Shown one piece after another: positions 1 to 64,000 of a stretch of DNA of 64,000 nt. The notes beneath the pieces were generated by a model. That model had not been told where the DNA came from and made no database searches. It saw only the letters and a program-made list of their open reading frames with translations. The DNA lies in contig QHSP01000019.1 in the NCBI GenBank assembly GCA_003220495.1, positions 44,148-108,147 of the forward strand. Direction: 5' to 3'. The first letter of the stretch is position 1. Each line of letters opens with the position of its first letter. This DNA is from Candidatus Rokuibacteriota bacterium (GTDB lineage: Bacteria; Methylomirabilota; Methylomirabilia; Rokubacteriales; CSP1-6). The translations under genes were made by a program, and so were the position numbers.

Positions 1-264
1 CGTTGCCGATCCGGTACGGCGCTGGCGGATCGCCGCGAGTCTGTTCGGTCTGGCTCTGGTGGTGACCTCCGCGGGTGTGCTCGGACGATTGCCGGCGCTG
101 AGCCACGCGCTGCCCTCGGTGTCCGACGGCGTGCTCGCGCTGGTCCTGGGACTCGCGTGCGCGGTCGCGGCGGGATGGTGCGCCGTGAAGGTCGCTGATG
201 CGTTTGCGCGGAGCGCGAGAGCCTGAGCGGGAAGCCCGAGATCCGTGAGCGCGTCTGGGCGCTC

Positions 265-963
265 TTGACCGAGCGCGGCGTCGGCCGGTTTCCCCTGCCC
301 CTGCACGACCGGATCCCGAACTTCGCCGGCGCCGAGGAGGCCGCACGACGCTTGATCGAGCTCCCGGAATGGCAAGCGGCGCGCCGCATCAAGTGCAATC
401 CCGACGCTCCCCAGCGGGCCGTTCGCCTGGCGGCCCTGCGGCAAGGCAAGACGGTGGTGATGGCGGTGCCGCGGCTGCGGGCCGAGCGCTGCTTCCTGCG
501 TCTGGATCCGCGGGCGCTCCAGGGAAAGCTCGCGCAGGCGGCGACGATCAAGGGCGCCGCCGCGCTCGGCGTGCCGGTATCGCCCGCGCAGATCGGTCGG
601 ATCGATCTCGTGGTGGCCGGCAGCGTCGCGGTCAACGAGAGCGGCGCGCGCCTCGGCAAGGGCGGAGGCTACAGCGACCTCGAGTTCGCGCTCGCACGCT
701 CGCTCGGTCTCGTCGACGACGACACGCCGGTCGTCACCACGGTCCACGAGCTCCAGGTCCTCGCAGCAGCGATCCCGATGACGGCCCACGACGTCCCGCT
801 CGACGTCGTCGTCACGCCCGAGCGCGTGATCCGCGTTCGGCGCCGGCACCGGAGGCCGGCCGCGATCATCTGGAAGGAGCTCTCCGCGGAGCAGCTCGCG
901 CAGATGCCGGCGCTGGCCCGGCTCGCGCCGACGCGTGCGCGCCCGGCCCGGAGCCGCGGCTGA
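265..963 (+). CDS. 5-formyltetrahydrofolate cyclo-ligase family protein (5-FCL-like)
   Basis: 232-aa ORF with GKGGGYSD motif typical of MTHFS/5-FCL family; starts with TTG at 265 (alternative start), so exact start is uncertain. Confidence 0.65.
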   Translation: MTERGVGRFPLPLHDRIPNFAGAEEAARRLIELPEWQAARRIKCNPDAPQRAVRLAALRQGKTVVMAVPRLRAERCFLRLDPRALQGKLAQAATIKGAAALGVPVSPAQIGRIDLVVAGSVAVNESGARLGKGGGYSDLEFALARSLGLVDDDTPVVTTVHELQVLAAAIPMTAHDVPLDVVVTPERVIRVRRRHRRPAAIIWKELSAEQLAQMPALARLAPTRARPARSRG

Positions 964-1009
964 CTCAGGCGCGCAGGGCTTCCGGCGCGCGCCAGGCCGC
1001 GAGGCGATC

Positions 1010-1298
1010 GAGCGGCCATCGTCGCCTTGCGCTCGTGCATCGAGTCGACGACACGCAGCTCGGTCAGTCCCGCGTGGGCCAGCTCGCGCGAGGCCAGCCG
1101 GCTCGGGATGACGCCGATCACTTCGCCCCCGTGGGCCAGCACCGTGTCGGCGAGTATGCCCATCATCCCGATCGCGCAGCCGCCGTACACCAAGCCGAGG
1201 CCTCTCGCGACCAGCTCGGCCCCGAGCCGCCGCGCCGCTTCGGCGTAGGCCGGGCGCGCCCCCTCCGCGGCGCCGCAAAAAACGCAAACCCGCTTCAT
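1010..1298 (-). pseudogene. LOG family (cytokinin riboside 5'-monophosphate phosphoribohydrolase / TIGR00730-like) N-terminal fragment
   Basis: MKRVCVFCGAAEG...LVYGGCAIGMMG...GVIPSRL...LTEL..VDSMHERKATMA matches the first ~96 aa of LOG/YvdD-type proteins. The expected PGGFGTLEE half is absent; the frame then runs antisense into the 5-FCL gene. Confidence 0.5.
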
Positions 1299-2152
1299 AG
1301 CGAGGCGGCGAACTCGGCGGAGAGCGTTCCCTGATAGACCTCCTCGACCGGACCGTCCAGACGGAGCGACCAGTCCGGCCGCACCTCGATCGTGAGCTCG
1401 CCGCCGGGCATGCGGACCTTGACCCGGCCGTGAGCGCAGAGCCCGTTCTTGACGGCCGCGGACGCCGCGCCGCACGACGAGGTCCCGGACGCCAGGGTGT
1501 AGCCGGCGCCCCGCTCCCAGATGAGGATGTCCAGCTGATCGCGCGCCGAGGCCCGCGCGAATTGCACGTTGGTCCGGTTGGGAAACGCCGGATGGTTCTC
1601 GATCAGGGGACCGAGCCGCCGGCACTCGGCCTCGTCGAGCCGTTCGACGAAGGTGACGCAATGCGGGTTCCCGACCGACACCGCGGTGACGGACACGGTG
1701 GTCCCGTTTCCGAGCTGGAGCGGGACGCCGACAACGTCGCGGTCCGGACCGTTCATCGGGATCTCCGGGGCCCGGAAGGTCGCGCGCCCCATCTCGACCG
1801 TGACGAAGCCCATCCGCCCCGCCTCGACCCGGCACTGGCACTCCACGAGGCCGCCCTTCGTGTCGACCGTGAACGTCGGCTTCTTCGTGCGGCCGTGGTC
1901 CCAGAGGTACTTCGCGAAGATCCGGAGACCATTCCCCGATTTCTCCGCTTCGCTCCCGTCCGGGTTGAAGATGCGCAGCCCGAAATCGGCGCGCTGCGTG
2001 GGCACGAGCAGAAGAATGCCGTCCGAGCCCACGCCCCAGTTCCGGTCACAGATGCGGGCGATCGCCTTGATCGAGAGCGGCGCGCGGAGGTCCTTCTCGT
2101 CGATGACGATGTAGTCGTTGCCGAGCCCGTGGCCCTTCGCGAAGGGGATCAT
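1295..2152 (-). CDS. dapF: diaminopimelate epimerase
   Basis: 285-aa product MIPFAKGHGLGNDYIV...GNPHCVTFV...ASGTSSCGAA, the classic DapF fold and motifs. ATG at 2150-2152 overlaps the upstream stop (ATGA). Confidence 0.9.
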   Translation of the reverse strand: MIPFAKGHGLGNDYIVIDEKDLRAPLSIKAIARICDRNWGVGSDGILLLVPTQRADFGLRIFNPDGSEAEKSGNGLRIFAKYLWDHGRTKKPTFTVDTKGGLVECQCRVEAGRMGFVTVEMGRATFRAPEIPMNGPDRDVVGVPLQLGNGTTVSVTAVSVGNPHCVTFVERLDEAECRRLGPLIENHPAFPNRTNVQFARASARDQLDILIWERGAGYTLASGTSSCGAASAAVKNGLCAHGRVKVRMPGGELTIEVRPDWSLRLDGPVEEVYQGTLSAEFAASL

Positions 2153-3312
2153 GGCCGCGGCAACTCGACGCGGCGACCGGTCGCCGCCGAGACGTAGCCC
2201 GCGTAGATCACCTCCACCACCTCGCGGGCCAGGAGCCCGCCCGAGAGCGGCTCGCGCCGTTCGCTGATCGCGCCGACAAAGTCTTCCAGCTCTTGCGGGT
2301 ATCCGCGCATCCAGTCCTCTTCCGGGCTCGGAAACTGCCAGCCCGCCTTGGTCTCGACCTTCTCGGTGAGATACTCGTCGCCCCAGACGGCGGCGTCGGG
2401 AGCGTAGACCGTCAAGGTATTGTTCGGGTTGATGTTCGCCTGGATCACCGCGTTCGTCAGGTACGCGGTCACGACGTTGCGAACGCCGCCCAGCGTGATG
2501 TCGTTGGAATGAATCGTCGCCATCGTGCCGTCCTCGAACGTGAGCACGGCCACTGACCAGTCCTCGACGTCTTCGGCGCGGGTCGACATGTGCCGCTTGA
2601 GCGCGGCGACCGCCGGCAGCCGCGTGAGGTTCGCGACCTCCGCGAAGACCGCGCGTGTCCTGATCGGGCGACCGCGGCGCCGCAGACCCTCCCAGTGCTT
2701 GAGGTGGAGCACGGCGCCGATCGGGTGCGAGCCCATTCGCAAGAGGGCGCCGCCCCCCGCGCTCCTCCAGCGGCTCGCGTACGCCGCGTGGGAGCCCGAG
2801 TGGCTCTCCTCGGCGCGCAGCTCGAGAATCGCGCCCCCGCTCGCGGCGAGCAGCCGCCGGAGCTTCGCCACCGGCGGGGCGTACACGAAGTCCTCGGCGT
2901 AGCAGAGAATCACGCCCGCCTTGGCGACGGCCTCGAGCACGAGGTCGGCGTTCGCGAGCGCGGTGGCGAGCATCACGTCCCGGGGTTCGGTGGCCTCGCA
3001 GAAGGCGCCGGTCAGCGGCTTCTCGACGATGACGTGCTTGCCGGCCCGCGCCGCCGCGATCGCGATCTCGTGGTGGCTGTCCGTCGTCGCGCAGATGTCG
3101 ACGACGTCCACGTCGGGCGACGCGACGAGCGTGCGGTAGTCGGTGAAGACGCGCGGGATGGAATGACGCCGGGCGAAGTCCTCGGCCTGGCCCCGCGTGC
3201 GGGAGCAAACGGCCGCCAGCTCGACGCGTGGGCCGAGAAGCGGCCGGTAATTCGTCGCGTGAAGCTCGGCCGCGAACCGCGCGCCGACGATGCCGATCCT
3301 GAGCGTGGTCAC
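2149..3312 (-). CDS. Gfo/Idh/MocA family NAD(P)-dependent oxidoreductase
   Basis: N-terminal Rossmann LRIGIVGARFAAELH and EKPL motif. Likely GTG start at 3310-3312 overlapping the upstream stop (GTGA). Stop overlaps the dapF start. Confidence 0.8.
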   Translation of the reverse strand: MTTLRIGIVGARFAAELHATNYRPLLGPRVELAAVCSRTRGQAEDFARRHSIPRVFTDYRTLVASPDVDVVDICATTDSHHEIAIAAARAGKHVIVEKPLTGAFCEATEPRDVMLATALANADLVLEAVAKAGVILCYAEDFVYAPPVAKLRRLLAASGGAILELRAEESHSGSHAAYASRWRSAGGGALLRMGSHPIGAVLHLKHWEGLRRRGRPIRTRAVFAEVANLTRLPAVAALKRHMSTRAEDVEDWSVAVLTFEDGTMATIHSNDITLGGVRNVVTAYLTNAVIQANINPNNTLTVYAPDAAVWGDEYLTEKVETKAGWQFPSPEEDWMRGYPQELEDFVGAISERREPLSGGLLAREVVEVIYAGYVSAATGRRVELPRP

Positions 3313-4112
3313 GCCAGGCGCGTCCTCAGCCAGTCGCGCACGCGCTCCCGCGGGCCGCGAACGTCGCACGGCAGGCGGTGGCGATACTTTCCGGCGAACC
3401 GGGCGAGCGCCGAGTCACGACGCGCGAGATCCGTCCGCTCGAGAGCGGGGTCGGCTTCGAAGCCCCGTGTGCGCGTCTTGCCGCCGTGGTGCCAGAACGG
3501 AGCGTGGACGATCAGGCACCTGCGGCCGTGCTCGACGACGGCCAGCGACAGATCGCGGTCGATGCCGTGATAGAAGCCGTAGCCCTCGTCCAGGCCACCG
3601 ATCGAATCCAGGAGCCGGCGGGAGATACAGAGGCAGACCGCGTCGACGAAGGCCACGTCCTCCCAGGGCGCCTTGACGGTCGGCCTCGGGAGCAGGCTGT
3701 GGACCACCGTCCGTCCCACGAGCCGGCCGCTGGCTCGCAGCCGCTTGGCGCCGTAGAGGCCGGCCAGACCGGCGTCGGGCTCGGCCAGGGCGGCGAGAAG
3801 CCGTGAAAGCCACGCCGGCTCGACCATCTCGGTGTCGTTGTGCAGGAGGCAGACGAACTCGGTGTCGGTGAGCCGCCAGGCGCGATTGAGCGCCGCGATC
3901 ACGTTGCCGTTGGTCTCATCGTGCGTCGCGGTCAGCGGGTACGGATACGGAAAGCGATCGAGGAACTCGCGGGTGCCGTCGCTGGAGCCGTTGTCCGCGA
4001 CGACCAGACGAAAGGGCTCGGTGGTGGCGCGCAGGCTCTCGAGACAGGCCCGCGTGTGCGCGAGCCCATTGAACACGGCCATCACGAGGCTGACGCGTGG
4101 TGCTGCGCGCAC
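3309..4112 (-). CDS. family 2 glycosyltransferase
   Basis: SLVMAVFNG...ADNGSSDGT (GT2 DXD-type N-terminus); 267 aa. Translationally coupled to the downstream oxidoreductase. Confidence 0.75.
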   Translation of the reverse strand: MRAAPRVSLVMAVFNGLAHTRACLESLRATTEPFRLVVADNGSSDGTREFLDRFPYPYPLTATHDETNGNVIAALNRAWRLTDTEFVCLLHNDTEMVEPAWLSRLLAALAEPDAGLAGLYGAKRLRASGRLVGRTVVHSLLPRPTVKAPWEDVAFVDAVCLCISRRLLDSIGGLDEGYGFYHGIDRDLSLAVVEHGRRCLIVHAPFWHHGGKTRTRGFEADPALERTDLARRDSALARFAGKYRHRLPCDVRGPRERVRDWLRTRLA

Positions 4113-4119
4113 AGCCTCG

Positions 4120-5250
4120 CTAGCGGCGGTCGACCGGGACGTACGTGGCGTGCGTCGGGCCCGTGTACTCCGCGCGCGGTCGGATCAGCCGGTTGTTGGC
4201 GTGCTGCTCCATGACGTGTGCTGCCCAGCCAGCGACCCGGCTCATCGCGAAGATCGGGGTGAACTGGTCGGTCGCGATGCCCATCGACGAGTAGGCCGCG
4301 CCGGAATAGAGGTCGACGTTCGGGAAGATGCGCTTCTGCTCACCGACGACCCGCACGACCGTGTCCAGGATCTGCACGGCGCTGGTGTCCCCCGCCTGCT
4401 TGCCGAGCTCTTCGGCCAGCCGGTGCAGGTGCTTGGCCCGCGGATCCTCGACGCGATAGACGCGGTGGCCGAAGCCCATGACGCGCCCGTGATCGGCGAG
4501 CGTCTTGCGGATCCAGGCGTCGGCGTTTGCGGGCGACTTGATCTTCTGGACCATCAGCATCACCTGCTCGTTGGCGCCGCCGTGGAGCGGCCCCTTGAGC
4601 GCGCCGATCGCCGAGACGATCGAGGAGTGGAGATCCGACATCGTCGCGGCCGTCACGCGGGCCGCGAAGGTCGAGGCGTTGAACTCGTGGTCGGCGTGGA
4701 GGATCAGCGCCACGTCGAACGTCTTGACCGCGAGCGGCGTGGCCTTCTTCCCGGTCAGCATATAGAGGAAGTTCGCCGCGAGATTCAGCTTCGGGTTCGG
4801 CGCGACGGGCGCCTTGCCTCGGCGGATCCGCTCCCAGGCGGCGACCAGGGTCGGCATCTGGGCGGTCAGTCGCAGCGCCTTGCGGGCCGTGGCGTCCTTG
4901 GAGTTGTCGGCGGCGTCGGGATCGTACGCCGACAGGGCCGAGACTCCCGTGCGCAGGACTTCCATCGGCGTGGTCTTCTTCGGCAGCGCCTTCAGGAGCG
5001 ACACGATCCCCGGCGGGAGCTTGCGGTTGGCGGTGGCGCTGAGCGCCTTGGTGTGGGCGAGCAGCTCCTTCTTGCTCGGGAGCCCGCCGTGCCACAGGAG
5101 GAAGATCACTTCCTCGAAGGAAGAATGCTCGACGAGGTCATTGACGTCGTAGCCGCGATAGACGAGACGGCCTTCCTTCCCGTCGATGAAGCAGATGTCC
5201 GACGTCGATACGACGATGTCTTCGAGACCGCCTCGGCCTCCGGTACCCAT
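4120..5250 (-). CDS. citrate synthase
   Basis: 376-aa product with citrate-synthase signature GFGHRVY and a conserved C-terminal half. ATG at 5248-5250 preceded by GAGGG RBS; the ORF track's longer N-terminus lacks an RBS. Confidence 0.9.
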   Translation of the reverse strand: MGTGGRGGLEDIVVSTSDICFIDGKEGRLVYRGYDVNDLVEHSSFEEVIFLLWHGGLPSKKELLAHTKALSATANRKLPPGIVSLLKALPKKTTPMEVLRTGVSALSAYDPDAADNSKDATARKALRLTAQMPTLVAAWERIRRGKAPVAPNPKLNLAANFLYMLTGKKATPLAVKTFDVALILHADHEFNASTFAARVTAATMSDLHSSIVSAIGALKGPLHGGANEQVMLMVQKIKSPANADAWIRKTLADHGRVMGFGHRVYRVEDPRAKHLHRLAEELGKQAGDTSAVQILDTVVRVVGEQKRIFPNVDLYSGAAYSSMGIATDQFTPIFAMSRVAGWAAHVMEQHANNRLIRPRAEYTGPTHATYVPVDRR

Positions 5251-5308
5251 GGTCTTCCCTCGCCAAAAGGTGTGATGAAACCGGTTTGCTTTTACCATAC
5301 CCACGGCC

Positions 5309-6142
5309 ATGCTTCAAGGCACCCCGGAGCGCGTGCGAGACTACTACGACGGCCATCCGATCAGCGAGGCCCACGTGCTCGCGGCCCTCGCCGGCCAGGG
5401 GCTCGACGGCTCCCTCACCGCGGACGACCTCTTCGAGTTCGACCAGGACCACTACGGTGGACTCGCCGCCGTCGACATCCTGGCGCGGCGGGCCGGCGTC
5501 GGCGCCGCGAGCCGCGTCCTCGACGTCTGCGCGGGGCTCGGCGGGCCCGCCCGCTTCCTGGCGAGCCGCCGCGGCTCGTCGGTCGTCGCGCTCGAGCTCC
5601 ACCCGGGCCGTGTGGCGGGAGCCGCCAGGCTCAACCGGCTGGTCAAGCAGACCCGCGTGACGGTCGTCCGCGCGGACGCGACGACGCTCCCGTTTGGTGA
5701 AGGGGCCTTCGACGCCTGCCTGAGCCAGGAGGCATTGCTGCACATCGCCGACAAGCCGGCGGTCCTCGGCGAATGCCACCGCGTGCTCGGCCACGGAGGC
5801 CGTCTGGCCTTCACCGACTGGATCGCCTTTTCGAGTCTTGCCGATCGCGAGCGCCAGCGGCTCTGGGAGTGGATGGCGGCCACGACCCTGCAAACGCTCG
5901 AGGGCTACCGCAAGCTCCTGGGGCGCGCGGGCTTCGTGGCAATCGAGGCCGAGGATCTATCCGGCGAGTGGCGCGCGATCGTGCGCAAGCGGCTCGAGCT
6001 GCACCGGGCGCTTCGTCCGCGGCGAGAGATGCGATTCGGCCACCAGCATTACGTGGACTACGAGCAGCTTCACGCGTTCTTCGTGGGATTGATCGAAGCC
6101 GGCAAGCTGGGCGGCGGGCGCTTCACCGCCACGAGATCGTAG
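5309..6142 (+). CDS. class I SAM-dependent methyltransferase
   Basis: Motif I VLDVCAGLGGPARFLA and a Methyltransf_11-like layout; 277 aa. Confidence 0.75.
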   Translation: MLQGTPERVRDYYDGHPISEAHVLAALAGQGLDGSLTADDLFEFDQDHYGGLAAVDILARRAGVGAASRVLDVCAGLGGPARFLASRRGSSVVALELHPGRVAGAARLNRLVKQTRVTVVRADATTLPFGEGAFDACLSQEALLHIADKPAVLGECHRVLGHGGRLAFTDWIAFSSLADRERQRLWEWMAATTLQTLEGYRKLLGRAGFVAIEAEDLSGEWRAIVRKRLELHRALRPRREMRFGHQHYVDYEQLHAFFVGLIEAGKLGGGRFTATRS

Positions 6143-6157
6143 CTCGTGCGGCGGGCC

Positions 6158-7789
6158 TCAGCGGCGGAAGCGCTTGAGGAGGTCCTGAAGTCCGCCCTCG
6201 ACCTTCTCCCGGTCGACCTGCCCGGCGAGCGAGGACGGATCGATACGAACGGACGGTGACGCGGCGTTGCCGGTGACCTTGGCCCGCACCTCACCTCGTC
6301 CGTGATCGACGCGCAGATCGAGGTTCATGCGTCCGGTCGCCAGACCGTAGTCCCCGACGACACCCACCTTCAACGCCTTGGCCGTGTACAGGAGATCCTT
6401 CGTGCTGAGGACGCCGTTGGTGATCTGGTAAGTCCCGGTGATCGACTCGAAGTCGACCGGCGACGACGTGAGCGCTTTCGGCACATCGGCGGCGAGCACC
6501 GACGACGCCGCGCCGGCCACGCTCGTGACCACGCCGATGAGCGCGATCGCCTGCGGGCCGACCACCTTGCCCGGACCGATCCGCAGCTGGCCGGAGCCGC
6601 CGAGGGTGTTCAGGAGATCCGACGTGTTCGTCGAGAGGGCGCCGCTGAGGTCGAGCGGGCCCGACACGGCGTACCCCTCGCAGAGGAAGTCCACGAGCAC
6701 CTTCTCGGCCGGCATCGACTTGATGGCCAGGTCGCTCAGCTGCACGTGGGCGCCATGATCGAGTGTCAGGGTCAGGTTGGTGCTGATCGGACCGCCACTG
6801 ACGGAGGTCGTCACGGGTCGGCTCTGGAACCGCGCGCCGTCCCACGAGGCACCGCTCACCTTCAGGAGACCCAGGGCGAGCGTCCGCTGCTTCGGCTCCG
6901 GACAGGCCTGATTCGATCGAGTCACCCTGACGCTCGCGAGCTCGACGTTGCCGGAGATCCGGGGTACGCCCAGCGTGCCGCCGAGCGAGAAGTCGCCCTT
7001 GATCGGACCCGCGATCGTGGGAGTCGGCCCGGCCGCAGCGGCCACCAGCTTCTCGACGTCCTTGCCCTCGATGCCGACCCTGGCGCGGACGGGCGCCTCG
7101 AGCAGGGTCTTGGCGCCGTTCACCGCGATGATCCCGTCGGCCAGCTTGACGGTGAGATCACCCGGCCTCACCGCGAAGGCGCCTTTGAAGGCGAGCTGCG
7201 AGCCTTGACCGGTCACGGTGACGTCCAGGTCCTCGACGCGATACGGAGTCTGCGAGGGCCCCTTCCCACGCGTCACGTACGTGATCAGCCCCTTGTCGAT
7301 CTTCACCCGCGAGACGATCGCCGCGGCCGCGCCTCCCGTGGCGCCGCCACTCGATCGGCCTTGGCGCGACGCGGTCTTGGACTCTGCGGGCGGGGTGAGG
7401 CTGGCCACGTTCAGCCGCCCCTCGGCGTTCTGGATGAGCGCGATGCGTGGCCGCGCGAGGGTGATGTCGCCGAACTCGACGCGACCGGACAAGAGGGGGC
7501 GCAGCTTGAGATAGATCCGGCCCGTCTCGAGCGTCAGAAACGGCGTGGTGCCGAACTGCGGGTCCTCGGCGACCTCGAGCTTGTGGAGCTCGATCGACGG
7601 TAGCGGGAACAGGCCGACCGACAGCGACTCGAACTTCACGGGCCGCCCGACGGCCTGCGCCGCGCTGCTGGCGATCATCGCCTGGACACGCGGCGTGTCG
7701 ATCAAGCGCGGCAGCGCGACCGCAGCCACGATCGCCAGCAACACGACGACGCCGACGAGGATGCCGGCCCACTTCACGGCGCGCTTCAA
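6158..7789 (-). CDS. AsmA family outer-membrane-assembly protein
   Basis: N-terminal TM/signal anchor (WAGILVGVVVLLAIVAAVALP) followed by a long beta-rich Gly/Thr/Val-rich body typical of AsmA-like proteins; 543 aa. Confidence 0.65.
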   Translation of the reverse strand: MKRAVKWAGILVGVVVLLAIVAAVALPRLIDTPRVQAMIASSAAQAVGRPVKFESLSVGLFPLPSIELHKLEVAEDPQFGTTPFLTLETGRIYLKLRPLLSGRVEFGDITLARPRIALIQNAEGRLNVASLTPPAESKTASRQGRSSGGATGGAAAAIVSRVKIDKGLITYVTRGKGPSQTPYRVEDLDVTVTGQGSQLAFKGAFAVRPGDLTVKLADGIIAVNGAKTLLEAPVRARVGIEGKDVEKLVAAAAGPTPTIAGPIKGDFSLGGTLGVPRISGNVELASVRVTRSNQACPEPKQRTLALGLLKVSGASWDGARFQSRPVTTSVSGGPISTNLTLTLDHGAHVQLSDLAIKSMPAEKVLVDFLCEGYAVSGPLDLSGALSTNTSDLLNTLGGSGQLRIGPGKVVGPQAIALIGVVTSVAGAASSVLAADVPKALTSSPVDFESITGTYQITNGVLSTKDLLYTAKALKVGVVGDYGLATGRMNLDLRVDHGRGEVRAKVTGNAASPSVRIDPSSLAGQVDREKVEGGLQDLLKRFRR

Positions 7790-7808
7790 CGCGCACCCCC
7801 CGGGGAGA

Positions 7809-8759
7809 CTATGCGGTTTGGATTGCCGACAGCCGCCAGGGCTTCGGGCCGACCGGGCGCGTGAAGGTCCAGTACTCCTGGATATCCACAGGCGTGGTCG
7901 CCCCCTCCACGACGGCGCCGGTCGAGTCGTCGACCGTGTAGTCGACGAGTGACACGACGAAGTACACCGTCACCCAATCTTGACCGCTCTCCTGCCAGGC
8001 CTCGGTCATCTCGGCCCGTCCGATCTGGACGCGCTCGATCCGGTTCGTGCGCCGAGCGCCGCGAAGCTGATCACACTGCGCCTGCAGGCGGCCGAACTCC
8101 TGCGGCGTGAGCCGATCTTGCACCGCGCTCAGATCACGCCTGACGATACCGGCCTGGACCTCGACGAAAGTCCCCTTCGCCCAATCGGCGAACCCGACCG
8201 GATCGAAGGTCGCGTCCATTCCGCGGATGTGTTCGAGCCCGCGATCGAGATCCGACTCGCCGGGCGGAGCCTCCATCACGGCGCCACCGCCGCCGGTCGA
8301 CCAGCCGCGCTCGGCAGAGCCGTATGCGCCGGCTCCGGCGTACGCGGGCTCGGGTCGCGCATCCGCACGACCGCGCAGCATCCTGAACACGAGGAAGATC
8401 GCCCCACCGATCAGCAAGAGCTCGAGGAGCCCCACGCCTCCACCGAAGCCGCCGCCCATGCCGCCGAACAGCATGGAGCCCAGAAGCCCGCCGAGCGCGA
8501 AGCCGGCGAGGCCGCCCATCAGGCCGCCGAAGATGCCCGGACGCGCCGACGGCTGTTGCATCGGCTGGGGCGAGGTTTGGGTGGGGCTCGTCGCTCTCGA
8601 GGGGCTCGACGGTGTCGTCGAGGGAGAGGCCGGCGACGAGTACGAGCGAGAGCCACGACTTCCGCCGCTCGTGGCGCGGGCCCACACCGACGCCGTGTCG
8701 AGCAGCAGCAGCGAGACCAGCGACAGCCCGAATATGAGCACAAAAGCTCTTGTTCGCAT
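7809..8759 (-). CDS. Tim44-like domain protein
   Basis: Signal peptide, Ser/Pro/Gly-rich linker, a Gly-rich hydrophobic segment, then a C-terminal Tim44-like domain (DRGLEHIRGMDATFDPVGF...EYWTFTR). Confidence 0.6.
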   Translation of the reverse strand: MRTRAFVLIFGLSLVSLLLLDTASVWARATSGGSRGSRSYSSPASPSTTPSSPSRATSPTQTSPQPMQQPSARPGIFGGLMGGLAGFALGGLLGSMLFGGMGGGFGGGVGLLELLLIGGAIFLVFRMLRGRADARPEPAYAGAGAYGSAERGWSTGGGGAVMEAPPGESDLDRGLEHIRGMDATFDPVGFADWAKGTFVEVQAGIVRRDLSAVQDRLTPQEFGRLQAQCDQLRGARRTNRIERVQIGRAEMTEAWQESGQDWVTVYFVVSLVDYTVDDSTGAVVEGATTPVDIQEYWTFTRPVGPKPWRLSAIQTA

Positions 8760-8808
8760 GTTCGCCTCCTACGTCATTCTAGCGCGGCCAGCCACCGGCC
8801 GCGGCCCG

Positions 8809-9777
8809 CTACGGAATGAGGAGCACCTTGCCCGTCGTCTTCCGTCCCTCCAGCGCCCGGTGCGCGTCGGCCGCGTCCTTCAGGGGGAACTCGAACTCGG
8901 TGCGGAGCTTGAGCTTGCCGTCGCGGATCCAACCCAGGAGCTCGTTCGAGCGCTCGAGCAGCTCCGCGCGCGTGGTGATGTGGTGGTTGAGGCTCGGGCG
9001 CGTCAGGAAGAGCGAGCCCTTGGCGTTGAGCGTCTGCGGATCGAAGGGCCCGATCGGGCCGCTCGACTGGCCGTAGAGCGCCATCATGCCGCGCGGCGCC
9101 AGGCAGTTGAACCCCTTGTCGAACGTGGTCTGACCGACCGAGTCGTAGACGACCTGCAGCCCCTTGCCGTCGGTGAGTCGCTTCACCTCGGCCTCGAAAT
9201 CCTGCTTCGTGTAGAGAATGACGTCCGAGGCGCCAGCTTCGCGCGCCAGCTTCGCTTTGTCCTCGGTGGAGACCGTGCCGATGACACGCGCTCCCCGCAT
9301 CTTCGCGATCTGGCACAGCAGCAACCCCACGCCGCCGGCCGCCGCGTGCACGAGGCACGTGTCGCCGCGCTTGAGCGGATAGGTCGAGCAGGCGAGATAG
9401 TGCGCGGTCAGCCCCTGCAGCATCGCCGCGGCGCCCTGGTGCGTGCTCAGTCCGGTCGGCAGGGTCACCAGACGCGCAGCCGGGACCACGGCGTACTGCG
9501 CGTAAGCGCCGGCAACACCCGTGTAAGCGACCTTGTCACCGACCTTCACCTCGCTCACGTTCGGACCGACCGCGGTGACCGTACCGCCGGCTTCCAGCCC
9601 GAGGGTCAGCGGCAGCGCGAGCTTGTATTGACCCGAGCGCTGGTACACGTCGATGTAGTTGATACCGGCGGCGTCCACCTTCACCGTGGCCTCGCCGGCC
9701 TTCGGGGTGGGATCCGCCACGTCTTCGTAGCGAAGGACTTCGGGACCGCCGGGCGCGTTGACTCGAATGGCTTTCAT
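8809..9777 (-). CDS. qor: NADPH:quinone reductase (zeta-crystallin family)
   Basis: [15 protein letters not shown]...[14 protein letters not shown]... Medium-chain dehydrogenase/reductase (MDR) fold; 322 aa. Confidence 0.85.
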
Positions 9778-9814
9778 GAAGACCCTCCCGGGAATTCAAC
9801 TCGATGCGGCGGGA

Positions 9815-10666
9815 TTATAGCACCGGGTTCGGCGGCCGTCGGTCGAGGAGCCCGCGCAGCCAGTGGTACATCGCATAGGCCTCGAGGGCGAACGGAGGGA
9901 AACCGAGATAACCGAGCACGGGCATTTCGAAAACCTTGATCCCGCCGAGATACGGGACCGCGTAGGTCCAGCGGGTCGCCGCCCAGTAGTTCCAGAGCTC
10001 CCACAGCACGCCACAGACCACACCGCTGGCCAGGAGTCCGAACAACCGCGACGCGTCTCCAGACGCCAGGTCGGCCAGCCACGACGGCCGGCCTCGCCGA
10101 TAGTTCAGGGGCTCGAGCATCAGGACCCAGCCGATCCAGACCAGCGGGACGAGCCAGGTCGAGACGACGACGAGCGGCACGACGACGCCGATCGCGCCGA
10201 TGGCGACGAGGAAGCGGAGGGCGGCCGGCGGCGGTCGCCAGGCCCGCACGCGAGCCCGACGGAAGATCGTCGCTCGCAGGGTGGCGGCCGTGAGGAACAT
10301 CGCCGGGAAGATCGTCGCGAAGGCCCAGTCGTAGCCGACTCGTCGCAGGAAGAGGTTCGGCTCGAGCCCGTGATAGCGCCACCAGAGGCCCTCGGCGTGG
10401 ACACCGCCTCGCCAGAAGCGCGGCGAGTTGTAGAGCTCGAAGAGCCACCAGCAGGCGATGGACGTGAGCGCCACCAGGAGGCCTTCGACGCGGTCCGTCG
10501 TGAGATACGAGCGGCCTGTGAAGCGCGCCGTCACGGCGTCGATGAAGAGGACGTAGCCGGTCCACACGATCGGCGTGAACCAGCGGGCCACCGTCGGCTC
10601 ACCCGAGAAGAGCAGCACCTCGGCGGCGCCGATGACGCCGAGCCCAGCCCATCCGTGGGCGCTCAA
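9815..10666 (-). CDS. Trp-rich integral membrane protein, function unknown
   Basis: Multiple hydrophobic helices and very high Trp content. Probable TTG start at 10664-10666 overlapping the upstream stop (TTGA); the longer ORF-track N-terminus would overlap the upstream gene by 120 nt. Confidence 0.45.
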   Translation of the reverse strand: MSAHGWAGLGVIGAAEVLLFSGEPTVARWFTPIVWTGYVLFIDAVTARFTGRSYLTTDRVEGLLVALTSIACWWLFELYNSPRFWRGGVHAEGLWWRYHGLEPNLFLRRVGYDWAFATIFPAMFLTAATLRATIFRRARVRAWRPPPAALRFLVAIGAIGVVVPLVVVSTWLVPLVWIGWVLMLEPLNYRRGRPSWLADLASGDASRLFGLLASGVVCGVLWELWNYWAATRWTYAVPYLGGIKVFEMPVLGYLGFPPFALEAYAMYHWLRGLLDRRPPNPVL

Positions 10667-11226
10667 CGCATCGACGCGAGGTCGATCGTGAAGCGGCTGA
10701 CGTCTCGGCCATCCGGGGCGCGAACGACCAGAATCACGCGAGACTTCGGCGCGATCTCCTTGACCGGAAACCCATAGACGCAACGCGCGAGGTAGCTGCC
10801 GTCCTCCGTTCGAACCGCGGTGCGTTCGTTCTGCACGAAGCTCGGCTCGATCTCGCGGTCGCCCAGGAGGATCCGCGGGACGAAGAATCGCGCAAAGTCC
10901 TCACGGGGCCCGCGGAGGTTCGCCCAAATCACCAGCCGGTCCTGCTGCTCGCGCAGGAGCTTCTCGGGCTCGCGGTCCTTCATGCGCTCGTTCTTGAACG
11001 CCGCGTTGCGGGCCGCCAGGACGAGCCGGTGGAAGGGCGTGATCACCGTGAGGCTGTCCCCCGTCGGGTTCGCCACGCGCCACTCCGTATCGAAGGAGTC
11101 GCGGGTGATCGACTGGGCGCCCACGCGCAGCGCGTCGCTCCGCTGCTGGGGCTCCAGGCTGAACGACACGGCGCCGGCCGCCGACGGTCCGGCCAGGAGC
11201 AGAACCAGCACCGCGCGCGCGATCAC
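10663..11226 (-). CDS. secreted hypothetical protein
   Basis: 187 aa with signal peptide MIARAVLVLLLAGPSAAGA. ATG overlaps the upstream M16 peptidase stop (ATGA). No recognisable domain. Confidence 0.5.
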   Translation of the reverse strand: MIARAVLVLLLAGPSAAGAVSFSLEPQQRSDALRVGAQSITRDSFDTEWRVANPTGDSLTVITPFHRLVLAARNAAFKNERMKDREPEKLLREQQDRLVIWANLRGPREDFARFFVPRILLGDREIEPSFVQNERTAVRTEDGSYLARCVYGFPVKEIAPKSRVILVVRAPDGRDVSRFTIDLASMR

Positions 11227-12578
11227 TTGGTCTCGCCGACGATGACGAGGCTGAAGGCGCCCGGCGGGAAGTACTTCACGGCCACCCGCTGGATGTCGGC
11301 GGCGGTGACCTTGCCGATCCGCTCCTTGTAGCGATCGGCATAGTCGAGGCCGAGTCCTCGGTCCTCGACGGCCACCAGGAAGTCGGCGACCTTGCCCGAC
11401 GTGTCGAGGCGGAGCGGAAAGCTCCCGATGAGGTACTGCTTGGCGAGCGCGAGCTCGCGATCGGCGACAGGCTCACGACCCATCCGTGCGAGCTCCTCGC
11501 GGATCATGGCGACAACCTTCGGCGCCTCGGCCGTCCGCGTCTGAGCGGAGACGGCGAAGGACGCGCCGTGGCGCCACGGCGCGACCCAGCTGAACACCGC
11601 ATACGCGAGGCCGGATTCCTCCCGGACTCGCGTGTACAGGCGGGAGGCCGAGCCTCCCCCGAGCACGTAGGACGCGACGGCCATCGGGAAGTAGTCGGGG
11701 TCCGTCTGCACGATCGCCTGACGACCGAACATGATCGTGGTCTGCGTCAGCTCGCGCTTGACCGTCTCCTCGCGCGCCGTCGCCGGCGAGGTCGCCGCCG
11801 CGACGGTCGCGGGCGGATCGGCGGGGCGCGCCCACGATCCGAACCGCGCCATGATCTCGCGGCGCGCCTCGTCGACCGTGATCGCGCCCACCACGGCGAT
11901 GATCGTGGTGTCGGGCCGCGCGCGCTCCCGGTAGAACTTGACGACGTCGTCGCGGGTGAGGCGCGCCACCGACTCGCGCGTCCCCTCGACCGGCCGGCCG
12001 TAGGGATGGCCGTCGAAGACGAGCCGTCCGAGGGCGCGAGCCGCGACGGTGCCCGGATCCTCCTCGGAGCGCTTGATGGCGGCCTGGATCTCCGACACCT
12101 TCCGGGCCACCTCGGCTTCAGGGAAGGTCGGCGTCAGGACGACCTCGGACACGAGGTCGAGCCCCAGCGCCAGATCCTTCTTCTGAGCCGTCATCGAGAC
12201 CGTGATCGTATCGCGACCGGTTCCGGCTTCGACGCTGCCCCCCACGAACTCGATGGCCGAATCGAGCTCGGGCCCGGTACGCTTCGCGGTCCCCCGCGTG
12301 AGCACCGCTCCCGTCAGGTTGGCCAACCCCGCGCGATCAGCCGGATCGTACACGGCCCCCGCCCGCGTCAGGACACGTACGGCCACGATCGGCACCGCCG
12401 GCCGCTCGGCCACCAGCACGACGATCCCGTTCGCCAGGACCTCCCGATGGGCGAGCGGCGCGGCCCCGGCGGGCCCGCGCGCCACGACGCTCGCCAGGGC
12501 CACGGCGCACGCCAGGGCCAGCGCGCTGCGCGCGCGGCCGCGTCGCGCGGCTCGGAGCTCGACCCGGGTGCGCATCAC
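11223..12578 (-). CDS. M16 family peptidase, non-catalytic subunit-like
   Basis: Pitrilysin-family fold with signal peptide but no HxxEH motif. Overlaps the stop of the upstream catalytic M16 gene; 451 aa. Confidence 0.8.
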   Translation of the reverse strand: MMRTRVELRAARRGRARSALALACAVALASVVARGPAGAAPLAHREVLANGIVVLVAERPAVPIVAVRVLTRAGAVYDPADRAGLANLTGAVLTRGTAKRTGPELDSAIEFVGGSVEAGTGRDTITVSMTAQKKDLALGLDLVSEVVLTPTFPEAEVARKVSEIQAAIKRSEEDPGTVAARALGRLVFDGHPYGRPVEGTRESVARLTRDDVVKFYRERARPDTTIIAVVGAITVDEARREIMARFGSWARPADPPATVAAATSPATAREETVKRELTQTTIMFGRQAIVQTDPDYFPMAVASYVLGGGSASRLYTRVREESGLAYAVFSWVAPWRHGASFAVSAQTRTAEAPKVVAMIREELARMGREPVADRELALAKQYLIGSFPLRLDTSGKVADFLVAVEDRGLGLDYADRYKERIGKVTAADIQRVAVKYFPPGAFSLVIVGETK

Positions 12579-13882
12579 GATTTCGGCACGAGCACGCCCA
12601 CGCTCTTCCTCTCCGGCACGAACCAGGTGCGCGCCACTCTCGTGAGGTCGGCGGCGGTGACCGCGCGAATCTTCGCCAGGAACGAGTCCTTGAGCGCGAA
12701 GCCGCCGATCAGCTCGAAGCGAGCCAGCAGCGAGGCACGCTGGTGGATCGAATCGTCCTGATAGACGAAGGCAGCCTCGAGCTGATTCTTCGCGCGCGCC
12801 AGCTCCTCGTCGGTGACGGGCTCGGTCTTGAGTCGCTCCATGTGGGCGCTGAGCTCGGTCTCGAGCTTCTCGGGTGTCTGGCCCGGCATCGGTGTCGCCC
12901 AGAACCAGAAGAGGTTGGGATCGATCGAAAAGTAGGAGTTGTCACCGCCGGCCTCGAGCGCCAGCTGACGCTGATAGACGAGATCGCGATAGAGCCGCGA
13001 CGCGCGCCCGCCCGCGAGAATGGTCGAGAGCACCTCGAGCGCGGCCGCGTCGTCGGACCGGTGGTTCGGCACGTGCCAGGCCATGTACACGATCGGAAGC
13101 TCGGCTTGCTTCTTGACGACCACGCGCCGCTCGCCGTTCTGCGCCGGCTCGACCGCGAGCATCGGCGGCGTCGCCTTGCCGCGCGGGATCCGTCCGAAGC
13201 GCTTCTTGATCTTCTCGAGCGCGTCGGCGGCCCGGAACGCCCCGACCGCCACGACGATCGCGTTGTTCGGGACGTAGTACGTCTTGTAGAAAGCGCGAAT
13301 CTCGTCCGGCGTGACGCGCTTGATGTCGTCCATCCAGCCGATGATGGGCGCCCCGTACGGGTGCGCCTTGAACGCGATGGAGCTGACCTCCTCGCCGAGG
13401 AAGCCGCCCGGGTCGTCCTCGGTGCGCGTGCGCCGCTCCTCGATGACGACCTCCCGCTCCGAGGTGATCTCCTTGGGATCGAGGAGCAGGTTCTGCATGC
13501 GATCCGCCTCGAGATCGATCAACAGATCGAGCTTGTCAGCCGCGATGTCCACGTAATACGAGGTGACGTCCTGCGACGTGAACGCGTTGTCCTGGCCGCC
13601 ATTCTCTTCGACCAGACGCGCGAACTGCTTGGGGCCATGGCTCGGCGTGCCCTTGAACATCAGGTGCTCGAGGAAATGGGCGATGCCGGTCGAGCCGCGA
13701 TGCTCGTTACGCGAGCCGACGCGGTACCACACCTGGAAGGACACGATGGGGCTGCGCGGGTCCTCGAGCAAGAGGACGCGCAGGCCGTTGTCGAGCGTCG
13801 CGGCGACGACGCGATCGGCGGCGCGCGCCGACGACGGAACGAGGAGCGAGACGAGCAGCAGAAGGACAATCGCGATGCGCAC
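12575..13882 (-). CDS. M16 family zinc peptidase, catalytic subunit
   Basis: Signal peptide plus inverted zinc motif HFLEHLMFKG (HxxEH); 435 aa. Confidence 0.85.
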   Translation of the reverse strand: MRIAIVLLLLVSLLVPSSARAADRVVAATLDNGLRVLLLEDPRSPIVSFQVWYRVGSRNEHRGSTGIAHFLEHLMFKGTPSHGPKQFARLVEENGGQDNAFTSQDVTSYYVDIAADKLDLLIDLEADRMQNLLLDPKEITSEREVVIEERRTRTEDDPGGFLGEEVSSIAFKAHPYGAPIIGWMDDIKRVTPDEIRAFYKTYYVPNNAIVVAVGAFRAADALEKIKKRFGRIPRGKATPPMLAVEPAQNGERRVVVKKQAELPIVYMAWHVPNHRSDDAAALEVLSTILAGGRASRLYRDLVYQRQLALEAGGDNSYFSIDPNLFWFWATPMPGQTPEKLETELSAHMERLKTEPVTDEELARAKNQLEAAFVYQDDSIHQRASLLARFELIGGFALKDSFLAKIRAVTAADLTRVARTWFVPERKSVGVLVPKS

Positions 13883-13933
13883 CGCCCGATTATACCGCCC
13901 ACCGCGTGTACGGCCGGTGTATCATCCTGCCTG

Positions 13934-14977
13934 ATGCGCGCGCTCGTGTTCTTCCTGCTGATCGCGATCCCGCACACGGCGTTCGCGCAGCAGCCGTGCT
14001 CCGAACCGCTGACCTCGCTGTTCGAACGGGTCTCCCCGAGCGTCGTGTCGATCCAGGTCACCAAGATCAACAAGGCCAAGCCCCAGCGGAGATTCGAGAC
14101 CGTGGTCGGCTCGGGCCTGCTCATCGAGCGCGACGGTCAGGTGCTGACCAACGCCCACGTCGTCGACGGCGCTGCCTCGCTCTCGGTCACGCTCGACTCG
14201 GGCGCGCGCACGCCGGCGCGGGTGCTCGGCATGGACACGGTGACCGATCTGGCGCTCTTGCGGATCGAGACGCCGTCACCCCTGCCCGTGGCGCGGCTGG
14301 GTGACTCCTCGGCGCTGCGGGTCGGCGACGAGGTCGTCGCGATCGGCAATCCGATGGGCCTCGAGCAGACGATGACCCGGGGCATCGTGAGCGGCCTCAA
14401 CCGGATCCTGCCCGGCCTGGCCGAGCAGCCGATGATCCAGACCGACGCGCCGATCAACCCCGGCAATTCGGGCGGCCCACTCGTCGATCGCTGTGGCGCC
14501 GTGGTGGGCATCAACACGTTCATCTCGGAGGAAGCGAACTCGATCGGCTTCGCGTTGCCGATCAACGCCGGCAAGGCGATCCTGCGCGACCTTCGCGAGA
14601 CGGGCCGCGTCATCCGCCCGTGGCTCGGCCTTCAGGGCCGCGAGATCGACTCCCAGGTCTCGTCGATCCTCCGCCTATCGTTGTCGCCGGGCTACCTCGT
14701 CGAAGTCGTGTACGAAGGAAGCCCGGCCGAGAAGGCCGGCGTGCGCGGTGGCAGCCTCTCGGTGGTCGTGCAGGGCGAGGAGTACCTGCTCGGCGGCGAC
14801 ATCCTGACCTCGATCGAGAACACGTCGGTCCGGACGCACCAGGACTATCTGGCGAAGGTGAAGACGCTCAAGCCCGGCCAGCGGACGCGCATCACGATTC
14901 TGCGCGACGGTCAGCGGCGCGAGATCTCGCTCACGGTTGGCGAGCGCCCCCGCCTCCCGGCCGACCTGGTCGACTAG
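13934..14977 (+). CDS. DegP/HtrA-type trypsin-like serine protease with PDZ domain
   Basis: Signal peptide MRALVFFLLIAIPHTAFA; catalytic triad context TNAHVV, DLALL and GNSGGPL; C-terminal PDZ. The upstream part of the 744-aa ORF is antisense to the M16 gene and is not coding. Confidence 0.85.
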   Translation: MRALVFFLLIAIPHTAFAQQPCSEPLTSLFERVSPSVVSIQVTKINKAKPQRRFETVVGSGLLIERDGQVLTNAHVVDGAASLSVTLDSGARTPARVLGMDTVTDLALLRIETPSPLPVARLGDSSALRVGDEVVAIGNPMGLEQTMTRGIVSGLNRILPGLAEQPMIQTDAPINPGNSGGPLVDRCGAVVGINTFISEEANSIGFALPINAGKAILRDLRETGRVIRPWLGLQGREIDSQVSSILRLSLSPGYLVEVVYEGSPAEKAGVRGGSLSVVVQGEEYLLGGDILTSIENTSVRTHQDYLAKVKTLKPGQRTRITILRDGQRREISLTVGERPRLPADLVD

Positions 14978-15714
14978 GAACTTTCCTCGGTCAGAAGGCG
15001 GCGCGCGGTCTCGAAGATCCCCCGGAGCATCGGCCGCGTCAGCTTTCCGGTGAACGTGTTCTGCTGGCTCGGATGGTAGGTGGCGATCAAGGTCATCCCG
15101 TCGTCGAAGCGGGTCACCGCGCCGTGACCGAATTTTGGTGCCGGCCGCACCCGGGGAGCGCCGAGCGCGAGTCGACCCCTCAGGTACGCCTGCCAGCCGA
15201 TGCGCCCGAGCCCGACCACGACCCGCACGCGGGTCAACAGCCGGAGCTCGGCCAACAGATACGGCTCGCAACGGCCGATCTCGCCGAGCGTCGGCTTGTT
15301 GAAGGGCGGCGCGCATCGGACCGCGGCGGTGACATACGCGTCGAGAAGACTCAGACCGTCGCCTCGGTGCTCCGACGTCGGGCGGTCGGCGAAGCCTGCG
15401 TGGTGGAGCGCGTCGAAGAGCCAGTCGCCGCTGCGGTCTCCGGTGAACATCCGTCCCGTGCGGTTGCCGCCGTGGGCCGCCGGCGCCAGCCCCACCAGCA
15501 ACAGCCGGGCGCGCGGGTCACCGAAGCCCGGCAGCGGACGCGCCCAGTAACGCTGGCCGAGATATCGCCGCGGCGGAGCCGCCGCGACCGCCTCGCGATG
15601 CTTCACGAGCCGAGGACACCGGCGGCACACGACGATGCGAGCATTCAGCTGTGGGATCGAGCGAGGATTTTGCAATCCGACGAGATTGTGACACGGTGAA
15701 GGCAATGTCGTCAT
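14974..15714 (-). CDS. uracil-DNA glycosylase, family 5 (UdgB-type, Fe-S)
   Basis: CRRCPRLV...YWARPLPGFGDP...LVGLAPAAHGGNRTGRMFTGDRSGDWL...AAVRCAPP...YHPSQQN matches thermophilic UdgB closely. Start uncertain; it overlaps the divergent asparaginase start. Confidence 0.8.
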   Translation of the reverse strand: MTTLPSPCHNLVGLQNPRSIPQLNARIVVCRRCPRLVKHREAVAAAPPRRYLGQRYWARPLPGFGDPRARLLLVGLAPAAHGGNRTGRMFTGDRSGDWLFDALHHAGFADRPTSEHRGDGLSLLDAYVTAAVRCAPPFNKPTLGEIGRCEPYLLAELRLLTRVRVVVGLGRIGWQAYLRGRLALGAPRVRPAPKFGHGAVTRFDDGMTLIATYHPSQQNTFTGKLTRPMLRGIFETARRLLTEESS

Positions 15715-16616
15715 CCGCCGAGCGCGCCCCCGCGATCCGGGTTCCCGCGATCGTCGTCCACGGGGGCGCCGGCGCGGATCCGTCCCAGGCGCCGGAGTTC
15801 CGCCAGGGCGTGCGCGCGGCCGTGCTGGCCGGCTGGCGGGTGCTCGCGGCCGGCGGCGGGGCCCTCGACGCGGTCGAGGGCGCCGTGCGCGCGCTCGAGG
15901 ACGATCCGCGCTTCAACGCGGGCCGCGGCTCCGTCCTCACGCGCGACGGCACGATCGAGACGGACGCCTCGATCATGGAGGGCGACCGTCTGCAGTGCGG
16001 CGCCGTCGCGGCTCTCCCCGGCATCGTCGCGAACCCGGTCGCCGTTGCGCGGAAGGTCCTCGAGTCGCGACAGCACGTCCTGCTGGTGGCGCACGGCGCC
16101 CTCGCGTTCGCCCGCTCCGTCGGGATCCCGGAGTGCGACCCAGCATCGCTCGTCACCGACCGCCAGCGAAAGCGCCACGCCGAGCTCGCGCGAACGCCCA
16201 CCTCGCCCGGTGGCGGCACGGTGGGCGCGGTCGCCCTCGATCGCAGCGGGACGATCGCCGCCGCGACGTCGACCGGCGGCACTCCCGGCAAGCTCCCGGG
16301 GCGCGTCGGCGACAGCGCGCTGATCGGCTGCGGCACCTACGCCGACAGCTCGCTCGGCGGCGTGTCGTGCACCGGCGACGGCGAGGCGATCATCCGGGTC
16401 GTCCTCGGCCACCGCGCCCTCCGGTATCTCAAGGACGCCGACGACCCGGACTACGCGGCGAAAGTCGCCGTCGACCTGCTCGTCGAGGAGGGCGTCGGCC
16501 AGGGCGGGCTCATCCTGATCGACTGGCGCGGCCGGCCGGGATACGCGACCTCCACGCGGCTGATGCCCGTCGCGATCATGTCCCCGGCCCTCGACGAGCC
16601 GCGGGTGCCCTTCTGA
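15705..16616 (+). CDS. isoaspartyl peptidase / L-asparaginase (Ntn-hydrolase)
   Basis: HGGAG...DPRFNAGRGS...GTVGAVALD (Thr nucleophile)...GCGTYAD. ATG at 15705 preceded by GAAGG. Confidence 0.85.
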   Translation: MSSSAERAPAIRVPAIVVHGGAGADPSQAPEFRQGVRAAVLAGWRVLAAGGGALDAVEGAVRALEDDPRFNAGRGSVLTRDGTIETDASIMEGDRLQCGAVAALPGIVANPVAVARKVLESRQHVLLVAHGALAFARSVGIPECDPASLVTDRQRKRHAELARTPTSPGGGTVGAVALDRSGTIAAATSTGGTPGKLPGRVGDSALIGCGTYADSSLGGVSCTGDGEAIIRVVLGHRALRYLKDADDPDYAAKVAVDLLVEEGVGQGGLILIDWRGRPGYATSTRLMPVAIMSPALDEPRVPF

Positions 16617-16621
16617 GACCG

Positions 16622-17833
16622 ATGCTCGAAGCGGCGGACATCGCGGCCGCACGCAAACGGCTCGAGGGCGCGATCTATCAGACGCCCTGCCCCTACTCCC
16701 AGACGCTCTCGGAGCTGAGCGGCGCTCGCTGCTTCGTCAAGCTCGAGAACCTCCAGATGACCGGCTCGTTCAAGGAGCGTGGCGCTGCCAACCTGCTGCT
16801 CCAGCTCGACCCCGCCGAGGTGTCGCGCGGCGTCGCCGCGGCGAGCGCCGGCAACCACGGCCTCGCCGTCGCCTTCCACGCCGCGCGCCTGGGAATCCGC
16901 GCCGTGATCGTCATGCCCGAGTGGGCGCCGCTGATCAAGGTGACGTCGTCGCGGCGGCACGGCGCCGAGGTGATCCTCTCCGGCGCCAACTACGACGAGG
17001 CGTACGGTCGAGCCCGTCAGGTCGCGACCGAGCGAGGCCTCGCCTTCGTCCACCCCTTCGACGACGACCGGGTCGTCGCCGGCCAGGGCACCCTCGGGCT
17101 CGAGCTCCTCGAGCAATGCGCCGACATGGACGCGGTCGTGGTCCCGGTCGGCGGCGGCGGCCTCGTCGGCGGCGTGGCGCTCGCGATCAAGGCCGCGCGC
17201 CCCGAGGTGCGCGTGATCGGCGTCCAGGCCGAGGCGCTCGACGCCATGCGGCAGGCGCTCGCGACGGGCACGCGGACGACCTTGCCGCCCGCGTCGACGA
17301 TCGCCGACGGCATCGCGGTCCGCCAGGTCGGCGAGATCACCCTGGCGCTGGCCCGGCACTACGTCGACGACGTGGTCACGGTGACGGAAGAGGAGCTGTC
17401 GAACGCGATCCTGCTCCTGCTCGAGATCGAGAAGACCGTCGTCGAGGGCGCCGGAGCTGCCCCGCTCGCCGCCCTCCTGAACCGGCCGCTCGGGCTCGCG
17501 GGTCGCAACGTCGTGCTCGTGCTCTCGGGCGGGAACATCGACGTCACGATGATCTCGCGAATCATCGACCGGGGTCTGGTGAAGGATTCGCGCCTCGTCC
17601 GGCTGAGCGTCATCCTGCGCGATCAGCCGGGAGCGCTCGCGCGGCTGGCGGCGCTCGTCGGTGACGCGCGTGCGAACATCCTGCACATCGAGCACGAACG
17701 CGCGTTTTCCCGGGCCGCGATCGGCGAGAGCCGGGTCGAGCTGACGCTCGAGACCTCAGGGCGCGAGCAGATCGACATCGTGAAGCAGCGCCTGATCGAG
17801 TCGGGATATCGCGTCGAAGAACGCCGCGCCTGA
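16622..17833 (+). CDS. ilvA: threonine dehydratase (threonine ammonia-lyase)
   Basis: PLP-fold motifs FKERGA and SAGNHG, the Gly-rich loop GGGGL, and a C-terminal ACT-like regulatory domain; 403 aa. Confidence 0.85.
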   Translation: MLEAADIAAARKRLEGAIYQTPCPYSQTLSELSGARCFVKLENLQMTGSFKERGAANLLLQLDPAEVSRGVAAASAGNHGLAVAFHAARLGIRAVIVMPEWAPLIKVTSSRRHGAEVILSGANYDEAYGRARQVATERGLAFVHPFDDDRVVAGQGTLGLELLEQCADMDAVVVPVGGGGLVGGVALAIKAARPEVRVIGVQAEALDAMRQALATGTRTTLPPASTIADGIAVRQVGEITLALARHYVDDVVTVTEEELSNAILLLLEIEKTVVEGAGAAPLAALLNRPLGLAGRNVVLVLSGGNIDVTMISRIIDRGLVKDSRLVRLSVILRDQPGALARLAALVGDARANILHIEHERAFSRAAIGESRVELTLETSGREQIDIVKQRLIESGYRVEERRA

Positions 17834-17835
17834 CG

Positions 17836-18465
17836 TCAGGCGCCCGGCGTCGTCGCGGTCTTGCCGAGCGAGTCCGCGATGATCGCCCGCGCGCGCTGGG
17901 CGAGGGCGCTGGCGGCCTGTCGCGGCTCGAGCGCGGAATCGGGCTCGAGCGGCGGATGATAGGTGATCGAGATCCGCCCACGCCGCGGCAAGACTTGCCC
18001 GGGCGGCCACGCCTCGTGCCCGCCGGCGATCGTGACCGGCAGAACGGGCACGCGCAAGGTCGCGGCCAGCCGAAACGCGCCGAGCTTGAAGCGCTCGACC
18101 CTGCCCGTCACGGTGCGCTCGCCTTCGGGAAAGATCATCAGGACGTGGCCGGCGGTGAGGAGCCGAACGGCCTCGCGCATGGACGACGGATCGGCCGAAT
18201 CGACCCGCACGGGAAACGCCCGGAGTCTCCGGATCATCCAGCTGAAGACCGGAATCTCGAACAGCTGGCTCCACGCCATGTAGTAGACGCGTCGTCGAAC
18301 CGGAATCGTGACCAGCGCCGGGTCGGCGTACGTCTGGTGGTTCGGGGTCACGATCAGGGGTCCGCTGGTGGGAATGTTCTCCACGCCCGACAGCTCGAGA
18401 CCGAAGTAGACGCGGCAGAGGCGGTGGAATCCGGGGCGCACGAGGTCGAGGAGCGGCGTCCGCAC
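17836..18465 (-). CDS. plsC: 1-acyl-sn-glycerol-3-phosphate acyltransferase
   Basis: NHQTYADP (HX4D) and FPEGER motifs; GTG start. Confidence 0.8.
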   Translation of the reverse strand: MRTPLLDLVRPGFHRLCRVYFGLELSGVENIPTSGPLIVTPNHQTYADPALVTIPVRRRVYYMAWSQLFEIPVFSWMIRRLRAFPVRVDSADPSSMREAVRLLTAGHVLMIFPEGERTVTGRVERFKLGAFRLAATLRVPVLPVTIAGGHEAWPPGQVLPRRGRISITYHPPLEPDSALEPRQAASALAQRARAIIADSLGKTATTPGA

Positions 18466-18478
18466 GGGTTCTTAGACT

Positions 18479-18514
18479 ACACAAAAAAGCGGGGCCGGAT
18501 TGCTCCGGCCCCGC
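18479..18514 (-). terminator. rho-independent terminator downstream of the dksA-like gene
   Basis: Perfect 10-bp stem GCGGGGCCGG / CCGGCCCCGC with a 6-nt loop, followed on the minus strand by TTTTTTGT; lies 18 nt after the stop at 18533. Confidence 0.65.
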
Positions 18515-18532
18515 CGGGGTGGTCGACGTCAG

Positions 18533-18937
18533 CTAGTCGTCGTCGGCCGTCTCGAGCTCGTCCTCGTTCGGTACGAACTGGCGCCCGAGGCGCTCGAGCC
18601 GGTCCTGGCACCGAACGCACGTCGTGACTTCAGGCAGCGCCTGAAGCCTCGCGGGCGAGATGGGTTCTTCGCATTCGACACAGGTCCCGTAGTCTCCGCT
18701 CTTCAGGCGCTCGAGTGCCGCGGTCAGCCGGTTGACCCGGCCCACCAGGAGCTCGCGCGTGGCGAATCCGATCTCGCGCCGCTCGTTCTCCTGGATCTCG
18801 TCGACCTCGTCGGCGTACGGTGAGTTGTCGCCGATCGCGCCCGCTAACTCCTCGACCGCAACCGCCCCGCCGATCATGCGGAGCCGACCCACGGCCGTTC
18901 TAAGGTCCTCTTCCAAGCGCTCCCGAATCGTTTCCAT
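18533..18937 (-). CDS. DksA/TraR family C4-type zinc-finger transcriptional regulator
   Basis: Coiled-coil N-terminus and CxxC-x17-CxxC (CVECEEP...CVRCQ); 134 aa. Confidence 0.8.
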   Translation of the reverse strand: METIRERLEEDLRTAVGRLRMIGGAVAVEELAGAIGDNSPYADEVDEIQENERREIGFATRELLVGRVNRLTAALERLKSGDYGTCVECEEPISPARLQALPEVTTCVRCQDRLERLGRQFVPNEDELETADDD

Positions 18938-19271
18938 GGTGTGGGCCTCCCTGGCACCCTGACCCGTCTAACTGGGCCAGACACGGGTGCAACCCCTATG
19001 CCTGAGATGAGACGGGAGCGCCTAGGGATTGATTCACCAATGATCATGGGGCCTTGAGCTCAAGGACGACTCGGCACCCCGGGCGCATTGCCCCTTTGCC
19101 CTGTCATTTTTGTCGGCAAGATGGGCACATTTTGCCCACCACATCGGGCGTACGGTCCGACTTCCGGAAATTACCGCCGGTAAAAGCAAATCGGGCCCCG
19201 CCCCGGCCGACTGCGACCCCGGGCGAGGCCCGCTATGTAAGACCCGAGAAGTGAGATCTTCGCTTCGCCGC

Positions 19272-20615
19272 TTACGCGCGCGAGCGCGATGCCTCGATAG
19301 CCCCTTCCTCCCAGATGCTGTGCTTGCGCGTCTCAGGCATCACGAAGATGGCGATCAGGAACATGACCGCCGGCACCACGATGGGGTAGGCGAGCGCCCA
19401 ACCCAGGCTCCCGGTGTTGAGGTAGGCCGCGGTCGTGACGATCGGCACCAGACCGCCGCCCCAGCCGTTGCCGATGTGATACGGCACCGACACCGACGTG
19501 TAGCGGATACGGCTCGGGAAGAACTCGGCCAAGAACGCCCCGATCGGCCCGTAGGTCATGCCCACATAGTTGACCAGGATCACGACGATGAGAATCGACA
19601 TCCCGTAGTTGACGTCCTTGGGATCAGCGTAGTTGCCCAGAGCCGTATAGAGCGGGTAGTACGTGAGCGAAGCCAGGGCCATCCCGCCCAGGATGATGGG
19701 CTTGCGGCCGATCTTGTCGGAGAGCCAGCCCCAGAAGATCAAGGTGGGCGTCGCGATCAACAGCGCGATGCCGACGATATAACTCGAGGTCAGCACATCG
19801 AGCTTCTTGACCGTCTGCAGAAAGTAGAGTGCCCAGAACTGCCCGCTGTACCAGACGCAGCCCTGCCCGAGCACGACCACGCTGGCGATCGCCACGTATT
19901 TGAAGTTGTTGCTGAGAAACGCCTCGCGCCATGGATTGGTGGTGGTGCGCCCTCTCGCCTTCATGTCCTGGAAGATCGGGGTTTCACCGAGTGAGAGCCG
20001 GATCCAGATCGCGATGGCGACCAGGAGGAGCGAGATGATGAATGGAAGTCGCCAGCCCCAGTCGTTGAACGCCTCGACGCCCAGATACTTCCGGATCCCG
20101 ACGATCGTCGCCAGCGACACGACGATGCCGAGGGTGGGCGACGTCTGCAGCCAGCCGGTGTAGTATCCGCGGTGCTCGTCCTCGATGTGCTCGGCGACGT
20201 ACGTGATGGCCCCTCCGTACTCGCCGCCCAGGCAGAGGCCCTGGATGAGTCGCAGCGCGAACAGAATGAACGCCGCGGCGAGACCGATCGCCTGGTAGGT
20301 CGGGACGAAGCCGATGAGTGCCGTGGCGATTCCCATACCGCTCAGGGTGACGATGAAGGTGTACTTCCGGCCGACCTTGTCACCAAGCCAGCCGAAGACG
20401 AACGCCCCCAGCGGCCGGATCAGGAAGCCGACGGAGAAGATCGCGACCGTGCTGAGGAAGGCCGCCACCGGGTGGCCCTTCTCGAAGAACTTCACTGCCA
20501 GGATGGAAGCGAGGCTGCCGAAGATGTAGAAGTCGTACCATTCGATGATATTGCCGACGGATGCGGCAATGACGACGCGGCGGAGCTCGTTGAGAGGAAC
20601 TTTAGTCGCCCGCAT
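19272..20615 (-). CDS. MFS transporter (metabolite:H+ symporter family)
   Basis: 12-TM MFS layout with GxLxDxxGRK/R motifs (GWLGDKVGRK, GWLSDKIGRK). Strong RBS AAAAGGAGG upstream. Co-directional behind acs. Confidence 0.85.
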   Translation of the reverse strand: MRATKVPLNELRRVVIAASVGNIIEWYDFYIFGSLASILAVKFFEKGHPVAAFLSTVAIFSVGFLIRPLGAFVFGWLGDKVGRKYTFIVTLSGMGIATALIGFVPTYQAIGLAAAFILFALRLIQGLCLGGEYGGAITYVAEHIEDEHRGYYTGWLQTSPTLGIVVSLATIVGIRKYLGVEAFNDWGWRLPFIISLLLVAIAIWIRLSLGETPIFQDMKARGRTTTNPWREAFLSNNFKYVAIASVVVLGQGCVWYSGQFWALYFLQTVKKLDVLTSSYIVGIALLIATPTLIFWGWLSDKIGRKPIILGGMALASLTYYPLYTALGNYADPKDVNYGMSILIVVILVNYVGMTYGPIGAFLAEFFPSRIRYTSVSVPYHIGNGWGGGLVPIVTTAAYLNTGSLGWALAYPIVVPAVMFLIAIFVMPETRKHSIWEEGAIEASRSRA

Positions 20616-20712
20616 AGGCCTCCTTTTGGGTCGATCGGTTCGATCCGCTATCCGGCGGAGCTATCATACCGAAAGTGCCCGCCACGTAAGCCATTTGCTT
20701 CGCTGAACGCCA

Positions 20713-22668
20713 CTACCCCTCCTGCTCCTCGTATTTCGACTTGAGCTGAGCCACGACCGTCGGATCCGCCAGGGTCGTGGTGTCGCCGAGGGCCCGGCCT
20801 TCGGCGATGTCCCGCAGGAGGCGGCGCATGATCTTGCCGCTACGCGTCTTCGGTAGCTCGGCCGAGAAGATCACGTCGTCCGGACGAGCCAGCGAGCCGA
20901 TCTTCTTCGCGACGTGGGCCTTGAGCTCGTCCATCAGCTGGGGCGAGCCCTCGACTCCGCTCTTCACGGTGACGAACGCGGCGATCGCCTGTCCCTTGAT
21001 GTCGTGCGTCTTGCCGATGACCGCGGCCTCGGCGACCGACTTGTGGTCGACCAGGGCCGACTCCACCTCCATGGTGGAGACGCGGTGACCGGAGACGTTC
21101 ATGACGTCGTCGACGCGGCCGAGAAGCCAGAAGTAGCCCTCCTCGTCGCGCTTGGCGCCGTCGCCGGTGAAGTAGATGTTGTCGTACTTTGACCAGTATT
21201 GCTTCACAAAGCGGTCGGGGTCGCCCCAGATGCCGCGCAGCATCCCGGGCCAGGGCTTGCGGAGCACGAGATAGCCCGCCTTCGTGGGGTTGCCCTTCTC
21301 GTCGAACACCTCGGCGTCGATGCCCGGGAACGCCAGGGTCGCAGAACCCGGCTTGAGGACCGTGAGAGCCGGGAGCGGCGAGATGAGGATGTGGCCCGTC
21401 TCGGTCTGCCACCACGTGTCCACGACGGGGCAGCGGCCGCCACCGATGACCTTCCAGTACCAGACCCACGCCTCGGGGTTGATCGGCTCACCGACGGAGC
21501 CGAGCAGGCGCAGGCTCGAGAGGTCGCAGCGCTTGGGGTACTCCTCTCCCCACTTCATGAATGTCCGGATCGCAGTGGGCGCCGTGTAGCAGATCGTGAC
21601 GCCGTACTTCTCGACGATCCGCCAGAACCGATCCTTGTCGGGATAGTCCGGCGTGCCCTCGTACATCACCGTGGTGGCGCCGTTGGCCAGGGGGCCGTAG
21701 ACGATGTACGAATGGCCGGTCACCCAGCCGATGTCGGCGGTGCACCAGTAGACGTCCTCGTCGTGCAGATCGAAGATCCACTTGTGAGTCGCCGAGACGC
21801 CGGTCAGATAGCCGGCGGTCGTGTGGATGATGCCCTTGGGCTTGCCCGTGGACCCCGATGTGTAGAGCAGATAGAGAAGGTCCTCGGAGTCCATGGGCTC
21901 GGCCGGGCAGCGCGCCGCGGCGCCCTTGACGAAGTCGTCCCACCAGATGTCGCGGCCGCTCTGCATCTCGACCGGCTGGCCCGTTCGCTTGAGCACGATG
22001 ACGGTCTTGACGCCCGGTGCGCCCCCTAGCGCTTCGTCCGTGTTCTTCTTGAGCGGCACCGTCGCGCCCCGGCGGTAGCCGCCGTCGGCCGTGATCACCA
22101 GGGTCGACTCGGCGTCGTGGATCCGCTCGCGCACGGCCTCGGGCGAGAAGCCGCCGAAGATCACGCTGTGGGCCGCCCCGATCCGGGCGCACGCCAGCAT
22201 CGCGATCGGAAGCTCGGGCACCATCGGCATGTAGATCGTCACCCGGTCGCCCTTGCGGACGCCGTGACGTTTCAGCGCGGAGGCGAACAGGCTGACCTCG
22301 CGATAGAGGTCCCAGTAGGTGAGGACCCGCGAATCGCCCGGCTCGCCTTCCCAGATCAGCGCGGCCTTGGTCTTGCGCGGCCCTTCCGCGTGCCGGTCCA
22401 GGCAGTTGTAGGCCACGTTCAGCTTGCCGCCGACGAACCACTTGGCGTACGGCGGCTTCCACTCGAGCGCCTTCTTCCAGGGCGTGAACCAGTGCAGCTC
22501 GCGCGCGCGCTGCTCCCAGAACTTCACCGGGTTCCGCGAGGCCTCGGCATAGATCGTCTTGCGATTCATGACGGCGTTCTTCACGAACGCCTTGGGCGGG
22601 GGAAACTTACGCTTTTCCCTGAGGAGCGCTTCGATCGGAAGATCCGCTTTCACCTTCGACTGAGCCAT
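20713..22668 (-). CDS. acs: acetyl-coenzyme A synthetase
   Basis: 651 aa; AMP-binding signature [12 protein letters not shown]-terminal SGKIMRR, and Acs-specific N-terminal region. Confidence 0.95.
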
Positions 22669-22726
22669 AGCTCGCCTCGTGTGGTGGTTTGCGAGTAAAT
22701 CGGCACTTGTTCCGGCGGTCGCGGGG

Positions 22727-24163
22727 TTATCGGGAGCTCCCCACGGTCGCGGCGCGCGACTTGCGCCGGGCGACGCCGGTCTTGATGGCCGCCTCCGAGA
22801 CGGCCGCCGCGACGGCCGGCACGACCCGGCTGTCGAACATCGAGGGCGTGATGTACTCCTCGCCCAGCTCTTCTTTGGTCACGATCTCCGCCAGCGCCTG
22901 CGCCGCGGCGAGCTTCATCTCGTCGTTCACGCGCCGGGCGCGCACATCGAGCATGCCGCGGAAGAACCCGGGGAAGCAGCAAGAGTTGTTGATTTGGTTC
23001 GGATAGTCCGAGCGACCAGTGGCCATCACCCGGACGTACGGGCCGGCCTCCTCGGGCAAGATCTCCGGGACCGGATTGGCCATCGCGAAGACGATCGGGT
23101 CGCGGCCCATGGCCTTGATGTCCTTCAGCGAGACCACGCCGGGCCCTGAGAGCCCGATGAACACGTCGGCGCCCTTGAGGGCATCCGCGGCGGTGCCCTT
23201 CAGACGCTTCTCGTTGGTGTGCTTGGCGAACCACTCCTTCATCGCGTTCATGTTGTCCGTGCGGCCGCGATAGAGCGCGCCCGCCCGGTCGCAGGCGATG
23301 ATGTGCTTGGCGCCGGCCTTCATGAGGAGCTTCGCCGTGGCGATCCCGGACGCGCCCGCCCCGATGAACACGATCCGCGCGTCCGAGAGCCGCTTCTTGA
23401 CGATCTTCAGCGCGTTGAGCATGGCGGCCAGAACGACCACGGCCGTTCCGTGCTGGTCGTCGTGGAAGACCGGGATCTCGAGATCCCGCTGCAGGCGCGT
23501 CTCGATGTCGAAGCAGCGCGGCGCGGAAATATCCTCGAGGTTGATGCCGCCGAAGATCGGGGAGATCGCCTTGACGATCGAGACGATCTCGTCGACGTCC
23601 TTGGTCGCCAGACAGATCGGGAACGCGTCCACGCCGGCGAATTCCTTGAAGATGAGCGCCTTGCCTTCCATCACCGGCGCCGCGCCGGCCGGGCCGATGT
23701 CGCCGAGCCCCAGCACGGCGGTCCCGTCGGTGACCACCGCGACGCAGTTCTGCTTGATCGTGAGCGCGTAGGCCTTCTGCGGATCGTGATGGATGGCCAT
23801 GCACACGCGGGCGACGCCCGGGGTGTACGCCATCGAGAGGTCGTCGCGCGTCTTCACCGACATCTTGCCCCTCACCTCGATCTTGCCGCCGAGGTGCATC
23901 AGGAAGGTCCGGTCGGAGACGTTCACGACCTTCACGGCGCGAACGCCGCGGATCTTGTCGACGATCTGCTGGCCGTGCGGCTCGTCTCGCGCCTTGAAGG
24001 TGAGGTCGCGGGTAATCGTCGTCTTGGCGACCTGGACCAGGTCGATCGCGCCGATATCGCCACCGGCCTTGCCGATGGCCGAGGTGACCTGCCCGAGCAT
24101 CCCGGGCTTGTTGGTGATCTCCAGCCGGACGGTGAGGCTGTAGCTCGCACTGGGCAACTGCAT
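22727..24163 (-). CDS. NAD(P)-dependent malic enzyme with N-terminal ACT-like domain
   Basis: 478-aa product from ATG at 24161-24163 (RBS GGGGAGGAT): [20 protein letters not shown] Rossmann, FANPVPEI. The upstream part of the 593-aa ORF is not coding. Confidence 0.9.
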
Positions 24164-24294
24164 GTGGATCCTCCCCTGATTGTGATCGGCGCTCGCCCCG
24201 GCCGGCGCAACCCGGCCCGGAACACTGCGGCGGCGGGCACTCCCCCGCTGGAGCGCGTGTATCTTACCTCTCTTGTGGACGATTTCGCGAGGAG

Positions 24295-24450
24295 GTGCGC
24301 GCCGCAGGCTGTCGCGGGGCTGGGGCCCCGTCAGCCGAGGCGCGCCTGCAAATCGAACCGTGCGCGCCGCAGGCTGTCGCGGGGCTGGGGCCCCATCAGC
24401 CGAGGCGCGCCTGCAAATCGAACCGTGCGCGCCGGGGCCCGCCGGCCGAG
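24295..24450. repeat. 65-bp tandem direct repeat, 2 full copies plus a degenerate partial third
   Basis: Unit GTGCGCGCCGCAGGCTGTCGCGGGGCTGGGGCCCCGTCAGCCGAGGCGCGCCTGCAAATCGAACC at 24295-24359 and 24360-24424 (1 mismatch), then GTGCGCGCCGGGGCCCGCCGGCCGAG. Sits in the divergent intergenic region between the malic enzyme and DUF169-MtaA genes. Confidence 0.9.
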
Positions 24451-24494
24451 ACGTGCCCGAAAAGTGTAGTACGCTGCATCGGGAGGCGGCGCTC

Positions 24495-26366
24495 ATGATC
24501 GACGTCAAGACGGCTGATCGGGAACTGCAGCTCTACATCCGCCCGCAGACGTTCCCCGTGGCGATCCGGATGCTGCGACCGGGCGAGGAAATCCCCGAGA
24601 AAGCCCGGCGGCCGGCGCGCGACTTCAAGAAGCTCAGCATGAACTGCCAGGTCATCGACATGGCCCGGCGCTACGGCTGGATGATCGCCCTCACGCGCGA
24701 GGACCACATCTGCTCGCTCGGCATCGCGGCGCTCGGCTTCGAGAAACCGACCCACCTGCACAGCTCCGGAACGCTCTGCGAGGGCATGTACACCGAGACG
24801 AAGTCGGCGGGCCAGCGCTCCGAGGCCGCGGTCGACAAATTCGCCCCGGGAGAGTATTCGACTCTGCTGGTGGCGCCGCTCGACCGCACCACGTTCGAGC
24901 CGCACCTGGTGTGCATCTACGCCAACCCCGCGCAGGTCATGCGCCTGACGCAGGCCGCGCTCTGGAAGCGGGGCGGCAAGCTGACGTCCTCGTTCGGGGG
25001 CCGCATCGATTGCTCCGAGATCATCGTGACGACGATGCGGACCGATCAGCCGCAGGTGATCCTGCCGTGCTCGGGCGACCGGATATTCGGCCAGACGCAG
25101 GACCACGAGATGGCCTTCACGATTCCGTGGACCCAGATGGAAGAGGTCATCGAGGGCCTCAAGGGCACTCACGACGGCGGGATCCGCTACCCGATCACGC
25201 AGTTCCTCGAGTACGAGGCCAAGCTGCCGCCCAAGTACATGGAGGCGAGCCGCATCTGGGAGGTCGAGCACGGCCGAGCGCAATTCACGAATCGTGAGCG
25301 GGTGGTCGCGGCCTACCGCCGGTCGTTCGCCGACCGCGTGCCGGTCTATCCGATCGTCGCCTCGTTCGCCGGCACCCTCGACGGCCTGTCGATCGAGGAG
25401 TACTGCACGAACGTCCCGAAGGCGATCACGGCGATGCTCAACTACTACGAGCGCTACCAGCCCGACGTGGTCCTGGCCTACAACGACCTCGCAAAGGAAG
25501 CCGAGGCCTTCGGCAGCCGGGTGAAGTACTCGGATTACGTGGTGCCGTCGATCGACCAGCACGTGCTGCAGGACGACAAGGCGAAGCTGGCGCGGCTCGC
25601 GATGCCCGATCCCTACAAGACGGCGCGGCTCCCGGGCTTCCTCGAGCAATGCGAGGCGCTCGTCCGCGCCAAGCCCCCGACGGCCATCGGCGCGGTCGCG
25701 GTCGGTCCGTGGACGATCGCGATGCTGCTGCGCAATCCCGAGACGATGCTGCTCGACACGTTCGAGGACCCGCAGTTCATCCACGACCTGATGCGAGTGG
25801 CGACCGACTTCTGCATGCTCTGGGGCGACGCCATCGCCAAGACGGGGATCGGCCTCTCGTTCTCCGAGCCCACCGCGTCGATCAGCCTGATCTCGCCCGA
25901 CAACTACCGGGAGTTCGTCGCGCCCTATCACAAGGAGCTGGTCGACCACTTCAAGGCCAAGAAGGTCGGCGTGACCACGCACATCTGCGGAACGACCTAT
26001 CCGATCTACGAGGACCTGATCCGCTGCGGCTTCACGACCGTCTCGTTCGACCTCGACCAGCAGGCCGATCCGACGCTCTACGTGGACCAGCTCACGCGCT
26101 TCATGGAGGTCTCGAAGGGCCGGGCCGTCGCGATCGGCAACGTCGACGCGACGAAGTTCGAGCGGTCGACCAAGGAGGCGATGGTCGCCGACGTGCGCCG
26201 CTGCCTCGACGCTGCGGCCAGGCACTCCGCCTTCATCCTGTCGACGTCGTGCGAGATCCCGCCGCGCTCCGACGCCGAGATCGTCAAGTGGTTCATGGAC
26301 GCCGCGCGCGAGTACGGACGCTACGAGCGGATCTTCGACGGGGCCGAGCCGGCGCCGACCTCGTGA
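24495..26366 (+). CDS. fusion protein: DUF169-like N-terminal domain + MtaA/CmuA-type (uroporphyrinogen-decarboxylase family) zinc-dependent corrinoid methyltransferase domain
   Basis: ATG at 24495 with GGGAGG RBS; 623 aa. The C-terminal ~350 aa has the UroD/MtaA fold with zinc-ligand motifs HICG and SCEIP. The N-terminal ~265 aa resembles DUF169/COG2043 from memory; this is not verified. Confidence 0.7.
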   Translation: MIDVKTADRELQLYIRPQTFPVAIRMLRPGEEIPEKARRPARDFKKLSMNCQVIDMARRYGWMIALTREDHICSLGIAALGFEKPTHLHSSGTLCEGMYTETKSAGQRSEAAVDKFAPGEYSTLLVAPLDRTTFEPHLVCIYANPAQVMRLTQAALWKRGGKLTSSFGGRIDCSEIIVTTMRTDQPQVILPCSGDRIFGQTQDHEMAFTIPWTQMEEVIEGLKGTHDGGIRYPITQFLEYEAKLPPKYMEASRIWEVEHGRAQFTNRERVVAAYRRSFADRVPVYPIVASFAGTLDGLSIEEYCTNVPKAITAMLNYYERYQPDVVLAYNDLAKEAEAFGSRVKYSDYVVPSIDQHVLQDDKAKLARLAMPDPYKTARLPGFLEQCEALVRAKPPTAIGAVAVGPWTIAMLLRNPETMLLDTFEDPQFIHDLMRVATDFCMLWGDAIAKTGIGLSFSEPTASISLISPDNYREFVAPYHKELVDHFKAKKVGVTTHICGTTYPIYEDLIRCGFTTVSFDLDQQADPTLYVDQLTRFMEVSKGRAVAIGNVDATKFERSTKEAMVADVRRCLDAAARHSAFILSTSCEIPPRSDAEIVKWFMDAAREYGRYERIFDGAEPAPTS

Positions 26367-26391
26367 GCGGCAACGCCGAGTCGACGCGGGC

Positions 26392-26435
26392 GGGCCGGTA
26401 AAACGACACGGGGATCAGCCGGGATGGCTGACCCC
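26392..26435 (-). terminator. putative intrinsic terminator of the RRM-protein gene
   Basis: Hairpin GGGGTCAGCC-atccc-GGCTGATCCCC on the minus strand followed by GUGUCGUUUUACC; 43 nt after the stop. Confidence 0.4.
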
Positions 26436-26478
26436 CGTTGTGCCTACGCTTTCGGCAGCTCGGTCTGTGCCTACTCTG

Positions 26479-26859
26479 CTACCACTTCACGGGCTTGGAC
26501 GGCCGATGCGCGTAGCCGCTGTCCCGCCCGCCACCGCCACCGGGTCCGCGCCCGCCGCCGCCCGGTCGGCCACCGCCGCCCGGCCGGCCGCCGCCGCCAC
26601 CCGTGCGGGCGGCCTGTGGATTCGAGATCTCCACCGTGATTCTCCGGCCATCGAGCTCACGCCCATTCAGCTGAGAAATCGAGGCCTGGGCCTCTTCCGC
26701 CGTGTTCATCTCGACGAACCCGAATCCCCGTGACTGCCCGGAGAAGCGATCGGTGATCACGGTTGCGGACAGGACGTTACCGCACTGTGTGAAGAACTCC
26801 CGGAGCCCTTCGCTGGTCGTGGAGTACGCAAGACCGCCTATGTAGAGTTTAGATGCCAT
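26479..26859 (-). CDS. RNA-binding protein (single RRM domain with Gly-rich tail)
   Basis: RNP-2 KLYIGGL and RNP-1 RGFGFVEM; C-terminal GGGGRPGGGGRPGGGG repeats. ATG at 26857-26859 with GAGGGGG RBS; about 170 nt 5' UTR. Confidence 0.85.
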   Translation of the reverse strand: MASKLYIGGLAYSTTSEGLREFFTQCGNVLSATVITDRFSGQSRGFGFVEMNTAEEAQASISQLNGRELDGRRITVEISNPQAARTGGGGGRPGGGGRPGGGGRGPGGGGGRDSGYAHRPSKPVKW

Positions 26860-27029
26860 CGGAACCCCCTCGGACTGTCTTCCGCTCTCTGGCACGCCCC
26901 GCGAACGCGGAAGCTCTCTTTCATCGGAGGCGAGGTCCACCCAAAGCGGCGGACGCATCAAGTGTACACAGGCTGAGGCAACGCGCAACTGGACGGCGCG
27001 GTTTGTCGCTCCGCGTCACCCGCCGACGG

Positions 27030-28378
<1,349 letters not shown>

Positions 28379-28382
<4 letters not shown>

Positions 28383-31300
28383 AGCGGCAGCACCACGCGG
28401 AAGACACTGCCTTTGCCGACCACCGAGCTGACCTCGATACGACCGCCGTGATCGTTCACGATCCCCTGCGCGATGGCGAGCCCGAGCCCTGTCCCCTGCC
28501 CGGGCGGCTTGGTCGTGAAGAAGGGATCGAAGATCCGGCTGAGATTTTCGGCCGGAATACCCGGTCCCTCATCCTCCAGCTCGATCTCGACTTCGCCGTG
28601 TGCCTGACGCGATCGGATGATCAAGGTGCCGCGGCCCTCCATCGCCTCCAGAGCGTTCGAGGCCAGCCCGAGGCATACCTGACGGAGCTGGCCCTCGTTC
28701 ACGGCCACCGTCGGCAGCTTGGGATCGAGCTCGGTCACCATGCGGCTCCGCGTGAAGCGGGACTGGTGGGACAGGAGCTCCGCGGCCTTCAGGACGACGC
28801 CGTTCAGATCGGTCGCGGTCCGCCGGCTGCCGGGATCGCGGACGAACTGCAACAGGCTCCCGGTGATCTCCTTGCAGCGATACGCCTCTTCCTCGATGAG
28901 GCGCAGGTAGTGCCGGAACTCCTCGGGCTCCGCGACCGTCGCCGGGTCCCCCTCGCCCAGTCGACCCTGCAGCGATTCCGCGCACCCGGCGATCGTCGCG
29001 AGCGGGTTGTTCAGCTCGTGCGCGACACCGGCCGCGAGGCGCCCGGCCGTCGTGAGCCGCTCGGTCAGGAGCATCTGGCGCTCGAGCCGCTTCGCGAGCG
29101 TGACGTCCTCCACCAGGAGCACGGCGTGCGTGCCGCGATCGCTGGCGGCCTCGACCGGCGCCGCGGTCCAGCGGAAGATCTTCGCCTCGCCGGCGATCAC
29201 CATCTCGTCCTCGATCGAGCCCACGCGCCGCGAGCGGAACGCGTCCCGGACCAAGGCCTGGACGGGCGCGGCCTTGTCGGCCGGGAGCAGGTGGACCAGC
29301 GGGCCGCGGACGCTCGCGTCGCACGCCAGGGCGCGGCCGCCAGCCGGATTGACCCGGACCATGTTCAAGTCGGTATCCAGCACGAACACCCCGAGCGGCA
29401 GGGTCTCCAGCACCACCTCGACGAACCGCTTCTGTGTGTCGAGCTCGCGGGTGCGGTCGGCGACCATGGCCTCGAGCTCGGTGTAGAGACGCGCATGGTC
29501 GAGCGCGATCGCCGCCTGGTCGGCCAGCGCCACCAGCAGCTCCTCCTCGTGCGCCGAGAACTCGTGGATGTCGCGCCGCAAGACGCTGATGCCCCCGATG
29601 GCCTTCTCGCCGATCAGCAGAGGGACCGACAGCATCGAGCGAAACCCGCCCGTGCGCGCAAGGTGCGGGTATTTGTGGCGCGGGTCCGACCAGAGGTCGG
29701 GGCTCTGCATCGGCCGCCGCTCCTTCACCGCGCGCCCCAACACGCCCTCGCCGAGCCCCAGCCGGACGGTCGAGACCAGCTCCTGAGGGACATCGAGGCT
29801 CGCGACCATGACCAGCTCGCTGGTCCGCGGATCGAACGTCGAGACGCTGCACGAGTCGACGCCCAGGACTCCCCTCGCCTCCTCCAGGATCATCCGGATC
29901 GTTCGGCCGACGTCGAGGCTCGCGGTGACGGCCCGCCCCGCCTCGAGGAGCGCGCGCGTCTCGCGGGCGCCGCGAGCGCTCTCGTCGAAGAGCCGCGCGC
30001 CATGGATGGCGATGCCTGCCTGCTCGGCGAAGGCCTCCAGCACTCGCTGGTGATGGGCCGTGAAGCTGCGGGGCCGCGTCGAGAAGGCCGAGACCGCGCC
30101 GATGACCACGCCGACGACCTTGAGGGGCACGCAGAGCATCGACCGGATTCCCTCACGCTCGTCCACCTCACGCTGCGCGGAGCGCGGGTCGTTCTGCACG
30201 TCACCGATCCGGATCGCGACGCCCTCGGCGGCCACCCGCCCGATGATCCCCTCGCCGACCGGGACCGACAGCGTGCGCCACTCCTCGCTCTGAAAGCCGT
30301 GGGCGGCCGCCTGGACGACGTGCGTCCGCTCGCTGTTGAAGAGCCCGATACCGCATCCGCTGGCGCCGATCAGCGCCGGTATCGAGAGACTGATCCGGGT
30401 GAGGACCGACGCCACGTCGAGGCGCGCGGTGATGAGCTGGCTGGTCGCGTGGAGCGCCGCCAGCTCGTCGGCGCGGCGGCGGCTCTCGTCGGCCAGGCGC
30501 GCCTGCTCGATCCCCAGGGCGAGCGGGCCCGCGAGCTCGGTGATCGTCACGACGTCCGTGTCGTCGAAGGCACGCGGCCGGGCCGCGGTGACAACGACCG
30601 CCCCGAGAATCTGCCCGCTGGACACCAGGGGGACGAACATCGCGGCGCGGAAGCCCCCGGCCTCGAGGATTCGGCGGCTCGCCTCGGGAATGTCATCGCG
30701 CTCGGCGTCGTCGACCCGCACCGGACCACCCTCGGCGGCGACGCGCCCGAGCAAGGTTCCCTCGAGCGTCATCCAGCGCTCGCGCGGCCGCCGGGCGATG
30801 AAACCGCGCGCGGTCACGTCGACGAGCTCGAACTCACGGTGCTCGGCGTCGAGCAACGCGATGCTGAGCGAGTCGAACCCGACGAGCTTCGCCGCACCCA
30901 GGGCAAACGCGGCGAACACGTCCTCGACCGAATGCCGAGCCGCGAGCAACCGGGTGATCTCGCCGAGCGCGGCCGCGAGGCGCGCTCGCCGGTCGCGCTC
31001 GCCGAAATGGTCGAGAGCCGTCCCGAGCTCGTGCGGGAGATCGGCCGGTAGCGCGGCGGCGGTCAGCCCCCCGACACGGCCGAGGAGGAGGATCTCGCCG
31101 ACGCGCCGGCTCGCGGGGCCCAGCGGCGTCCGGAGCAGCGCCGCCCAGCCGCCCGGCGGCGCGTCCGGCGGAACGATCCGTGTGAGCTGCGGGCGAGACG
31201 CCGGCGTCGCGGCGATCGTCGTGAGCCAGTCCCGGAGCGCCGCCGGAGTCCGTCCGGCGCCCGCGGTGACGACAATCGGCTCGTGGTACCGCGGCCGGAA

Positions 31301-31429
31301 CGCGAGCGCCCCGGCCGTGGCTCCGGTCAGGTCCACCACGCGGCGCAACGTCGTGGCGAGACCCTCGGCGACCGTGGGAGCCGAGAAGATCGGCGCCACC
31401 AGATCGTGAAGCTCTCCCCCGCGCTTCAC
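28379..31429 (-). CDS. multi-GAF/PAS sensor histidine kinase
   Basis: 1016 aa with several GAF-like modules; HisKA H-box HELNNPLATI; HATPase_c G-boxes DEGPGIP and GTGLGLAIA. Stop overlaps the response-regulator start (ATGA). Confidence 0.85.
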
Positions 31430-31433
31430 GTCG

Positions 31434-33029
31434 TCACGGCGGCGTCAGCAACCGGCCGGGGAGGCTTCCGGTGTGATGACCGTCTTTGATGACGAAAGTC
31501 CCGTTCACCAGCACGTGCTCGATACCCAGCGGATACTGGTGAGGCGCCTGGTAGGTGGCGCGGTCGGCGACCTTGCGGGAGTCGAACACGACGAGGTCCG
31601 CGCGACTGCCGACGGCGACGACGCCGCGGTCCTTCAGTCCGAGTCGCCGCGCCGGCAGCTGCGTCATCTTGTGGATCGCCTGCGACAGCGTCAGCACGCG
31701 CTGCTCACGTGCGTACTCGCCCAGAACGCGTGGAAACGTGCCATAGCTCCTGGGATGTGGCTTGCCCGCCGCCAGCTCGCCGTACGGCGCGAGCGCCGAG
31801 CCGTCGGACCCGATCATGACCGCCGGATGCGTCAGCGCGCGGCGGAGATCGCGCTCGTCGAGCTGGAACAGGATCATATACCCCTTGCCGCCTTCGTCGA
31901 TAATCAGCTCGAGCGAGGCGTCGAGCGGGTCCATCCCCCGCTCGGCCGCGATCTCCGAGATTCGCTTCCCCTCGGCGTCCTTGCGCCGGGCCGAGGAGGC
32001 GATCATGACGTTCTCCCACCCGATGCGGTCGAGCAGGCTCTGGCCGCCCGCCGGCGCCTCGATGTCGCGCCGGATCCGCGCGCGATCCTCTGGATCGGCC
32101 AGGCGTTTGAGCATGGCGTCGATCCCACCCTCGAGCGCCCAGTCCGGCAAGAGCGTCCGGATCGTCGTGCTCGAGGCGGTGTACGGGTAGACGTCGGCCA
32201 TCACGTCGAGTCCCTCGGCCCGCGCCGCGTCGATCAGGGCGAGGACATCCGCCACCTTTCCCCAGTTGGGACGTCCCGCCGCTTTCACGTGGCTAATCTG
32301 GACCGGCAGGTCGCCCTCGCGTCCGATGTGGATCGCCTCTCTGACGGCGTCCAGGAGCGTGGCCCCTTCGCCTCGAATGTGGCTTGCGTAAAAACCCCGG
32401 TGGCGTGAGGCGGTCGCCGCAAGCGTGACCACCTCGTCGGTCGCGGCGTAGGAGCCGGGTGCATAGATGAGCCCGGTCGAGAGTCCCCAGGCCCCGTCCT
32501 CGATCCCGTCTGCGAGGAGCCTCTGCATTCGGCCGAGCTCGGCTGCCGTCGGGGCACGGCGTGCGAAGCCCATCGCGGCGACCCGCAGGGTGCCGTGCCC
32601 GATCAGCTGGATCACGTTGAGCGCCGTGCCGCTAGCGTCGAACGCGCGCAGATAGTCGCCGACCGAGCGCCAGCTAAAGTCCATGCCCGCGGGGACATGA
32701 AGCGCGAAACCTCGAAGATCCTCGAGGAACTCGGAGGACACGGGTGCCGGAGAAAAACCACAATTGCCGACTACCTCGGTCGTCACGCCCTGCCTCACCT
32801 TCGACTCGGCGCGACGATTTTCCCAGAGGCGCCAGTCCGAGTGCGAGTGCATGTCGATGAAGCCGGGCGCGACGACCTTGCCCGACGCGTGCAGGTTCCG
32901 GCCCGCGGGCTCGCGGTGCAGGTCACCGATCGCCACGATCTTGTCGTCCCGGATTCCGACGTCCGCGCGGCTGCCAGGACGTCCGGTGCCGTCGATGACC
33001 TCAGCGCCCTCGATCTTCAGGTCAAACAC
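31434..33029 (-). CDS. N-acyl-D-amino-acid deacylase (D-aminoacylase), amidohydrolase superfamily
   Basis: VFDLKIEGAEVIDGTG...GFIDMHSHSD metal-binding motif; GTG start at 33027-33029 (the longer ORF N-terminus is low-complexity). Confidence 0.8.
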   Translation of the reverse strand: MFDLKIEGAEVIDGTGRPGSRADVGIRDDKIVAIGDLHREPAGRNLHASGKVVAPGFIDMHSHSDWRLWENRRAESKVRQGVTTEVVGNCGFSPAPVSSEFLEDLRGFALHVPAGMDFSWRSVGDYLRAFDASGTALNVIQLIGHGTLRVAAMGFARRAPTAAELGRMQRLLADGIEDGAWGLSTGLIYAPGSYAATDEVVTLAATASRHRGFYASHIRGEGATLLDAVREAIHIGREGDLPVQISHVKAAGRPNWGKVADVLALIDAARAEGLDVMADVYPYTASSTTIRTLLPDWALEGGIDAMLKRLADPEDRARIRRDIEAPAGGQSLLDRIGWENVMIASSARRKDAEGKRISEIAAERGMDPLDASLELIIDEGGKGYMILFQLDERDLRRALTHPAVMIGSDGSALAPYGELAAGKPHPRSYGTFPRVLGEYAREQRVLTLSQAIHKMTQLPARRLGLKDRGVVAVGSRADLVVFDSRKVADRATYQAPHQYPLGIEHVLVNGTFVIKDGHHTGSLPGRLLTPP

Positions 33030-34347
33030 GGCCGAGTGGGCTAGACACCGGGGCCTGAGTGAACTCGAGAACCCGCTCGCACCAGGCGGCGACTCCGAGG
33101 AGGCGGCTCGACGCCCCGGCGGCCTGGACGAGTTGGATGGCGTGAGGGAGCCCCGAGGAGGCGACGCCGCTCGGCAGGCTGATCGCCGGCACGCCTGCAT
33201 TGCTCCACGGTGCGCAGAGCGACCCGTCGCCCGTCGAGCCGAGCCCGGATGGCGCCGGCGCGGGCGCCGTGGGACCGAGGAGCGCGTCGTGCGCGCTCAG
33301 CAGTGGCATCACGTCGTCGCGGAACGCGAGACGCAGCCGGTTGGCGCTGACGTACGCGGTCGCCGACACGCCGAGGCCGGCTTCGACGAGGCTCCGCATC
33401 TGGGGGCTGTACTCGTCGGCGTGCTTGAGGAACCTGGCCTCGTGGTAGGCCGCGGCCTCGGCTTCGAGCACCGTCAACCCCGCGGCCGGGAGGTCGCGAA
33501 ACAACGGCGGCAGCTCGATCTTCGACACCGTGGCACCGGCGCGCGCGAAGGCGTCGATGATCGCTTCGATATGCGCCGCGACCTCGCGCGAGGCCCGGAC
33601 GACGAGCTCGGGCGCGAGCGCCAGCCGTGGCGCGCTGACCGCCGACGGCTCGAGATCGAGTCCGGTCAGTACCGACATCGCCAGAGCGGCGTCGGCGACC
33701 GAACGCGTGAGGACGCCGACGTGATCGAGCGACCACGCGAGCGGGATGACGCCCTGCACCGGCACCAGGCCGTGCGTACCCTTGAATCCAACGACACCGC
33801 AGTAGGCGGCGGGCCGTAGCACGGAGCCGACGGTCTGCGAGCCGAGCGCCAGCGGCGCCATCCTGGCCGCGACGGCCGCCGCCGAGCCCGCCGACGAGCC
33901 TCCGGGCGTGTGGCCGGGGTTCCACGGATTTCGCGTCGGTGCCGGGTCGCGATAGGCGAACTCCGTCGTCACGGTCTTGCCGAGCACGATCGCGCCGGCC
34001 GCCCGGATCCGAGCCACCGCCGCGGCATCCGCGGTCGGCCGGGTGTGGGCGAAGGGCCTGGCTCCTCCGGTCGTCGGCATCCCGGCGACGTCGAAGATGT
34101 CCTTCACGCCGACGGGGACACCGTGGAGCGGGCCGCGAAGCCGTCCCGCGCGGGCCTCCGATTCGCGCTCGCGCGCGACCGCGCGCGCGCCGTCGGCGTC
34201 GACGTGGGCCCACGCCACGAGCTCGCCGTCGAGGGCGGCGATCCGCGCCAGACACGCATCGACCAGCTCGACCGGGCTCACGGCGCGCGCGCGAATCGCC
34301 TCCACCGCCTGCCGCACGCCGAGCGACGCGGGCTCAGCGGATCGCAT
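33022..34347 (-). CDS. amidase (amidase-signature family)
   Basis: GGSSAGSAAAVA signature and a Ser-cisSer-Lys context; 441 aa. Confidence 0.85.
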   Translation of the reverse strand: MRSAEPASLGVRQAVEAIRARAVSPVELVDACLARIAALDGELVAWAHVDADGARAVARERESEARAGRLRGPLHGVPVGVKDIFDVAGMPTTGGARPFAHTRPTADAAAVARIRAAGAIVLGKTVTTEFAYRDPAPTRNPWNPGHTPGGSSAGSAAAVAARMAPLALGSQTVGSVLRPAAYCGVVGFKGTHGLVPVQGVIPLAWSLDHVGVLTRSVADAALAMSVLTGLDLEPSAVSAPRLALAPELVVRASREVAAHIEAIIDAFARAGATVSKIELPPLFRDLPAAGLTVLEAEAAAYHEARFLKHADEYSPQMRSLVEAGLGVSATAYVSANRLRLAFRDDVMPLLSAHDALLGPTAPAPAPSGLGSTGDGSLCAPWSNAGVPAISLPSGVASSGLPHAIQLVQAAGASSRLLGVAAWCERVLEFTQAPVSSPLGRV

Positions 34348-36184
34348 CGAGCACCTCCGCGACGACCTCGAATCGGCCGAACGAGGGCATCAGGTACGCG
34401 CCGGCGTAGCGCGTCCTCACGCTGCGGACGAGCTCCTGGGCCATCTCGATCCCGACCCGGAGCGCGCTGTCGCCGGCTTCGCGAAGCCGGCGGCGCACGT
34501 TCTCGGGAATCGTGATCCCCGGGACCTCGTTGTGGAGGAACTCGGCGTGTCGGGCGCTGTGAAGCGGGAGGATGCCCACCAGGATCGGAACGGGCGAGCC
34601 GCCGGCTCGCTCCAGGAAGCGATCGAGCAGCGGCAGGTCGTACACGGGCTGCGTCTGGATCCACCGAGCCCCGGCTCGGACCTTTCGCTGAAAGCGATCG
34701 ATTTCTCGCGCGACGTCCTCGGCCACCGGGTTCAGGGCGGCGCCCACGTAGAACGACGTCGGCTCGCCGATGCTGCTCCCGGTCGCATCCTGCCCCTCGT
34801 TCATCCGGCGGAGGATCTCGATGAGCCCTACTCCGTCGACGTCGAAGACGGCGGTCGCGTTGGCATAGTCGCCCGCGCGGGGAGGATCGCCGGTCATCGC
34901 GAGGATGTTGCGCACGTCGAGCGCATGCGCGCCGAGCAAGTCGCCCTGAATACCCATCAGATTCCGGTCGCGACAGGTGAAGTGCATGTTGATATCGAGG
35001 CCCGTCGCCTCCCGCACCAGGAGCGCGGTCGGCAACACCGCCATCCGGACCCGTCCGAGCGAGCCGTCGTTGATGTCGACGATGTCGACGCCGCGCTCTC
35101 TCAAGAGCTTGGCGCCCTGGACGAGCTTCTCGACCGTGTGGCCGCGCGGCGGATCGAGCTCGACCGTGACGACGAACTCGCGAGCCGCGAGCTTGCGGCC
35201 GAGCAAAGTCGGGGGGCGGGCGACGTGGAGCCCGGGCGAAATATCCGCCGCCACCGGCCGGACCGTGACGGCCGCAGTACGCGCCTCGGCGCGGGCCGGG
35301 CGTCTGCGGTCGATGACTTCGCGCATCGCGGCGATGTGCTGGGGCGTCGTGCCGCAGCAGCCACCGACCAGGCGAGCACCGGCGCCGACCATGCGCTCGG
35401 CGTACTCCGCCATATAGGTGGGTGACGAGAGATAGATGAGGCGCTCGCCGATCCGGCTCGGCAGGCCGGCATTGGGCTGGATGCAGAGCGGCAAATTCCG
35501 GGCCTCCGGGCGCATCTGCTCCAGCACTTCATAGAGGGGGCTCGAGCCGACCGAGCAGTTTGCCCCGAGCGCCTGGACCGGCAGCGCGCACAGGGCTCGC
35601 GCGACCTCGGCGGCCGGACGCCCCGTGAAGGTGACGCCGTCGTCGGTGAACGCCATCTGGGCGATGATCGGCACGTCGGTGATCGCGCGGATCGCGGCCA
35701 CGGCGAGCGCGACCTCGTCCAGGTCGGAGAACGTCTCGACGATGAACGCGTCGACGCCACCCTCGAGCAGCGCCTCGGCCTGCTCCCGAAACGCCGCCCG
35801 CGCCTCGTCGAGAGTGACCGTTCCGAGCGGCGCCAGGTACTTCCCGAGGGGCCCGATGGAGCCGAGCACGAAGACGTCCCGGCCCGAGCTCTCGCGCACG
35901 TCGCGCGCGAGCGCGGCGCCGCGCCGATTGATCTCGCGCACCTGCTTCTCCAGGCCGTGCACCGCCAGCTTGAACCGATTCGCGCCGAAGGTGTTGGTCT
36001 CGATGCAATCGGCGCCGGCGGCGATGTAGTCGGCGTGGATCGACTGGACGACCCGGGGGGTGTTCAGGTTGAGGACGTCGAAGCACGCGTCGAGCGAGAC
36101 ACCGCGCGCGTAGAGCAAGGTGCCCATCGCGCCGTCGCACAAGAGCGGCCCGGCGGCGAGGCGGCGGCTAAGCTCGTACGGCAT
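34334..36184 (-). CDS. bifunctional homocysteine S-methyltransferase / 5,10-methylenetetrahydrofolate reductase (YitJ-like)
   Basis: N-terminal Hcy-binding domain (LCDGAMGT...GADCIETNTF...GGCCGTTP) fused to a C-terminal MetF/MTHFR domain; 616 aa. Confidence 0.85.
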   Translation of the reverse strand: MPYELSRRLAAGPLLCDGAMGTLLYARGVSLDACFDVLNLNTPRVVQSIHADYIAAGADCIETNTFGANRFKLAVHGLEKQVREINRRGAALARDVRESSGRDVFVLGSIGPLGKYLAPLGTVTLDEARAAFREQAEALLEGGVDAFIVETFSDLDEVALAVAAIRAITDVPIIAQMAFTDDGVTFTGRPAAEVARALCALPVQALGANCSVGSSPLYEVLEQMRPEARNLPLCIQPNAGLPSRIGERLIYLSSPTYMAEYAERMVGAGARLVGGCCGTTPQHIAAMREVIDRRRPARAEARTAAVTVRPVAADISPGLHVARPPTLLGRKLAAREFVVTVELDPPRGHTVEKLVQGAKLLRERGVDIVDINDGSLGRVRMAVLPTALLVREATGLDINMHFTCRDRNLMGIQGDLLGAHALDVRNILAMTGDPPRAGDYANATAVFDVDGVGLIEILRRMNEGQDATGSSIGEPTSFYVGAALNPVAEDVAREIDRFQRKVRAGARWIQTQPVYDLPLLDRFLERAGGSPVPILVGILPLHSARHAEFLHNEVPGITIPENVRRRLREAGDSALRVGIEMAQELVRSVRTRYAGAYLMPSFGRFEVVAEVLDAIR

Positions 36185-36692
36185 GCGCCTCCCGCAGCGC
36201 GCTCAGGATGCGCCCGACGACCTGGTCGGCACCGATCCCGGTCGTGTCGATGACGATGTGCGCCCGCCGGTAATACGGCTGGCGCGCCCGATAGAGCTCT
36301 TCGATCTCTGCCATCGAGCGGCCCTCGAGCATGGGGCGGTTACCGATCCGGCTGGCGCGCGCGTGCAGCTCGCGCACATCGCCGTCGAGCCACACCACGG
36401 TGCCGAGCTCGCGCAGGAGCTCCATGCGGCCGTCACGGCACGGCATGCCGCCGCCGGTCGCGATGACCTCGCCCGATTTCAGCCTGAGGCTCTCGATGGT
36501 GTCGGCCTCGAGCTGACGGAAGCGCGGCTCGCCAGCCTCACGGAAGATCTCGGGGATCGAGCGGCCTTCGCTGGCCACGATGATGTCGTCGGTCTCGACG
36601 AAACAGCGCCCGAGACGACGCGCGAGCAGGCGCCCGCAGACCGACTTTCCGGCGCCCATGAAGCCCACAAGAATTACGTTATCCCGCCGCAT
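36168..36692 (-). CDS. aroK: shikimate kinase
   Basis: Walker A GFMGAGKS at the N-terminus; 174 aa; AroK fold. Confidence 0.85.
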   Translation of the reverse strand: MRRDNVILVGFMGAGKSVCGRLLARRLGRCFVETDDIIVASEGRSIPEIFREAGEPRFRQLEADTIESLRLKSGEVIATGGGMPCRDGRMELLRELGTVVWLDGDVRELHARASRIGNRPMLEGRSMAEIEELYRARQPYYRRAHIVIDTTGIGADQVVGRILSALREAHAVRA

Positions 36693-36919
36693 CCACGCAT
36701 CGTATCAGATCATCCTCACTTCGGCGGTGAGGTGGGTTCGCGGTAGAGCGCGACGAACGGGGCCTGTCGCCGGGGGCGCACCCACGCGATCGGCTCCGTC
36801 GCACGCTCGCGCAAGCCACCTCGCCGCCCCGGGCGCATGTCGGCTACGTGAGGTCGCGGGGTGATTTTTGGGGGCTTAGGCGCGGAACGGATTCCGGTTG
36901 GGTCCGGTGCAATCTTCGG

Positions 36920-37645
36920 TTAGCGGTGGACGGTTTTGGAGGCGGGGGTTCGGCGGTAGGCGCAGTCGCGCATCCAGCAGCGGGCGCATTGGCTGAAGTA
37001 GTGGTCGATCTTCGCGTGTGCTCCGGCTGCGGCCAGGAGGGAGATCGACTTGACCGGGCTCATGAAGCAGGCCTCGTTGAGGCTGACGCCGATCGGGTCA
37101 CCGGGACAGATGGCGAAGAGCGCCTTCTGCTCGCTCACGTCCCAGTGGCCGTAGCCCGGGCTCACCCGGTTGGTGACCGGCAACCCGAGCGGAATCGCCT
37201 CCTGACAGAAGAGATCGTTGACGTACTCGGCCAGGCTCTCGACCGCTCCGGAGCCGACGCTGTCGAGCATGGCAGCGAGCGGCAGCTCGCGCGCCTCCCA
37301 CAACTCGGCGGCGCGCCGCTCCAGCCCATCGCCGATCGTGCACACGGCGGCCGCCAGCCACTCGATCGGCCCCCAGAGACGCCCGACGTCGGGAATCGTC
37401 AGCACGACATCGCCGGCCTCGATCGTGTCGGCGCCGAGGCGCCTGACGGCAAGCCAGCGGACGACGGCGCGCGGGACGATCAACGTGCGGCCGAGGGCGA
37501 GCGCCTCGTCGAAGAGCGCGAGGACCTCGGGGCCGGGCGTGTCGACCGACTTCTTGTAGCCCTGGAAACGCAGCACCTCGTCGGGGTCGATCGCGAGCGG
37601 GAGTGCCGTGAGAACCCGAGGCCTGGTCGAGAGTGGCGCGGTCAC
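36920..37645 (-). CDS. methionine-synthase activation (AdoMet-binding/reactivation) domain-like protein with C-terminal Cys cluster
   Basis: RVSPGYGHWDVSEQKALF...GVSLNEACFMSPVKSISLL...HYF resembles the MetH activation domain (Met_synt_B12). Extra C-terminal CARCWMRDC. GTG start at 37643-37645 shares one base with the upstream TAG stop. Confidence 0.55.
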   Translation of the reverse strand: MTAPLSTRPRVLTALPLAIDPDEVLRFQGYKKSVDTPGPEVLALFDEALALGRTLIVPRAVVRWLAVRRLGADTIEAGDVVLTIPDVGRLWGPIEWLAAAVCTIGDGLERRAAELWEARELPLAAMLDSVGSGAVESLAEYVNDLFCQEAIPLGLPVTNRVSPGYGHWDVSEQKALFAICPGDPIGVSLNEACFMSPVKSISLLAAAGAHAKIDHYFSQCARCWMRDCAYRRTPASKTVHR

Positions 37646-38592
37646 TACGGGTGCTTCTGACGCCCTCGAGCGCGCACGACCTCGGCGATGAGGCGGATGT
37701 GCTCCGGATCGGAGCCGCAGCAGGCGCCGACGATGTTGCACCCGGCGTCAAGCAGCGCCGGATAGTCGCGCGCCATCTCCGCGGGCCCGAGCTCGTACGT
37801 CACGGTCTCGCCCTTCCTGACGGGCAGCCCCGCGTTCGGATAGGCGACGAGCGGCGCGTCGGTCACGCGCCGCATCTCCCGGATGATCACGATGGCGCGA
37901 TCCGGCCCGCGGCCGCAGTTCATGCCGATCACGTCGGCGCCCGCCGCCAGGAGATTCTTCGCGACCTCCGCGGGACTCTCGCCCCACATGGTGCGGTCAC
38001 GATCGTGCAGGTCCTCGTACTGGAAGAACATCGTGGCCATCACCGGCAGGTCGGCCACCGCCTTGCACGCGCGGATCGCCGCCGCGGCCTCCTGCGGGAA
38101 CATCATGGTCTCCACCGCGAAGAGGTCCACGCCGCCCGCGACGAGGGCTTGGGCCTGCTCGGTGAACGTCTCGAGATATTCGTCGTCGGTGGCGATGTTG
38201 TCGCCGACGCCGTAGTCGGCGGGCACCGCGCTCGTGGGACCGATCGAGCCGGCGACGTAGCCCGTCGCGGGCGCCGCCGCGCGCGCCAGGCGCGCCCCCT
38301 GCTCGTTCAGCTCGCGGGCGCGCGCAGCCATGTTCTGGCCGTACCGCTCGTTGTACTCCTTGAGCTTGATGGCGGTCGCGCCGAACGTGTTCGTCTCGAC
38401 GATCTGGCTCCCTGCGTCGAAGTAGCCCTGGTGGATCCCGCGCACGATGTCGGCATGCGTCACGTTCCAGAGCTCGGGACAGTGGCCGTCGAGGAGTCCA
38501 GCCGCGAACAGCATGGTCCCGTAGCCGCCGTCGAACACGAGCGGCTCGCCCGCGCGCACCCGTTCGACGACCTCCCACCCCCGCGCCTTCAC
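37645..38592 (-). CDS. homocysteine S-methyltransferase domain protein (MetH Hcy-binding-domain-like, Zn-dependent)
   Basis: VFDGGYGTML...VETNTF...GMNCG...GACCGS: Pfam S-methyl_trans-type TIM barrel with Cys zinc ligands; 315 aa; GTG start. Confidence 0.8.
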   Translation of the reverse strand: MKARGWEVVERVRAGEPLVFDGGYGTMLFAAGLLDGHCPELWNVTHADIVRGIHQGYFDAGSQIVETNTFGATAIKLKEYNERYGQNMAARARELNEQGARLARAAAPATGYVAGSIGPTSAVPADYGVGDNIATDDEYLETFTEQAQALVAGGVDLFAVETMMFPQEAAAAIRACKAVADLPVMATMFFQYEDLHDRDRTMWGESPAEVAKNLLAAGADVIGMNCGRGPDRAIVIIREMRRVTDAPLVAYPNAGLPVRKGETVTYELGPAEMARDYPALLDAGCNIVGACCGSDPEHIRLIAEVVRARGRQKHP

Positions 38593-39260
38593 GACGCGAC
38601 CTTCGCCATCGCCGCGACGAGCGCCTTGGCCTTGACGACGGCCAGGGTCGAGTCCTTGGCATAGCCGTCGGCGCCGATCTCGTCGGCGAAGGCCTGGCTC
38701 ACCGGCGCGCCGCCGACCATGACCCTCACGCGCTCGCGGAGCCCGGCCTTGATCAGCGCGTCGATCGTGCGCTTCATCGCGGGCATGGTCGTGGTCATCA
38801 GCGCCGAGATGCCGACGAGGTTGGCGCCGTGCTCGCCGACAGCCGCCACGAACGCTTCGGGCGCCACGTCGCGGCCGAGGTTCACGACCTTGAACCCGGC
38901 GCCCTCGAGCATCATCGCGACGAGGTTCTTGCCGATGTCGTGCAGGTCGCCCTGCGCGGTGCCGATCACGACGATACCGAGGTAGTCCGCGCCGTGGGCG
39001 GAGGCCGTGATGAGGGGCTTCAACAGGTCGAGGCCCGCGTACATGGCGCGCGCGGAGAGGAGGACCTGCGGCACGTAGTACTCGTTGCGGCGGAACTTCT
39101 CGCCGACGACGTCCATGCCGGGGATGAGTCCCTTGAAGATGAGCGCCTTCGGATCGAGCGAGAGGTCGAGCCCCTCGCGCGTTTTCCGGGCCACCGTGTC
39201 CTTGTCGCCCACGATCAGCGCGCGTGCCATCGTCGGGTAGTCGAACGTTTCGTCGCCCAT
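38589..39260 (-). CDS. cobalamin-binding (corrinoid) protein, B12-binding-2 cap + B12-binding Rossmann domain
   Basis: DxHxxG cobalamin-ligand motif GDLHDIGKNLV and downstream SALMTTT...MVGGAP; 223 aa; MetH-B12-domain / MtaC-like. Confidence 0.85.
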   Translation of the reverse strand: MGDETFDYPTMARALIVGDKDTVARKTREGLDLSLDPKALIFKGLIPGMDVVGEKFRRNEYYVPQVLLSARAMYAGLDLLKPLITASAHGADYLGIVVIGTAQGDLHDIGKNLVAMMLEGAGFKVVNLGRDVAPEAFVAAVGEHGANLVGISALMTTTMPAMKRTIDALIKAGLRERVRVMVGGAPVSQAFADEIGADGYAKDSTLAVVKAKALVAAMAKVAS

Positions 39261-39311
39261 CGGTTACGCGTCATCTTACAACGATTCCGGTGTGTTAGTA
39301 TCTTCGAGGCG

Positions 39312-40076
39312 ATGAAAATTCGTGTGCTCGGCGCCTTCGGCGGCGAAGGGCTGGGACATCGCCCGTCGTCCTTCCTCGTGAACGACAAGATCCTCATCGA
39401 TGGCGGCTCGGTCACCGGCGCCCTGACGGTTCCGCAGCAGCTCGCGATCGAGCACGCGATCGTGTCGCACGCGCATCTGGATCACGTCGCGGGACTGGTC
39501 TATCTCACCGAAACGCTCGCCTTCTGCGAGGTCGGCGCGGCGGTGACGATCAGCAGCATCGATCCGGTGATCACCACGCTTCGCGGGAGCGTCTTCAACA
39601 ACGTGCTCTGGCCCGACTTCAGCAAGATCCCCCACCCGGACGTCCCGGTGGTGAAGTTCCGCACCCTGATCGAAGACGTCGAGCAGCGCGTCTCCGACCT
39701 CTGGGTGACGCCTGTCGCCGTCAGCCACTCCGTGCCGGCCGCCGGATTCGTCATCCACGACGGCTCCACCGGAGTGATCTACTCGGGCGACACCGGCCCG
39801 ACCGAGGCCCTGTGGCAAACCGCTCGGGGGCTGCGAGGTCTCCGGGCGATTATTCTCGAGTGCGCCTTCCCGAATCGACTCGGTCCGCTCGCTCAGGTCG
39901 CCAAGCACATGACGCCGGCGCTGATCCGCCGCGAGCTCGACAAGCTGCCGCCGGACCTTCCGGTCTGGATCTTCCATGTGAAGCCGCAATTCCACGAAGA
40001 AATTGGCGAGGAGCTGGCGCACATCGACTCCTCGCGCGTTTCGATTCTCGAACAGGATCGTACGTACACCATCTAG
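39312..40076 (+). CDS. MBL-fold metallo-hydrolase (class-II cyclic-nucleotide phosphodiesterase-like)
   Basis: ATG at 39312; HAHLDH metal-binding motif; 254 aa. The upstream part of the 415-aa ORF is antisense to the corrinoid gene. Confidence 0.8.
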   Translation: MKIRVLGAFGGEGLGHRPSSFLVNDKILIDGGSVTGALTVPQQLAIEHAIVSHAHLDHVAGLVYLTETLAFCEVGAAVTISSIDPVITTLRGSVFNNVLWPDFSKIPHPDVPVVKFRTLIEDVEQRVSDLWVTPVAVSHSVPAAGFVIHDGSTGVIYSGDTGPTEALWQTARGLRGLRAIILECAFPNRLGPLAQVAKHMTPALIRRELDKLPPDLPVWIFHVKPQFHEEIGEELAHIDSSRVSILEQDRTYTI

Positions 40077-40195
40077 CCTCTCGCTGTGCGCGCGCGTTGC
40101 GGCGGGCGGCGGCGAGGGGGCGGGGGCAGCCCTCCGCGACCTGGTAGCCGCTACGCGGTGTGGACTTTTCTTGGGCACGCCGCCCCTCCGAGTGC

Positions 40196-41293
40196 TCAGA
40201 GATCGGGGATGAGGACGACGGTTTCGGTGGAGATTTCTACGCGGACCTGGTCGCCGAGGCGGAAGATGCGGGTTTCGCCGGCGGCGGGAAGCTCGACCTG
40301 AACCGGAGCGTGGGCGCCGATCTCGATCTCGTAGAGGTGGCGGGAGCCCTCGAAGACGCGGAGCGCGATCCGGCCGGGGATGCTCGGGCCCCGCGCCATC
40401 GTGGCCTCGGTCATCGACAGGGTCTCGGGCCTCAGCACCAGGAGCCCACGATCGCCGATGCGGTGAGTTCCCATCCCGGCGACGGGCACACGGTCGCCAC
40501 GCGTGGTCTCCACGACGACGCCGAGATCGCGTAGCTCGACCACCCGCACCGGAAGAAAATTGGCGGGGCCGAGCGCCTCGGCAACGGACCGGCTCCGGGG
40601 TCGATGATAGAGCTCAGCCGGATCGCCGACCTGAAGGACGCGCCCGGCGTCGATGACCGCGAGGCGGTCGGAGAGGGCCAGCGCGTCGGCCGCGTTGCGC
40701 GTGGCGTGCACCGTCGTCACCGCCAGGTCGCGGTGGAGCTTCGTCAGCTCGAGCCTGAGCGCCTTGCGCGCGGTCGGGTCGAGGTTGGCGAGCGGCTCGT
40801 CCAGGAGCAGGACTTGCGGCTCGACGGCAAGCGCGCGCGCGAGGGCGAGACGACGGCGCTGCTCGAGCGTGAGCTCGGGCGGCTTCAGCGCCTCGACCCT
40901 CCCGAGCCCGAGCCGACCGAGCACGGTGGCCACCCGGCGCGTGATCTCGTCGGCCGGCAGGCCCTGCTGGCGCAGTCCGAACGCCACGTGCTCACCCACC
41001 CGCATGTGCGGCCAGAGCGCGCCGTCCTGGAAGACGTAGCCGACGCCGCGAACGCGCGGCGGCACGGCCGAGATATCACGACCGTCGACGAGCACCCGCC
41101 CGCGCGTGACCGGCAGGAACCCGGCGATCGCGCGCAGGACGTCAGACTTGCCCGATTTCGGCGGGCCGAGGAAGGTGAAGAACTCGCCGTAGCGGACGTG
41201 CTGCGTGACTCCGGACACGCCCGGCGGCACGCCGCCGCGGGTATCGAGATCCTCGAGACGGATGTCGACCAGCGGCCGTTCGGTCAGGCTCAC
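40196..41293 (-). CDS. ABC transporter ATP-binding protein with C-terminal TOBE domain (PotA/ModC/CysA-like)
   Basis: Walker A GPPKSGKS, Q-loop, signature LTLEQRRRLALARAL, Walker B LLLDEP, H-loop. GTG start overlaps the upstream MFS stop (GTGA). No permease gene adjacent. Confidence 0.85.
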   Translation of the reverse strand: MSLTERPLVDIRLEDLDTRGGVPPGVSGVTQHVRYGEFFTFLGPPKSGKSDVLRAIAGFLPVTRGRVLVDGRDISAVPPRVRGVGYVFQDGALWPHMRVGEHVAFGLRQQGLPADEITRRVATVLGRLGLGRVEALKPPELTLEQRRRLALARALAVEPQVLLLDEPLANLDPTARKALRLELTKLHRDLAVTTVHATRNAADALALSDRLAVIDAGRVLQVGDPAELYHRPRSRSVAEALGPANFLPVRVVELRDLGVVVETTRGDRVPVAGMGTHRIGDRGLLVLRPETLSMTEATMARGPSIPGRIALRVFEGSRHLYEIEIGAHAPVQVELPAAGETRIFRLGDQVRVEISTETVVLIPDL

Positions 41294-42438
41294 GCCCGCG
41301 CTCCGGCCTCGCGCATCCGGAGGAGCGGCACACAGGCCAGGCCGATCGACGCCAGCAGCACGTAGACGACGGCCGGCGACGTCCACGCGAGCAACGTGGT
41401 CGCGGCCACCGGACCGATGAAGCCGGCGCCGATGCGCGCCGCGTTGATCACTCCGATCGCCGAGCCGCCCGCGTGCTGGACGACTCGCGAGACGACCAGA
41501 GGAAACACGGGGGCGATCGAGAGCACTTGCAGGAAACGCAGGCCCCCGTAAGGCCACACCGAGCCCGCCGTGGCCAGCGCGGCGACCGCGACCGACGACA
41601 CCACGAGCAGCGCCGCGATCAGCCTTCGCTCGGGGAACAGCTCGCCCAGTCGGGGCACCGCGAGGGCGCCGAGCGCCGCCGCGACGCCCGAGATGAAGAT
41701 CAGCACGCCGCCGACCTCGAGCGTTCGCTTTGCCTCGACGCCCAGCCCGGGCAGCACGTGGGGCAGGATCGAGGTGAAGTAGAACACCTGGATCGAGCCG
41801 CCCAGAACGACCAGGGTGACGGCGGCGACCTCGCCGGGACGGACCGGCCGACCCGCGGCGCGGATCTGCTCCGCGCGCGGTGGTTGGGGAACCGCCCAGT
41901 GAACGAGCGCGGCGCAGGCCAGCAGGATCATCCCGCCCAGCACGAACGAGCCGCGAATGCCCAGCCGCGCCGCCGCGATCGCGCCGAAGAGCGGCCCCAC
42001 GACCTGACCGACCGTCATGGCCGATTGCAGCGTCGCGATTCGCCGACGCACCTCGGCGCCCTCGACACTCCGTCCGACCATGATGAAGGCGAGCGTCGAG
42101 GCCGCGCCCATCGCGCCGAGGACGAGCCGGGCAAAGAAGAGCTCGGGCAAGGTGCGGGCGAGCGCCATCACGAAGAAGCCGAGCCCCTGCAGCGCCTCGA
42201 CCGCCACGTAGCACGCTTTCGGGTTGCCACGGGCGGCGTAGCGGCCCCAGACGGGCGCCGTCATCACCGTGACGAGCGACGTGATCCCGACGATCCAGCC
42301 CGTCCACCGCAAGGTGGCCGCGGGCTCCAGGGTGCTGACGCGCTGGATGTGGAAGGGCAGGCTCACGAACACGAACGACCACGCGAACGAGCCGAAGAAC
42401 ATCGTGACGGGGAGGAGCTGAGGCCCGGTCCGCCTCAA
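41290..42438 (-). CDS. MFS transporter
   Basis: About 12 hydrophobic helices in MFS-like arrangement; about 380 aa. Start codon uncertain. Confidence 0.7.
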   Translation of the reverse strand: MRRTGPQLLPVTMFFGSFAWSFVFVSLPFHIQRVSTLEPAATLRWTGWIVGITSLVTVMTAPVWGRYAARGNPKACYVAVEALQGLGFFVMALARTLPELFFARLVLGAMGAASTLAFIMVGRSVEGAEVRRRIATLQSAMTVGQVVGPLFGAIAAARLGIRGSFVLGGMILLACAALVHWAVPQPPRAEQIRAAGRPVRPGEVAAVTLVVLGGSIQVFYFTSILPHVLPGLGVEAKRTLEVGGVLIFISGVAAALGALAVPRLGELFPERRLIAALLVVSSVAVAALATAGSVWPYGGLRFLQVLSIAPVFPLVVSRVVQHAGGSAIGVINAARIGAGFIGPVAATTLLAWTSPAVVYVLLASIGLACVPLLRMREAGARA

Positions 42439-42474
42439 CGCGAGATCACGCGATGCCGTGCTATTGGTGCGCCC

Positions 42475-42530
42475 TGATGAGGCAGAACCCCTGCGCCTCG
42501 ATGCCGAGGGCGACGTTGAACGTCGAGCGG
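42475..42530. repeat. 56-bp direct repeat, copy A (duplicated 3' end of the CMD/AhpD-family gene)
   Basis: tgatgaggcagaacccctgcgcCtcgatgccgagggCgacgttgaacGtcgagcgg matches 42911-42966 at 53/56 positions. Confidence 0.85.
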
Positions 42531-42573
42531 TTGTCTGACGGGCGCATTCTCACGGGATCATAGCATCGCGTGG

Positions 42574-42888
42574 CTACCTGCCGCCTGCGATCTCGTCGAT
42601 GCGGTGATCTGCGACAGCGACCACGGCGATTGCGGGGCCGACGACCTGACCTCGGCACAGGACGCGCAGCTCCGAGCGCAGGGTGTCGGCCGTGTCTACC
42701 AGGACGAAGGCCGCCCCAAGTGCGCCGCCGGGGCTGTCCAGATGGAGCTCGATGGGCCGGTTTCCGCAGGCGTCCAGCGTCAGAAGCGCCGCCGCCGCTC
42801 TCGCCGCCGCGTCATCGTCGAGCCGGCCCGTGACGAGCACGATGCGGCGCTCGAAGAGTTGCTCTTGCAGCCAGCTCCCGAGGCTCAT
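42574..42888 (-). pseudogene. ClpP-like fragment (N-terminal about two thirds of the ClpP fold, catalytic Ser replaced, His/Asp region missing)
   Basis: RIVLVTGRLDDDAAARAAAALLTL...PIELHLDSPGGALGAAFVLVDT...CRGQVVGPA aligns to ClpP ERVIFLTGQVED...YINSPGG...CMGQAASMG, with Ser to Gly at the nucleophile. It ends at 104 aa. Confidence 0.55.
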
Positions 42889-42905
42889 GCCTGACAGCGT
42901 ACAAC

Positions 42906-43448
42906 CTACTTGATGAGGCAGAACCCCTGCGCTTCGATGCCGAGGGTGACGTTGAACTTCGAGCGGAAGTTCTCGAGCGCCACGGCGGCGGTCAGCTCGA
43001 CGATCTGGGCCTCGGAGAAATGCGCGCGCACGCGGGCGAACAGATCGTCGCTGACCTTCCGGTCGGTGAACGTCATCGCCTCCGCGTACTCGAGCGCCGC
43101 CCTCTCGCGCTCGTCAAAGAGATCACTGGTCGATGCCGTGGCGACCTCGGCGATCTTCGCCTCCGTCGCGCCGGCTCGCATCCCCCTGGATGCGTTGATG
43201 TCGATTCAGAATGGACACCCGTTGATCAGGGCGACGCGCAGATAGACCAGCGACAGGAGCTGGGGAGGGAGAAGGCCAGACCGCTCGACCGCCGCCGAAA
43301 GCTGCTTGGCGGCCTTCATGATCCCGGGCGTGTGCGCCTGGATCTTGGTCGTGTTCAGGACGAAGCCGAACGTGTCCGTCTCCTTCGCGAACGTTTCCTT
43401 CAGGAGCGGGTCGTCGCCGGGATCGGCGACCTCTTTCACGCGCGGCAT
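42906..43448 (-). CDS. carboxymuconolactone decarboxylase (AhpD-like) family protein with in-frame UGA; candidate selenoprotein
   Basis: N-terminal ORF (43206-43448) ends ...LVYLRVALINGCPF-TGA and the frame continues IDINASRGMRAG...NVTLGIEAQGFCLIK (42906-43181). Intact family members read NGCxYCIDxH, so the TGA sits at the second Cys of CxxC. Confidence 0.6.
42911..42966. repeat. 56-bp direct repeat, copy B (inside the 3' end of the CMD/AhpD-family gene)
   Basis: See copy A; the two copies are 436 bp apart and flank the ClpP-like fragment. Confidence 0.85.
43177..43205 (-). promoter_or_regulatory. candidate bacterial SECIS hairpin immediately 3' of the in-frame UGA
   Basis: UGA, then 11 nt (AUCGACAUCAA), then a 7-bp perfect stem CGCAUCC / GGAUGCG with G-rich apical loop AGGG. 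Confidence 0.5.
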
Positions 43449-43473
43449 GGCCCGATTATACCTGCGCGGCGCC

Positions 43474-44388
43474 CTACGGGCGCCCTCCCCGTGAGCGATT
43501 CAAGCCCTCCTCGATCCCCGGCAGGGCGTCGAGGAGCACCTTGCCGACGACCTCGAGGCTCTGCGCCGAGACCTTGTCGAGCGTGTCCTGCGCCGTGTGC
43601 CAGGGCGGAAAGTCGAAGTCGATCAGCAGCGCGGCGGGAATCCCCAGGCGTATGAACGGCGCGTGGTCGTCCTCGACCGCGAGCGAGTCCGGCAGGAAGT
43701 GCGCGGCATACCCCAGCCGGACGGCGCTCGCCCAGATGACGTCGTTCATCCACGGCGTCGACGCGGCCTCCCGCCGGATGCCGAGATTGCGGTCGCCGAT
43801 CATGTCGGCGACGATCACGGCGCTCGGCAGCTGCCGCGACTTGTCGAGCTCGCCGGCCATCCGCCGCGAGCCGTAGAGACTGTCCGTCGCGGTCCACGTT
43901 TCCCTGGCCTCCTCGCCGTCGAACCACACGACCCAGTAGGTGTATTCGCGCGGCCGCGCTTGAAGGCGGCGCGCCAGCTCGATCAGGAACGCCGCGCTCG
44001 AGCCGCCGTCGTTCGCGCCCACGAACGCGAGGTCGCGGAACCACTTGGTGTCGTAGTGCCCGCCGATCAGGATCACGTCCTTGCGGCGCCCCGGCACGGC
44101 CCCGACGATATTGGCCATCGGGAGCCGGCCGTGCGGCGTCGCCGCGTCGAACGAATCGACTCGGACCGAGACGCCGGTCTTCCGCAGCTCCTCGACGATG
44201 TACGTGCGAGCCCGCGCCGCGCCGGGTGACCCCGCCGGCCGCGGGCCGATGGCGACGAGCCGCTCGACGTGGCGTAGCGCGGCGGCGCCGTCGAACACCG
44301 GCGGCAGACGCGTCTCCTGCGCGCCCAGCGGCAGCAGCCAGGCCAGCACGATCGCGGCGAGCGGTAGGCCGACACGCAGCCGGCTCAT
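43474..44388 (-). CDS. M28 family zinc peptidase (aminopeptidase-like), secreted
   Basis: Signal peptide MSRLRVGLPLAAIVLAWLL; M28 metal-binding context GGHYDT...DGGSSAAFL...WFDGEE. ATG at 44386-44388 overlaps the upstream stop. Confidence 0.8.
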   Translation of the reverse strand: MSRLRVGLPLAAIVLAWLLPLGAQETRLPPVFDGAAALRHVERLVAIGPRPAGSPGAARARTYIVEELRKTGVSVRVDSFDAATPHGRLPMANIVGAVPGRRKDVILIGGHYDTKWFRDLAFVGANDGGSSAAFLIELARRLQARPREYTYWVVWFDGEEARETWTATDSLYGSRRMAGELDKSRQLPSAVIVADMIGDRNLGIRREAASTPWMNDVIWASAVRLGYAAHFLPDSLAVEDDHAPFIRLGIPAALLIDFDFPPWHTAQDTLDKVSAQSLEVVGKVLLDALPGIEEGLNRSRGGRP

Positions 44389-45254
44389 CGCGGCTTCACC
44401 CCGACGGCGCCGTAGTAGTTCACGGTCAGCACGAACGCGTCGGCGGCGACGACGGCGGTGAAACCGTCGAGCCATCGCTCGGCGGTAGGCACGTCCACGA
44501 TCCCGAAATGAACGGCCCGCTCCGCCCGGCGCTCGAGAAAGGTCTTCGTCCACGGCTCGAGGGTCGTGTCCTGGTAGACGTCGGTCAGCAGGCGCACGTC
44601 GGTGAGCCCGGCGGCGCGCAGCAGGCCGGGGAGGCGGCGGCCGCTGTGGGGCTCCTCGTAGAACCGCTCGGCGACGCCGCGCATGATCCGTTCGGTCACC
44701 GACCGATCGGGATGCGTGATCGCGACCACGCCGAAGTCCTGATCCTGCAGGCCGACGCGGCCGCCCGGTCGCGTCACCCGCGCCATCTCGCGCACGACGC
44801 GCAGCGGGTCGGCGACGTGGAGGAGAACCGTGACGGCCAGCGCGGCGTCGAAGCGGTTCGCGGCGAAGGGCAGGCTCGCGCCGTCGGCGACCCGCAGCGC
44901 GATGCGGGTGCGACGCGCGGTCTCCCGACAGAGGGCGCGCGCCCGATCGAGCATACGCCGGCTGGCGTCGATGCCGACGACCGCACCCCCGCGCCCGACG
45001 CGTGCGGCGAGGTCACGGACGACCACGCCGGTGCCGCAGCCCACCTCGAGCACACATTCACCCGACCGGATCGGAACGAACTTCAGGAAGCGTCGGCGCA
45101 ACCGCGCGTGCGTTCGGCCCCGCTCCTCGAGACTCTTGGCCATCTCGTCGACGTTGGTCTGGGCGTCGGCATCGCGCCAGGGGTCGGGATGCTGGTCCGG
45201 CGGGCGCGCGCGGCGGCCGGCGACCGCCGGTCTCCGAGTTTCGCGCGGGCTCAC
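44385..45254 (-). CDS. class I SAM-dependent methyltransferase
   Basis: Motif I VLEVGCGTGVVVRDLA. GTG at 45254; an alternative ATG at about 45143 gives about 252 aa. Confidence 0.7.
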   Translation of the reverse strand: MSPRETRRPAVAGRRARPPDQHPDPWRDADAQTNVDEMAKSLEERGRTHARLRRRFLKFVPIRSGECVLEVGCGTGVVVRDLAARVGRGGAVVGIDASRRMLDRARALCRETARRTRIALRVADGASLPFAANRFDAALAVTVLLHVADPLRVVREMARVTRPGGRVGLQDQDFGVVAITHPDRSVTERIMRGVAERFYEEPHSGRRLPGLLRAAGLTDVRLLTDVYQDTTLEPWTKTFLERRAERAVHFGIVDVPTAERWLDGFTAVVAADAFVLTVNYYGAVGVKPR

Positions 45255-45264
45255 GCGAGGGGCG

Positions 45265-45501
45265 TCAGGCGCCGGTGTCGCGCCGGGCGCACTGCTCGCT
45301 GCAGAAGTATCGGACCTGGCCGGACTCCGTGCGCCGGACCGCGCGCGATTTCACGATGTAGGTCTGGCAGACCGGGTCCTTCACGAGCTCGTCGGACAAG
45401 GGGCGGCGCGCGGGGGGCGCCGACAGCCGGATCCGACTCACCAAGGGGAGCAGCAACACGACGACGACGATCAGAAACAGAAGAATCGGAAGGAGCCGCA
45501 T
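45265..45501 (-). CDS. small membrane-anchored protein with YHS/TRASH-like Cys motif
   Basis: N-terminal TM helix LLPILLFLIVVVVLLLPL; C-terminal PVCQTYIV...RYFCSEQC resembles YHS/TRASH metal-binding domains; 78 aa. Confidence 0.45.
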   Translation of the reverse strand: MRLLPILLFLIVVVVLLLPLVSRIRLSAPPARRPLSDELVKDPVCQTYIVKSRAVRRTESGQVRYFCSEQCARRDTGA

Positions 45502-45506
45502 ACGAC

Positions 45507-45737
45507 TCAGCGGTCGGGCTTGATCGACACCGCCCGGAGGAACTCTTTGTCCTGGGTCGTCAGCTCGGAAGAGACCGTGACGCCCTTCTTGCTGCCGGCG
45601 AAGAAGATACCGGTGTCAGCGCCCCGCCGCAGGATTTCCTGGACGGCGTCGCGGGCCGCGTCGGCGGCGGAGAGGGAAGCTTCGATCGTCTGCAAGAGCT
45701 TCTTCAGGAGCGCATCGACCTGTCGGTCTCGAGCCAT
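45507..45737 (-). CDS. hypothetical small protein
   Basis: 76-aa ORF co-directional with and 5 nt upstream of the previous gene; no recognisable motif. Confidence 0.3.
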   Translation of the reverse strand: MARDRQVDALLKKLLQTIEASLSAADAARDAVQEILRRGADTGIFFAGSKKGVTVSSELTTQDKEFLRAVSIKPDR

Positions 45738-45759
45738 CGCGTCCCTACGATATCATAGG

Positions 45760-46305
45760 GTGGTGAACGCGGCCTGGACCCGCCTGTCGTCGGCGGCGCT
45801 CTACACGCGCGGCAAGCTCACGCTTCGCGAAGACGCCTGGCGGCTGCCGGACGGCCAGGAGATCGTCTATCCGGTCCTGGCCGTCGGCGTGACGGTGGGC
45901 GTGCTCCCGTTCGTCGAGCCGGCGCGAGTCCTGCTCGTCGGCCAGTATCGCCATCTCGTCGGCACGATCTCGTGGGAGCTGCCGGGAGGCGGTGCCCAGC
46001 CCGGCGAGGATCCCCGGGCGGCCGCGCAGCGCGAGCTGCGCGAGGAGGGCGGTTACCGCGCCGAGCGGCTCGAGCTCCTGACGACTTTCTACCCGTCGAA
46101 CGCCTACCTGGACGAGATCGCGTACTGCTATGCGGCCTACGGGCTGACGCACGATCCCCTGCCCGCCGACGAGGACGAGTTCCTCGAGCGGCGAGTGGTC
46201 TCGCTCGAGGAGGCCATCCGCATGGCGATCGAGGGCGACATCACCGAGTCGGTCTCGAAGCTGACCTTGCTTCAGTACGTCGCGCGGCCGCCCGAGAGAT
46301 CGTAG
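45760..46305 (+). CDS. NUDIX hydrolase
   Basis: Nudix box GGGAQPGEDPRAAAQRELREEGG. Probable GTG start at 45760/45763 after AGGGTGG. The upstream part of the long ORF is antisense to neighbours. Confidence 0.8.
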   Translation: MVNAAWTRLSSAALYTRGKLTLREDAWRLPDGQEIVYPVLAVGVTVGVLPFVEPARVLLVGQYRHLVGTISWELPGGGAQPGEDPRAAAQRELREEGGYRAERLELLTTFYPSNAYLDEIAYCYAAYGLTHDPLPADEDEFLERRVVSLEEAIRMAIEGDITESVSKLTLLQYVARPPERS

Positions 46306-47009
46306 ACGGCGCCGGTCGAGAACGAGCACTCGTCGGAGGCGAGCCAGGCCACGAGCGCCGCCACCTCCTCCGGACGTCCGACGCGGCCCATCGGGATCTT
46401 CGCGATCAGGTAGTCGACGGTCTCCTTCGACATCTGCTTGACCATGTCGGTCCCGATGACGGCGGGCGCCACCGCGTTCACGAAGATCCCGCGGCTCGCG
46501 ACCTCTTTCGCGAGCGCCTTCGTGAATCCGATCACGCCGGCCTTCGCGGTCGAGTAGGGCACGAGCGTCGGGTTGCCCTCCTTGCCGGCGATCGACGCGA
46601 TGTTGACGATGCGCCCGCTCTGCTGCGGCAGCATGAGACGCACCGCCGCGCGCGAGACGAGGAACACGCTGGTGAGATCGCAGGCGATGACCTGGTTCCA
46701 GTCCTCGTCGGTGAGCTCCCAGGTGAGCTTAGAGCCGCCGGTGATCCCGGCGTTGTTGACGACGATGTCGAGCCGGCCCCAGCGCCCGTGGGCCGCGACG
46801 ACCGCTCGGTCGACCTCGTCGCCGCGCGTCACGTCGGCCACGAGCGCCATGGCCGAGGCGCCGAGCTCGCCGGCGGCCGCCTCCACCGCCGACTTGTCCA
46901 GATCGACCAGCGCCACGCGCGCGCCGTCGGCGACCAGCCGCCGCGCGATGGCCAGTCCGATCCCGCGCGCTCCTCCGGTGACCAGCGCGACACGTCCACT
47001 CAAGCTCAT
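46272..47009 (-). CDS. SDR family oxidoreductase (FabG-like)
   Basis: TGGARGIG cofactor motif, NNAG, and catalytic Y-x3-K in YSTAKAG; 245 aa. Confidence 0.85.
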   Translation of the reverse strand: MSLSGRVALVTGGARGIGLAIARRLVADGARVALVDLDKSAVEAAAGELGASAMALVADVTRGDEVDRAVVAAHGRWGRLDIVVNNAGITGGSKLTWELTDEDWNQVIACDLTSVFLVSRAAVRLMLPQQSGRIVNIASIAGKEGNPTLVPYSTAKAGVIGFTKALAKEVASRGIFVNAVAPAVIGTDMVKQMSKETVDYLIAKIPMGRVGRPEEVAALVAWLASDECSFSTGAVYDLSGGRATY

Positions 47010-47019
47010 CGCATTGCCC

Positions 47020-48147
47020 TCACGACAGCGCCTGCTCGAGGTCTTCGATCAGGTCGTCCGGGTGCTCGAGACCGATCGACAGCCTCAAGAGATTGTCCGG
47101 CGTGCGCGTGCCGGCGCCCTCGATCGAGGCGCGGTGCTCGACGAGACTCTCCGTCCCGCCGAAGCTGGTGGCGCGCGTGAACACGCGGAGCTTGGCCGCC
47201 ACGTCCATCGCGCGCGCCCGGTCGCCGCGCACCTGCACCGACATCATTCCGCCGAACGCGGTCATCTGGCGGCGGGCGACGTCGTGCGCCGCGTGGGTCG
47301 GGAGGCCGGGATAGTGCACCGCTTCGACCTTGCGGTGGCCGTGCAGGAACGTGGCGACCCGGAGCGCGTTCTCCGAGTGGCCGCGCACTCGATACGGCAG
47401 GGTCCGGATCCCGCGGCGCACGAGCCAGCAGTCGAACGGCGAAGGCACCGCGCCCGCCGACGCCTGCACCACGCGGATCCGCTCGAACAGAGCGTCGCGC
47501 ACCTTCGACACCACGGCGCCGCCGAGCACGTCGCCGTGGCCGCCGAGGTATTTCGTCGTCGCGTGGACGACCAGATCGGCGCCGAGCCTGAGCGGCGACT
47601 GGAGCACCGGCGTCGCCGTCGTGTTGTCGCAGACGTAGCGAGCGCCCGCCCGCCGGGCGAGCTCGCCGACCGCCGCGATATCGGTGATCTTCCACAGCGG
47701 GTTCGACGGCGTCTCCACCCAGACGAGCCGCGTGCTTGCGCGCATCGCGGCGCGCACGGCGGCGAGGTCGGTCATGTCGACGAGCGTGCTGTCGAGCTTC
47801 CATCGCGCGAAGGTCTCGCGCAGCAGCCGCGAGGTTCCGTGGTACGCGTCCATCGGTGCGACGACGTGGTCGCCGGGCTCGAGCGCCAGCAGAACGGCCG
47901 AGGTCGCCGCGGAAGCCGACGCGAAGGCCGCCGCCGCGGCGCCTCCCTCGAGCGCCGCCAGGCACTCCTCGAGCGCCTCGCGGTTGGGGTTGTTGTTGCG
48001 CGAGTAGAGGAAGCCGCGGGTGTACGAGCCATCCGGATCGCGCTCGAATGTCGTGGACGGATGGATGGCCGGTGTGACCGCGCCGGTGCCGGGATCGACG
48101 TGGGCGCCGGCGTGGATCGCGACCGTTTCGATCCGCATCTCAAGCAC
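47020..48147 (-). CDS. cystathionine gamma-synthase / beta-lyase family PLP enzyme (trans-sulfuration)
   Basis: Cys/Met-metabolism PLP fold: ...TFER...YSRNNNPNREALE...HATTKYLGGHGDVLGG (PLP-binding Lys); 375 aa. Confidence 0.85.
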   Translation of the reverse strand: MLEMRIETVAIHAGAHVDPGTGAVTPAIHPSTTFERDPDGSYTRGFLYSRNNNPNREALEECLAALEGGAAAAAFASASAATSAVLLALEPGDHVVAPMDAYHGTSRLLRETFARWKLDSTLVDMTDLAAVRAAMRASTRLVWVETPSNPLWKITDIAAVGELARRAGARYVCDNTTATPVLQSPLRLGADLVVHATTKYLGGHGDVLGGAVVSKVRDALFERIRVVQASAGAVPSPFDCWLVRRGIRTLPYRVRGHSENALRVATFLHGHRKVEAVHYPGLPTHAAHDVARRQMTAFGGMMSVQVRGDRARAMDVAAKLRVFTRATSFGGTESLVEHRASIEGAGTRTPDNLLRLSIGLEHPDDLIEDLEQALS

Positions 48148-50569
48148 CTCCCCTGACCTTCCGGCCCCTGGGATCGTACAGCGGCTCGCGGCTCACGATG
48201 GCCGCGACCGCTTCGCCGAAGAGCTCCACTGTCAGACGCGTGCCCGGCGTGGCCGAAGCAACCGGGACGTAGCCGTACGCGATCGACGCGCCGACCGTGT
48301 AGCCGTAGCCCCCGCTGGTCACCCGGCCGATCGTACGCCCTTCGGCCAGGATCGGCTCGCCCCCGAGCGTGACCACGCTCGGATCGGCCAGGGTGAGGCA
48401 GACGAGCTTGGTGGTGAGCCCGTCAGCCTTCTGCCTCACGAGCGCCTCGCGGCCGATGAAATCACCCTTGTCGAGCCGGACGCAGAAGCCGAGCCCGGCC
48501 TCGAACGGCGTGTGCTCCGGGGTCACGTCGGCGCTCCAGTAACGGTAGCCCTTCTCGAGCCGGAGCGAATCGATCGCCCGATATCCAGCGGCGAGCAAGC
48601 CGAATGGGGCGCCGGCCGCCCAGAGCGAGTCCCACAGCGCGAGGCCGGCCACCGTCGGCGCGTAGAGCTCCCAGCCGAGCTCGCCGACGTAGGTCACCCG
48701 CAGCGCGAGGACGCTCGCGTCGCCCACCGTGAGGCGCCGCGCGCGCATGTAGGGCAACGCTCCGTCGGAGACGTCGTCGCGCGTCGCGCGGGCGAGGATC
48801 TCGCGCGCGCGCGGACCGAAGAGGCCGAGACACGTATAGCGATCGGTCACGTCCTCGACCACGACGGCGCGGTCGTCGGCGGCGTGCGAGCGGACCCAGG
48901 CGAGGTCGTGCAGGCCGAACGCGCTCCCGGTCACGAGCATGAAGCGATCGTGACCGAGACGGGTCACGGTCAGGTCGCACTCGATCCCGCCGCGGTCGTT
49001 GAGGAGCTGCGTGTAGGTGACGGCGCCGACCGGTTTGTCGAGGTCGTTGTCGGCCAGGCGCTGCAGCGCGCTCAGCGCCCCCGCGCCCGACACCTCGAGC
49101 TTGCTGAACGAGGTCTCGTCGAAGAGCACCGCCTGCTCGCGAGCCGCCCGGTGCTCGGCCTCGATCGCCGTCGACCAGTGACGCGCCGACCAGCCGCGCG
49201 GCGTCCATCTCCGCGGGGATTGCGCCGCGTTCGCCTCGAGCCAGTTCGGGCGCTCCCAGCCCGCCTTCTCGCCGAAGGCGCCGCCGAGCGCTTCGACCCG
49301 CGCGTGCACGGGCGAGCGCTTGAGCCCGCGCCCAGCGCGCCGCTCCTCTCCGGGGTAGTGGAGGTCGTAGTACGTGGCGTACGTCTCGAGCGCCTGCGCG
49401 CGGGCGTACCCGCGATCGCCGTAGTGAGCGCCGAAACGGCGCAGATCCATCCGCCAGACGTCGATCGACGGGCGCCCCTGCAGAATCCACTCGGCCATCA
49501 CCTGGCCGACTCCGCCGGCGCCGGCGATCCCGTGAGCGCAGAAGCCGGCGGCGACGAAGAAGCCGCGAATGTCCGGCGCCTCGCCCATGATGAACTCGCC
49601 GTCCGGTGTGAACGCCTCGGGGCCGTTGATCAAGGTGATGACTTCGGCTCGGCCAATGGCCGGCACGCGCGAAATCGCCTGCTCCATGAGATCGCCGAAC
49701 CGCTCCCAGTCCGGCGCCAGGAGCTTGTGGGTGAAATCGGGTGGGATCCCGTCGAGGCCCCAGGGCGCCGGCGAGCGCTCGTACCCGCCCATGAGCAGGC
49801 CGCCGACTTCCTCACGGAAGTACACGAGCCGGTCGGGATCGCGCATCGTCGGAATGTCGCGCGTGACCCCGTCGATCGGCTTGGTCACGAGGTACTGATG
49901 CGCCATCGGGATGACCGGCACAGTGAGGCCGACCAACCGGCCAACCTCGTGCGACCAGATCCCGGCCGCGTTGACGACGACCTCGCACGGCACGGTCCCC
50001 TGCTCGGTCTCGACACGAGCCACCTTGCGGCCGTCGACCTTGATGCCCACCACGTTCACCCCGGTCCGGATCGTGACCCCGCGTTGTCGGGCGCCGGCGG
50101 CCAGCGCGCCGGCGAGCGACGCGGGATCGATCCGGCCGTCGGTCGGCAGATAGGCGGCGCCCTCGACCCCCGCGATGCTCATCAAGGGGAAGAGATCGCG
50201 CGCCTCATGGGCCGAGATCAGGGTCAGGGGGAGCCCGAAGGTGCGTGCCCAGCCGACCTGGCGCCGGAGCTCGAGCAATCGCTCCGTCGACGAAGCCAGT
50301 CGCAGGCTCCCGACCTCGCGCCAGCCCGGATCGAGGCCCGTGTCGTCGCGCAGTCGCCGATAGAGCTCGACGCTCGCCATGTTGATGCGGGTCAGCGCGA
50401 TGGTCGAGCGCAGCTGGCCGACGAGGCCCGCCGAGTGGAACGTGGACCCGCCCGTCAGCTCACCCCGGTCGAGCACGAGCACGTCGCGGCAGCCCGCGAC
50501 CGCCAGGTGGTACGCGATGCTGCAGCCGGCGACGCCGCCGCCGATGATGACGACGCGGGCGGGATCGAT
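48140..50569 (-). CDS. dimethylglycine/sarcosine dehydrogenase-like FAD oxidoreductase fused to aminomethyltransferase (GcvT-like) folate-binding domain
   Basis: VVIIGGGVAGCSIAYHLA FAD motif (DAO domain) with C-terminal GCV_T/GCV_T_C domains. Start coordinate approximate: see the finding on the missing canonical start. The first about 256 aa of the 1071-aa ORF are an out-of-frame overlap with the SDR gene. Confidence 0.75.
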   Translation of the reverse strand: MDPARVVIIGGGVAGCSIAYHLAVAGCRDVLVLDRGELTGGSTFHSAGLVGQLRSTIALTRINMASVELYRRLRDDTGLDPGWREVGSLRLASSTERLLELRRQVGWARTFGLPLTLISAHEARDLFPLMSIAGVEGAAYLPTDGRIDPASLAGALAAGARQRGVTIRTGVNVVGIKVDGRKVARVETEQGTVPCEVVVNAAGIWSHEVGRLVGLTVPVIPMAHQYLVTKPIDGVTRDIPTMRDPDRLVYFREEVGGLLMGGYERSPAPWGLDGIPPDFTHKLLAPDWERFGDLMEQAISRVPAIGRAEVITLINGPEAFTPDGEFIMGEAPDIRGFFVAAGFCAHGIAGAGGVGQVMAEWILQGRPSIDVWRMDLRRFGAHYGDRGYARAQALETYATYYDLHYPGEERRAGRGLKRSPVHARVEALGGAFGEKAGWERPNWLEANAAQSPRRWTPRGWSARHWSTAIEAEHRAAREQAVLFDETSFSKLEVSGAGALSALQRLADNDLDKPVGAVTYTQLLNDRGGIECDLTVTRLGHDRFMLVTGSAFGLHDLAWVRSHAADDRAVVVEDVTDRYTCLGLFGPRAREILARATRDDVSDGALPYMRARRLTVGDASVLALRVTYVGELGWELYAPTVAGLALWDSLWAAGAPFGLLAAGYRAIDSLRLEKGYRYWSADVTPEHTPFEAGLGFCVRLDKGDFIGREALVRQKADGLTTKLVCLTLADPSVVTLGGEPILAEGRTIGRVTSGGYGYTVGASIAYGYVPVASATPGTRLTVELFGEAVAAIVSREPLYDPRGRKVRGGA

Positions 50570-50583
50570 GGGGGAGAGGCTCG

Positions 50584-51348
50584 CTACCCGGCGGTGAAGC
50601 CGCCGTCGACGACCAGCTCCGCGCCCGTCATGAACGAGGACTCGTCGCTCGCCAGGAACAGGGCGACATAGGCGATCTCGCGCGGCTGCGCGATCCGCCC
50701 GAGCGGGATGCCGGTCTCGAACTCCTTGCGGATCGCGTCGGTCAGGTATGGCGCCTGGAGCGGCGTGTCGACGATCCCGGGGTGGATCACGTTGCAACGG
50801 ATCTTGTCGCGGGCGAACTGGATCGCCAGCGACTTCGTCAGCGAGATCAGTCCGCCCTTCGCCGCCGTGTAGGCGTCCTGCGCCCGCGTGAAGCCCGCCA
50901 GCGCCGAGACCGAGCCCATGTTGATGATCGAGCCGCCGCCGGCGCGCTGCAGATGCGGGATCCCGTACTTCGTCACCCAGAAGACCGACTTCAGATTGAT
51001 GGCCATCACGCGATCCCACCAGCGGTCGTCGGTCTCGAGCACGGAGCGATCGCGGTCCTTCCACAGAACACCGGCGTTGTTGTGCAGGACGTGGAGCGCC
51101 CCGAAGCGGCGCACCCCTTCCTCGACCATTCGCTGCACGTCCGCTTCGACCGCGACGTCGCCGGTGACCGCGACGGCCTGGCCGCCGGCGTTCGCGACCC
51201 GTGCGACCGTCCCCTTCGCCGCCTCCGCGTCGATGTCCGCCGCCACGATCCTGGCGCCTTCTTCGGCGAAGAGCGCGGCCGTCTCGCGCCCCATGCCCAT
51301 TCCGGCGCCGGTGATGAGCGCGACCTTGCCAGCGAGCCGCCCGCTCAT
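50584..51348 (-). CDS. SDR family oxidoreductase
   Basis: MSGRLAGKVALITGAGMGMG...NNAG...YTAAKGG; 254 aa. Confidence 0.85.
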   Translation of the reverse strand: MSGRLAGKVALITGAGMGMGRETAALFAEEGARIVAADIDAEAAKGTVARVANAGGQAVAVTGDVAVEADVQRMVEEGVRRFGALHVLHNNAGVLWKDRDRSVLETDDRWWDRVMAINLKSVFWVTKYGIPHLQRAGGGSIINMGSVSALAGFTRAQDAYTAAKGGLISLTKSLAIQFARDKIRCNVIHPGIVDTPLQAPYLTDAIRKEFETGIPLGRIAQPREIAYVALFLASDESSFMTGAELVVDGGFTAG

Positions 51349-52457
51349 CCCCCACCGCCGGCCTGGCGCAGCTCGGCGACGCTCGCCGCGAACGCCTCGA
51401 CGACCCCCCGCATATCCGCCGGAGTGAGCGTCCCCATGTTGGACACGCGGAACGCGTACTTCCGGATGTCGCCCTGCCCGGCGTAGATGATGTAGCCGCG
51501 GCGCTTCATGGCGTCGTGGAGGGGGTCGTACGCGATGCCCGACGGCAGCTTGAACGTCGTGAGGATGCTCGAGCGCGCGCCCTCGGCCACGAGCATCTCG
51601 AAGCCGAGCGCGGCCATGCCGCGGCGAAGGACCCGCGCGTTCTCCGCATAGCGGGCGATGCGCTCGGCCACGCCCTCCTTCTCGAGCTCGAGCAGCGCCT
51701 GCCGCATCGCGTGCAGCACCTGCACGGCCGGGGTGAACGGCGTGTTGTCCCGCTCCTGGGCCACGTAGTGGCTCGCGAGATCGAGATAGACGCTGCGCGG
51801 GGGCCTGCCGCGGAGCGCGTCGAGCGCCTGCCGCCGGGCCAGGACGAACGAGATGCCGGGCACACCCTGCAGGCACTTGTTGGCGCTGGCCATCACGAAG
51901 TCGATCCCGTCCTGGGTCACGTCGAGCGGCTCGCCGAAGAGCGAGCTCATCGCATCGACCAGCACGCGGCGGCCCTCGCCGGCCGCGGCGCGCACGATCT
52001 CGGCCACCGGGTTGAGAACGCCCGTCGTCGTCTCGTGGTGCACGACCGCGACGTGGGTCAGGTGGCGCTCGGCGCGCAGCGCGGCGCGCACGTCGTCGGG
52101 ACGCGCCGGCGTCGCCACGTCGTAGGAGAGCGCGCGGCTCGGGATCCCGTGAGCGCGCGCGATACGAAGCAGGCGGTCGCCGTAGACGCCGTTGTCGACC
52201 ACCAGGAGCCCGCCGTCGGCCGGCACGGCCGAGGAGACCGCCGCCTCGACCGCCGCGGTGCCCGAGCCGGTGAACAGGACGGCCGCAAACCCGCGGCCGC
52301 CCTCGGCCAGCCGCACGAGCCGCTCACGGCAGTCGCGCATCACCTCGAAGAACTCCGGCTCGCGATGGCAGAGGTCGGGCGTCACGAGCGCTTCGCGGAC
52401 CTCCCGGCTCGTGTTGGCCGGGCCGGGGTTGAGCAGGATCCACTCTCGATCGCTCAC
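51345..52457 (-). CDS. class V aminotransferase (2-aminoethylphosphonate:pyruvate / alanine-glyoxylate aminotransferase-like)
   Basis: LLNPGPANTSREVREAL N-terminus typical of PhnW/AGXT; PLP-Lys context SANKCL. GTG start 5 nt after the GS-family stop. Confidence 0.8.
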   Translation of the reverse strand: MSDREWILLNPGPANTSREVREALVTPDLCHREPEFFEVMRDCRERLVRLAEGGRGFAAVLFTGSGTAAVEAAVSSAVPADGGLLVVDNGVYGDRLLRIARAHGIPSRALSYDVATPARPDDVRAALRAERHLTHVAVVHHETTTGVLNPVAEIVRAAAGEGRRVLVDAMSSLFGEPLDVTQDGIDFVMASANKCLQGVPGISFVLARRQALDALRGRPPRSVYLDLASHYVAQERDNTPFTPAVQVLHAMRQALLELEKEGVAERIARYAENARVLRRGMAALGFEMLVAEGARSSILTTFKLPSGIAYDPLHDAMKRRGYIIYAGQGDIRKYAFRVSNMGTLTPADMRGVVEAFAASVAELRQAGGGG

Positions 52458-52462
52458 GGTCG

Positions 52463-53836
52463 CTAGATCCTTTCGAAGTTGCGCCCGAGCTCCCAGTCGG
52501 TCACGACCTGGTCGAACGCCTGCTGCTCCAGGCGCGCGGTGTGCAGGTAATGGTCGACCACGCGGTCGCCAAACGCCGCCCGCGCGACCTTCGAGCGCTC
52601 GAGCTCGGCGATCGCCTCGCGGAGCGTCTTGGGCACCTGGGGCAGGGTCGCGTCCACGTAGGCGTTGCCCTCGTAGGGCTTGGGCGGCTTCAGGCGGCTC
52701 GCGATGCCGTGGAGTCCGGCGGCGATCGTCGCCGCGAAGGCGAGATAGGCATTGGCATCGGCGCCGGGAATGCGGTTCTCGACGCGGAAGCCGCCGCCCT
52801 CGCCGCAGAGCCGGAATCCGCACGTGCGGTTGTCCCAGCCGGCGACAATGCGCGTCGGTGCGAACGATCCGGACTGGTAGCGCTTGTACGAGTTCACGCT
52901 CGGCGCGTAGAAGTACGCGAGCTCCCGCGCCATCGCCATCTGTCCGGCGAGCCACTGGCCGAAGAGGGGCGTGCTCGTCGTCCGGGCGCCCCGGCCGGCG
53001 GCCGCGAACAGGGGCTTGCGCCCGGCCTTGTCCCAGAGCGAGGAGTGCAGGTGGAACGACGAGCCGGCCGCCGCCATGTCGTACTTGGCCATGAACGTGA
53101 TGGCCGAGCCGTGCTGGTGCGCGATCTCCTTCGCCCCGTGCTTGTAGAGCGCGGTGCGGTCGGCCATCTCGAGCGCCTCCGCGTAGCGGAGGTTGATCTC
53201 TTCCTGTCCCCGCCCCCACTCCCCCTTCGAGGTCTCCACCGGGACGTCCGCGGCCTCCATGCCGTTACGAATCGCCCGGATGAGCGGCTCTTCCTTCGAA
53301 GTCTGGAGGATGTGATAGTCCTCGAGATAGCTCGACACCGGCGTGAGATCGTGGTGACGCTTGCGGCGCGCCTCGTCGAACGTCTCCTTGAAGCAATAGA
53401 GCTCGAGCTCGGCCGCGGTCTTCACGACGTAGCCCAGCGCCGCCGCCCGCTCGATCTGCCGCTTGAGGATCCATCGCGGCGCTTCCTCGATCGGCTCGCC
53501 CTCTTCGGTGAAGACGTCGCAGAAGACGAGCGCGGTCTTCGGCAGCCACGGGATGAGCCGCGCGGTCGTCAGGTCGGGGACCATCTTCATGTCGCCGTAG
53601 CCGCGCTCCCACGAGGTGAGCTTGAAGCCGGGCAGCGGTTCCATCTCCATGTCGACGGTGAAGAGATAGATGCAGGCGTGCGCGCCGTCGTCCACGACGT
53701 GGTCGAGAAAGTAGCGGCCCACGACGCGCTTGCCCATCAGCCGGCCGAGCGCGTCGGGAAAGACGGTCAGGACGGTATCGACGGCACCCTTCTCGATGAG
53801 CTGCGCCAGTCGCTTGCGATCGAGCCGCCCCGGCAT
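52463..53836 (-). CDS. glutamine synthetase family protein (gamma-glutamyl ligase, GlnA3/PuuA-like)
   Basis: GS catalytic-domain motifs (GWEGDSSF-like FHLHSSLWD, NAYLAFAATIAAGL); 457 aa. Confidence 0.8.
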   Translation of the reverse strand: MPGRLDRKRLAQLIEKGAVDTVLTVFPDALGRLMGKRVVGRYFLDHVVDDGAHACIYLFTVDMEMEPLPGFKLTSWERGYGDMKMVPDLTTARLIPWLPKTALVFCDVFTEEGEPIEEAPRWILKRQIERAAALGYVVKTAAELELYCFKETFDEARRKRHHDLTPVSSYLEDYHILQTSKEEPLIRAIRNGMEAADVPVETSKGEWGRGQEEINLRYAEALEMADRTALYKHGAKEIAHQHGSAITFMAKYDMAAAGSSFHLHSSLWDKAGRKPLFAAAGRGARTTSTPLFGQWLAGQMAMARELAYFYAPSVNSYKRYQSGSFAPTRIVAGWDNRTCGFRLCGEGGGFRVENRIPGADANAYLAFAATIAAGLHGIASRLKPPKPYEGNAYVDATLPQVPKTLREAIAELERSKVARAAFGDRVVDHYLHTARLEQQAFDQVVTDWELGRNFERI

Positions 53837-53851
53837 GACGCGGATAGTAGC

Positions 53852-55093
53852 TTAGCTCGACTTGACCTGGAACAGGAACGGCGGAAGCATCAGCACCAGC
53901 AAGATCAGGCAGGCGATACCGATCGCGCGGCGCCCCCACGAGAGGGGCGAGAGATCATCGAGCGGCGGGCTGTGGTGCAGGCCCACGAGCAACGAAATCA
54001 AGCCGGCCCACACGAACCAGTTCAGGGAGGACCCGATCGCCAGGATGATGTCCCCGCCCGGCGCGCGCAGGGTCCAGAGGAACGCGGCCACGCCCAGGCC
54101 GAGCAGCGCGATCACGGTCGCCCGACCGACCGCGCGGTGGCGACGGCCGAAGAGCGCGTAGACGATGCGCCCGCCGTCGAGCTGGCCCACGGGGATGAGG
54201 TTCAACGCGGTGACGAGGAGCCCGGCCCACGCCGCGTCGACGATCGGGTGGGTGAAGAGCATGTGGCCCGGCGGAATGTGCCCGAAGCGCAGGTACGAGA
54301 GTCCCCAGGTGAGCAGCGAGTCGCCGAATCCCGAATAACCCTCCGGCGGCATGGGCACGACGCTCGACCAGGCGAGACCCAGCACGATGGCGGGAAAGGC
54401 CACCGCCAGGCCGGCCAGCGGCCCCGCCGCCGCGATGTCGAAGAGCGAGTTGCGGTCTCTCGCGGGCGAGCGCATCAGGATGATGGCGCCCAGCGTTCCG
54501 AAGGGAACGCCGATCGGCAGACCGAACAGCAGGTACCCGAGGATCGGCGGTGGCGCCGGCACGAAATACGGCAGGCTGACCGAGGCTCCGTGGTAGCGCG
54601 CCGCGAAGTAGTGACCGAACTCGTGAACGACGAGCACCGCGAGCAGTGTGGCCGCGAAGGGAACGCCGGCGAAGAACCGGAGTGCGAGCGAGGGCGCCGT
54701 CCGCAGGGCGTCGAACATCGGCGCGCCGACGTATCCGAGGCCGGCGAGCAGCATCGTGACGCACGTGACCGAAAACAGAATCACGTTGGGCCGTGTCGCC
54801 GACCGCCCGGCCGTCTCCGTCAGCGGCAGCGCCTGGACGGCCACCCCCCCCGCCTCCTCACGCAGGTACGGCGTGTAGCCGAGCGAACGGAAGCGACCGA
54901 TCAGAAGGTCGAGCGCCCGGGCGGGCTCGGTCATCAGCTCGCCGCGGAACACGACGATCCCGCCCCGGATCTGTCGGTCGCGAATCACCAGGACGTCCTC
55001 GACGTTCCGGCGCAGTCGATCCTCGGTGACGAGCATCTCGTCCGGCGGGGGCGGCGGCGGGAACCGGCGCGCGCGGATCGGCCACCAGCGCAT
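53852..55093 (-). CDS. site-2 protease family (M50) membrane metalloprotease
   Basis: HEFGH zinc motif within a TM helix; multiple TM segments; 413 aa. Confidence 0.8.
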   Translation of the reverse strand: MRWWPIRARRFPPPPPPDEMLVTEDRLRRNVEDVLVIRDRQIRGGIVVFRGELMTEPARALDLLIGRFRSLGYTPYLREEAGGVAVQALPLTETAGRSATRPNVILFSVTCVTMLLAGLGYVGAPMFDALRTAPSLALRFFAGVPFAATLLAVLVVHEFGHYFAARYHGASVSLPYFVPAPPPILGYLLFGLPIGVPFGTLGAIILMRSPARDRNSLFDIAAAGPLAGLAVAFPAIVLGLAWSSVVPMPPEGYSGFGDSLLTWGLSYLRFGHIPPGHMLFTHPIVDAAWAGLLVTALNLIPVGQLDGGRIVYALFGRRHRAVGRATVIALLGLGVAAFLWTLRAPGGDIILAIGSSLNWFVWAGLISLLVGLHHSPPLDDLSPLSWGRRAIGIACLILLVLMLPPFLFQVKSS

Positions 55094-55102
55094 GGCTTCA
55101 GG

Positions 55103-55546
55103 CTACCACGCGGCCAGACGACCGATGGCGGACCGCAGCGCCTCCAGCCCGCCTTCGCGATAGATCGCGCCGAGCACGGCCTCGAGGGCCGAAGCCAGGA
55201 TCGAGTCACGCGTCCGTCCGCCCGACTGGTCTTCGCCCCGGCCCAGGCGTAGCAGCGGTCCGAGATCGAGATCGACGGCCCAGCGCGCCAGTCGCGCGCC
55301 GGTGACCAGCTCGGCGCGCCGCGCCGTGAGGTGCCCGACCTGAGCAGCCGGGTCGTCGGCGATCAGGTGGTCGGCGACGACGAGGGCGAGCGCCGCGTCG
55401 CCGAGGAACGCGAGCCGGGCGTGGTCCGCCGCCGGCGGGTGCTCGTTGGCGTACGAGCCGTGCGTGAGCGCCTGCTCGAGGAGAAGCGGATCACGGAACC
55501 GATAGCCGAGCCGTCGCTCCAGCTCGACGACTCGGAGCGGATCCAC
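55103..55546 (-). CDS. ribonuclease III catalytic-domain protein lacking dsRBD (Mini-III-like)
   Basis: ERLEFLGDS-type signature present as ARLAFLGDAAL, with HGSY upstream; only 147 aa, so no dsRNA-binding domain. Immediately downstream of fabF. Confidence 0.7.
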   Translation of the reverse strand: MDPLRVVELERRLGYRFRDPLLLEQALTHGSYANEHPPAADHARLAFLGDAALALVVADHLIADDPAAQVGHLTARRAELVTGARLARWAVDLDLGPLLRLGRGEDQSGGRTRDSILASALEAVLGAIYREGGLEALRSAIGRLAAW

Positions 55547-56791
55547 TTACCCGCGGTACGCGCGGAAGGCCAGCGTGGCGTTCGTGCCGCCGAAGCCGAA
55601 CGCGTTCGAGAGCGCGACCTCGACGTCCTGCTTGCGCGCCTGGTTGGGGACGTAGTCGAGATCGCAATCCGGGTCGGGCGTCTCGTAGTTGATCGTCGGC
55701 GGCAGCACGCCGTGGTGGAGCGCCAGCACGGTCGCGATCGCCTCGATGCCGCCGGCGGCGCCGAGCAGGTGGCCCGTCATCGACTTCGTCGAGGAGACGG
55801 CCAGCCGCCGCGCATGGTCGCCGAAGACACGCTTGATGGCGAGCGTCTCGAACTTGTCGTTGTAGGGCGTCGACGTCCCGTGGGCGTTGATGTACCCGAT
55901 GGCGGAGACGTCCAGCCCCGCGTCGCGGACCGCCGCCGTCATCGCTCGCGCCGCGCCGCTGCCCTCCGGATCGGGCGCGGTCATGTGATGGGCGTCGCCG
56001 GTCATCCCGTAGCCGACGATCTCGGCGTAGATGCGCGCGTCCCGGGCGAGCGCGTGCTCGAGCGATTCGAGCACGACGATGCCGGCGCCTTCGCCGCACA
56101 CGAAGCCGTCGCGCGTGGCGTCGAAGGGGCGCATGGCCTTCGCCGGCTCGTCGTTGCGCGTGGACATCGCCTTCATCGAGCAGAAGCCCGCGATCGTGAG
56201 CGGGATGATGATCGCCTCGGAGCCTCCGGCGATCATCACGTCGGCGTCGGCTCGCTGGATGATCTTGAAGGAGTCGCCGATGGCGTGATTGCCGGTGGCG
56301 CACGCGGTCACCACGGCGGAATTCGGTCCCTTGGCGCCGAAACGTATCGACACGAGCCCCGACGCCATGTTCGCGATGAGCATCGGAATGAAGAAGGGCG
56401 AGACCCGGTCGGGGCCCTTCTCGATGAGATTCCGATGGGACTCGAGGAGCGTCGAGATGCCGCCGATGCCGGAGCCGATGAGGACGCCGAACCGCGAGCC
56501 GTCGATCTTGTCGGTGTCGAGCGCGGCGTCCTGGACGGCCAGGACCGAGGACGCCACCGCGTACTGGAGATAGGGGTCGAGCCGCCTCGCTTCCTTCTTG
56601 TCGACGAAGTCCAGCGGGTCGAAGTTGCGCACCTCGCCGGCGATACGGGTCGGGTAGCCGGCGGTGTCGAACTTCGTGATCATGCCCACACCCGAGCGTC
56701 CCTGGACGAGCGAGGACCAGAACTCGTCGGCGGTGTTCCCGACCGGCGAGAGGGTCCCGAGCCCTGTAACGACGACCCTTCGCATACTCAC
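55547..56791 (-). CDS. fabF: beta-ketoacyl-ACP synthase II
   Basis: Active-site Cys in TACATG; His-His in HMTAPD and NAHGTSTP; 414 aa. Confidence 0.95.
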
Positions 56792-56794
56792 CGT

Positions 56795-57031
56795 CTACGA
56801 GTTGTCCTTGATGTACTGGACCGCATCGCCTACGGTCACGATCTTCTCGGCATCCTCGTCGGGGATCTGGATGTCGAAGTGCTCCTCGAGGGCCATCACG
56901 AGCTCGACCGTATCGAGCGAGTCGGCGCCCAGGTCTTCGATGAACTTCGCAGACGGAGTGACGTCGTCCTCCTCCACCCCGAGCTGCTCGACGATGATCT
57001 CCTTCACCTTCTCATCCACTGACTTCGCCAT
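56795..57031 (-). CDS. acpP: acyl carrier protein
   Basis: 78 aa; phosphopantetheine attachment site LGADSLD. Confidence 0.9.
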
Positions 57032-57060
57032 GAACCCGTCACCTCCACGGAAAGGATGAG

Positions 57061-57810
57061 TTACATGTAAAGTCCGCCGTTGACGTGGAAGACCTGACCC
57101 GTGACGTAGGTCGCCCCGTCTCCGGCGAGGAATCGTACCATCTCGGCCACCTCGCGAGTCGTCCCGCTGCGCTTGAGTGGCACCTGGGCGAGCAGGGCTT
57201 CCCGCGCGGCCGCCGACAGGTCTTTGGTCATGTCGGTCTCGATGAGCCCGGGAGCCACGGCGTTCACGAGGATCGACCAGTGCGCGAGCTCGCGGGCCGC
57301 CGCCTTCGTGAACCCGATGAGCCCGGCCTTCGCCGCGGAGTAATTCACCTGGCCGGCGTTGCCCATGGCCCCGGCCGTGGACGTGATGTTGATGACGCGT
57401 CCGCCGCTCTTCTGTCTGACCAGCGCCTTGCTCACCGCGCGCGTCATCAAGAACGCGCTGCGGAGGTTGACCTCGATCACTCGATCCCAGTCCTCGTCCG
57501 TCATCCGCACCAGCAACTGATCGTGCGTGACGCCGGCGTTGTTGACGAGGACGTCGATCCGTCCAAAATGCTGTTTCGCCGTGCTCACGAGCCGCTCGCA
57601 ATCCTCGCGGCTCGCCGCGTCGGCGACGACACCGAGCACCGCCCGGCCCTGCGTTTCCCATTCGCGAACGGTGCGTTGCAAACGCTCCCCGTCGCGCCCC
57701 GAGACTACCACGGCCGCGCCGTCCTCGGCCAGTCGCGCGCCGACCTCGGCGCCGATCCCGCGGCTGCCGCCCGTGATGATCGCGACCTTGCCGTCGAGCG
57801 GGCCCTTCAC
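57061..57810 (-). CDS. fabG: 3-oxoacyl-ACP reductase
   Basis: [12 protein letters not shown] and YSAAKAG motifs; GTG start overlaps the fabD stop (GTGA); 249 aa. Confidence 0.9.
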
Positions 57811-58760
57811 GAGCGCGACTCGGCGGCGCCGCCGGCGACGGCCGTCAGCGCTTTCTCGAGACCGGCCGGATCCTCGATCGACTGCCCCCGCGCGCCGTTG
57901 ACGATGCGGCGCAGCAACCCGGAGAGCACACGGCCGGGGCCGACCTCGACGAAGGCGGTCGCGCCCTCCGACGCCAGTCGCTGAACGCAGTCCGTCCACC
58001 GGACGGGGCTGGCGACCTGACGCAGGAGGAAGGGGCGCACGTCCTCGGCCTTGCGCGTGACCCCGGCGTCGACATTCCGAACGACCGGCACGCGCGGATC
58101 GGTCACCCGGGCCGCGTCGAGCTCGGGCGCGAGACGGGTCCCGGCCGGCGCCATGAGCGAGCAATGGAATGGCGCGCTGACCGGAAGCATGACGCTCATC
58201 TTCCCGCCCCGCTCGGTCGCGAGCGCCACGGCGCGCTCGACCGCCGCTCGATGGCCCGCGATCACGATCTGCAGCGCCGAGTTCACGTTGGCGATCTCCG
58301 CGACGTCGCCCTGCGCGGCGTCCGCGCAGATCCGCTCGACGGCCGGGAGCTCGAGGCCCATGATCGCCGCCATCGCGCCGGTCCCCACCGGCACCGCCTC
58401 TTGCATGAACTCGCCGCGCTTGCGCACGATGCGGACCGCATCGGAGAAGCGCACCGCGCCGGCGACCACCAGCGCGGTGTACTCGCCGAGGCTGTGGCCG
58501 GCCGCCAGCGCCGGCCGCAGGCCGCGCTCGGCGCACGCCGTCGCGGCCGCCACCGACGCGGTCAGCACCGCGGGCTGCGTGTTGGCCGTCAGCGCCAGCT
58601 CGGCCTCGGGCCCCTCGAAGGCCAGCCGCATGAGATCGAAGCCGACCGCGTCGTTGGCCTCCTCGAAGATGGCCTTGGCGCCGGCCGACATCTCGTAGAA
58701 GGCCTTGCCCATTCCGACCGCCTGCGAGCCCTGGCCGGGGAAGAGGAACGCGGTGGTCAT
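57807..58760 (-). CDS. fabD: malonyl CoA-ACP transacylase
   Basis: FLFPGQGSQ...GHSLGEY active-site motifs; 317 aa. Confidence 0.9.
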
Positions 58761-58857
58761 TGTAGCGGGGACCGTGAGGCTGGCTTGGACCGAGGGTGGC
58801 CTGAGAGAGACGCGAGTGGCTCCGACACGCCCGATCTCACGCCGAGTCTTGTCTTTC

Positions 58858-59838
58858 TCACCACCGCATGAGCGCCGCGCCCCAGGCGAAGCCGCCCCCG
58901 AACGCGACGATGAGCACGAGGTCGCCGCGCTTGAGCCGGCCCCCGGTGACCGCCTCCTCGAGCGCGACATACACCGACGCGGCGCCGGTGTTCCCGTAAC
59001 GATCGACGTTGACGAACACGCGGTCCATCGGCAGGTTCACGCGCTTGGCGGCGGCCTCGATGATCCGGAGATTGGCCTGGTGCGGGATGAACAGGTTCAC
59101 GTCGTCCGCCGTGAATCCGTTGCGCGCGAGGATGCGCTCGGCGCAGTCCACGAACAGGCGGACGGCGACCTTGAAGACCTCGTTGCCCTTCATCTTGGCG
59201 AAATGCATCCGGGCGTCGACGGTCTCCCGGGTCGCCGGATGACGCGAGCCGCCGCCCGGCATGTACAGGAGCTCCCAGTACTGGCCGTCGGAATAGAGAT
59301 CGAAATCGATGATCCCCCGCTCGTCCTCGGACGGCTCGAGCACCGCCGCCCCCGCGGCGTCGGCGAGGAGCACGCACGTGCCCCGGTCGGTGAAGTCCGT
59401 GATCTTCGACAAGGTCTCGGCGCCGATGCACAGAACGCGCTTGTACTTCCCGGTCTGGATGAACTGCGCGCCGATCGACAGGCTGTAGATCGAGCCCGCG
59501 CACGCGGCGAGCATGTCCACCGAGCCGGCGCGCCGGCAACCGAGCCGGTGCTGGACGATGTTGCCGGTGGTCGGGAAGATCATGTCCGGGCTGGTCGTGC
59601 CGACGGCGATGAATTCCACGTCTTCCGGCAGGAGGTTCGCGCGCTCGAGCGCCTGCTGCGCCGCGCGGACGGCGAGGTCCGACGTCGCCTCGTTCTCGTC
59701 GGCGATGCGGCGCTCGCGGATGCCGGTCCGCTGGACGATCCACGCGTCGTTGGTCTCGACCATCTTCTCGAGATCGGCGTTGGTCAGGATCCGCTTGGGC
59801 GCGTACGCGCCGACCCCGGTGATTCTCGCTCGCGTCAT
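58858..59838 (-). CDS. fabH: 3-oxoacyl-ACP synthase III
   Basis: ACAGS active-site Cys context, HQAN and NxG; ATG at 59836-59838; 326 aa. Confidence 0.9.
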   Translation of the reverse strand: MTRARITGVGAYAPKRILTNADLEKMVETNDAWIVQRTGIRERRIADENEATSDLAVRAAQQALERANLLPEDVEFIAVGTTSPDMIFPTTGNIVQHRLGCRRAGSVDMLAACAGSIYSLSIGAQFIQTGKYKRVLCIGAETLSKITDFTDRGTCVLLADAAGAAVLEPSEDERGIIDFDLYSDGQYWELLYMPGGGSRHPATRETVDARMHFAKMKGNEVFKVAVRLFVDCAERILARNGFTADDVNLFIPHQANLRIIEAAAKRVNLPMDRVFVNVDRYGNTGAASVYVALEEAVTGGRLKRGDLVLIVAFGGGFAWGAALMRW

Positions 59839-60893
59839 TCGCGTCCCCCTTCGCGGCCGCCGCGCTCCACCTCGGCCTCCAGAGCGGCTTTGATGTGCTC
59901 GTTCAGTCCGGCGTTCGCCCACTCCTGGGCGACGCGCACCGCATTCTTGATGGCCTTCACCGGTGAGGCACCGTGACAGATGATGGCGGCGCCGTCAATG
60001 CCGAGGAGCGGCGCGCCGCCCATCTCGGTGTAGTCGATGCGGCGGCGGAATCGCTCGAAGGCCGGCATCGCGAGCTTCGCGCCGATCTTCGACCGCGCGT
60101 CGCGCATCAGCTCTTCCTTGATCATGGCGCCGATCATCTCGGCGAGGCTCTCGGAGATCTTCAGCGCGACGTTGCCGGTGAACCCGTCGGTGACGACGAC
60201 GTCGCACCGGCCGTTGTAGATGTCGCGGCCTTCCACGTTGCCTACGAAGTTCAGCGACGACTCGCGGAGCTGCTCGAACGTCTCCTTCGTGAGCTCGTTG
60301 CCCTTGCCCTCTTCCTCGCCGACCGACAGGAGCCCCACCCGCGGGCTGTCGAGACCGAGGATGTCGCGCGCGTACACGTGGCCCATGACGGCGAACTGCA
60401 AGAGGTGCTCGGCCTTCGGATCGACGTTCGCGCCGGCGTCGATCAGGATCGTGAACTTGCGGAGGTTCGGCAGGACCGCGGCGATCGCCGGCCGGTCCAC
60501 GCCCGGCAGAACGCCGATGACGAACATGGCGATCGCCATCGCGGCCCCGGTGTTGCCCGCCGAGATGAAGGCCGAGGCTTTCCCGTCCTTGACGAGCTCG
60601 GCCGCAACCCGCAAGGACGAGTCGCGCTTGCGCCGGAGCGCCTGCGACGGGCTCTCGGCCATCCCGACGACCTGCGAGGCGTGGCGGATCTCGAGGGCGA
60701 CACTCTGCGCGTCCAGCCGGACAACCTCGCGGTTGATCGCCGAGCGATCACCCACGAGGATGACGGCCGCGCCGAACTCGCGGACGGCCGCCACCGCGCC
60801 CTCGACCACGACGCGGGGACCGTAGTCGCCTCCCATCGCGTCCACGGCGACTTTCAAGCGGGACGGCGCACCGTCTCCGTTGGTCATCGGCAT
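59835..60893 (-). CDS. plsX: phosphate acyltransferase
   Basis: VAVDAMGGD...GNVAL PlsX family motifs; stop overlaps the fabH start (ATGA). Confidence 0.9.
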   Translation of the reverse strand: MPMTNGDGAPSRLKVAVDAMGGDYGPRVVVEGAVAAVREFGAAVILVGDRSAINREVVRLDAQSVALEIRHASQVVGMAESPSQALRRKRDSSLRVAAELVKDGKASAFISAGNTGAAMAIAMFVIGVLPGVDRPAIAAVLPNLRKFTILIDAGANVDPKAEHLLQFAVMGHVYARDILGLDSPRVGLLSVGEEEGKGNELTKETFEQLRESSLNFVGNVEGRDIYNGRCDVVVTDGFTGNVALKISESLAEMIGAMIKEELMRDARSKIGAKLAMPAFERFRRRIDYTEMGGAPLLGIDGAAIICHGASPVKAIKNAVRVAQEWANAGLNEHIKAALEAEVERGGREGGRE

Positions 60894-60917
60894 GTGGTCG
60901 GCGGCGCGACGAGCCGG

Positions 60918-61100
60918 CTACGTCCCTTCGACGGCCACGATTTCCCGCCCCTTGTAGTACCCGCAGTGCGGGCACACCCGGTGCGGCAGCTTGGTCTCGC
61001 GGCATTGCGGGCACACCGAGCGCGTGGGCGCGGCGAGCTTGTAGTGCGTGCGGCGCTTGCGTCCGCGCGTCTTCGAGTGGCGTCGTTTCGGCAGCGGCAT
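60918..61100 (-). CDS. rpmF: 50S ribosomal protein L32
   Basis: 60 aa: [17 protein letters not shown]...CPQC...CPHCG, typical L32 with a zinc ribbon. Confidence 0.9.
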
Positions 61101-61109
61101 CGAACTCTC

Positions 61110-61658
61110 CTAGTGCGAAAGCCGCGAGGCCAGGTCCTTGAGGGCGGCCATCCGTGGATCCGGCGGGCGCTCCGGGCACTCGCACTTGACCACGTTCCGG
61201 TTCCCTCCGCAGACCCGACAGAGCCCAAGACAGCCTTCGCGGCACAGCGGCTTCATGGGTAGCGCGAGCGTCGTCTCGGCCTCGATCAGGGCGCCGATAT
61301 CGATCGCGTCCTTGTCGTAGAAATCGACGTCGAGATCGTCGGCGGCCAGCTCGACGTTGTCCGCGGTGACCGGGCGCGGCACGAGCCGCACGTCCACGGG
61401 AGCCGTCACCTCTCCCGGAGAGGGCTCGAGACACCGACCGCAGGCCTGCGACACCGCCGCGCGGAGCTCGCCGGTCACGAAAACGTCCGCGCCGTCCCGC
61501 TCGACCCGGAGGTTCACGTCGAGGAGGCGCCAGGCGGAGTCTCGGTAGACCGCCCCTAGGGCACTCGCGTCCGTGAGACTGAGCCCTTCGTTCGTGATAT
61601 CTGGAACCCGAACGATCATGACTGCTAACTCATCGTCAACAAAAGAGTTTTTACTCAC
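61110..61658 (-). CDS. yceD: YceD/DUF177 family protein (large-ribosomal-subunit accumulation protein)
   Basis: DUF177 with C-terminal CxxC...CxxC (CREGCLGLCRVCGGN), located immediately upstream of rpmF as in many bacteria. Confidence 0.75.
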   Translation of the reverse strand: MSKNSFVDDELAVMIVRVPDITNEGLSLTDASALGAVYRDSAWRLLDVNLRVERDGADVFVTGELRAAVSQACGRCLEPSPGEVTAPVDVRLVPRPVTADNVELAADDLDVDFYDKDAIDIGALIEAETTLALPMKPLCREGCLGLCRVCGGNRNVVKCECPERPPDPRMAALKDLASRLSH

Positions 61659-61757
61659 TTGGGGTCAGTATATCGGCCGTTGTGCCTGCAAGTCAAGGCA
61701 TTTGACCGCTATAGAGCGCGATTTGACCGGTCTGGGGCCGTCTGCTAGGCTTCGACC

Positions 61758-62609
61758 ATGTCAAACATATTCAAGACCGGGCTCCTGTTGGCCGTCCTGA
61801 CAGTGATGCTCGTTTTACTCGGCGGCGCGGTCGGCGGCCGTCAAGGCATGCTGATCGCCTTTTTTGTGGCCGTCGCCATGAATTTCGTCAGCTATTGGTT
61901 CTCGGACAAGATGGTGCTCGCCGCTTATGGGGCGCAGCCAATCGAGGAGGCGTCTGCGCCCCGACTCTACGCGATCGTGCACCGTCTGACCACGCGCGCC
62001 GGCATCCCGATGCCGCGCATCTACCTGATCCCGAGCGAGACGCCGAACGCGTTCGCGACCGGTCGCAACCCGGAGCACGCGGTCGTGGCCGTGACCGAGG
62101 GCATCATGCGGATCCTCGACGAGGAAGAGCTCGAGGGCGTCCTGGCGCACGAGCTCTCGCACGTGAAGAATCGCGACGTGCTGATCTCGACGATCGCCGC
62201 GACCCTGGCCGGCGCGATCACCTATCTCGCGCACATGGCGCAGTGGGCTGCGATGTTCGGCGGGCGCAGCCGGGACGACGACGACGGTGGGTCGAACCCG
62301 CTTGCGATGATCCTGCTGGCGATCCTGGCGCCGATCGCCGCGCTGCTCGTCCAGATGGCGGTCTCGCGCTCCCGCGAGTTCCAGGCCGACGCCACCGGCG
62401 CGAAGGTGGCCGGGCGTCCATGGGGCCTGATGAAGGCCCTCGAGAAGCTCCAGATGGCGAACCAGGCGATGCCAATGGCGGATGCGACTCCGGCAACCGC
62501 TCACCTCTTCATCGTGAACCCGCTGAGCGGCCAGACCTTGATGCGTCTGTTCTCGACTCACCCGCCCCTCGAGGAGCGGATCGCCCGCCTGCGGGCGATG
62601 CGCGTCTAG
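61758..62609 (+). CDS. htpX: protease HtpX homolog (M48 zinc metalloprotease)
   Basis: [10 protein letters not shown] (HExxH) zinc motif within a membrane-embedded M48 fold; 283 aa. Confidence 0.9.
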
Positions 62610-62658
62610 CCCAACGTCGTCGACGCGCCCCGGAATCGTCGGGGCGCGTCGCTTCGCT

Positions 62659-64000
62659 TCAGGCCTTTTCGACCATGTAGACGTGGGGCAGCATGTCGAC
62701 GTAGATGTTGCCCTCGACCACCGTCTCGCCCAGCTTGTTCTTCTCGAGCCCGCGCACCGTCGGCTTGGCCGCGCACCACCGGGCGACCCACGCGACCGGA
62801 ATGTATCCCGCGTCGGTCTGCATGATCTCTTCGGCCTTGGCGTAGTTCACCAAACGCTTCTTGGTGTCGCGCGTGTCGCGTCCGGCCTCGAGCTCCTTGT
62901 CGAACGCATCGTTGACCCAGGCCTGCCGCCGGCCCTCCGTCTTCTTGCCGTAGAACGTGTCGAAGTACTCGTTGTGCGGATCCGGATAGTCCATGAACCA
63001 GCGGATCCACACGAACTGATAGTCGTTCTTCCAGAGCCCGGCGCGGAAGACGCGCTGCTCCAGTACCTCGAGCTCCGTCTTCATGTTGAGGTGCTCGAGC
63101 AGGACCGCCTGGACGGCCTCGGCCAGCGGTTTGGAGCCGAGCCCCTCTTCGCGCATCGTCAGGGTGATCCGTGGCCAGTTGCGCCCTCCCTCGTACGGCG
63201 TGCCCTTCAGCATGGCCATCGCCGCCTTCGGATCGAAGCGCTGGATGTCGCGGATCTTTTTGTCGTCGACCGCCCCGGGGAAACCCGTCGGGATCATCGA
63301 GTGCGCGGGGATGGCGAAGCCGTCGGCGACCTTCACCACGCTTTCCCGGTCGATGGCGTGCCCGACCGCCCGGCGCACCTTCCCGTTGTCGAAGGGCGGC
63401 TTCGTCACCTGTGGGATCAGATACCAGGTGCCCGGGAACGGATAGCGGAACACCTGCGCCTTGGTCCGCGGATCGTCGCGCATCCGCCGCAAATCGCCCG
63501 GCTGCAGCGGCGAGATGTCGAGCTCGTTGTTCTCGTACGGTAGGGCGCCCGACTGCACCGGCACGATCGGGACCGTGGCCTTCTCGAGCGTGATGTCCTT
63601 GGCGCCGAAGAAGTGCTTGTTCTTCCGCAGCACCATGACCTTGTTGTGCTCCCAGCTCTCGAGCACGAAGGGCCCGTTGCAGACGATGTTGGCCGCCTCC
63701 GTCCACTTGTCGCCGTGCTTCTCGACCGAGGCGCGATGGGCCGGGTACGCGGCGAGATAAGCGGACAGAACCGGGAAGTATCCGCGCGGCCCTTCGAGCG
63801 TCACCTCGAGCGTCCAGTCGTCCTTGGCCACCACGCCGACCTGCGAGGCATCGGACGCTTTGCCCTTGTTGAAGGCCTCGGCGCCCTTGATGTCGTAGAA
63901 GTAGCTCGAGTACGGGTTCTTGCTGGCCGGATCCATCTGACGCTTCCAGGACCACTCGAAGTCGCGCGCCGCGCACGGCCCGCCGTCGGACCACTTCGAG
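62659..64000 (-). CDS. ABC transporter substrate-binding protein, family 5 (peptide/nickel, OppA/DppA-like); 5' end beyond window
   Basis: SBP_bac_5 fold. The frame stays open upstream of the called Met (WSDGGPCAARDFEWSWKRQMDP matches the SBP5 WSDG...DF.YSW motif), so the N-terminus lies past 64000. Confidence 0.8.
   Translation of the reverse strand, partial: SKWSDGGPCAARDFEWSWKRQMDPASKNPYSSYFYDIKGAEAFNKGKASDASQVGVVAKDDWTLEVTLEGPRGYFPVLSAYLAAYPAHRASVEKHGDKWTEAANIVCNGPFVLESWEHNKVMVLRKNKHFFGAKDITLEKATVPIVPVQSGALPYENNELDISPLQPGDLRRMRDDPRTKAQVFRYPFPGTWYLIPQVTKPPFDNGKVRRAVGHAIDRESVVKVADGFAIPAHSMIPTGFPGAVDDKKIRDIQRFDPKAAMAMLKGTPYEGGRNWPRITLTMREEGLGSKPLAEAVQAVLLEHLNMKTELEVLEQRVFRAGLWKNDYQFVWIRWFMDYPDPHNEYFDTFYGKKTEGRRQAWVNDAFDKELEAGRDTRDTKKRLVNYAKAEEIMQTDAGYIPVAWVARWCAAKPTVRGLEKNKLGETVVEGNIYVDMLPHVYMVEKA

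Follow-up and report, generated by a model that had tools for sequence, protein, structure and literature searches.

The 65-bp tandem array between the malic enzyme and DUF169/URO-D genes is very probably a local duplication of a dispersed, REP-like hairpin repeat of Candidatus Rokubacteria (Methylomirabilota), and is most likely a passenger in this spacer, not a dedicated operator. Throughout, the window is the whole stretch of 64 kb of DNA that was analysed. The features at the locus are as follows.

22727-24163, minus strand: ACT-domain malic enzyme gene (Pfam malic, Malic_M and ACT_4), first in a malic-acs-MFS row
24164-24494, no strand: non-coding spacer of 331 bp, flanked by the divergent ACT-malic enzyme and DUF169-URO-D genes (from translations and Pfam matches of both)
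24295-24359, plus strand: repeat unit 1, 65 bp; hairpin at 24297-24345, then the tail CTGCAAATCGAACC; family-profile match, E 5e-14
24360-24424, plus strand: repeat unit 2, 65 bp; hairpin at 24362-24410; family-profile match, E 3e-13
24425-24469, plus strand: decayed third unit; exact 10-nt head, weak profile match at 24435-24465
24495-26366, plus strand: DUF169 and URO-D (MtaA/CmuA-like) fusion gene (Pfam DUF169, 3e-56; URO-D, 2e-57)

The edges of the spacer are exact: the malic enzyme ATG (minus strand) is at 24163 and the DUF169/URO-D ATG at 24495. Neighbours of the malic enzyme gene carry AMP-binding/ACAS_N and MFS_1 domains (Pfam). The DUF169/URO-D gene lies 3' of the array and shares its strand; the encoded protein is found in 80 Rokubacteria species at 80-97% amino-acid identity. 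A sigma-54 activator gene is present a few kb downstream of the array.

Tandem Repeats Finder places the array at 24295-24434 (period 65, 2.2 copies, 98% matches, score 273), and this is by a wide margin the strongest tandem array in the window; none of 100 dinucleotide shuffles gave any repeat match. Units 1 and 2 are 98% identical and differ only at G24329 versus A24394. The first-pass annotation had described two units with a single mismatch and a degenerate third copy filling about half of a divergent spacer of about 330 bp, and this description stands: with the decayed copy included, the array covers approximately 176 bp, or 53% of the 331-bp spacer. The third unit retains an exact head (GTGCGCGCCG, 24425-24434), while its 3' half, 30 nt at 24434-24463, is a 77% match offset by -19 nt; this offset is explained by an internal 19-nt deletion, with which the left hairpin arm has gone. 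The remaining 3' arm carries the family-consensus GCCGGCCGAG, the tail reads CCCGAAAAGTGTAG, and the ability to fold is lost (z +1.2). In four relatives (L012, L013, L019 and L040), the counterpart of this unit is the single copy of ancestral type. The two-unit allele was assembled independently in metagenomes L001, L005, L009, L011 and L006; consequently, it is not an assembly artefact of the window.

Open reading frames of 67 and 697 amino acids called across the array had been dismissed earlier as artefacts, rightly so. The non-coding call is supported by a unit length, 65, that does not divide by 3, by length differences of exactly one unit between strains and by conservation of the DUF169 gene start. 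A coding repeat is also rejected, with a period of 65 and a copy number that varies while the flanking proteins are unchanged.

Each unit contains the palindrome GGCGCGCC and a GCAGGC/GCCTGC inverted pair, as had been reported. Both turn out to be parts of a larger, interrupted hairpin of 19 bp, which is predicted to be very stable as RNA (-40 kcal/mol, z -3.2) and as single-stranded DNA (from -25.3 kcal/mol, z -4.2, to -29 kcal/mol, z -4.8). Units of the family are about 58-66 nt long and include a hairpin of about 50 nt with three stem segments. In each, a short head (GNNG, usually GYAG, then TGCGCGC) is followed by the GC-rich interrupted hairpin of 19 bp and then by a tail that is richer in A/T, approximately CTATGAA. 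Copies align over about 58 nt with the consensus GTGCGCGCYGCAGGCCGTCGCGGGGCTGGGGCCCCGCCGGCCGAGGCGCGCCTATGAA, to which the window unit is approximately 90% identical. Directly before TGCG, 34 copies have GCAG, 23 have GTAG and 13 have GTGG; taking all copies together, 17% read GTAG, 55% GYRG and 86% GNNG.

In alignment A1 (134 sequences), the head, the tail and the two outer arms, all outside the search pattern, contain near-invariant columns. The innermost stem is fixed by the search pattern itself, so its invariance is due to the way in which copies were ascertained. Across the 134 copies, 93% of stem cells are paired, compared with 39-45% when the partners are slid. Double changes occur at seven stem pairs across 72 cells; covariation was counted per sequence and not per event, and many of the counts come from two subfamilies. 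At columns 30-56, 77 sequences have CG and 43 have AU; GC, CG and AU all occur at columns 29-57, and G-U pairs are also present in the stem. The window units themselves carry the compensatory pair GGCTG/CAGCC in place of the consensus GGCCG/CGGCC. These compensatory changes, all read from aligned sequences, point to a hairpin that is under selection. The palindromes are arms of a hairpin with covarying pairs, which argues for a structure rather than a fixed recognition sequence.

The family is widely dispersed. A search of metagenome contigs with the core TCGNGGGGCTGGGGCCCCN7GAGG recovers at least 140 copies on at least 120 unrelated stretches, and tblastn finds malic, DUF169 or RRM genes on none of the stretches listed. 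Among the matches listed there are 136 arrays; 14 stretches carry two or three separate arrays, approximately one extra array per 49 kb. Extrapolation from these metagenome fragments would give about 100 or more copies per genome. In the window, only one locus of the family is occupied: exact, 3-mismatch and blastn-short searches and nhmmer --max with single-unit and family profiles find no copy outside the array. Twenty of the 136 arrays listed (about 15%) have more than one unit; these have 2-4 units, all head-to-tail, with periods of 59, 60, 61, 63, 65 and 66 nt, mostly not multiples of 3. No inverted neighbour is found within 300 nt in any of the 136 arrays. Six of the nine element-adjacent genes that were looked up and found fall in 90% clusters named Rokubacteria/Methylomirabilota by NCBI. 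A full-text literature search for 'Rokubacteria' with 'repetitive extragenic palindromic' returned no paper.

Copy number varies at the DUF169 locus and at two further sites in the window.

26367-26478, minus strand: 3' flank of the RRM/RGG RNA-binding protein gene (26479-26859, minus strand); no repeat in this genome
47012-47021, minus strand: empty site of the repeat family, TGA-GGGCAATGCG-ATG on the minus strand, between two same-strand genes

At the DUF169 locus, the comparison of strains that had been proposed earlier reveals one or two units. The spacer is 331 bp with two units in L001, L005, L009 and L011; L006 also has two units, on a contig that stops before the DUF169 start. In L002, L003, L008 and L010 the spacer is 266 bp and unit 2 is missing. 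Since one-unit and two-unit strains have identical flanking proteins, the earlier suggestion of a recent expansion holds. In other species the same spacer has no unit (L014-L016, L018 and L020), one unit (L013 and L019), a decayed copy (L012) or a remnant (L040); these last four are the only exceptions among the 80 orthologous spacers, most of which have no unit. After the RRM gene, other species have one or two family units at the same spot, before the terminator, and the repeat head can there supply the TAG stop codon; the range at this site is 0-2. It is likewise 0-2 at window position 47012, where the orthologous spacer holds one unit in L100 (flank 92% identical to the window) and two tandem units in L146 (87% identical).

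Comparison of the filled sites in L100 and L146 with the empty site at 47012-47021 shows no clean target-site duplication, and the flanks differ. A MITE with target duplication is therefore not supported, and mobility of the family would follow from presence and absence at orthologous sites. The insert at the DUF169 locus of L019 has a head-like AGTACGC motif on both sides; this is equally a slippage footprint. Empty sites may also have arisen by deletion from an ancestrally filled state. An integron attC or CRISPR array is rejected as well: the flanking genes form housekeeping operons and the units abut without spacers.

Relative to genes, the elements have a strong sense-strand bias. Judged with a crude GC3-based ORF caller and among the matches listed, the downstream gene shares the strand of the element in 73 arrays and lies opposite to it in 14; for the upstream gene the counts are 44 and 11. 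From the stop codon to the hairpin the median distance is about 6 nt, and 16-25 nt usually separate the element from the following start codon. Elements are found within conserved operons, e.g. in rpsD|rpoA, tig|clpP and gatA|gatB. Given this sense-strand placement between co-directional genes, just past one stop and shortly before the next start, the elements are probably transcribed.

This arrangement raises a different reading, in which the element is not selfish DNA and is instead a host-selected functional RNA module: a sense hairpin between cistrons or in a 5'-UTR that would set the stability, processing or translation of the downstream mRNA, with the array acting as a multi-hairpin leader of the DUF169/URO-D gene. 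This is possible, though on balance unlikely. The sense bias (73 versus 14), the tight spacing of stop codon, hairpin and next ribosome-binding site and start, the location inside conserved operons, the compensatory changes and G-U pairs in the stem, the very stable RNA fold and the distinctness of the element from the true terminator in RRM 3'UTRs all favour it. On the other hand, the element is freely present or absent at orthologous sites, which speaks against its being essential to any single gene, and the orientation bias could also be explained by single-strand-DNA insertion tied to replication direction. A Rfam scan of 23800-24900 with E up to 10 gave only chance-level miRNA and snoRNA hits (E 0.7-9, far below gathering scores). 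The positions of candidate promoters in the spacer also bear on this reading.

24261-24290, no strand: conserved promoter-like core (cross-species conservation of GCGTATTCTACCTCTGTTGTAGAGGATTTCGCGAGG)
24466-24478, plus strand: head-like motif GTAGTACGCTGCA closing the array; resembles the family head GYAG-TGCGCGCYGCA

Every orthologous spacer, whether it has units or not, keeps the GTAGTACGCTGCA motif beside the DUF169/URO-D gene, and the DUF169 start and its GGGAGG ribosome-binding site are also kept among orthologues. Within this motif, we infer TACGCT (24470-24475) to be a candidate -10 box of the DUF169/URO-D promoter. It lies 3' of the array; if it is used, the array may not be transcribed, which counts against a DUF169/URO-D leader. 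TTGTGG (24273-24278, plus strand) would be the ancestral -35 box of the same promoter, now split from TACGCT by the array; in species without units, TTGTAG-17 nt-TACGCT is contiguous. For the malic operon, a putative minus-strand promoter could be formed by a -10 box TAAGAT (reverse complement of 24261-24266) and a -35 box TCGCGA (24285-24290) with an 18-nt spacer. All of these boxes were assigned from cross-species conservation and matching by eye. A promoter and terminator consensus scan found no sigma-70-type site in the spacer and a single terminator-like match, located inside the malic gene. A sigma-54 promoter was looked for by eye in the spacer, given the nearby activator gene, and rejected as the GG/GC spacing is wrong.

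It is very unlikely that the unit is an intrinsic terminator or attenuator hairpin, even though its stem-loop is stable and GC-rich and many copies closely follow stop codons. No T-run follows the stem on either strand of the unit. In L014, L035 and L038, a separate canonical hairpin-plus-T-run terminator is found downstream of the element at the RRM 3' end, and copies inside operons such as rpsD|rpoA and gatA|gatB require read-through.

The first-pass annotation favoured an array of locus-specific operators bound cooperatively by a transcription factor, which would control the divergent malic/acs and DUF169/URO-D promoters. The location in a divergent promoter region, the palindromic parts of each unit and the sigma-54 activator gene are in keeping with such an array. 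The first-pass annotation had also noted that a dispersed REP-like repeat would speak against it, and this is what the search for other copies found. At least 120 unrelated sites carry the unit, most of the 80 orthologous spacers are without it although both genes are highly conserved, and strains whose flanking proteins are identical differ in the number of units. Divergent contexts account for only 5 of 128 arrays among the matches listed. The operator reading is consequently abandoned as most improbable.

Least credible of all is a tandem duplication of local sequence that is private to this locus and unrelated to the rest of the genome: its A-B-A-B-A layout with a 10-nt junction repeat is a classic slippage footprint and no other copy is present in the 64-kb window, but the unit matches the consensus of more than 130 copies elsewhere, so that duplication explains the array and not the unit, and survives only as the local step which amplified it.

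For the dispersed repeat, the following course of events is proposed. In an ancestor of the clade, one copy would have arrived in the spacer, between its two divergent core promoters. It would then have been duplicated head-to-tail, probably through its 10-nt heads by replication slippage or unequal recombination; either process would produce the A-B-A-B-A layout. Copy number is still shifting among strains and sister species, which have 0, 1 or 2 units or a remnant. By analogy with REPs, family elements might act as stable RNA hairpins which affect mRNA decay or processing. The array could modestly change DUF169/URO-D expression, either because the old -35 region is displaced or, if the array is transcribed, because 5' hairpins are added. 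Copy number may have an effect on both promoters.

The family is a REP family in the broad sense: it is a stem-loop palindrome, it is dispersed extragenically, and it lies in unidirectional spacers near the 3' end of the upstream gene. With the REP/BIME elements of Enterobacteria and the GTAG REPs it shares a short, imperfect, extragenic palindrome in many dispersed copies, mostly between unidirectional genes and near the upstream stop codon. GTAG REPs are rare in divergent spacers and their head can supply a TAG stop codon (Di Nocera et al. 2013, PMC3733652). The Rokubacteria family resembles them in both respects, the second being seen at the RRM gene, and also in having subfamilies with complementary stem changes and G-T pairs. 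The differences lie in size, tag and arrangement. The Rokubacteria hairpin is about 50 nt with three stem segments, compared with 20-40 bp in REPs. The GTAG tag exceeds 90% in most GTAG REP families and is degenerate in some (PMC3733652); it is weaker in Rokubacteria (17% GTAG, 55% GYRG). Dimers of GTAG REPs are predominantly inverted, and head-to-tail ones are few or missing (PMC3733652). Rokubacteria clusters, in contrast, are exclusively head-to-tail among the matches listed, and unlike REPs their orientation is strongly sense-biased.

The SMAG repeats of Stenotrophomonas maltophilia are GTAG families 6-9 and occur mainly as inverted dimers (PMC3733652). Compared by description and not by sequence, both SMAGs and the Rokubacteria family are GC-rich stem-loops with a GTAG-type end, abundant in the spacers of high-GC genomes and sometimes clustered; SMAGs are shorter and, unlike the Rokubacteria units, mainly paired in inverse orientation.

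REPINs of Pseudomonas are inverted REP doublets mobilised by a single-copy RAYT gene, which is flanked by the same REPs (Bertels and Rainey 2011, PMC3116915). Like REPINs, the Rokubacteria elements are short hairpin repeats spread within the genome and variably present at orthologous sites, and by this analogy the dispersal and variable presence suggest non-autonomous mobile DNA. Unlike REPINs and BIMEs, they form no inverted doublets in the 136 arrays listed. Furthermore, tblastn with E. coli RayT and IS200 TnpA queries found no RAYT/IS200 (Y1) transposase in 2.2 Mb, which is too small a sample to exclude a single-copy gene. None of the ORFs overlapping closely spaced copies in L128 and L160 is transposase-like by eye.

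A parallel also exists outside the REPs. The MIRU-VNTR loci of Mycobacterium tuberculosis are reportedly head-to-tail units of 40-100 bp, dispersed in operon spacers and with strain-variable copy number; MIRUs are said to carry small ORFs which overlap the flanking genes, and not to be defined by a hairpin. The Rokubacteria units are similarly dispersed, intergenic and head-to-tail, with variable copy number at three loci. They differ in that most of their periods (59-66 nt) do not divide by 3 and their conserved feature is a covarying stem-loop.

It is conceivable, if improbable, that the family represents a distinct kind of interspersed repeat: strictly head-to-tail, sense-oriented, and inserting in Rokubacteria operons after a stop codon and ahead of the following ribosome-binding site. 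Such a repeat would have spread otherwise than by the inverted-pair REPIN/RAYT route and would act on RNA processing, stability or translation, with unit number tuning expression.

At the malic/acs and DUF169-MtaA genes, a false lead is removed: the repeat is no evidence of a special regulator. More broadly, a REP-like family is documented in an uncultured, large-genome soil phylum. Such repeats break or collapse metagenome assemblies and give rise to false ORFs, here those of 67 and 697 aa; they are also ready variable markers for strain tracking. The head-to-tail exclusivity and sense bias of this family, unlike classic REPs, could inform how such elements spread and whether they act as RNA.

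By Tandem Repeats Finder, the window (G+C 69%) contains one outstanding array, at 24295-24434 (period 65, 2.2 copies, 98% matches, score 273). It lies in a divergent spacer, 24164-24494, whose extent of exactly 331 bp agrees with the flanking genes:

22727-24163, minus strand, ACT-domain malic enzyme gene, with acetyl-CoA synthetase and MFS transporter genes after it
24495-26366, plus strand, DUF169 + URO-D (MtaA/CmuA-like) fusion gene, on the other side of the spacer

The two units, 24295-24359 and 24360-24424, differ at a single base (G24329 versus A24394), and shuffles of the window gave no match at all. The first-pass annotation was right about the spacer, the tandem array and its non-coding nature. 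A decayed third copy follows the second unit. Its 10-nt head, GTGCGCGCCG, is intact at 24425-24434; its 3' half (24434-24463, 77% identity) is displaced by 19 nt and therefore an internal deletion took out the left hairpin arm. Folding has been lost in this copy. The layout is A-B-A-B-A with the 10-nt head at every junction, as slipped-strand mispairing or unequal recombination would leave it; the array probably arose by one of these routes.

The first-pass annotation read the array as operator-length units for cooperative regulator binding, or as a recently expanded regulatory element, proposed a search for other copies of the unit, and held that a common dispersed repeat would refute its reading. 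Such a repeat was found. A metagenome scan with the conserved core TCGNGGGGCTGGGGCCCCN7GAGG (21 searched bases) returned at least 140 copies on at least 120 stretches; among the matches listed, malic-enzyme, DUF169/URO-D and RRM (RNA-binding protein) genes occur on 0 of 120 stretches. This refutes a locus-specific array, and by the annotation's own reasoning the operator reading of the malic/DUF169 spacer falls. Copies can be aligned without gaps far outside the searched bases (consensus GTGCGCGCYGCAGGCCGTCGCGGGGCTGGGGCCCCGCCGGCCGAGGCGCGCCTATGAA); in another subfamily the sequence is GCGAGC...GGACG...CGTCC...GCGAGC. The unit of the window has approximately 90% identity to the consensus and carries the compensatory pair GGCTG/CAGCC where the consensus has GGCCG/CGGCC. 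The unit belongs to a dispersed, hairpin-forming repeat family of Rokubacteria that resembles repetitive extragenic palindromes (REPs).

Counted by profile, the 120 stretches listed hold 136 arrays: 116 single, 12 double, six triple and two quadruple. Every multi-unit array in this census is head-to-tail and has a period of 59-66 nt, and the census contains no inverted unit pairs within 300 nt. Two or three separate arrays are found on 14 of these stretches, which corresponds to a further array roughly every 49 kb.

The unit folds as an interrupted 19-bp hairpin (GCGCGCC/GGCGCGC, GGCTG/CAGCC and GCGGGGC/GCCCCGT) with a TGGG loop; folding energies are -40 kcal/mol for RNA (z -3.2) and -25 kcal/mol for single-stranded DNA (z -4.2). 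The palindromes described in the first pass are present, but as parts of this larger hairpin. In an alignment of 134 family sequences, standard pairs fill 93% of cells versus 39-45% after the 3' partners have been shifted along. Both-sided changes occur at seven pairs (72 cells), and the observed score was reached by none of 500 shuffles. Middle-stem pair types are CG, AU, UG and UA at columns 30-56 and GC, CG and AU at columns 29-57; the innermost stem is uninformative because the search pattern fixed it. Judged from this covariation, the stem-loop structure of the family is conserved. Two of the outer pairs have turned into G-A/A-G mismatches in the GCGAGC subfamily; the outer stem is maintained only in part. 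The same C-to-A change is seen in both arms of this subfamily as a direct repeat (columns 13-14 with 64-65), which makes the two central outer-stem pairs uncompensated tandem G-A/A-G mismatches; these may reflect a sequence-specific reader or merely a tolerated mismatch.

Hosts were assigned by exact-sequence look-up of proteins encoded beside the elements. For RpoA, ClpP, UbiD decarboxylase, LamB/YcsF, glyoxalase and an isocitrate-lyase-family protein, NCBI names the 90% clusters Candidatus Rokubacteria, Rokuibacteriota or Methylomirabilota; the median G+C of the element-bearing contigs is 0.70, near the window's value. The window itself comes from a member of Candidatus Rokubacteria/Methylomirabilota.

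Copy number was compared between strains using contigs that encode exactly identical flanking proteins; soil-metagenome contigs were returned. The spacer in these is either 331 bp (two units) or 266 bp (one unit), which bears out the recent expansion proposed in the first pass. Alleles differ in point variants within the units (CCTGC/CCTAC, CCCCG/CCCCA, GCTG/GCTA), and the metagenome stretch L006 carries a more diverged two-unit allele with several changes in the second unit; the difference in copy number is thus genuine and has recurred, and is not a one-off assembly effect.

Between species, 80 orthologous loci were compared. Two boxes are conserved in the orthologous spacers, GCGTATTCTACCTCTGTTGTAGAGGATTTCGCGAGG and (G/T)AGTACGCT...GGGAGG...ATG. 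The boxes abut with no unit in L014, L015, L016, L018 and L020; a single unit separates them in L013 and L019, the closest species (L012) has a decayed unit, and L040 retains only a remnant, the junction plus right arm. This fixes the array position between CGCGAGG and AGTACGCT. The array is confined to one small clade, in which it has been acquired, duplicated, degraded and trimmed. At the same point, L017, L022 and L023 carry other GC-rich inserts (25-120 nt) that look unrelated; the point seems prone to insertions. Many more distant species (L026, L029-L031, L038, L039, L046, L047 and others) have about 1 kb between their malic and DUF169 matches, in place of 100-330 bp; an additional gene or a larger insertion may lie in this interval. 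The DUF169 + URO-D protein (window 24495-26366; L012-L091) has 80-97% identity across 80 Rokubacteria species, which is unusually strong conservation, and its gene still adjoins the ACT-malic enzyme gene in many of them.

A profile of the units also finds homologous copies in other species next to the gene for the RRM/RGG RNA-binding protein, which is convergent with the DUF169 gene; they directly follow its stop codon (TGGTAG, then TGCGAGCC...):

L014 5903-5969, one copy
L035 6914-7043, two tandem copies
L037 11877-11926, one copy
L038 14704-14762, one copy

The head of the unit supplies the TAG stop codon, and the unit lies in the 3'UTR; a separate canonical terminator follows the element in L014, L035 and L038. 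The window's own RRM gene (26479-26859, minus strand) has no unit copy at its 3' side. Its product has a Gly/Arg-rich tail encoded by CCG-rich tandem repeats (26524-26603). Downstream of the RRM gene, L002 4938-6290 (orthologous to approximately window 27030-28382, minus strand) encodes a response regulator of the sigma-54-dependent type (Response_reg, Sigma54_activat, HTH_8); the long gene after it may encode its sensor kinase. No sigma-54 promoter was seen by eye in the repeat-bearing spacer.

A third site is empty in the window:

47012-47021, minus strand, empty site for the repeat family; same-strand genes parted only by TGA-GGGCAATGCG-ATG

Its orthologues hold one unit in L100 and two tandem units in L146, stretches with 92% and 87% DNA identity to this part of the window. 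Comparison of the empty and filled sites gives no clean target duplication; the leftover GCAATGCG looks like the head of the element. The series of none, one, two or a remnant at three orthologous sites provides good support for an ongoing copy-number process.

Orientation was counted with a simple GC3-based gene call, for arrays among the matches listed. Relative to the downstream gene, 73 arrays have the element on the same strand and 14 on the opposite one; relative to the upstream gene, 44 and 11 do. A typical element starts about 6 nt past a stop codon and ends 16-25 nt ahead of the next start, and elements are found inside classic operons (rpsD-rpoA, tig-clpP, gatA-gatB). Divergent spacers such as the malic/DUF169 locus are rare (5/128).

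Di Nocera et al. define GTAG- and CGTC-tagged REPs (PMC3733652). These have stems of 6-13 bp and in most families keep the terminal tag in >90% of members; they are mostly inverted dimers, head-to-tail dimers being absent or rare, and favour unidirectional and convergent spacers; the tag often gives a TAG stop codon (PMC3733652). The Rokubacteria family is similar in palindrome, dispersal, spacer preference and stop-codon overlap. It differs in its weak tag (GTAG 17%, GYRG 55%, GNNG 86%), longer unit and exclusively head-to-tail clusters. No Y1/RAYT transposase gene was found in 2.2 Mb searched, a sample too small to exclude a single-copy gene. In its tandem, strain-variable behaviour the repeat recalls MIRU-VNTR loci, although it has no unit-spanning reading frame. 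A full-text literature search returned no paper that combines the name 'Rokubacteria' with the term 'repetitive extragenic palindromic'. The head-to-tail, sense-biased organisation of the family is unusual; otherwise these are REP-like interspersed hairpin repeats, a known kind.

At the malic/DUF169 locus, the divergent genes share a conserved back-to-back promoter-like core of about 45 bp (window 24255-24294 and 24466-24494; upstream regions of L014-L023). In unit-free species the contiguous TTGTAG-17 nt-TACGCT looks like a candidate DUF169/URO-D promoter, and TCGCGA-18 nt-TAGAAT on the opposite strand like a candidate malic-operon promoter. A consensus promoter scan did not call these boxes, which come from conservation. 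In the window, TACGCT (24470-24475) still adjoins the DUF169/URO-D gene, and the old candidate -35, TTGTGG (24273-24278), is now about 190 bp away; the array would be wedged between the two candidate promoters. If these boxes are correct, the array at this locus lies in DNA upstream of the promoter and is perhaps not transcribed.

For the family, sense-strand bias, tight stop-start placement and operon location suggest that the elements are transcribed; the bias could come instead from a single-strand-DNA insertion mechanism. Transcribed elements could, by analogy with REPs, act as stable RNA hairpins on decay or processing.

Follow-up and report, generated by a model that had tools for sequence, protein, structure and literature searches.

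A DUF169 domain fused to a zinc methyltransferase-like domain in Rokubacteria, and encoded beside it in other phyla

DUF169/COG2043 is an old, widespread family of bacteria and archaea. In Rokubacteria, an abundant, mostly uncultured soil phylum, one gene joins this family in a single chain to a uroporphyrinogen decarboxylase (UroD)-like domain, which raises the question of what the two domains do together. Our literature search on DUF169/COG2043 returned no assigned function and no solved structure, and none of the 19 full-text matches was functional; the apparent mention of DUF169 in the CysDuF paper is of DUF1691. Here we analyse the fusion gene within a 64-kb stretch of Rokubacteria DNA, referred to throughout as the window, and follow both of its halves into other genomes.

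The fusion gene encodes one two-domain protein

A single open frame in the ORF listing of the window (24273..26366, + strand) contains the fusion gene. Translation from the ATG at 24495 yields 623 residues, a start and length that agree with more than 100 homologues (614–625 aa) aligned from residue 1. The gene is laid out as follows.

24481..24486, + strand: GGGAGG resembling a Shine-Dalgarno site, visible in the sequence itself 8 nt upstream of the ATG
24495..26366, + strand: complete, uninterrupted ORF of the DUF169–UroD-like fusion, 623 aa plus stop
24525..25157, + strand: DUF169 domain (PF02596), residues 11–221 by Pfam; the subfamily core is conserved to about residue 258
25197..25334, + strand: inter-domain linker, residues about 235–280, of low model confidence
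25287..26315, + strand: MtaA-like domain of URO-D fold (PF01208), residues 265–607, from Pfam and Foldseek

The N-terminal half, tentatively likened to DUF169 in a preliminary description of this DNA, is verified as such by a Pfam match to PF02596 over profile positions 2–209 of 209 (191 bits against a cut-off of 27, E = 3e-56), and the C-terminal half matches PF01208 over positions 1–346 of 346 (195 bits against 23.9, E = 2e-57). In a model of the fusion (pTM 0.57), pLDDT falls to 46–76 in the linker compared with about 95 in both domains, and the linker lies where split gene pairs have their stop/start junction. That description had also read the locus as one polypeptide, and the single 623-aa ORF contains no frameshift or stop and matches its best 80 relatives in one piece. 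A pseudogene, or an error of sequencing or assembly that merged two genes, could mimic such an ORF, but we give this explanation practically no weight: more than 100 protein clusters and 80 loci assembled independently show the same uninterrupted architecture, and the gene combines coding-type base composition (GC3 0.91) with high conservation. The single open frame and the full-length homologues rule out a frameshift or two-gene artefact, and the fusion gene encodes one two-domain protein.

The fusion is strongly conserved in Rokubacteria

Relatives of the fusion are encoded in 305 GTDB species-level genomes. The best 80 of these 305 are full-length fusions (residues 1 to about 614–623, 80–97% identity), nearly all labelled Rokubacteria or Methylomirabilota, and the best 120 protein clusters are 86–97% identical to the fusion protein; fusions of lower identity (50–65%) occur at L136, L161 and P0121. 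Across Rokubacteria the median identity of the fusion is 86%, compared with 84% for acetyl-CoA synthetase and 83% for malic enzyme at the same loci, these two being its upstream divergent neighbours in the window. The fusion gene is real and strongly conserved, and its product is among the most conserved of its Rokubacteria neighbourhood, suggesting a core rather than an accessory role. It is monocistronic in every one of 80 Rokubacteria loci, although synteny within this group may reflect relatedness only. At three loci (L062, L064 and L073) a second copy seemed to follow the fusion gene; these are not paralogues but short upstream ORFs that had clustered with a non-coding N-terminal extension of the fusion ORF call. 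A search for a sigma-54 promoter, motivated by conserved NtrC-type neighbours of the fusion gene, gave no match in 24150–24494 and fewer matches window-wide than expected by chance.

The two halves are neighbouring genes in other phyla

In other phyla the halves are separate genes that abut or overlap in the order DUF169 then UroD-like. At L081, for example, a DUF169 gene (53% identical to the N-half) overlaps a UroD-like gene (44% identical to the C-half) by 4 nt, and L091 and L096 share this arrangement. Among metagenome loci of the UroD-like subfamily, 70 could be assessed, and DUF169 is fused, adjacent or within two genes in 41 of them (59%; 8 fused, 27 immediately upstream, 4 immediately downstream and 2 within two genes), counts that do not represent independent events since many of these loci probably come from related marine-sediment lineages. 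The preliminary description had suggested that the fusion might be informative about DUF169 and had pointed to further DUF169–UroD fusions and their neighbours as a check; the 8 fused and 33 nearby cases, with halves that are adjacent genes elsewhere, bear out that suggestion. New here is that the DUF169 and UroD-like halves occur as separate neighbouring genes in other phyla, which indicates that the two parts work together. These data show a conserved functional pair, fused in Rokubacteria and split in Desulfobacterota-type and other lineages. We also considered distinct UroD-like clades for DUF169-linked and AbfD-linked genes and rejected them, as both fall in one cluster at an identity of at least 55%.

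The C-terminal domain resembles zinc methyltransferases

Among solved structures, Methanosarcina mazei MtaA (4AY7) comes closest to the C-domain, both by sequence (E = 3e-15) and as the best Foldseek match (E = 4e-22, TM 0.84), and the AF2 model of the domain aligns to MtaA and UroD structures with TM values of 0.76–0.85. Foldseek also retrieves MetE (about 1e-9) and BHMT (about 1e-3). The zinc motifs singled out in the preliminary description align to those of 4AY7 and retain the His-Cys-Cys sphere.

25980..25988, + strand: His496-x-Cys498, predicted zinc ligands (THICG, starting at residue 495), aligned to HICG of 4AY7
26250..26252, + strand: Cys586, predicted third zinc ligand (SCEIP, starting at residue 585), aligned to GCGIAP of 4AY7

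All three residues are invariant in 82 subfamily sequences and correspond to the His-x-Cys plus distal Cys of the MtaA/CmuA family. Within the UroD superfamily, a His-Cys-Cys zinc sphere marks S/Se methyltransferases (Kountz & Balskus, PMC10418091). The C-domain scores far below the true HemE model (TIGR01464, 39.4 bits against a cut-off of 302.95), as anticipated by the earlier statement that it is not a true UroD. An MtaA/CmuA-type assignment had been proposed as well: the closeness to MtaA and the zinc triad support it, but the domain misses the curated family cut-off (TIGR01463, 121 bits against 235), and likewise those of NF004889 (118 against 244), NF040654 MtaA (96 against 400) and NF041608 MtbA (85 against 600). 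The domain instead falls in a distinct clade of ‘uroporphyrinogen decarboxylase family protein’ members that is widespread, and, as the domain reaches the trusted cut-off of no curated methyltransferase model, corrinoid dependence is extrapolated. Pfam found no B12-binding domain (PF02310/PF02607) in the fusion polypeptide, even at E values up to 1.

DUF169 carries conserved cysteines

Against 65 stand-alone DUF169 proteins drawn from several phyla, the mean column identity of the N-half is 53%, and its identity to stand-alone members from Thermodesulfobacteriota, Chloroflexota, Bacillota and Eremiobacterota ranges from 45 to 58%. Four of its cysteines stand out.

24645..24647, + strand: Cys51, family-wide; 100% in 81 and 66 subfamily sequences and kept in divergent DUF169
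24711..24713, + strand: Cys73, conserved family-wide
25011..25013, + strand: Cys173, invariant in every DUF169 compared
25068..25070, + strand: Cys192 (motif QVILPCxGDR), invariant in the subfamily

In three divergent members of the family, Gly or Ser takes the place of Cys192. The AF2 model of the domain is confident (pLDDT 93, pTM 0.86); a PDB search returned no sequence homologue (best E 0.21, spurious), the domain has no structural relative among solved proteins, and comparison with Rossmann-type B12-binding domains revealed no sequence or fold similarity. An internal duplication of DUF169 was rejected (hhalign probability 0.03%). From the cysteine pattern in these sequences, we propose that DUF169 may be a cysteine-ligated metal (Fe–S or Zn) domain.

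Split pairs lie among acyl-CoA genes

Acyl-CoA genes lie near split DUF169 and UroD-like pairs at 12 of 19 loci, and the gene upstream of DUF169 in pairs encodes ETF-alpha (7 loci), TetR (4) or CoA-transferase B (3). Independent DUF169 contexts point to an acyl-CoA setting, as the pairs do: a MaoC/DUF169/MaoC fusion adjoins an ADP-forming acyl-CoA synthetase, DUF169 precedes a fatty-acid-CoA ligase on a Cupriavidus plasmid, and in two lineages it stands beside methylmalonyl-CoA mutase operons with MeaB. Other stand-alone contexts have no acyl-CoA link, among them metal uptake genes in Bacillus tianshenii and an aminotransferase/NUDIX setting.

Corrinoid genes are distributed differently. Pfam and an HMM scan of all window ORFs detected one corrinoid protein (38589–39260, − strand), so that, within the sensitivity of the HMM scan, it is the sole one in the window, as first described. 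It shares its cluster with homocysteine S-methyltransferases and an activation-like domain, and no Pterin_bind or MtrH gene was found in the 64 kb. The preliminary description had implied a system of MT1, corrinoid protein and MT2, and the context does not bear this out: the fusion is monocistronic, none of 80 Rokubacteria loci has a corrinoid protein, an activase or a pterin/MtrH methyltransferase within 10 kb of it, and corrinoid-system genes are near only 2 of 19 split pairs. The fusion thus lacks the genomic association of MtaA/CmuA with a corrinoid protein and/or Ram/RACo activase. Shared synteny within one phylum is the only hint of a possible link between the fusion and the window's corrinoid protein, at 12 kb distance.

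Elsewhere in the UroD-like clade, close relatives adjoin MtrH, a second UroD paralogue, a B12 corrinoid protein, RACo and CobO, and corrinoid genes are present beside relatives without DUF169. A corrinoid protein occurs at 1/25 loci with DUF169 upstream versus 3/29 without DUF169, MtrH at 0/25 versus 5/29, and a second UroD paralogue at 0/25 versus 7/29. The variant with DUF169 downstream is flanked by Pterin_bind at all 4 loci and by a B12 corrinoid protein at 3 of them; DUF169 and a corrinoid protein are both present at four loci. L096 has DUF169, UroD-like and MtrH genes in that order, and its 21 kb contain no B12-binding gene.

A possible methyl-transfer enzyme and its alternatives

We tentatively favour, with somewhat less than even confidence, a two-domain enzyme for methyl transfer at sulfur (thiol or thioether) in organic-acid/acyl-CoA metabolism, with DUF169 as a cysteine–metal partner. 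The C-domain would be a zinc (His496/Cys498/Cys586) alkyltransferase of the MtaA lineage that moves a methyl group to or from the sulfur, possibly selenium, of a small thiol or thioether, and its methyl partner would most likely be a methyl-corrinoid acting in trans, whether free cobalamin or a corrinoid protein whose gene lies elsewhere. The role of DUF169 would be binding or processing of the organic co-substrate before its transfer to the methyltransferase domain; this co-substrate would probably be a carboxylic acid containing sulfur, or the corresponding CoA thioester. The setting would be organic-acid/acyl-CoA, probably organosulfur, catabolism and not methanogen-style C1 energy metabolism. 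Methyl transfer at sulfur is suggested by the best match to MtaA, the invariant His-Cys-Cys, the marker value of this triad (PMC10418091) and the corrinoid-clustered relatives of the UroD-like clade; the acyl-CoA setting is suggested by the 12 of 19 pair loci, the ETF-alpha and CoA-transferase neighbours, the independent DUF169 contexts, and the malic enzyme and acetyl-CoA synthetase of the window.

A classical corrinoid system in trans, with the fusion as an MT1/MT2-type methylcobamide methyltransferase and DUF169 as an accessory for corrinoid handling or reductive activation, is possible but rather less probable. The 38589–39260 protein is an example of a candidate partner; its cluster is without a pterin-binding methyl donor domain. 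The MtaA-like fold and zinc triad fit such a system, as do the homocysteine S-methyltransferase genes beside the window's corrinoid protein with no Pterin_bind or MtrH in 64 kb, the MtrH gene at L096, the downstream variant with its Pterin_bind and corrinoid genes, and a figure legend that places DUF169 beside HgcA in Nitrospina (10.1101/648329). DUF169 also adjoins the B12-dependent methylmalonyl-CoA mutase and MeaB, but these neighbourhoods are equally explained by acyl-CoA metabolism, and the MaoC fusion and CoA-ligase neighbourhood have no corrinoid link. The window's corrinoid protein is moreover 12 kb off, on the opposite strand and in a different operon, no cobalamin riboswitch or other Rfam family was found in the 64-kb window at gathering thresholds, and only the 2 of 19 split pairs have a corrinoid-system gene nearby. 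That DUF169 is itself a non-canonical cofactor carrier replacing the B12-binding corrinoid protein, in a fusion analogous to CmuA, seems improbable. L096, otherwise a typical MT1/corrinoid protein/MT2 cluster, places DUF169 in the corrinoid-protein slot, and where DUF169 lies upstream in the pair, a corrinoid protein is rare (1/25) and MtrH and the second UroD paralogue are absent (25/25 loci). The argument nevertheless depends largely on that one locus; the difference between 1/25 and 3/29 is statistically unconvincing, so that we rejected an anti-correlation as evidence of replacement, DUF169 has no similarity to Rossmann-type B12-binding domains, and it co-occurs with a corrinoid protein at four loci.

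Corrinoid-independent chemistry, in which the UroD-like zinc-thiolate site makes or breaks a C–S bond on an acyl-CoA-type substrate, we consider unlikely. A partner role for DUF169 as an Fe–S or zinc lyase/hydratase-like domain, for example in mercapto- or methylthio-propionyl-CoA metabolism, belongs to this picture. It would suit the dominant neighbours (acyl-CoA dehydrogenase, ETF, CoA-transferase, CoA-ligase and AbfD-like genes), the insertion of DUF169 within a MaoC enoyl-CoA hydratase, the retrieval of MetE and BHMT in the fold search, and a cysteine pattern, three universal and one variable, that resembles catalytic Fe–S or zinc sites. Yet all characterised close structural relatives of the C-domain that have the zinc triad work with a methyl-corrinoid, part of the UroD-like clade sits in complete corrinoid methyltransferase clusters, and a thiolase resemblance is below usual significance.

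The fusion provides a “Rosetta stone” link from DUF169 to an enzyme class with understood chemistry and, together with dozens of adjacent-gene cases, makes direct experiments on DUF169 possible. For the corrinoid-methyltransferase field, it is unexpected that a His-Cys-Cys clade of the UroD family pairs with DUF169 and acyl-CoA genes and not with a corrinoid protein and activase. There is a small chance that DUF169 is an unrecognised cysteine-ligated cofactor domain, which either replaces the corrinoid protein or activase or performs C–S chemistry on acyl-CoA thioesters; if so, the pair would represent a new, widespread organosulfur (methylthio- or mercapto-acid) route in soil Rokubacteria and sediment Desulfobacterota.

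Comparison with known systems

CmuA is a chloromethane methyltransferase with a UroD-like domain fused to a corrinoid-binding domain. The Rokubacteria protein likewise fuses a UroD-family methyltransferase domain to a working partner in one chain, but the partner is DUF169, not a B12-binding Rossmann domain, and comes first. MetE, BHMT and epoxyalkane:CoM transferase carry out zinc-thiolate alkyl transfer without a corrinoid; they share the structural superfamily and zinc-thiolate chemistry of the C-domain, but are much farther from it than MtaA and differ in ligand spacing and domain organisation. Compared with stand-alone DUF169/COG2043 proteins, the N-half is a full-length, high-scoring member that differs by its fusion to an enzyme domain.

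MtaA and MtbA (methylcobamide:coenzyme M methyltransferases, MT2, of Methanosarcina; 4AY7) have in common with the C-domain the UroD (beta/alpha)8 fold and the H-x-C ... C triad, which aligns residue for residue, although identity is only about 23% and the TIGR01463 score is 121 bits against 235. The fusion is bacterial and monocistronic, has no corrinoid protein or MT1 nearby, and begins with a DUF169 domain, which is absent from MtaA. MtsA/MtpA (thioether:corrinoid and methylcorrinoid:CoM methyltransferases) and the Mlp proteins of type 1 mlp clusters are, like the C-domain, UroD-superfamily proteins with a His-Cys-Cys zinc sphere; they act on methyl-sulfur or methyl-selenium compounds and are widespread in non-methanogens (PMC10418091). 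The family of the fusion differs from them by its pairing with DUF169 and acyl-CoA genes.

A single conserved reading frame encodes both domains

The fusion gene comes from a member of Candidatus Rokubacteria (Methylomirabilota) and runs for 623 codons without interruption as a single open reading frame. Its longest frame opens at TTG 24273, and the true start is likely to be ATG 24495, because GGGAGG precedes it at 24481-24486 and homologues (>100, 614-625 aa) align from residue 1. Pfam identifies two full-length domains, DUF169 (PF02596, residues 11-221, E 3e-56) and URO-D (PF01208, residues 265-607, E 2e-57), and no other noteworthy domain. MtaA/CmuA-type models take the top NCBIfam ranks with scores well under their cut-offs (TIGR01463, 121 versus 235 bits), and the true HemE model ranks far lower (39 versus 303 bits). 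Among solved structures, sequence comparison detects just one relative of the C-terminal half, Methanosarcina mazei MtaA (4AY7, E 3e-15), whose HICG and GCGIAP motifs align with THICG and SCEIP of the window protein. These Pfam, NCBIfam and 4AY7 results therefore bear out the preliminary description of one polypeptide with two domains and MtaA-like zinc motifs, including the DUF169 identity of the N-terminal half.

Both Pfam domains are present in all of the best 120 protein clusters (86-97% identity), whose named members are Rokubacteria metagenome-assembled genomes. When one genome per GTDB species was scanned, 305 genomes had a relative; the best 80 carry full-length fusions at 80-97% identity, and more divergent fusions occur at 63-65% (loci L161 and L172, protein P0121) and 51% (locus L136). 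Together these full-length homologues exclude a frameshift or assembly artefact, and with it the alternative raised at the outset that an unnoticed frameshift or stop separates two genes. Over the best 80 loci, median identity to the window copy is 86% for the fusion protein, equal to or higher than that of acetyl-CoA synthetase (84%) and malic enzyme (83%) at the same loci and far above the 59-70% of the adjacent regulators.

Features of the window around the fusion gene
24295-24434: 65-bp tandem duplication, 2.2 copies, 98% identical
24495-26366, +: fusion gene
26479-26862, -: RRM-type RNA-binding protein, 127 aa, Gly/Arg-rich C-terminal tail
34334-36184, -: YitJ-like Hcy-methyltransferase/MTHFR fusion
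36920-37741, -: ORF weakly resembling the MetH activation domain
37645-38592, -: homocysteine S-methyltransferase, 315 aa
38589-39260, -: corrinoid protein
inside 34334-39260, -: shikimate kinase

Within its neighbourhood the fusion gene stands alone on the + strand, between divergent upstream genes (ACT-malic enzyme, acetyl-CoA synthetase, MFS transporter) and convergent downstream genes (RRM protein, NtrC-type response regulator, GAF/PAS histidine kinase), an arrangement kept across Rokubacteria loci. The locus holds no operon partner, no sigma-54 promoter consensus was found upstream of the gene, and neither a cobalamin riboswitch nor any other Rfam family matched across the 64-kb window. 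The convergent RRM-type gene is syntenic in many Rokubacteria loci. The 65-bp duplication sits 5′ of the fusion gene, in the spacer that separates it from the malic-enzyme gene, and stops 60 nt short of the ATG; the rest of the window has no further occurrence, and the duplication is not conserved 5′ of orthologues (partial blastn matches of 18-32 nt at 5 of 80 loci). The corrinoid protein belongs to a 'split MetH'-like cluster (34334-39260, -), where it is grouped with homocysteine S-methyltransferase genes, and is the only one detected in the window, as had been claimed from the sequence. Our own HMMs detected no pterin-binding or MtrH methyl-donor domain in the 64 kb, so the source of methyl groups for this protein is not evident.

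Conserved cysteines mark both domains

The AF2 model of the fusion protein is confident (mean pLDDT 90.6; both domains ~95), with a low-confidence linker at residues ~235-280 and a pTM of 0.57, and therefore does not fix the orientation of one domain to the other. Foldseek against the PDB ranks MtaA first (E 4e-22, TM 0.84), followed by true UroDs and then MetE, ApcE and BHMT. All 82 subfamily sequences compared retain His496, Cys498 and Cys586, together with Cys570 and Glu458. In the UroD superfamily a His-Cys-Cys zinc sphere is the mark of S- or Se-methyltransferases, and O-demethylases have carboxylates in place of the cysteines (Kountz & Balskus, PMC10418091). By analogy, the His-Cys-Cys sphere of the C-domain favours a soft atom (S or Se) as the site of methyl transfer.

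The DUF169 subfamily is highly conserved over phyla, with a mean column identity of 53% (66 sequences) and the motifs CQ..RR.GW, ED..C, GMYT, QVILPCxGDRIF, DxEMAF and GTHxGGxRYPI. Cys51, Cys73, Cys173 and Cys192 are invariant within it; divergent DUF169 proteins keep the first three, and three of them have Gly or Ser at the position of Cys192. In the confident domain model (pLDDT 93, pTM 0.86) all four cysteines lie at or beside helix N-termini. No solved relative was found by phmmer or by Foldseek (under E 0.3), and no internal repeat was detectable. A putative cysteine-ligated metal or Fe-S site in DUF169 is a reasonable but unproven assignment.

The two halves form a gene pair in other lineages

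The key new result is that the two halves exist as a gene pair in other lineages. An exhaustive HMMER search against 1.84 billion representatives revealed that, beyond the fusion clusters, the closest relatives are stand-alone proteins: a DUF169 protein (P0133, 265 aa) 54% identical to residues 1-258, and a UroD-like protein (P0141, 343 aa) 44% identical to residues 263-613. On contig L081 the P0133 gene and a UroD-like gene overlap by 4 nt; the latter encodes a 343-aa product that is 44% identical to the window C-half. A pair at L091 is divergent from a histidine kinase and sigma-54 regulator, and a pair at L096, in a Deltaproteobacteria genome, is followed by an MtrH-type methyltransferase. 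The L096 DUF169 gene (~9407-10000) is partly masked by a run of N read as X, so its source-annotated length of 151 aa is an underestimate. The UroD-like member of the pair falls in a large clade found in Dehalococcoidia, Tectomicrobia, Clostridia, Thermodesulfobacteriota and Desulfobacterales and annotated solely as 'uroporphyrinogen decarboxylase family protein'. Scanning JGI metagenomes with an alignment of this clade (A1) yielded 80 loci, which we classed with HMMs of our own making, by clustering, and by checking the representative of each cluster against Pfam.

Arrangement at the 70 of 80 JGI loci with the upstream region visible
Fusion: 8
DUF169 directly upstream of the UroD-like gene, usually abutting: 27
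More divergent DUF169 directly downstream: 4
DUF169 within two genes: 2
No DUF169: 29

Gene fusion and gene neighbourhood, taken together, argue strongly for a joint action of DUF169 and this UroD-like enzyme. At 13 of the 29 loci without DUF169, an HpaB/AbfD-like (4-hydroxybutyryl-CoA dehydratase family) gene lies directly upstream instead, and DUF169-linked and AbfD-linked UroD-like genes share one cluster at ≥55% identity. Three Dehalococcoidia loci (L093-L095, 8443-9909) carry, without DUF169, a UroD-like gene with 74% identity to that of the L081 pair, preceded by two conserved Pfam-less genes (~213 and ~220 aa) and an HMGL-like gene and followed by an enoyl-CoA hydratase gene.

Acyl-CoA genes recur around DUF169

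In the called gene set we recognised 25 DUF169-then-UroD pairs. The gene upstream of DUF169 is ETF-alpha in seven, itself preceded by ETF-beta, acyl-CoA dehydrogenase and TetR; it is TetR in four and CoA-transferase subunit B in three. Among the 19 pair loci with ≥5 genes, acyl-CoA genes occur in 12 and corrinoid-system genes in 2. Other DUF169 genes lie in the following contexts.

Contexts of other DUF169 genes
L084 1020-2744: P0161, 574 aa, DUF169 between two MaoC-type hot-dog domains
L177 8908-11389 (Cupriavidus sp. P-10 plasmid pMTS3): distant DUF169 (22.5% identity), then long-chain-fatty-acid-CoA ligase
L088-L090 ~7300-11430 (Thermodesulfobacteriota): DUF169 directly after a methylmalonyl-CoA mutase/B12-binding subunit/MeaB/epimerase operon
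L083 462-2350 (unrelated 63%-GC contig, another lineage): same-subfamily DUF169 directly before a methylmalonyl-CoA mutase gene, identified by eye from motifs
Bacillus tianshenii: DUF169 among metal-uptake genes
Another stand-alone DUF169: aminotransferase/NUDIX setting

The P0161 gene has a further MaoC gene and an ADP-forming acyl-CoA synthetase gene as its flanking neighbours. The protein gives a second, independent instance of DUF169 in a fusion, one that points to acyl-CoA chemistry. Acyl-CoA metabolism is the commonest theme of DUF169 contexts, with sulfur and cobalamin as recurrent secondary themes. At L177 the DUF169 and ligase genes form an apparent two-gene operon divergent from an XRE regulator, with genes for an enoyl-CoA hydratase and for a member of the acetate-CoA ligase family in the vicinity. 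The DUF169 gene at L088-L090 belongs to the same subfamily and overlaps the gene downstream of it, which encodes an AF_1314_C domain.

Two further clusters involve AbfD-like genes. A recurrent marine-sediment cluster (L101, L104, L106, L113, L114, L126, L129) runs from an HpaB/AbfD-like gene and a UroD-like gene to MtrH, a second UroD paralogue, a B12 corrinoid protein and RACo; two of the loci also have CobO. The cluster appears to be a corrinoid methyltransferase system, so far undescribed, that is coupled to acyl-CoA chemistry. A reversed-order variant (L103, L105, L107, L108) comprises an AMP-ligase, a pterin-binding methyltransferase, a corrinoid protein, the UroD-like gene and a divergent DUF169 that shares 35% identity with the N-half of the window protein, with an AbfD-like gene next on the opposite strand.

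Proposed function and comparison with known systems

The fusion gene encodes a two-domain protein whose domains form a conserved module. We infer with moderate confidence that the C-domain would act as a zinc-thiolate methyltransferase on sulfur, its most likely methyl partner being methyl-corrinoid supplied in trans. More tentatively, DUF169 may be a cysteine-metal domain that binds or processes an organic co-substrate, probably acyl-CoA or organosulfur.

Three rival readings can be drawn. DUF169 might be a corrinoid-handling or activating accessory in a classical system built on the distant corrinoid protein, or, by analogy with CmuA, a non-canonical stand-in for the corrinoid protein, a suggestion that comes mainly from L096. 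A further alternative dispenses with corrinoid and envisages C-S chemistry on acyl-CoA substrates. Unlike DUF169 pairs, AbfD-linked UroD-like relatives often adjoin MtrH, a second UroD paralogue, a B12 corrinoid protein, RACo and CobO, and therefore at least part of the UroD-like clade sits in bona fide corrinoid methyl-transfer systems.

The DUF169+UroD architecture is already visible in databases, under the JGI label 'MtaA/CmuA family methyltransferase'. Our literature search found no paper that mentions it or that gives DUF169 any function; published mentions of DUF169 are incidental, as a neighbour of or co-occurring with HgcA, TauE, SepRS and YedE. The fusion turns an old DUF into a testable hypothesis, in what is probably a core gene of a soil phylum that is abundant and mostly uncultured. 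The fusion protein falls under the curated thresholds for MtaA/CmuA-type membership, and the adjacent corrinoid protein and activase that are the hallmark of MtaA/MtsA/Mlp-type loci are absent beside its gene; in its probable working, however, it would be nearest to the MtaA, MtsA and Mlp-type zinc methyltransferases.

Follow-up and report, generated by a model that had tools for sequence, protein, structure and literature searches.

A UGA triplet at codon 81 of a minus-strand gene in the soil Rokubacteria DNA that we analyzed (64 kb in its full length and called the window here) is very likely decoded as selenocysteine (Sec). The proposed cause of this decoding is a stem-loop that begins 11 nt downstream and is 18 nt long, with 7 bp and the loop AGGG. 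The predicted product is an all-helical thiol-type oxidoreductase of the AhpD/CMD fold, with Cys78-Pro-Phe-Sec81 as its putative redox pair.

Reading frame and conservation of the UGA codon

The first-pass annotation described an 80-codon open reading frame that ends in ...ALINGCPF-TGA and continues in frame, and its coordinates were confirmed on the minus strand. The frame starts at the ATG at position 43448, runs for 80 codons to ...LRVALINGCPF, and meets the TGA at positions 43208 to 43206. Past the TGA, the same frame stays open for another 99 codons (IDINASRGMRAG...GIEAQGFCLIK) until a TAG at positions 42908 to 42906 (minus strand), and the translation crosses neither a second stop nor a frameshift on the way. 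The features of the locus are as follows, with positions given in the window.

42906 to 43448, minus strand: complete predicted selenoprotein gene of 180 sense codons, with Sec as codon 81 and a TAG stop; AhpD/CMD-fold product
43206 to 43208, minus strand: UGA, predicted to specify selenocysteine as U81 and so to fill the second of the two redox positions in C78-P-F-U81 (from the alignment with Cys and the conservation of the TGA)
43206 to 43217, minus strand: CxxU redox motif, TGT CCA TTC TGA, encoding C78 P79 F80 U81 (N76 to U81 invariant in 85 members)
42918 to 42920, minus strand: codon of Cys177 in the C-terminal Q-G-F-C, a candidate third redox residue (invariant in 85/85)
43195 to 43205, minus strand: 11-nt spacer between the UGA and the hairpin base, read directly (offset of 11 or 12 in most species)
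43177 to 43194, minus strand: SECIS-type hairpin, with the 5' arm CGCAUCC at 43194-43188, the loop AGGG at 43187-43184, and the 3' arm GGAUGCG at 43183-43177
43455 to 43460, minus strand: TATAAT box, putative promoter of a leaderless mRNA, separated from the ATG by 6 nt; a Shine-Dalgarno sequence is absent

GenBank lists a protein with exactly this 80-aa sequence as PYN37209.1 (hypothetical protein DME01_05865 of Candidatus Rokuibacteriota bacterium). When Cys was put at the TGA, the 180-residue product matched Pfam CMD (PF02627) over residues 41 to 124 with 60.7 bits against a cutoff of 23, and this match, along with the AhpD-like fold predicted below, agrees with the family assignment made at first pass. 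The closest species representatives of the protein are Rokubacteria metagenome-assembled genomes (MAGs), at 91 to 93% identity.

A species scan with one genome per species gave 80 related loci. These are spread over three or more phyla, with carriers in the Rokubacteria/Methylomirabilota, the Acidobacteria, and the Alpha-, Beta-, and Gammaproteobacteria, and with the cultured strains Vineibacter terrae CC-CFT640 and Reyranella soli NBRC 108950 among the carriers. A metagenome scan that used a Cys-containing relative as the query returned 80 more loci (JGI contigs). The position of codon 81 was occupied by TGA in all 80 species genomes and in all 80 metagenome contigs, and TAA, TAG, TGC, TGT, or any other sense codon was found there in 0 of the 160 loci. 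The metagenome scan yielded Sec forms only (80/80), even though a Cys form had been the query. In three Cys homologues of at most 51% identity to the window protein (P0008, P0110, and P0120), the second Cys of the CxxC motif shares the column of the TGA, and Cys51 of Pseudomonas aeruginosa PA0269 falls there too, as expected from the first reading of the gene. That reading had also given the redox motif as NGC-x-Y-C-I/V-D-x-H with the TGA at its second Cys. The placement of the TGA stood, but the motif of this subfamily is N-G-C-P-F-U-I-D-I-N, with Asn instead of His four residues after Sec.

Conservation extends over both sides of the TGA. Among 85 distinct family members, N76-G-C-P-F-U81 is invariant, and D83, N85, R88, E115, E159-N-F-R-S-K-F-N166, and Q174-G-F-C177 are invariant or nearly so; the invariance of residues past the TGA suggests that the part of the gene behind the stop is translated and selected as one protein with the part before it. 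The next codon is ATC in the window and varies between ATC, ATT, ATA, ATG, and GTC across relatives, and hence no restart codon is conserved. Among the results of a protein search were hundreds of 99-aa products starting with MDINASRGM..., together with N-terminal fragments that end in ...NGCPF, a pattern which suggests that gene callers have split these genes at the conserved stop. The exact 80-aa product was present in 76 blocks of the contig collection, on 54 contigs, and this recurrence on many independently assembled contigs excludes an assembly error. Ordinary stops in the window, too, are most often TGA, which ends 21 of the 38 coding-like open reading frames, indicating that UGA is not reassigned genome-wide and that the recoding is site specific.

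The surroundings of the gene differ between lineages. Of the distinct upstream sequences from Rokubacteria, 15 have the exact TATAAT at 6 nt from the start codon, the others having TAGAAT, AATAAT, or none of these, and proteobacterial members carry an AGGAGG-type Shine-Dalgarno sequence in its place. A strict scan for sigma-70 promoters and terminators between positions 42300 and 44700 found no full promoter and no terminator. In Rokubacteria, the gene comes after a SAM-methyltransferase gene and an M28 peptidase gene, an order shared by about 30 loci but by none of the proteobacterial ones. Nothing in the gene neighborhood points to a substrate. The 3' end of the window gene has been disturbed by a 436-bp insertion.

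The stem-loop downstream of the UGA

The perfect 7-bp stem CGCAUCC/GGAUGCG with its AGGG loop, reported at first pass to lie 11 nt past the UGA, was recovered exactly, and the spacing that had been likened to that of bacterial SECIS elements also held. As outlined in a review (PMC13188914), the bSECISearch model has a loop of 3 to 9 nt on an upper stem of 4 to 16 bp, a G as the first or second nucleotide of the loop (with G or U usually next), a distance of 16 to 37 nt between the UGA and the apical loop, and an energy of -7.5 kcal/mol or lower. The window hairpin agrees with the model in all four respects. Its loop is 18 nt from the UGA (the 11-nt spacer plus the 7-nt arm) and reads A-G-G-G, with G at position 2, and the 18-nt hairpin folded alone has an energy of -10.5 kcal/mol. 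In most relatives the loop is CGUG(U), CGGG, or AGGG, and alignment columns 23 and 25 are an invariant G in 80 sequences.

Like the fdhF-type SECIS of Escherichia coli and the bSECISearch consensus, this stem-loop lies just 3' of the UGA and inside the coding sequence, at comparable distances of its base (11 nt) and loop (18 nt) from the UGA, and has a small loop with G at position 2 and then G or U. Unlike the fdhF-type element, it is shorter and free of bulges, consisting of a perfect 7-bp stem and a loop of 4 to 5 nt. A search of the whole window with Rfam at gathering thresholds matched no family, and at E values of up to 10 the region from 43120 to 43260 gave only a chance miRNA match on the opposite strand.

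The 66-nt region containing the hairpin, taken as a single sequence in this window of 69% G+C, folds no better than its shuffles (z = 0.20). At such a G+C content, one hairpin in one sequence is not beyond chance, and its significance therefore rests on comparison across species. Of the 82 genes compared, 67 have a stem of 6 bp or more, closed by a 4- to 5-nt loop, at an offset of 12 nt, and 47 have a stem of 7 bp at an offset of 11 nt; at all other positions along the gene, the number of genes with such a stem averaged 1.0 per position and never exceeded 14. The sequence of the stem shifts between lineages while its pairing is kept, with GCAUCC/GGAUGC, UCCGUC/GACGGA, UCCAGC/GCUGGA, UCCGCC/GGCGGA, UCCCUC/GAGGGA, UCGGUC/GACCGA, and UCCUUC/GAAGGA as variants.

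For a covariation test with 500 shuffles, we used an ungapped codon-based alignment of 45 proteobacterial-type sequences. In this set, 95.2% of the cells were paired, five of the seven pairs had changes on both sides, none of the 500 shuffles attained the observed covariation score, and registers slid along the alignment paired at 54% or less. Codons 87 and 90 covary (Val/Thr, Ser/Leu, Ala/Ala, Ile/Met, Leu/Arg, and Phe/Lys) with the pairing kept throughout, and such concerted changes suggest that the RNA structure constrains the protein sequence. In the Rokubacteria-type set (n = 35, the window included), the stem is almost invariant, with 87.8% of cells paired and weak covariation; double changes affect two pairs (the basal pair, where U-A and C-G exchange, and the closing pair, where C-G becomes A-U), and the loop is one nucleotide shorter than in the proteobacterial relatives. 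The strong covariation thus comes from the proteobacterial relatives and not from the window's own Rokubacteria set. Moreover, the hairpin overlaps conserved codons, and part of its conservation is therefore coding constraint. None of the Cys-form genes in the comparison, only three in number, has a hairpin of at least 6 bp at the SECIS offset, and one retains a 5-bp remnant. This pattern is consistent with decay of the hairpin after a change from Sec to Cys, as far as it can be read from so few sequences.

Selenocysteine machinery and alternative readings

Our search for the Sec machinery covered the 64-kb window and about 1.2 Mb of flanks. Neither the window nor the related loci contained a tRNA-Sec according to ARAGORN, and in tblastn with E. 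coli SelA, SelB, and SelD (NC_000913.3) the window and 86 loci gave no match to selA, selB, or selD at 1e-3. Further genes with an in-frame TGA were sought by a composition-based scan, which returned only antisense artifacts in the window and, in the flanks of the related loci, mostly true stops followed by the in-frame start of the next gene. The flank of one related locus (L057) contains one extra CMD-like candidate, GCNY-TGA-G. A review describes Methylomirabilota as rich in predicted selenoproteins, with 63 predicted selenoprotein genes in one MAG (PMC13188914), and Sec-type hydrogenases have been reported in the same phylum (PMC13582414). A search of the literature for a link between Sec and either Rokubacteria or Reyranella found nothing specific.

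Three other explanations of the interrupted frame were weighed. The TGA might be a recent nonsense mutation, or a base miscalled during sequencing or assembly, in a former TGC or TGT Cys codon. Such a defect would fit the public annotation of an 80-aa hypothetical protein and the insertion that disturbed the 3' end of the gene, but it is effectively refuted by the identical TGA in all 160 related loci, which belong to different phyla and many independent assemblies, and by the strong protein conservation past the TGA with no further stop or frameshift. The first-pass annotation had preferred programmed Sec insertion to a pseudogene or an error, and both this distribution and the conservation on the two sides of the codon support that choice. 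It is also extremely unlikely that the locus is a split gene whose two polypeptides (80 aa and about 91 to 99 aa, the second made by reinitiation) assemble into one AhpD-like domain with no read-through involved. Hundreds of annotated 99-aa products (MDINAS...) do start right past the stop, and some species have an ATG directly after the TGA, yet in the window and in most species the post-TGA codon is ATC, ATT, ATA, or GTC, a nonstart codon, and the first ATG of the window comes eight codons on, at M89. The break would furthermore fall inside the CxxC redox motif, exactly at the column of the catalytic Cys, and the stop is always TGA, never TAA or TAG, and is accompanied by a conserved hairpin of SECIS geometry.

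We see only a slight chance that the UGA is recoded at this site without Sec, either as Trp, if the hairpin stimulates near-cognate read-through, or as Cys, if SelB brings in a tRNA(Cys) that resembles tRNA(Sec), a route credited to Vargas-Rodriguez et al. 2018 in PMC13582414. A downstream hairpin can in principle aid read-through, and the result of the machinery search, which found no Sec genes in the window and the flanks covered, would be in keeping with such recoding. However, the site is that of the nucleophilic Cys of the redox motif, where Trp would abolish function, and the spacing of the hairpin and its G-containing loop fit a SECIS of the SelB type. If Cys were inserted, TGC or TGT would be expected often at this codon, and neither was seen in any of the 160 close relatives.

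Decoding of the UGA as Sec would follow the canonical bacterial mechanism, in which SelB, with GTP and Sec-tRNA(Sec), binds the hairpin and delivers Sec when the UGA is in the A site. The window hairpin would be the SelB ligand here, and the Sec machinery is presumably encoded elsewhere in the source genome. The arrangement is a canonical bacterial one and adds nothing conceptual to what is known of Sec decoding.

Fold, predicted chemistry, and relatives of the protein

The nearest solved structures are those of P. aeruginosa PA0269 (2ijc/2o4d/7xw1; E of about 1e-18), Atu0492 (2gmy), and the debrominase Bmp8. An AlphaFold model was made of P0001, which is 91% identical to the window protein and has Gly at the Sec position (pLDDT, 89.9). 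This model superposes on PA0269, Atu0492, Bmp8, and Deinococcus radiodurans AhpD with TM-scores of about 0.7 to 0.9, and it matches 2ijc, 7xw1, 2o4d, and 6k40 in the all-helical AhpD fold with its CxxC helix pair. The protein thus resembles the PA0269-type proteins (2ijc, 2o4d, 7xw1; 2gmy) and Mycobacterium tuberculosis AhpD in being all-helical, and against the PA0269-type structures the P0001 model reaches TM-scores of 0.87 to 0.93 (target normalized), with a root mean square deviation of 1.3 to 1.5 Å. In the alignment with PA0269, INGCAYCVNMH pairs with INGCPF-TGA-IDIN, so that the TGA lies on the second of the two catalytic CxxC cysteines, Cys51. The helix-turn-helix around CxxC aligns with that of PA0269 residue for residue, with Sec81 equivalent to Cys51.

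Outside this motif, the window's family departs from the PA0269 type in several ways. It has about 40 extra N-terminal residues and the invariant C-terminal QGFC, a motif that the PA0269-type structures stop short of in the alignment. His55 of PA0269 is replaced by the invariant Asn85, Glu36 by Ser66 in the window and Ala66 in close relatives, and Tyr50 by Phe80. Two features of PA0269 and M. tuberculosis AhpD are absent: a His four residues past the second Cys (His55 and His137, respectively; Asn85 in 85 members) and, 12 residues ahead of the first Cys, a Glu or His (Glu36 and Glu118). In PA0269, His55 and Glu36 are part of the AhpD "proton relay," which has been described as essential (PMC3141380). 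Because the family lacks both the His and the Glu of this relay, it need not be an AhpC reductase or a peroxidase.

By analogy with AhpD-type CxxC proteins, Sec81 would be the nucleophile, its selenolate attacking an oxidized substrate or partner, and Cys78 would resolve the intermediate by forming a selenenylsulfide, Sec81-Cys78. More speculatively, this selenenylsulfide might be handed to Cys177, the invariant cysteine near the C terminus. At neutral pH, Sec is mostly deprotonated, a property that could account for the missing His/Glu relay, although Cys forms of the subfamily also lack the relay His. The tetrabromopyrrole debrominase Bmp8 (6ohi/6ohj) provides a full-length structural match, with a TM-score of 0.82 to 0.84 (query normalized) and a sequence E value of 4.5e-9, and shows that the AhpD fold can host thiol chemistry beyond peroxide reduction. 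Unlike with Bmp8, to which identity is only about 20%, there is no sign here of a halogenated substrate or a bmp-type neighborhood.

Selenoproteins of this kind have precedents. AhpD-like (COG2128) CxxU selenoproteins are known from metagenomes of the Sargasso Sea and the GOS survey (Zhang et al. 2005, PMC1088965; Zhang and Gladyshev 2008, PMC2398784), and "CMD domain-containing / AhpD-like 2" (PF02627, CxxU) is an established selenoprotein family (PMC1088965, PMC2398784). Recent reviews list such selenoproteins as well. The first-pass annotation had called AhpD-like proteins a minor selenoprotein family, a description that does not suit the GOS ocean data, where AhpD-like 1 is the fourth most numerous family (PMC2398784). 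Going by their description, the marine proteins share with the window protein the Pfam CMD superfamily and the placement of Sec, and the logic of detection, a Sec/Cys pair plus a bacterial SECIS, is common to the COG2128 work and ours. Unlike for the Sargasso and GOS members, the carriers here are soil and groundwater Rokubacteria, Acidobacteria, and Proteobacteria of the Reyranella/Vineibacter type. TIGR01926 (peroxidase-related enzyme), the model listed for "AhpD-like protein, CxxU" in a 2026 review (PMC13188914), gave 49.7 bits with the window protein, below its cutoff of 81.8. The kind of selenoprotein has therefore been known since 2005, and the present family is plausibly a separate subfamily of it.

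The best NCBIfam match is NF053654, "GroundWater_YciW, YciW-related (seleno)protein," a model whose name allows for a Sec form. The homology runs from end to end, residues 1 to 175 lying on positions 1 to 175 of the 179 in the model (E = 1e-42). The score of the window protein was nevertheless 145.8 bits against a cutoff of 310, and five other members of its family scored 124 to 144 bits, all below the cutoff. Scores in this range (124 to 145.8 bits) indicate a sister family of NF053654 and not membership in it. The nearest selenoprotein-aware NCBI model thus falls short by more than twofold in score, which is probably why RefSeq carries the proteins of Vineibacter terrae (WP_147846677.1) and Reyranella soli (WP_147147760.1) as 80-aa "CMD family proteins." Metagenome catalogs hold hundreds of 99-aa C-terminal fragments from the same family, and the label given to relatives by JGI is "alkylhydroperoxidase family enzyme." Since the gene and its relatives are cut at the TGA in GenBank and RefSeq, the practical value of the finding lies in the repair of annotations.

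The hairpin provides a clean natural case of an RNA structure that forces positions 87 and 90 of a protein to change together. Because the family is present in cultured aerobes, both Sec insertion and the substrate of the enzyme can be tested directly. As a broader interpretation, which we offer tentatively and hold to be possible but somewhat short of probable, these proteins would form a subfamily of their own within the AhpD fold, one essentially confined to Sec, in which Cys forms are rare and look derived, the His/Glu relay has given way to Asn/Ser, and a Cys has been gained in the QGFC motif. Such a subfamily would be widespread in aerobic soil bacteria, the culturable Reyranella and Vineibacter among them, systematically misannotated there as 80-aa and 99-aa fragments, and translated from leaderless mRNA in the Rokubacteria clade, and it may catalyze something other than AhpC recycling or peroxide reduction.

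Upstream region and 3′ end of the selenoprotein gene

The AhpD/CMD-fold selenoprotein gene of the window carries an exact TATAAT hexamer 6 nt 5′ of its start codon, and its 3′ end is altered by an insertion. The features concerned are as follows.

Features flanking the selenoprotein gene (window coordinates)
43455-43460, minus strand: exact TATAAT, 6 nt 5′ of the ATG at 43448
42475-42966: insertion region with both repeats, from the comparison with L007
42475-42530 and 42911-42966: direct repeats bounding the insertion (56 nt, 95% identical)
42574-42888, minus strand: ORF inside the insertion (104 aa, ClpP-like fragment)

The exact TATAAT occurs at the same distance from the start codon in 14 other distinct upstream sequences of Rokubacteria orthologues (Rokubacteria loci among L007-L036), and a Shine-Dalgarno sequence is absent from these 14 and from the window. 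Taken together, the position of the hexamer and the lack of a Shine-Dalgarno sequence suggest that the gene is transcribed as a leaderless mRNA in this Rokubacteria clade. Several further Rokubacteria upstream sequences have TAGAAT or AATAAT in place of TATAAT, while the proteobacterial members, and part of those from Rokubacteria, instead carry an AGGAGG-type Shine-Dalgarno sequence. A strict promoter scan of 42300-44700 returned no −35/−10 pair.

Comparison with L007, the locus of the closest relative, revealed a 436-bp insertion at the 3′ end of the window gene. The 56-nt direct duplication at its edges corresponds to the last codons of the selenoprotein gene and, because of the insertion and duplication, the window protein terminates in GFCLIK rather than GFCLVKPHH. 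Besides the window, only loci L004-L006 have the identical arrangement.

Residues of the SECIS stem and the Sec position

Codons of the stem residues (family alignment, window coordinates)
43188-43190: residue 87
43179-43181: residue 90

In proteobacterial-type members, the codons of residues 87 and 90 lie on opposing arms of the SECIS stem, so that the two residues covary (as Val/Thr, Ser/Leu, Ala/Ala, Ile/Met, Leu/Arg, and Phe/Lys). The window has the Rokubacteria-type register, in which the pairing is shifted by one nucleotide and both codons are nearly invariant.

One homologous protein, P0008 (L089, 10001-10561; NACSFCIDINSA), is a rare Cys form that shares 60-70% identity with many Sec forms. 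Its gene retains a weakened 5-bp hairpin remnant at offset 13 (nucleotides from the UGA position); this seems to be a case of reversion from Sec to Cys with subsequent SECIS decay. In five otherwise full-length protein catalogue entries (P0001, P0002, P0003, P0004, and P0007), the Sec position is occupied by Gly, Ser, Leu, or Trp; these residues are probably artifacts of alternative-code translation or protein-level assembly and not true variants.

Candidate additional CxxU site and cultured carriers

Besides its family member, L057 (Burkholderiales MAG JADZGE010000020.1) has a second candidate in-frame TGA in a CMD-like context, on the minus strand near position 6646 and ∼3.5 kb away from that gene. 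Its surroundings (LRVSTTLGCNY-TGA-GNQR) likewise have the CxxU arrangement.

Family genes in cultured isolates (locus coordinates)
L043, NZ_VDUZ01000008.1, 10001-10540: Vineibacter terrae, RefSeq WP_147846677.1
L059, NZ_BKAJ01000030.1, 10001-10540: Reyranella soli, RefSeq WP_147147760.1

Both RefSeq products are annotated as an 80-aa "carboxymuconolactone decarboxylase family protein" cut at the UGA; the selenoprotein gene has therefore gone unrecognized in these cultured isolates.
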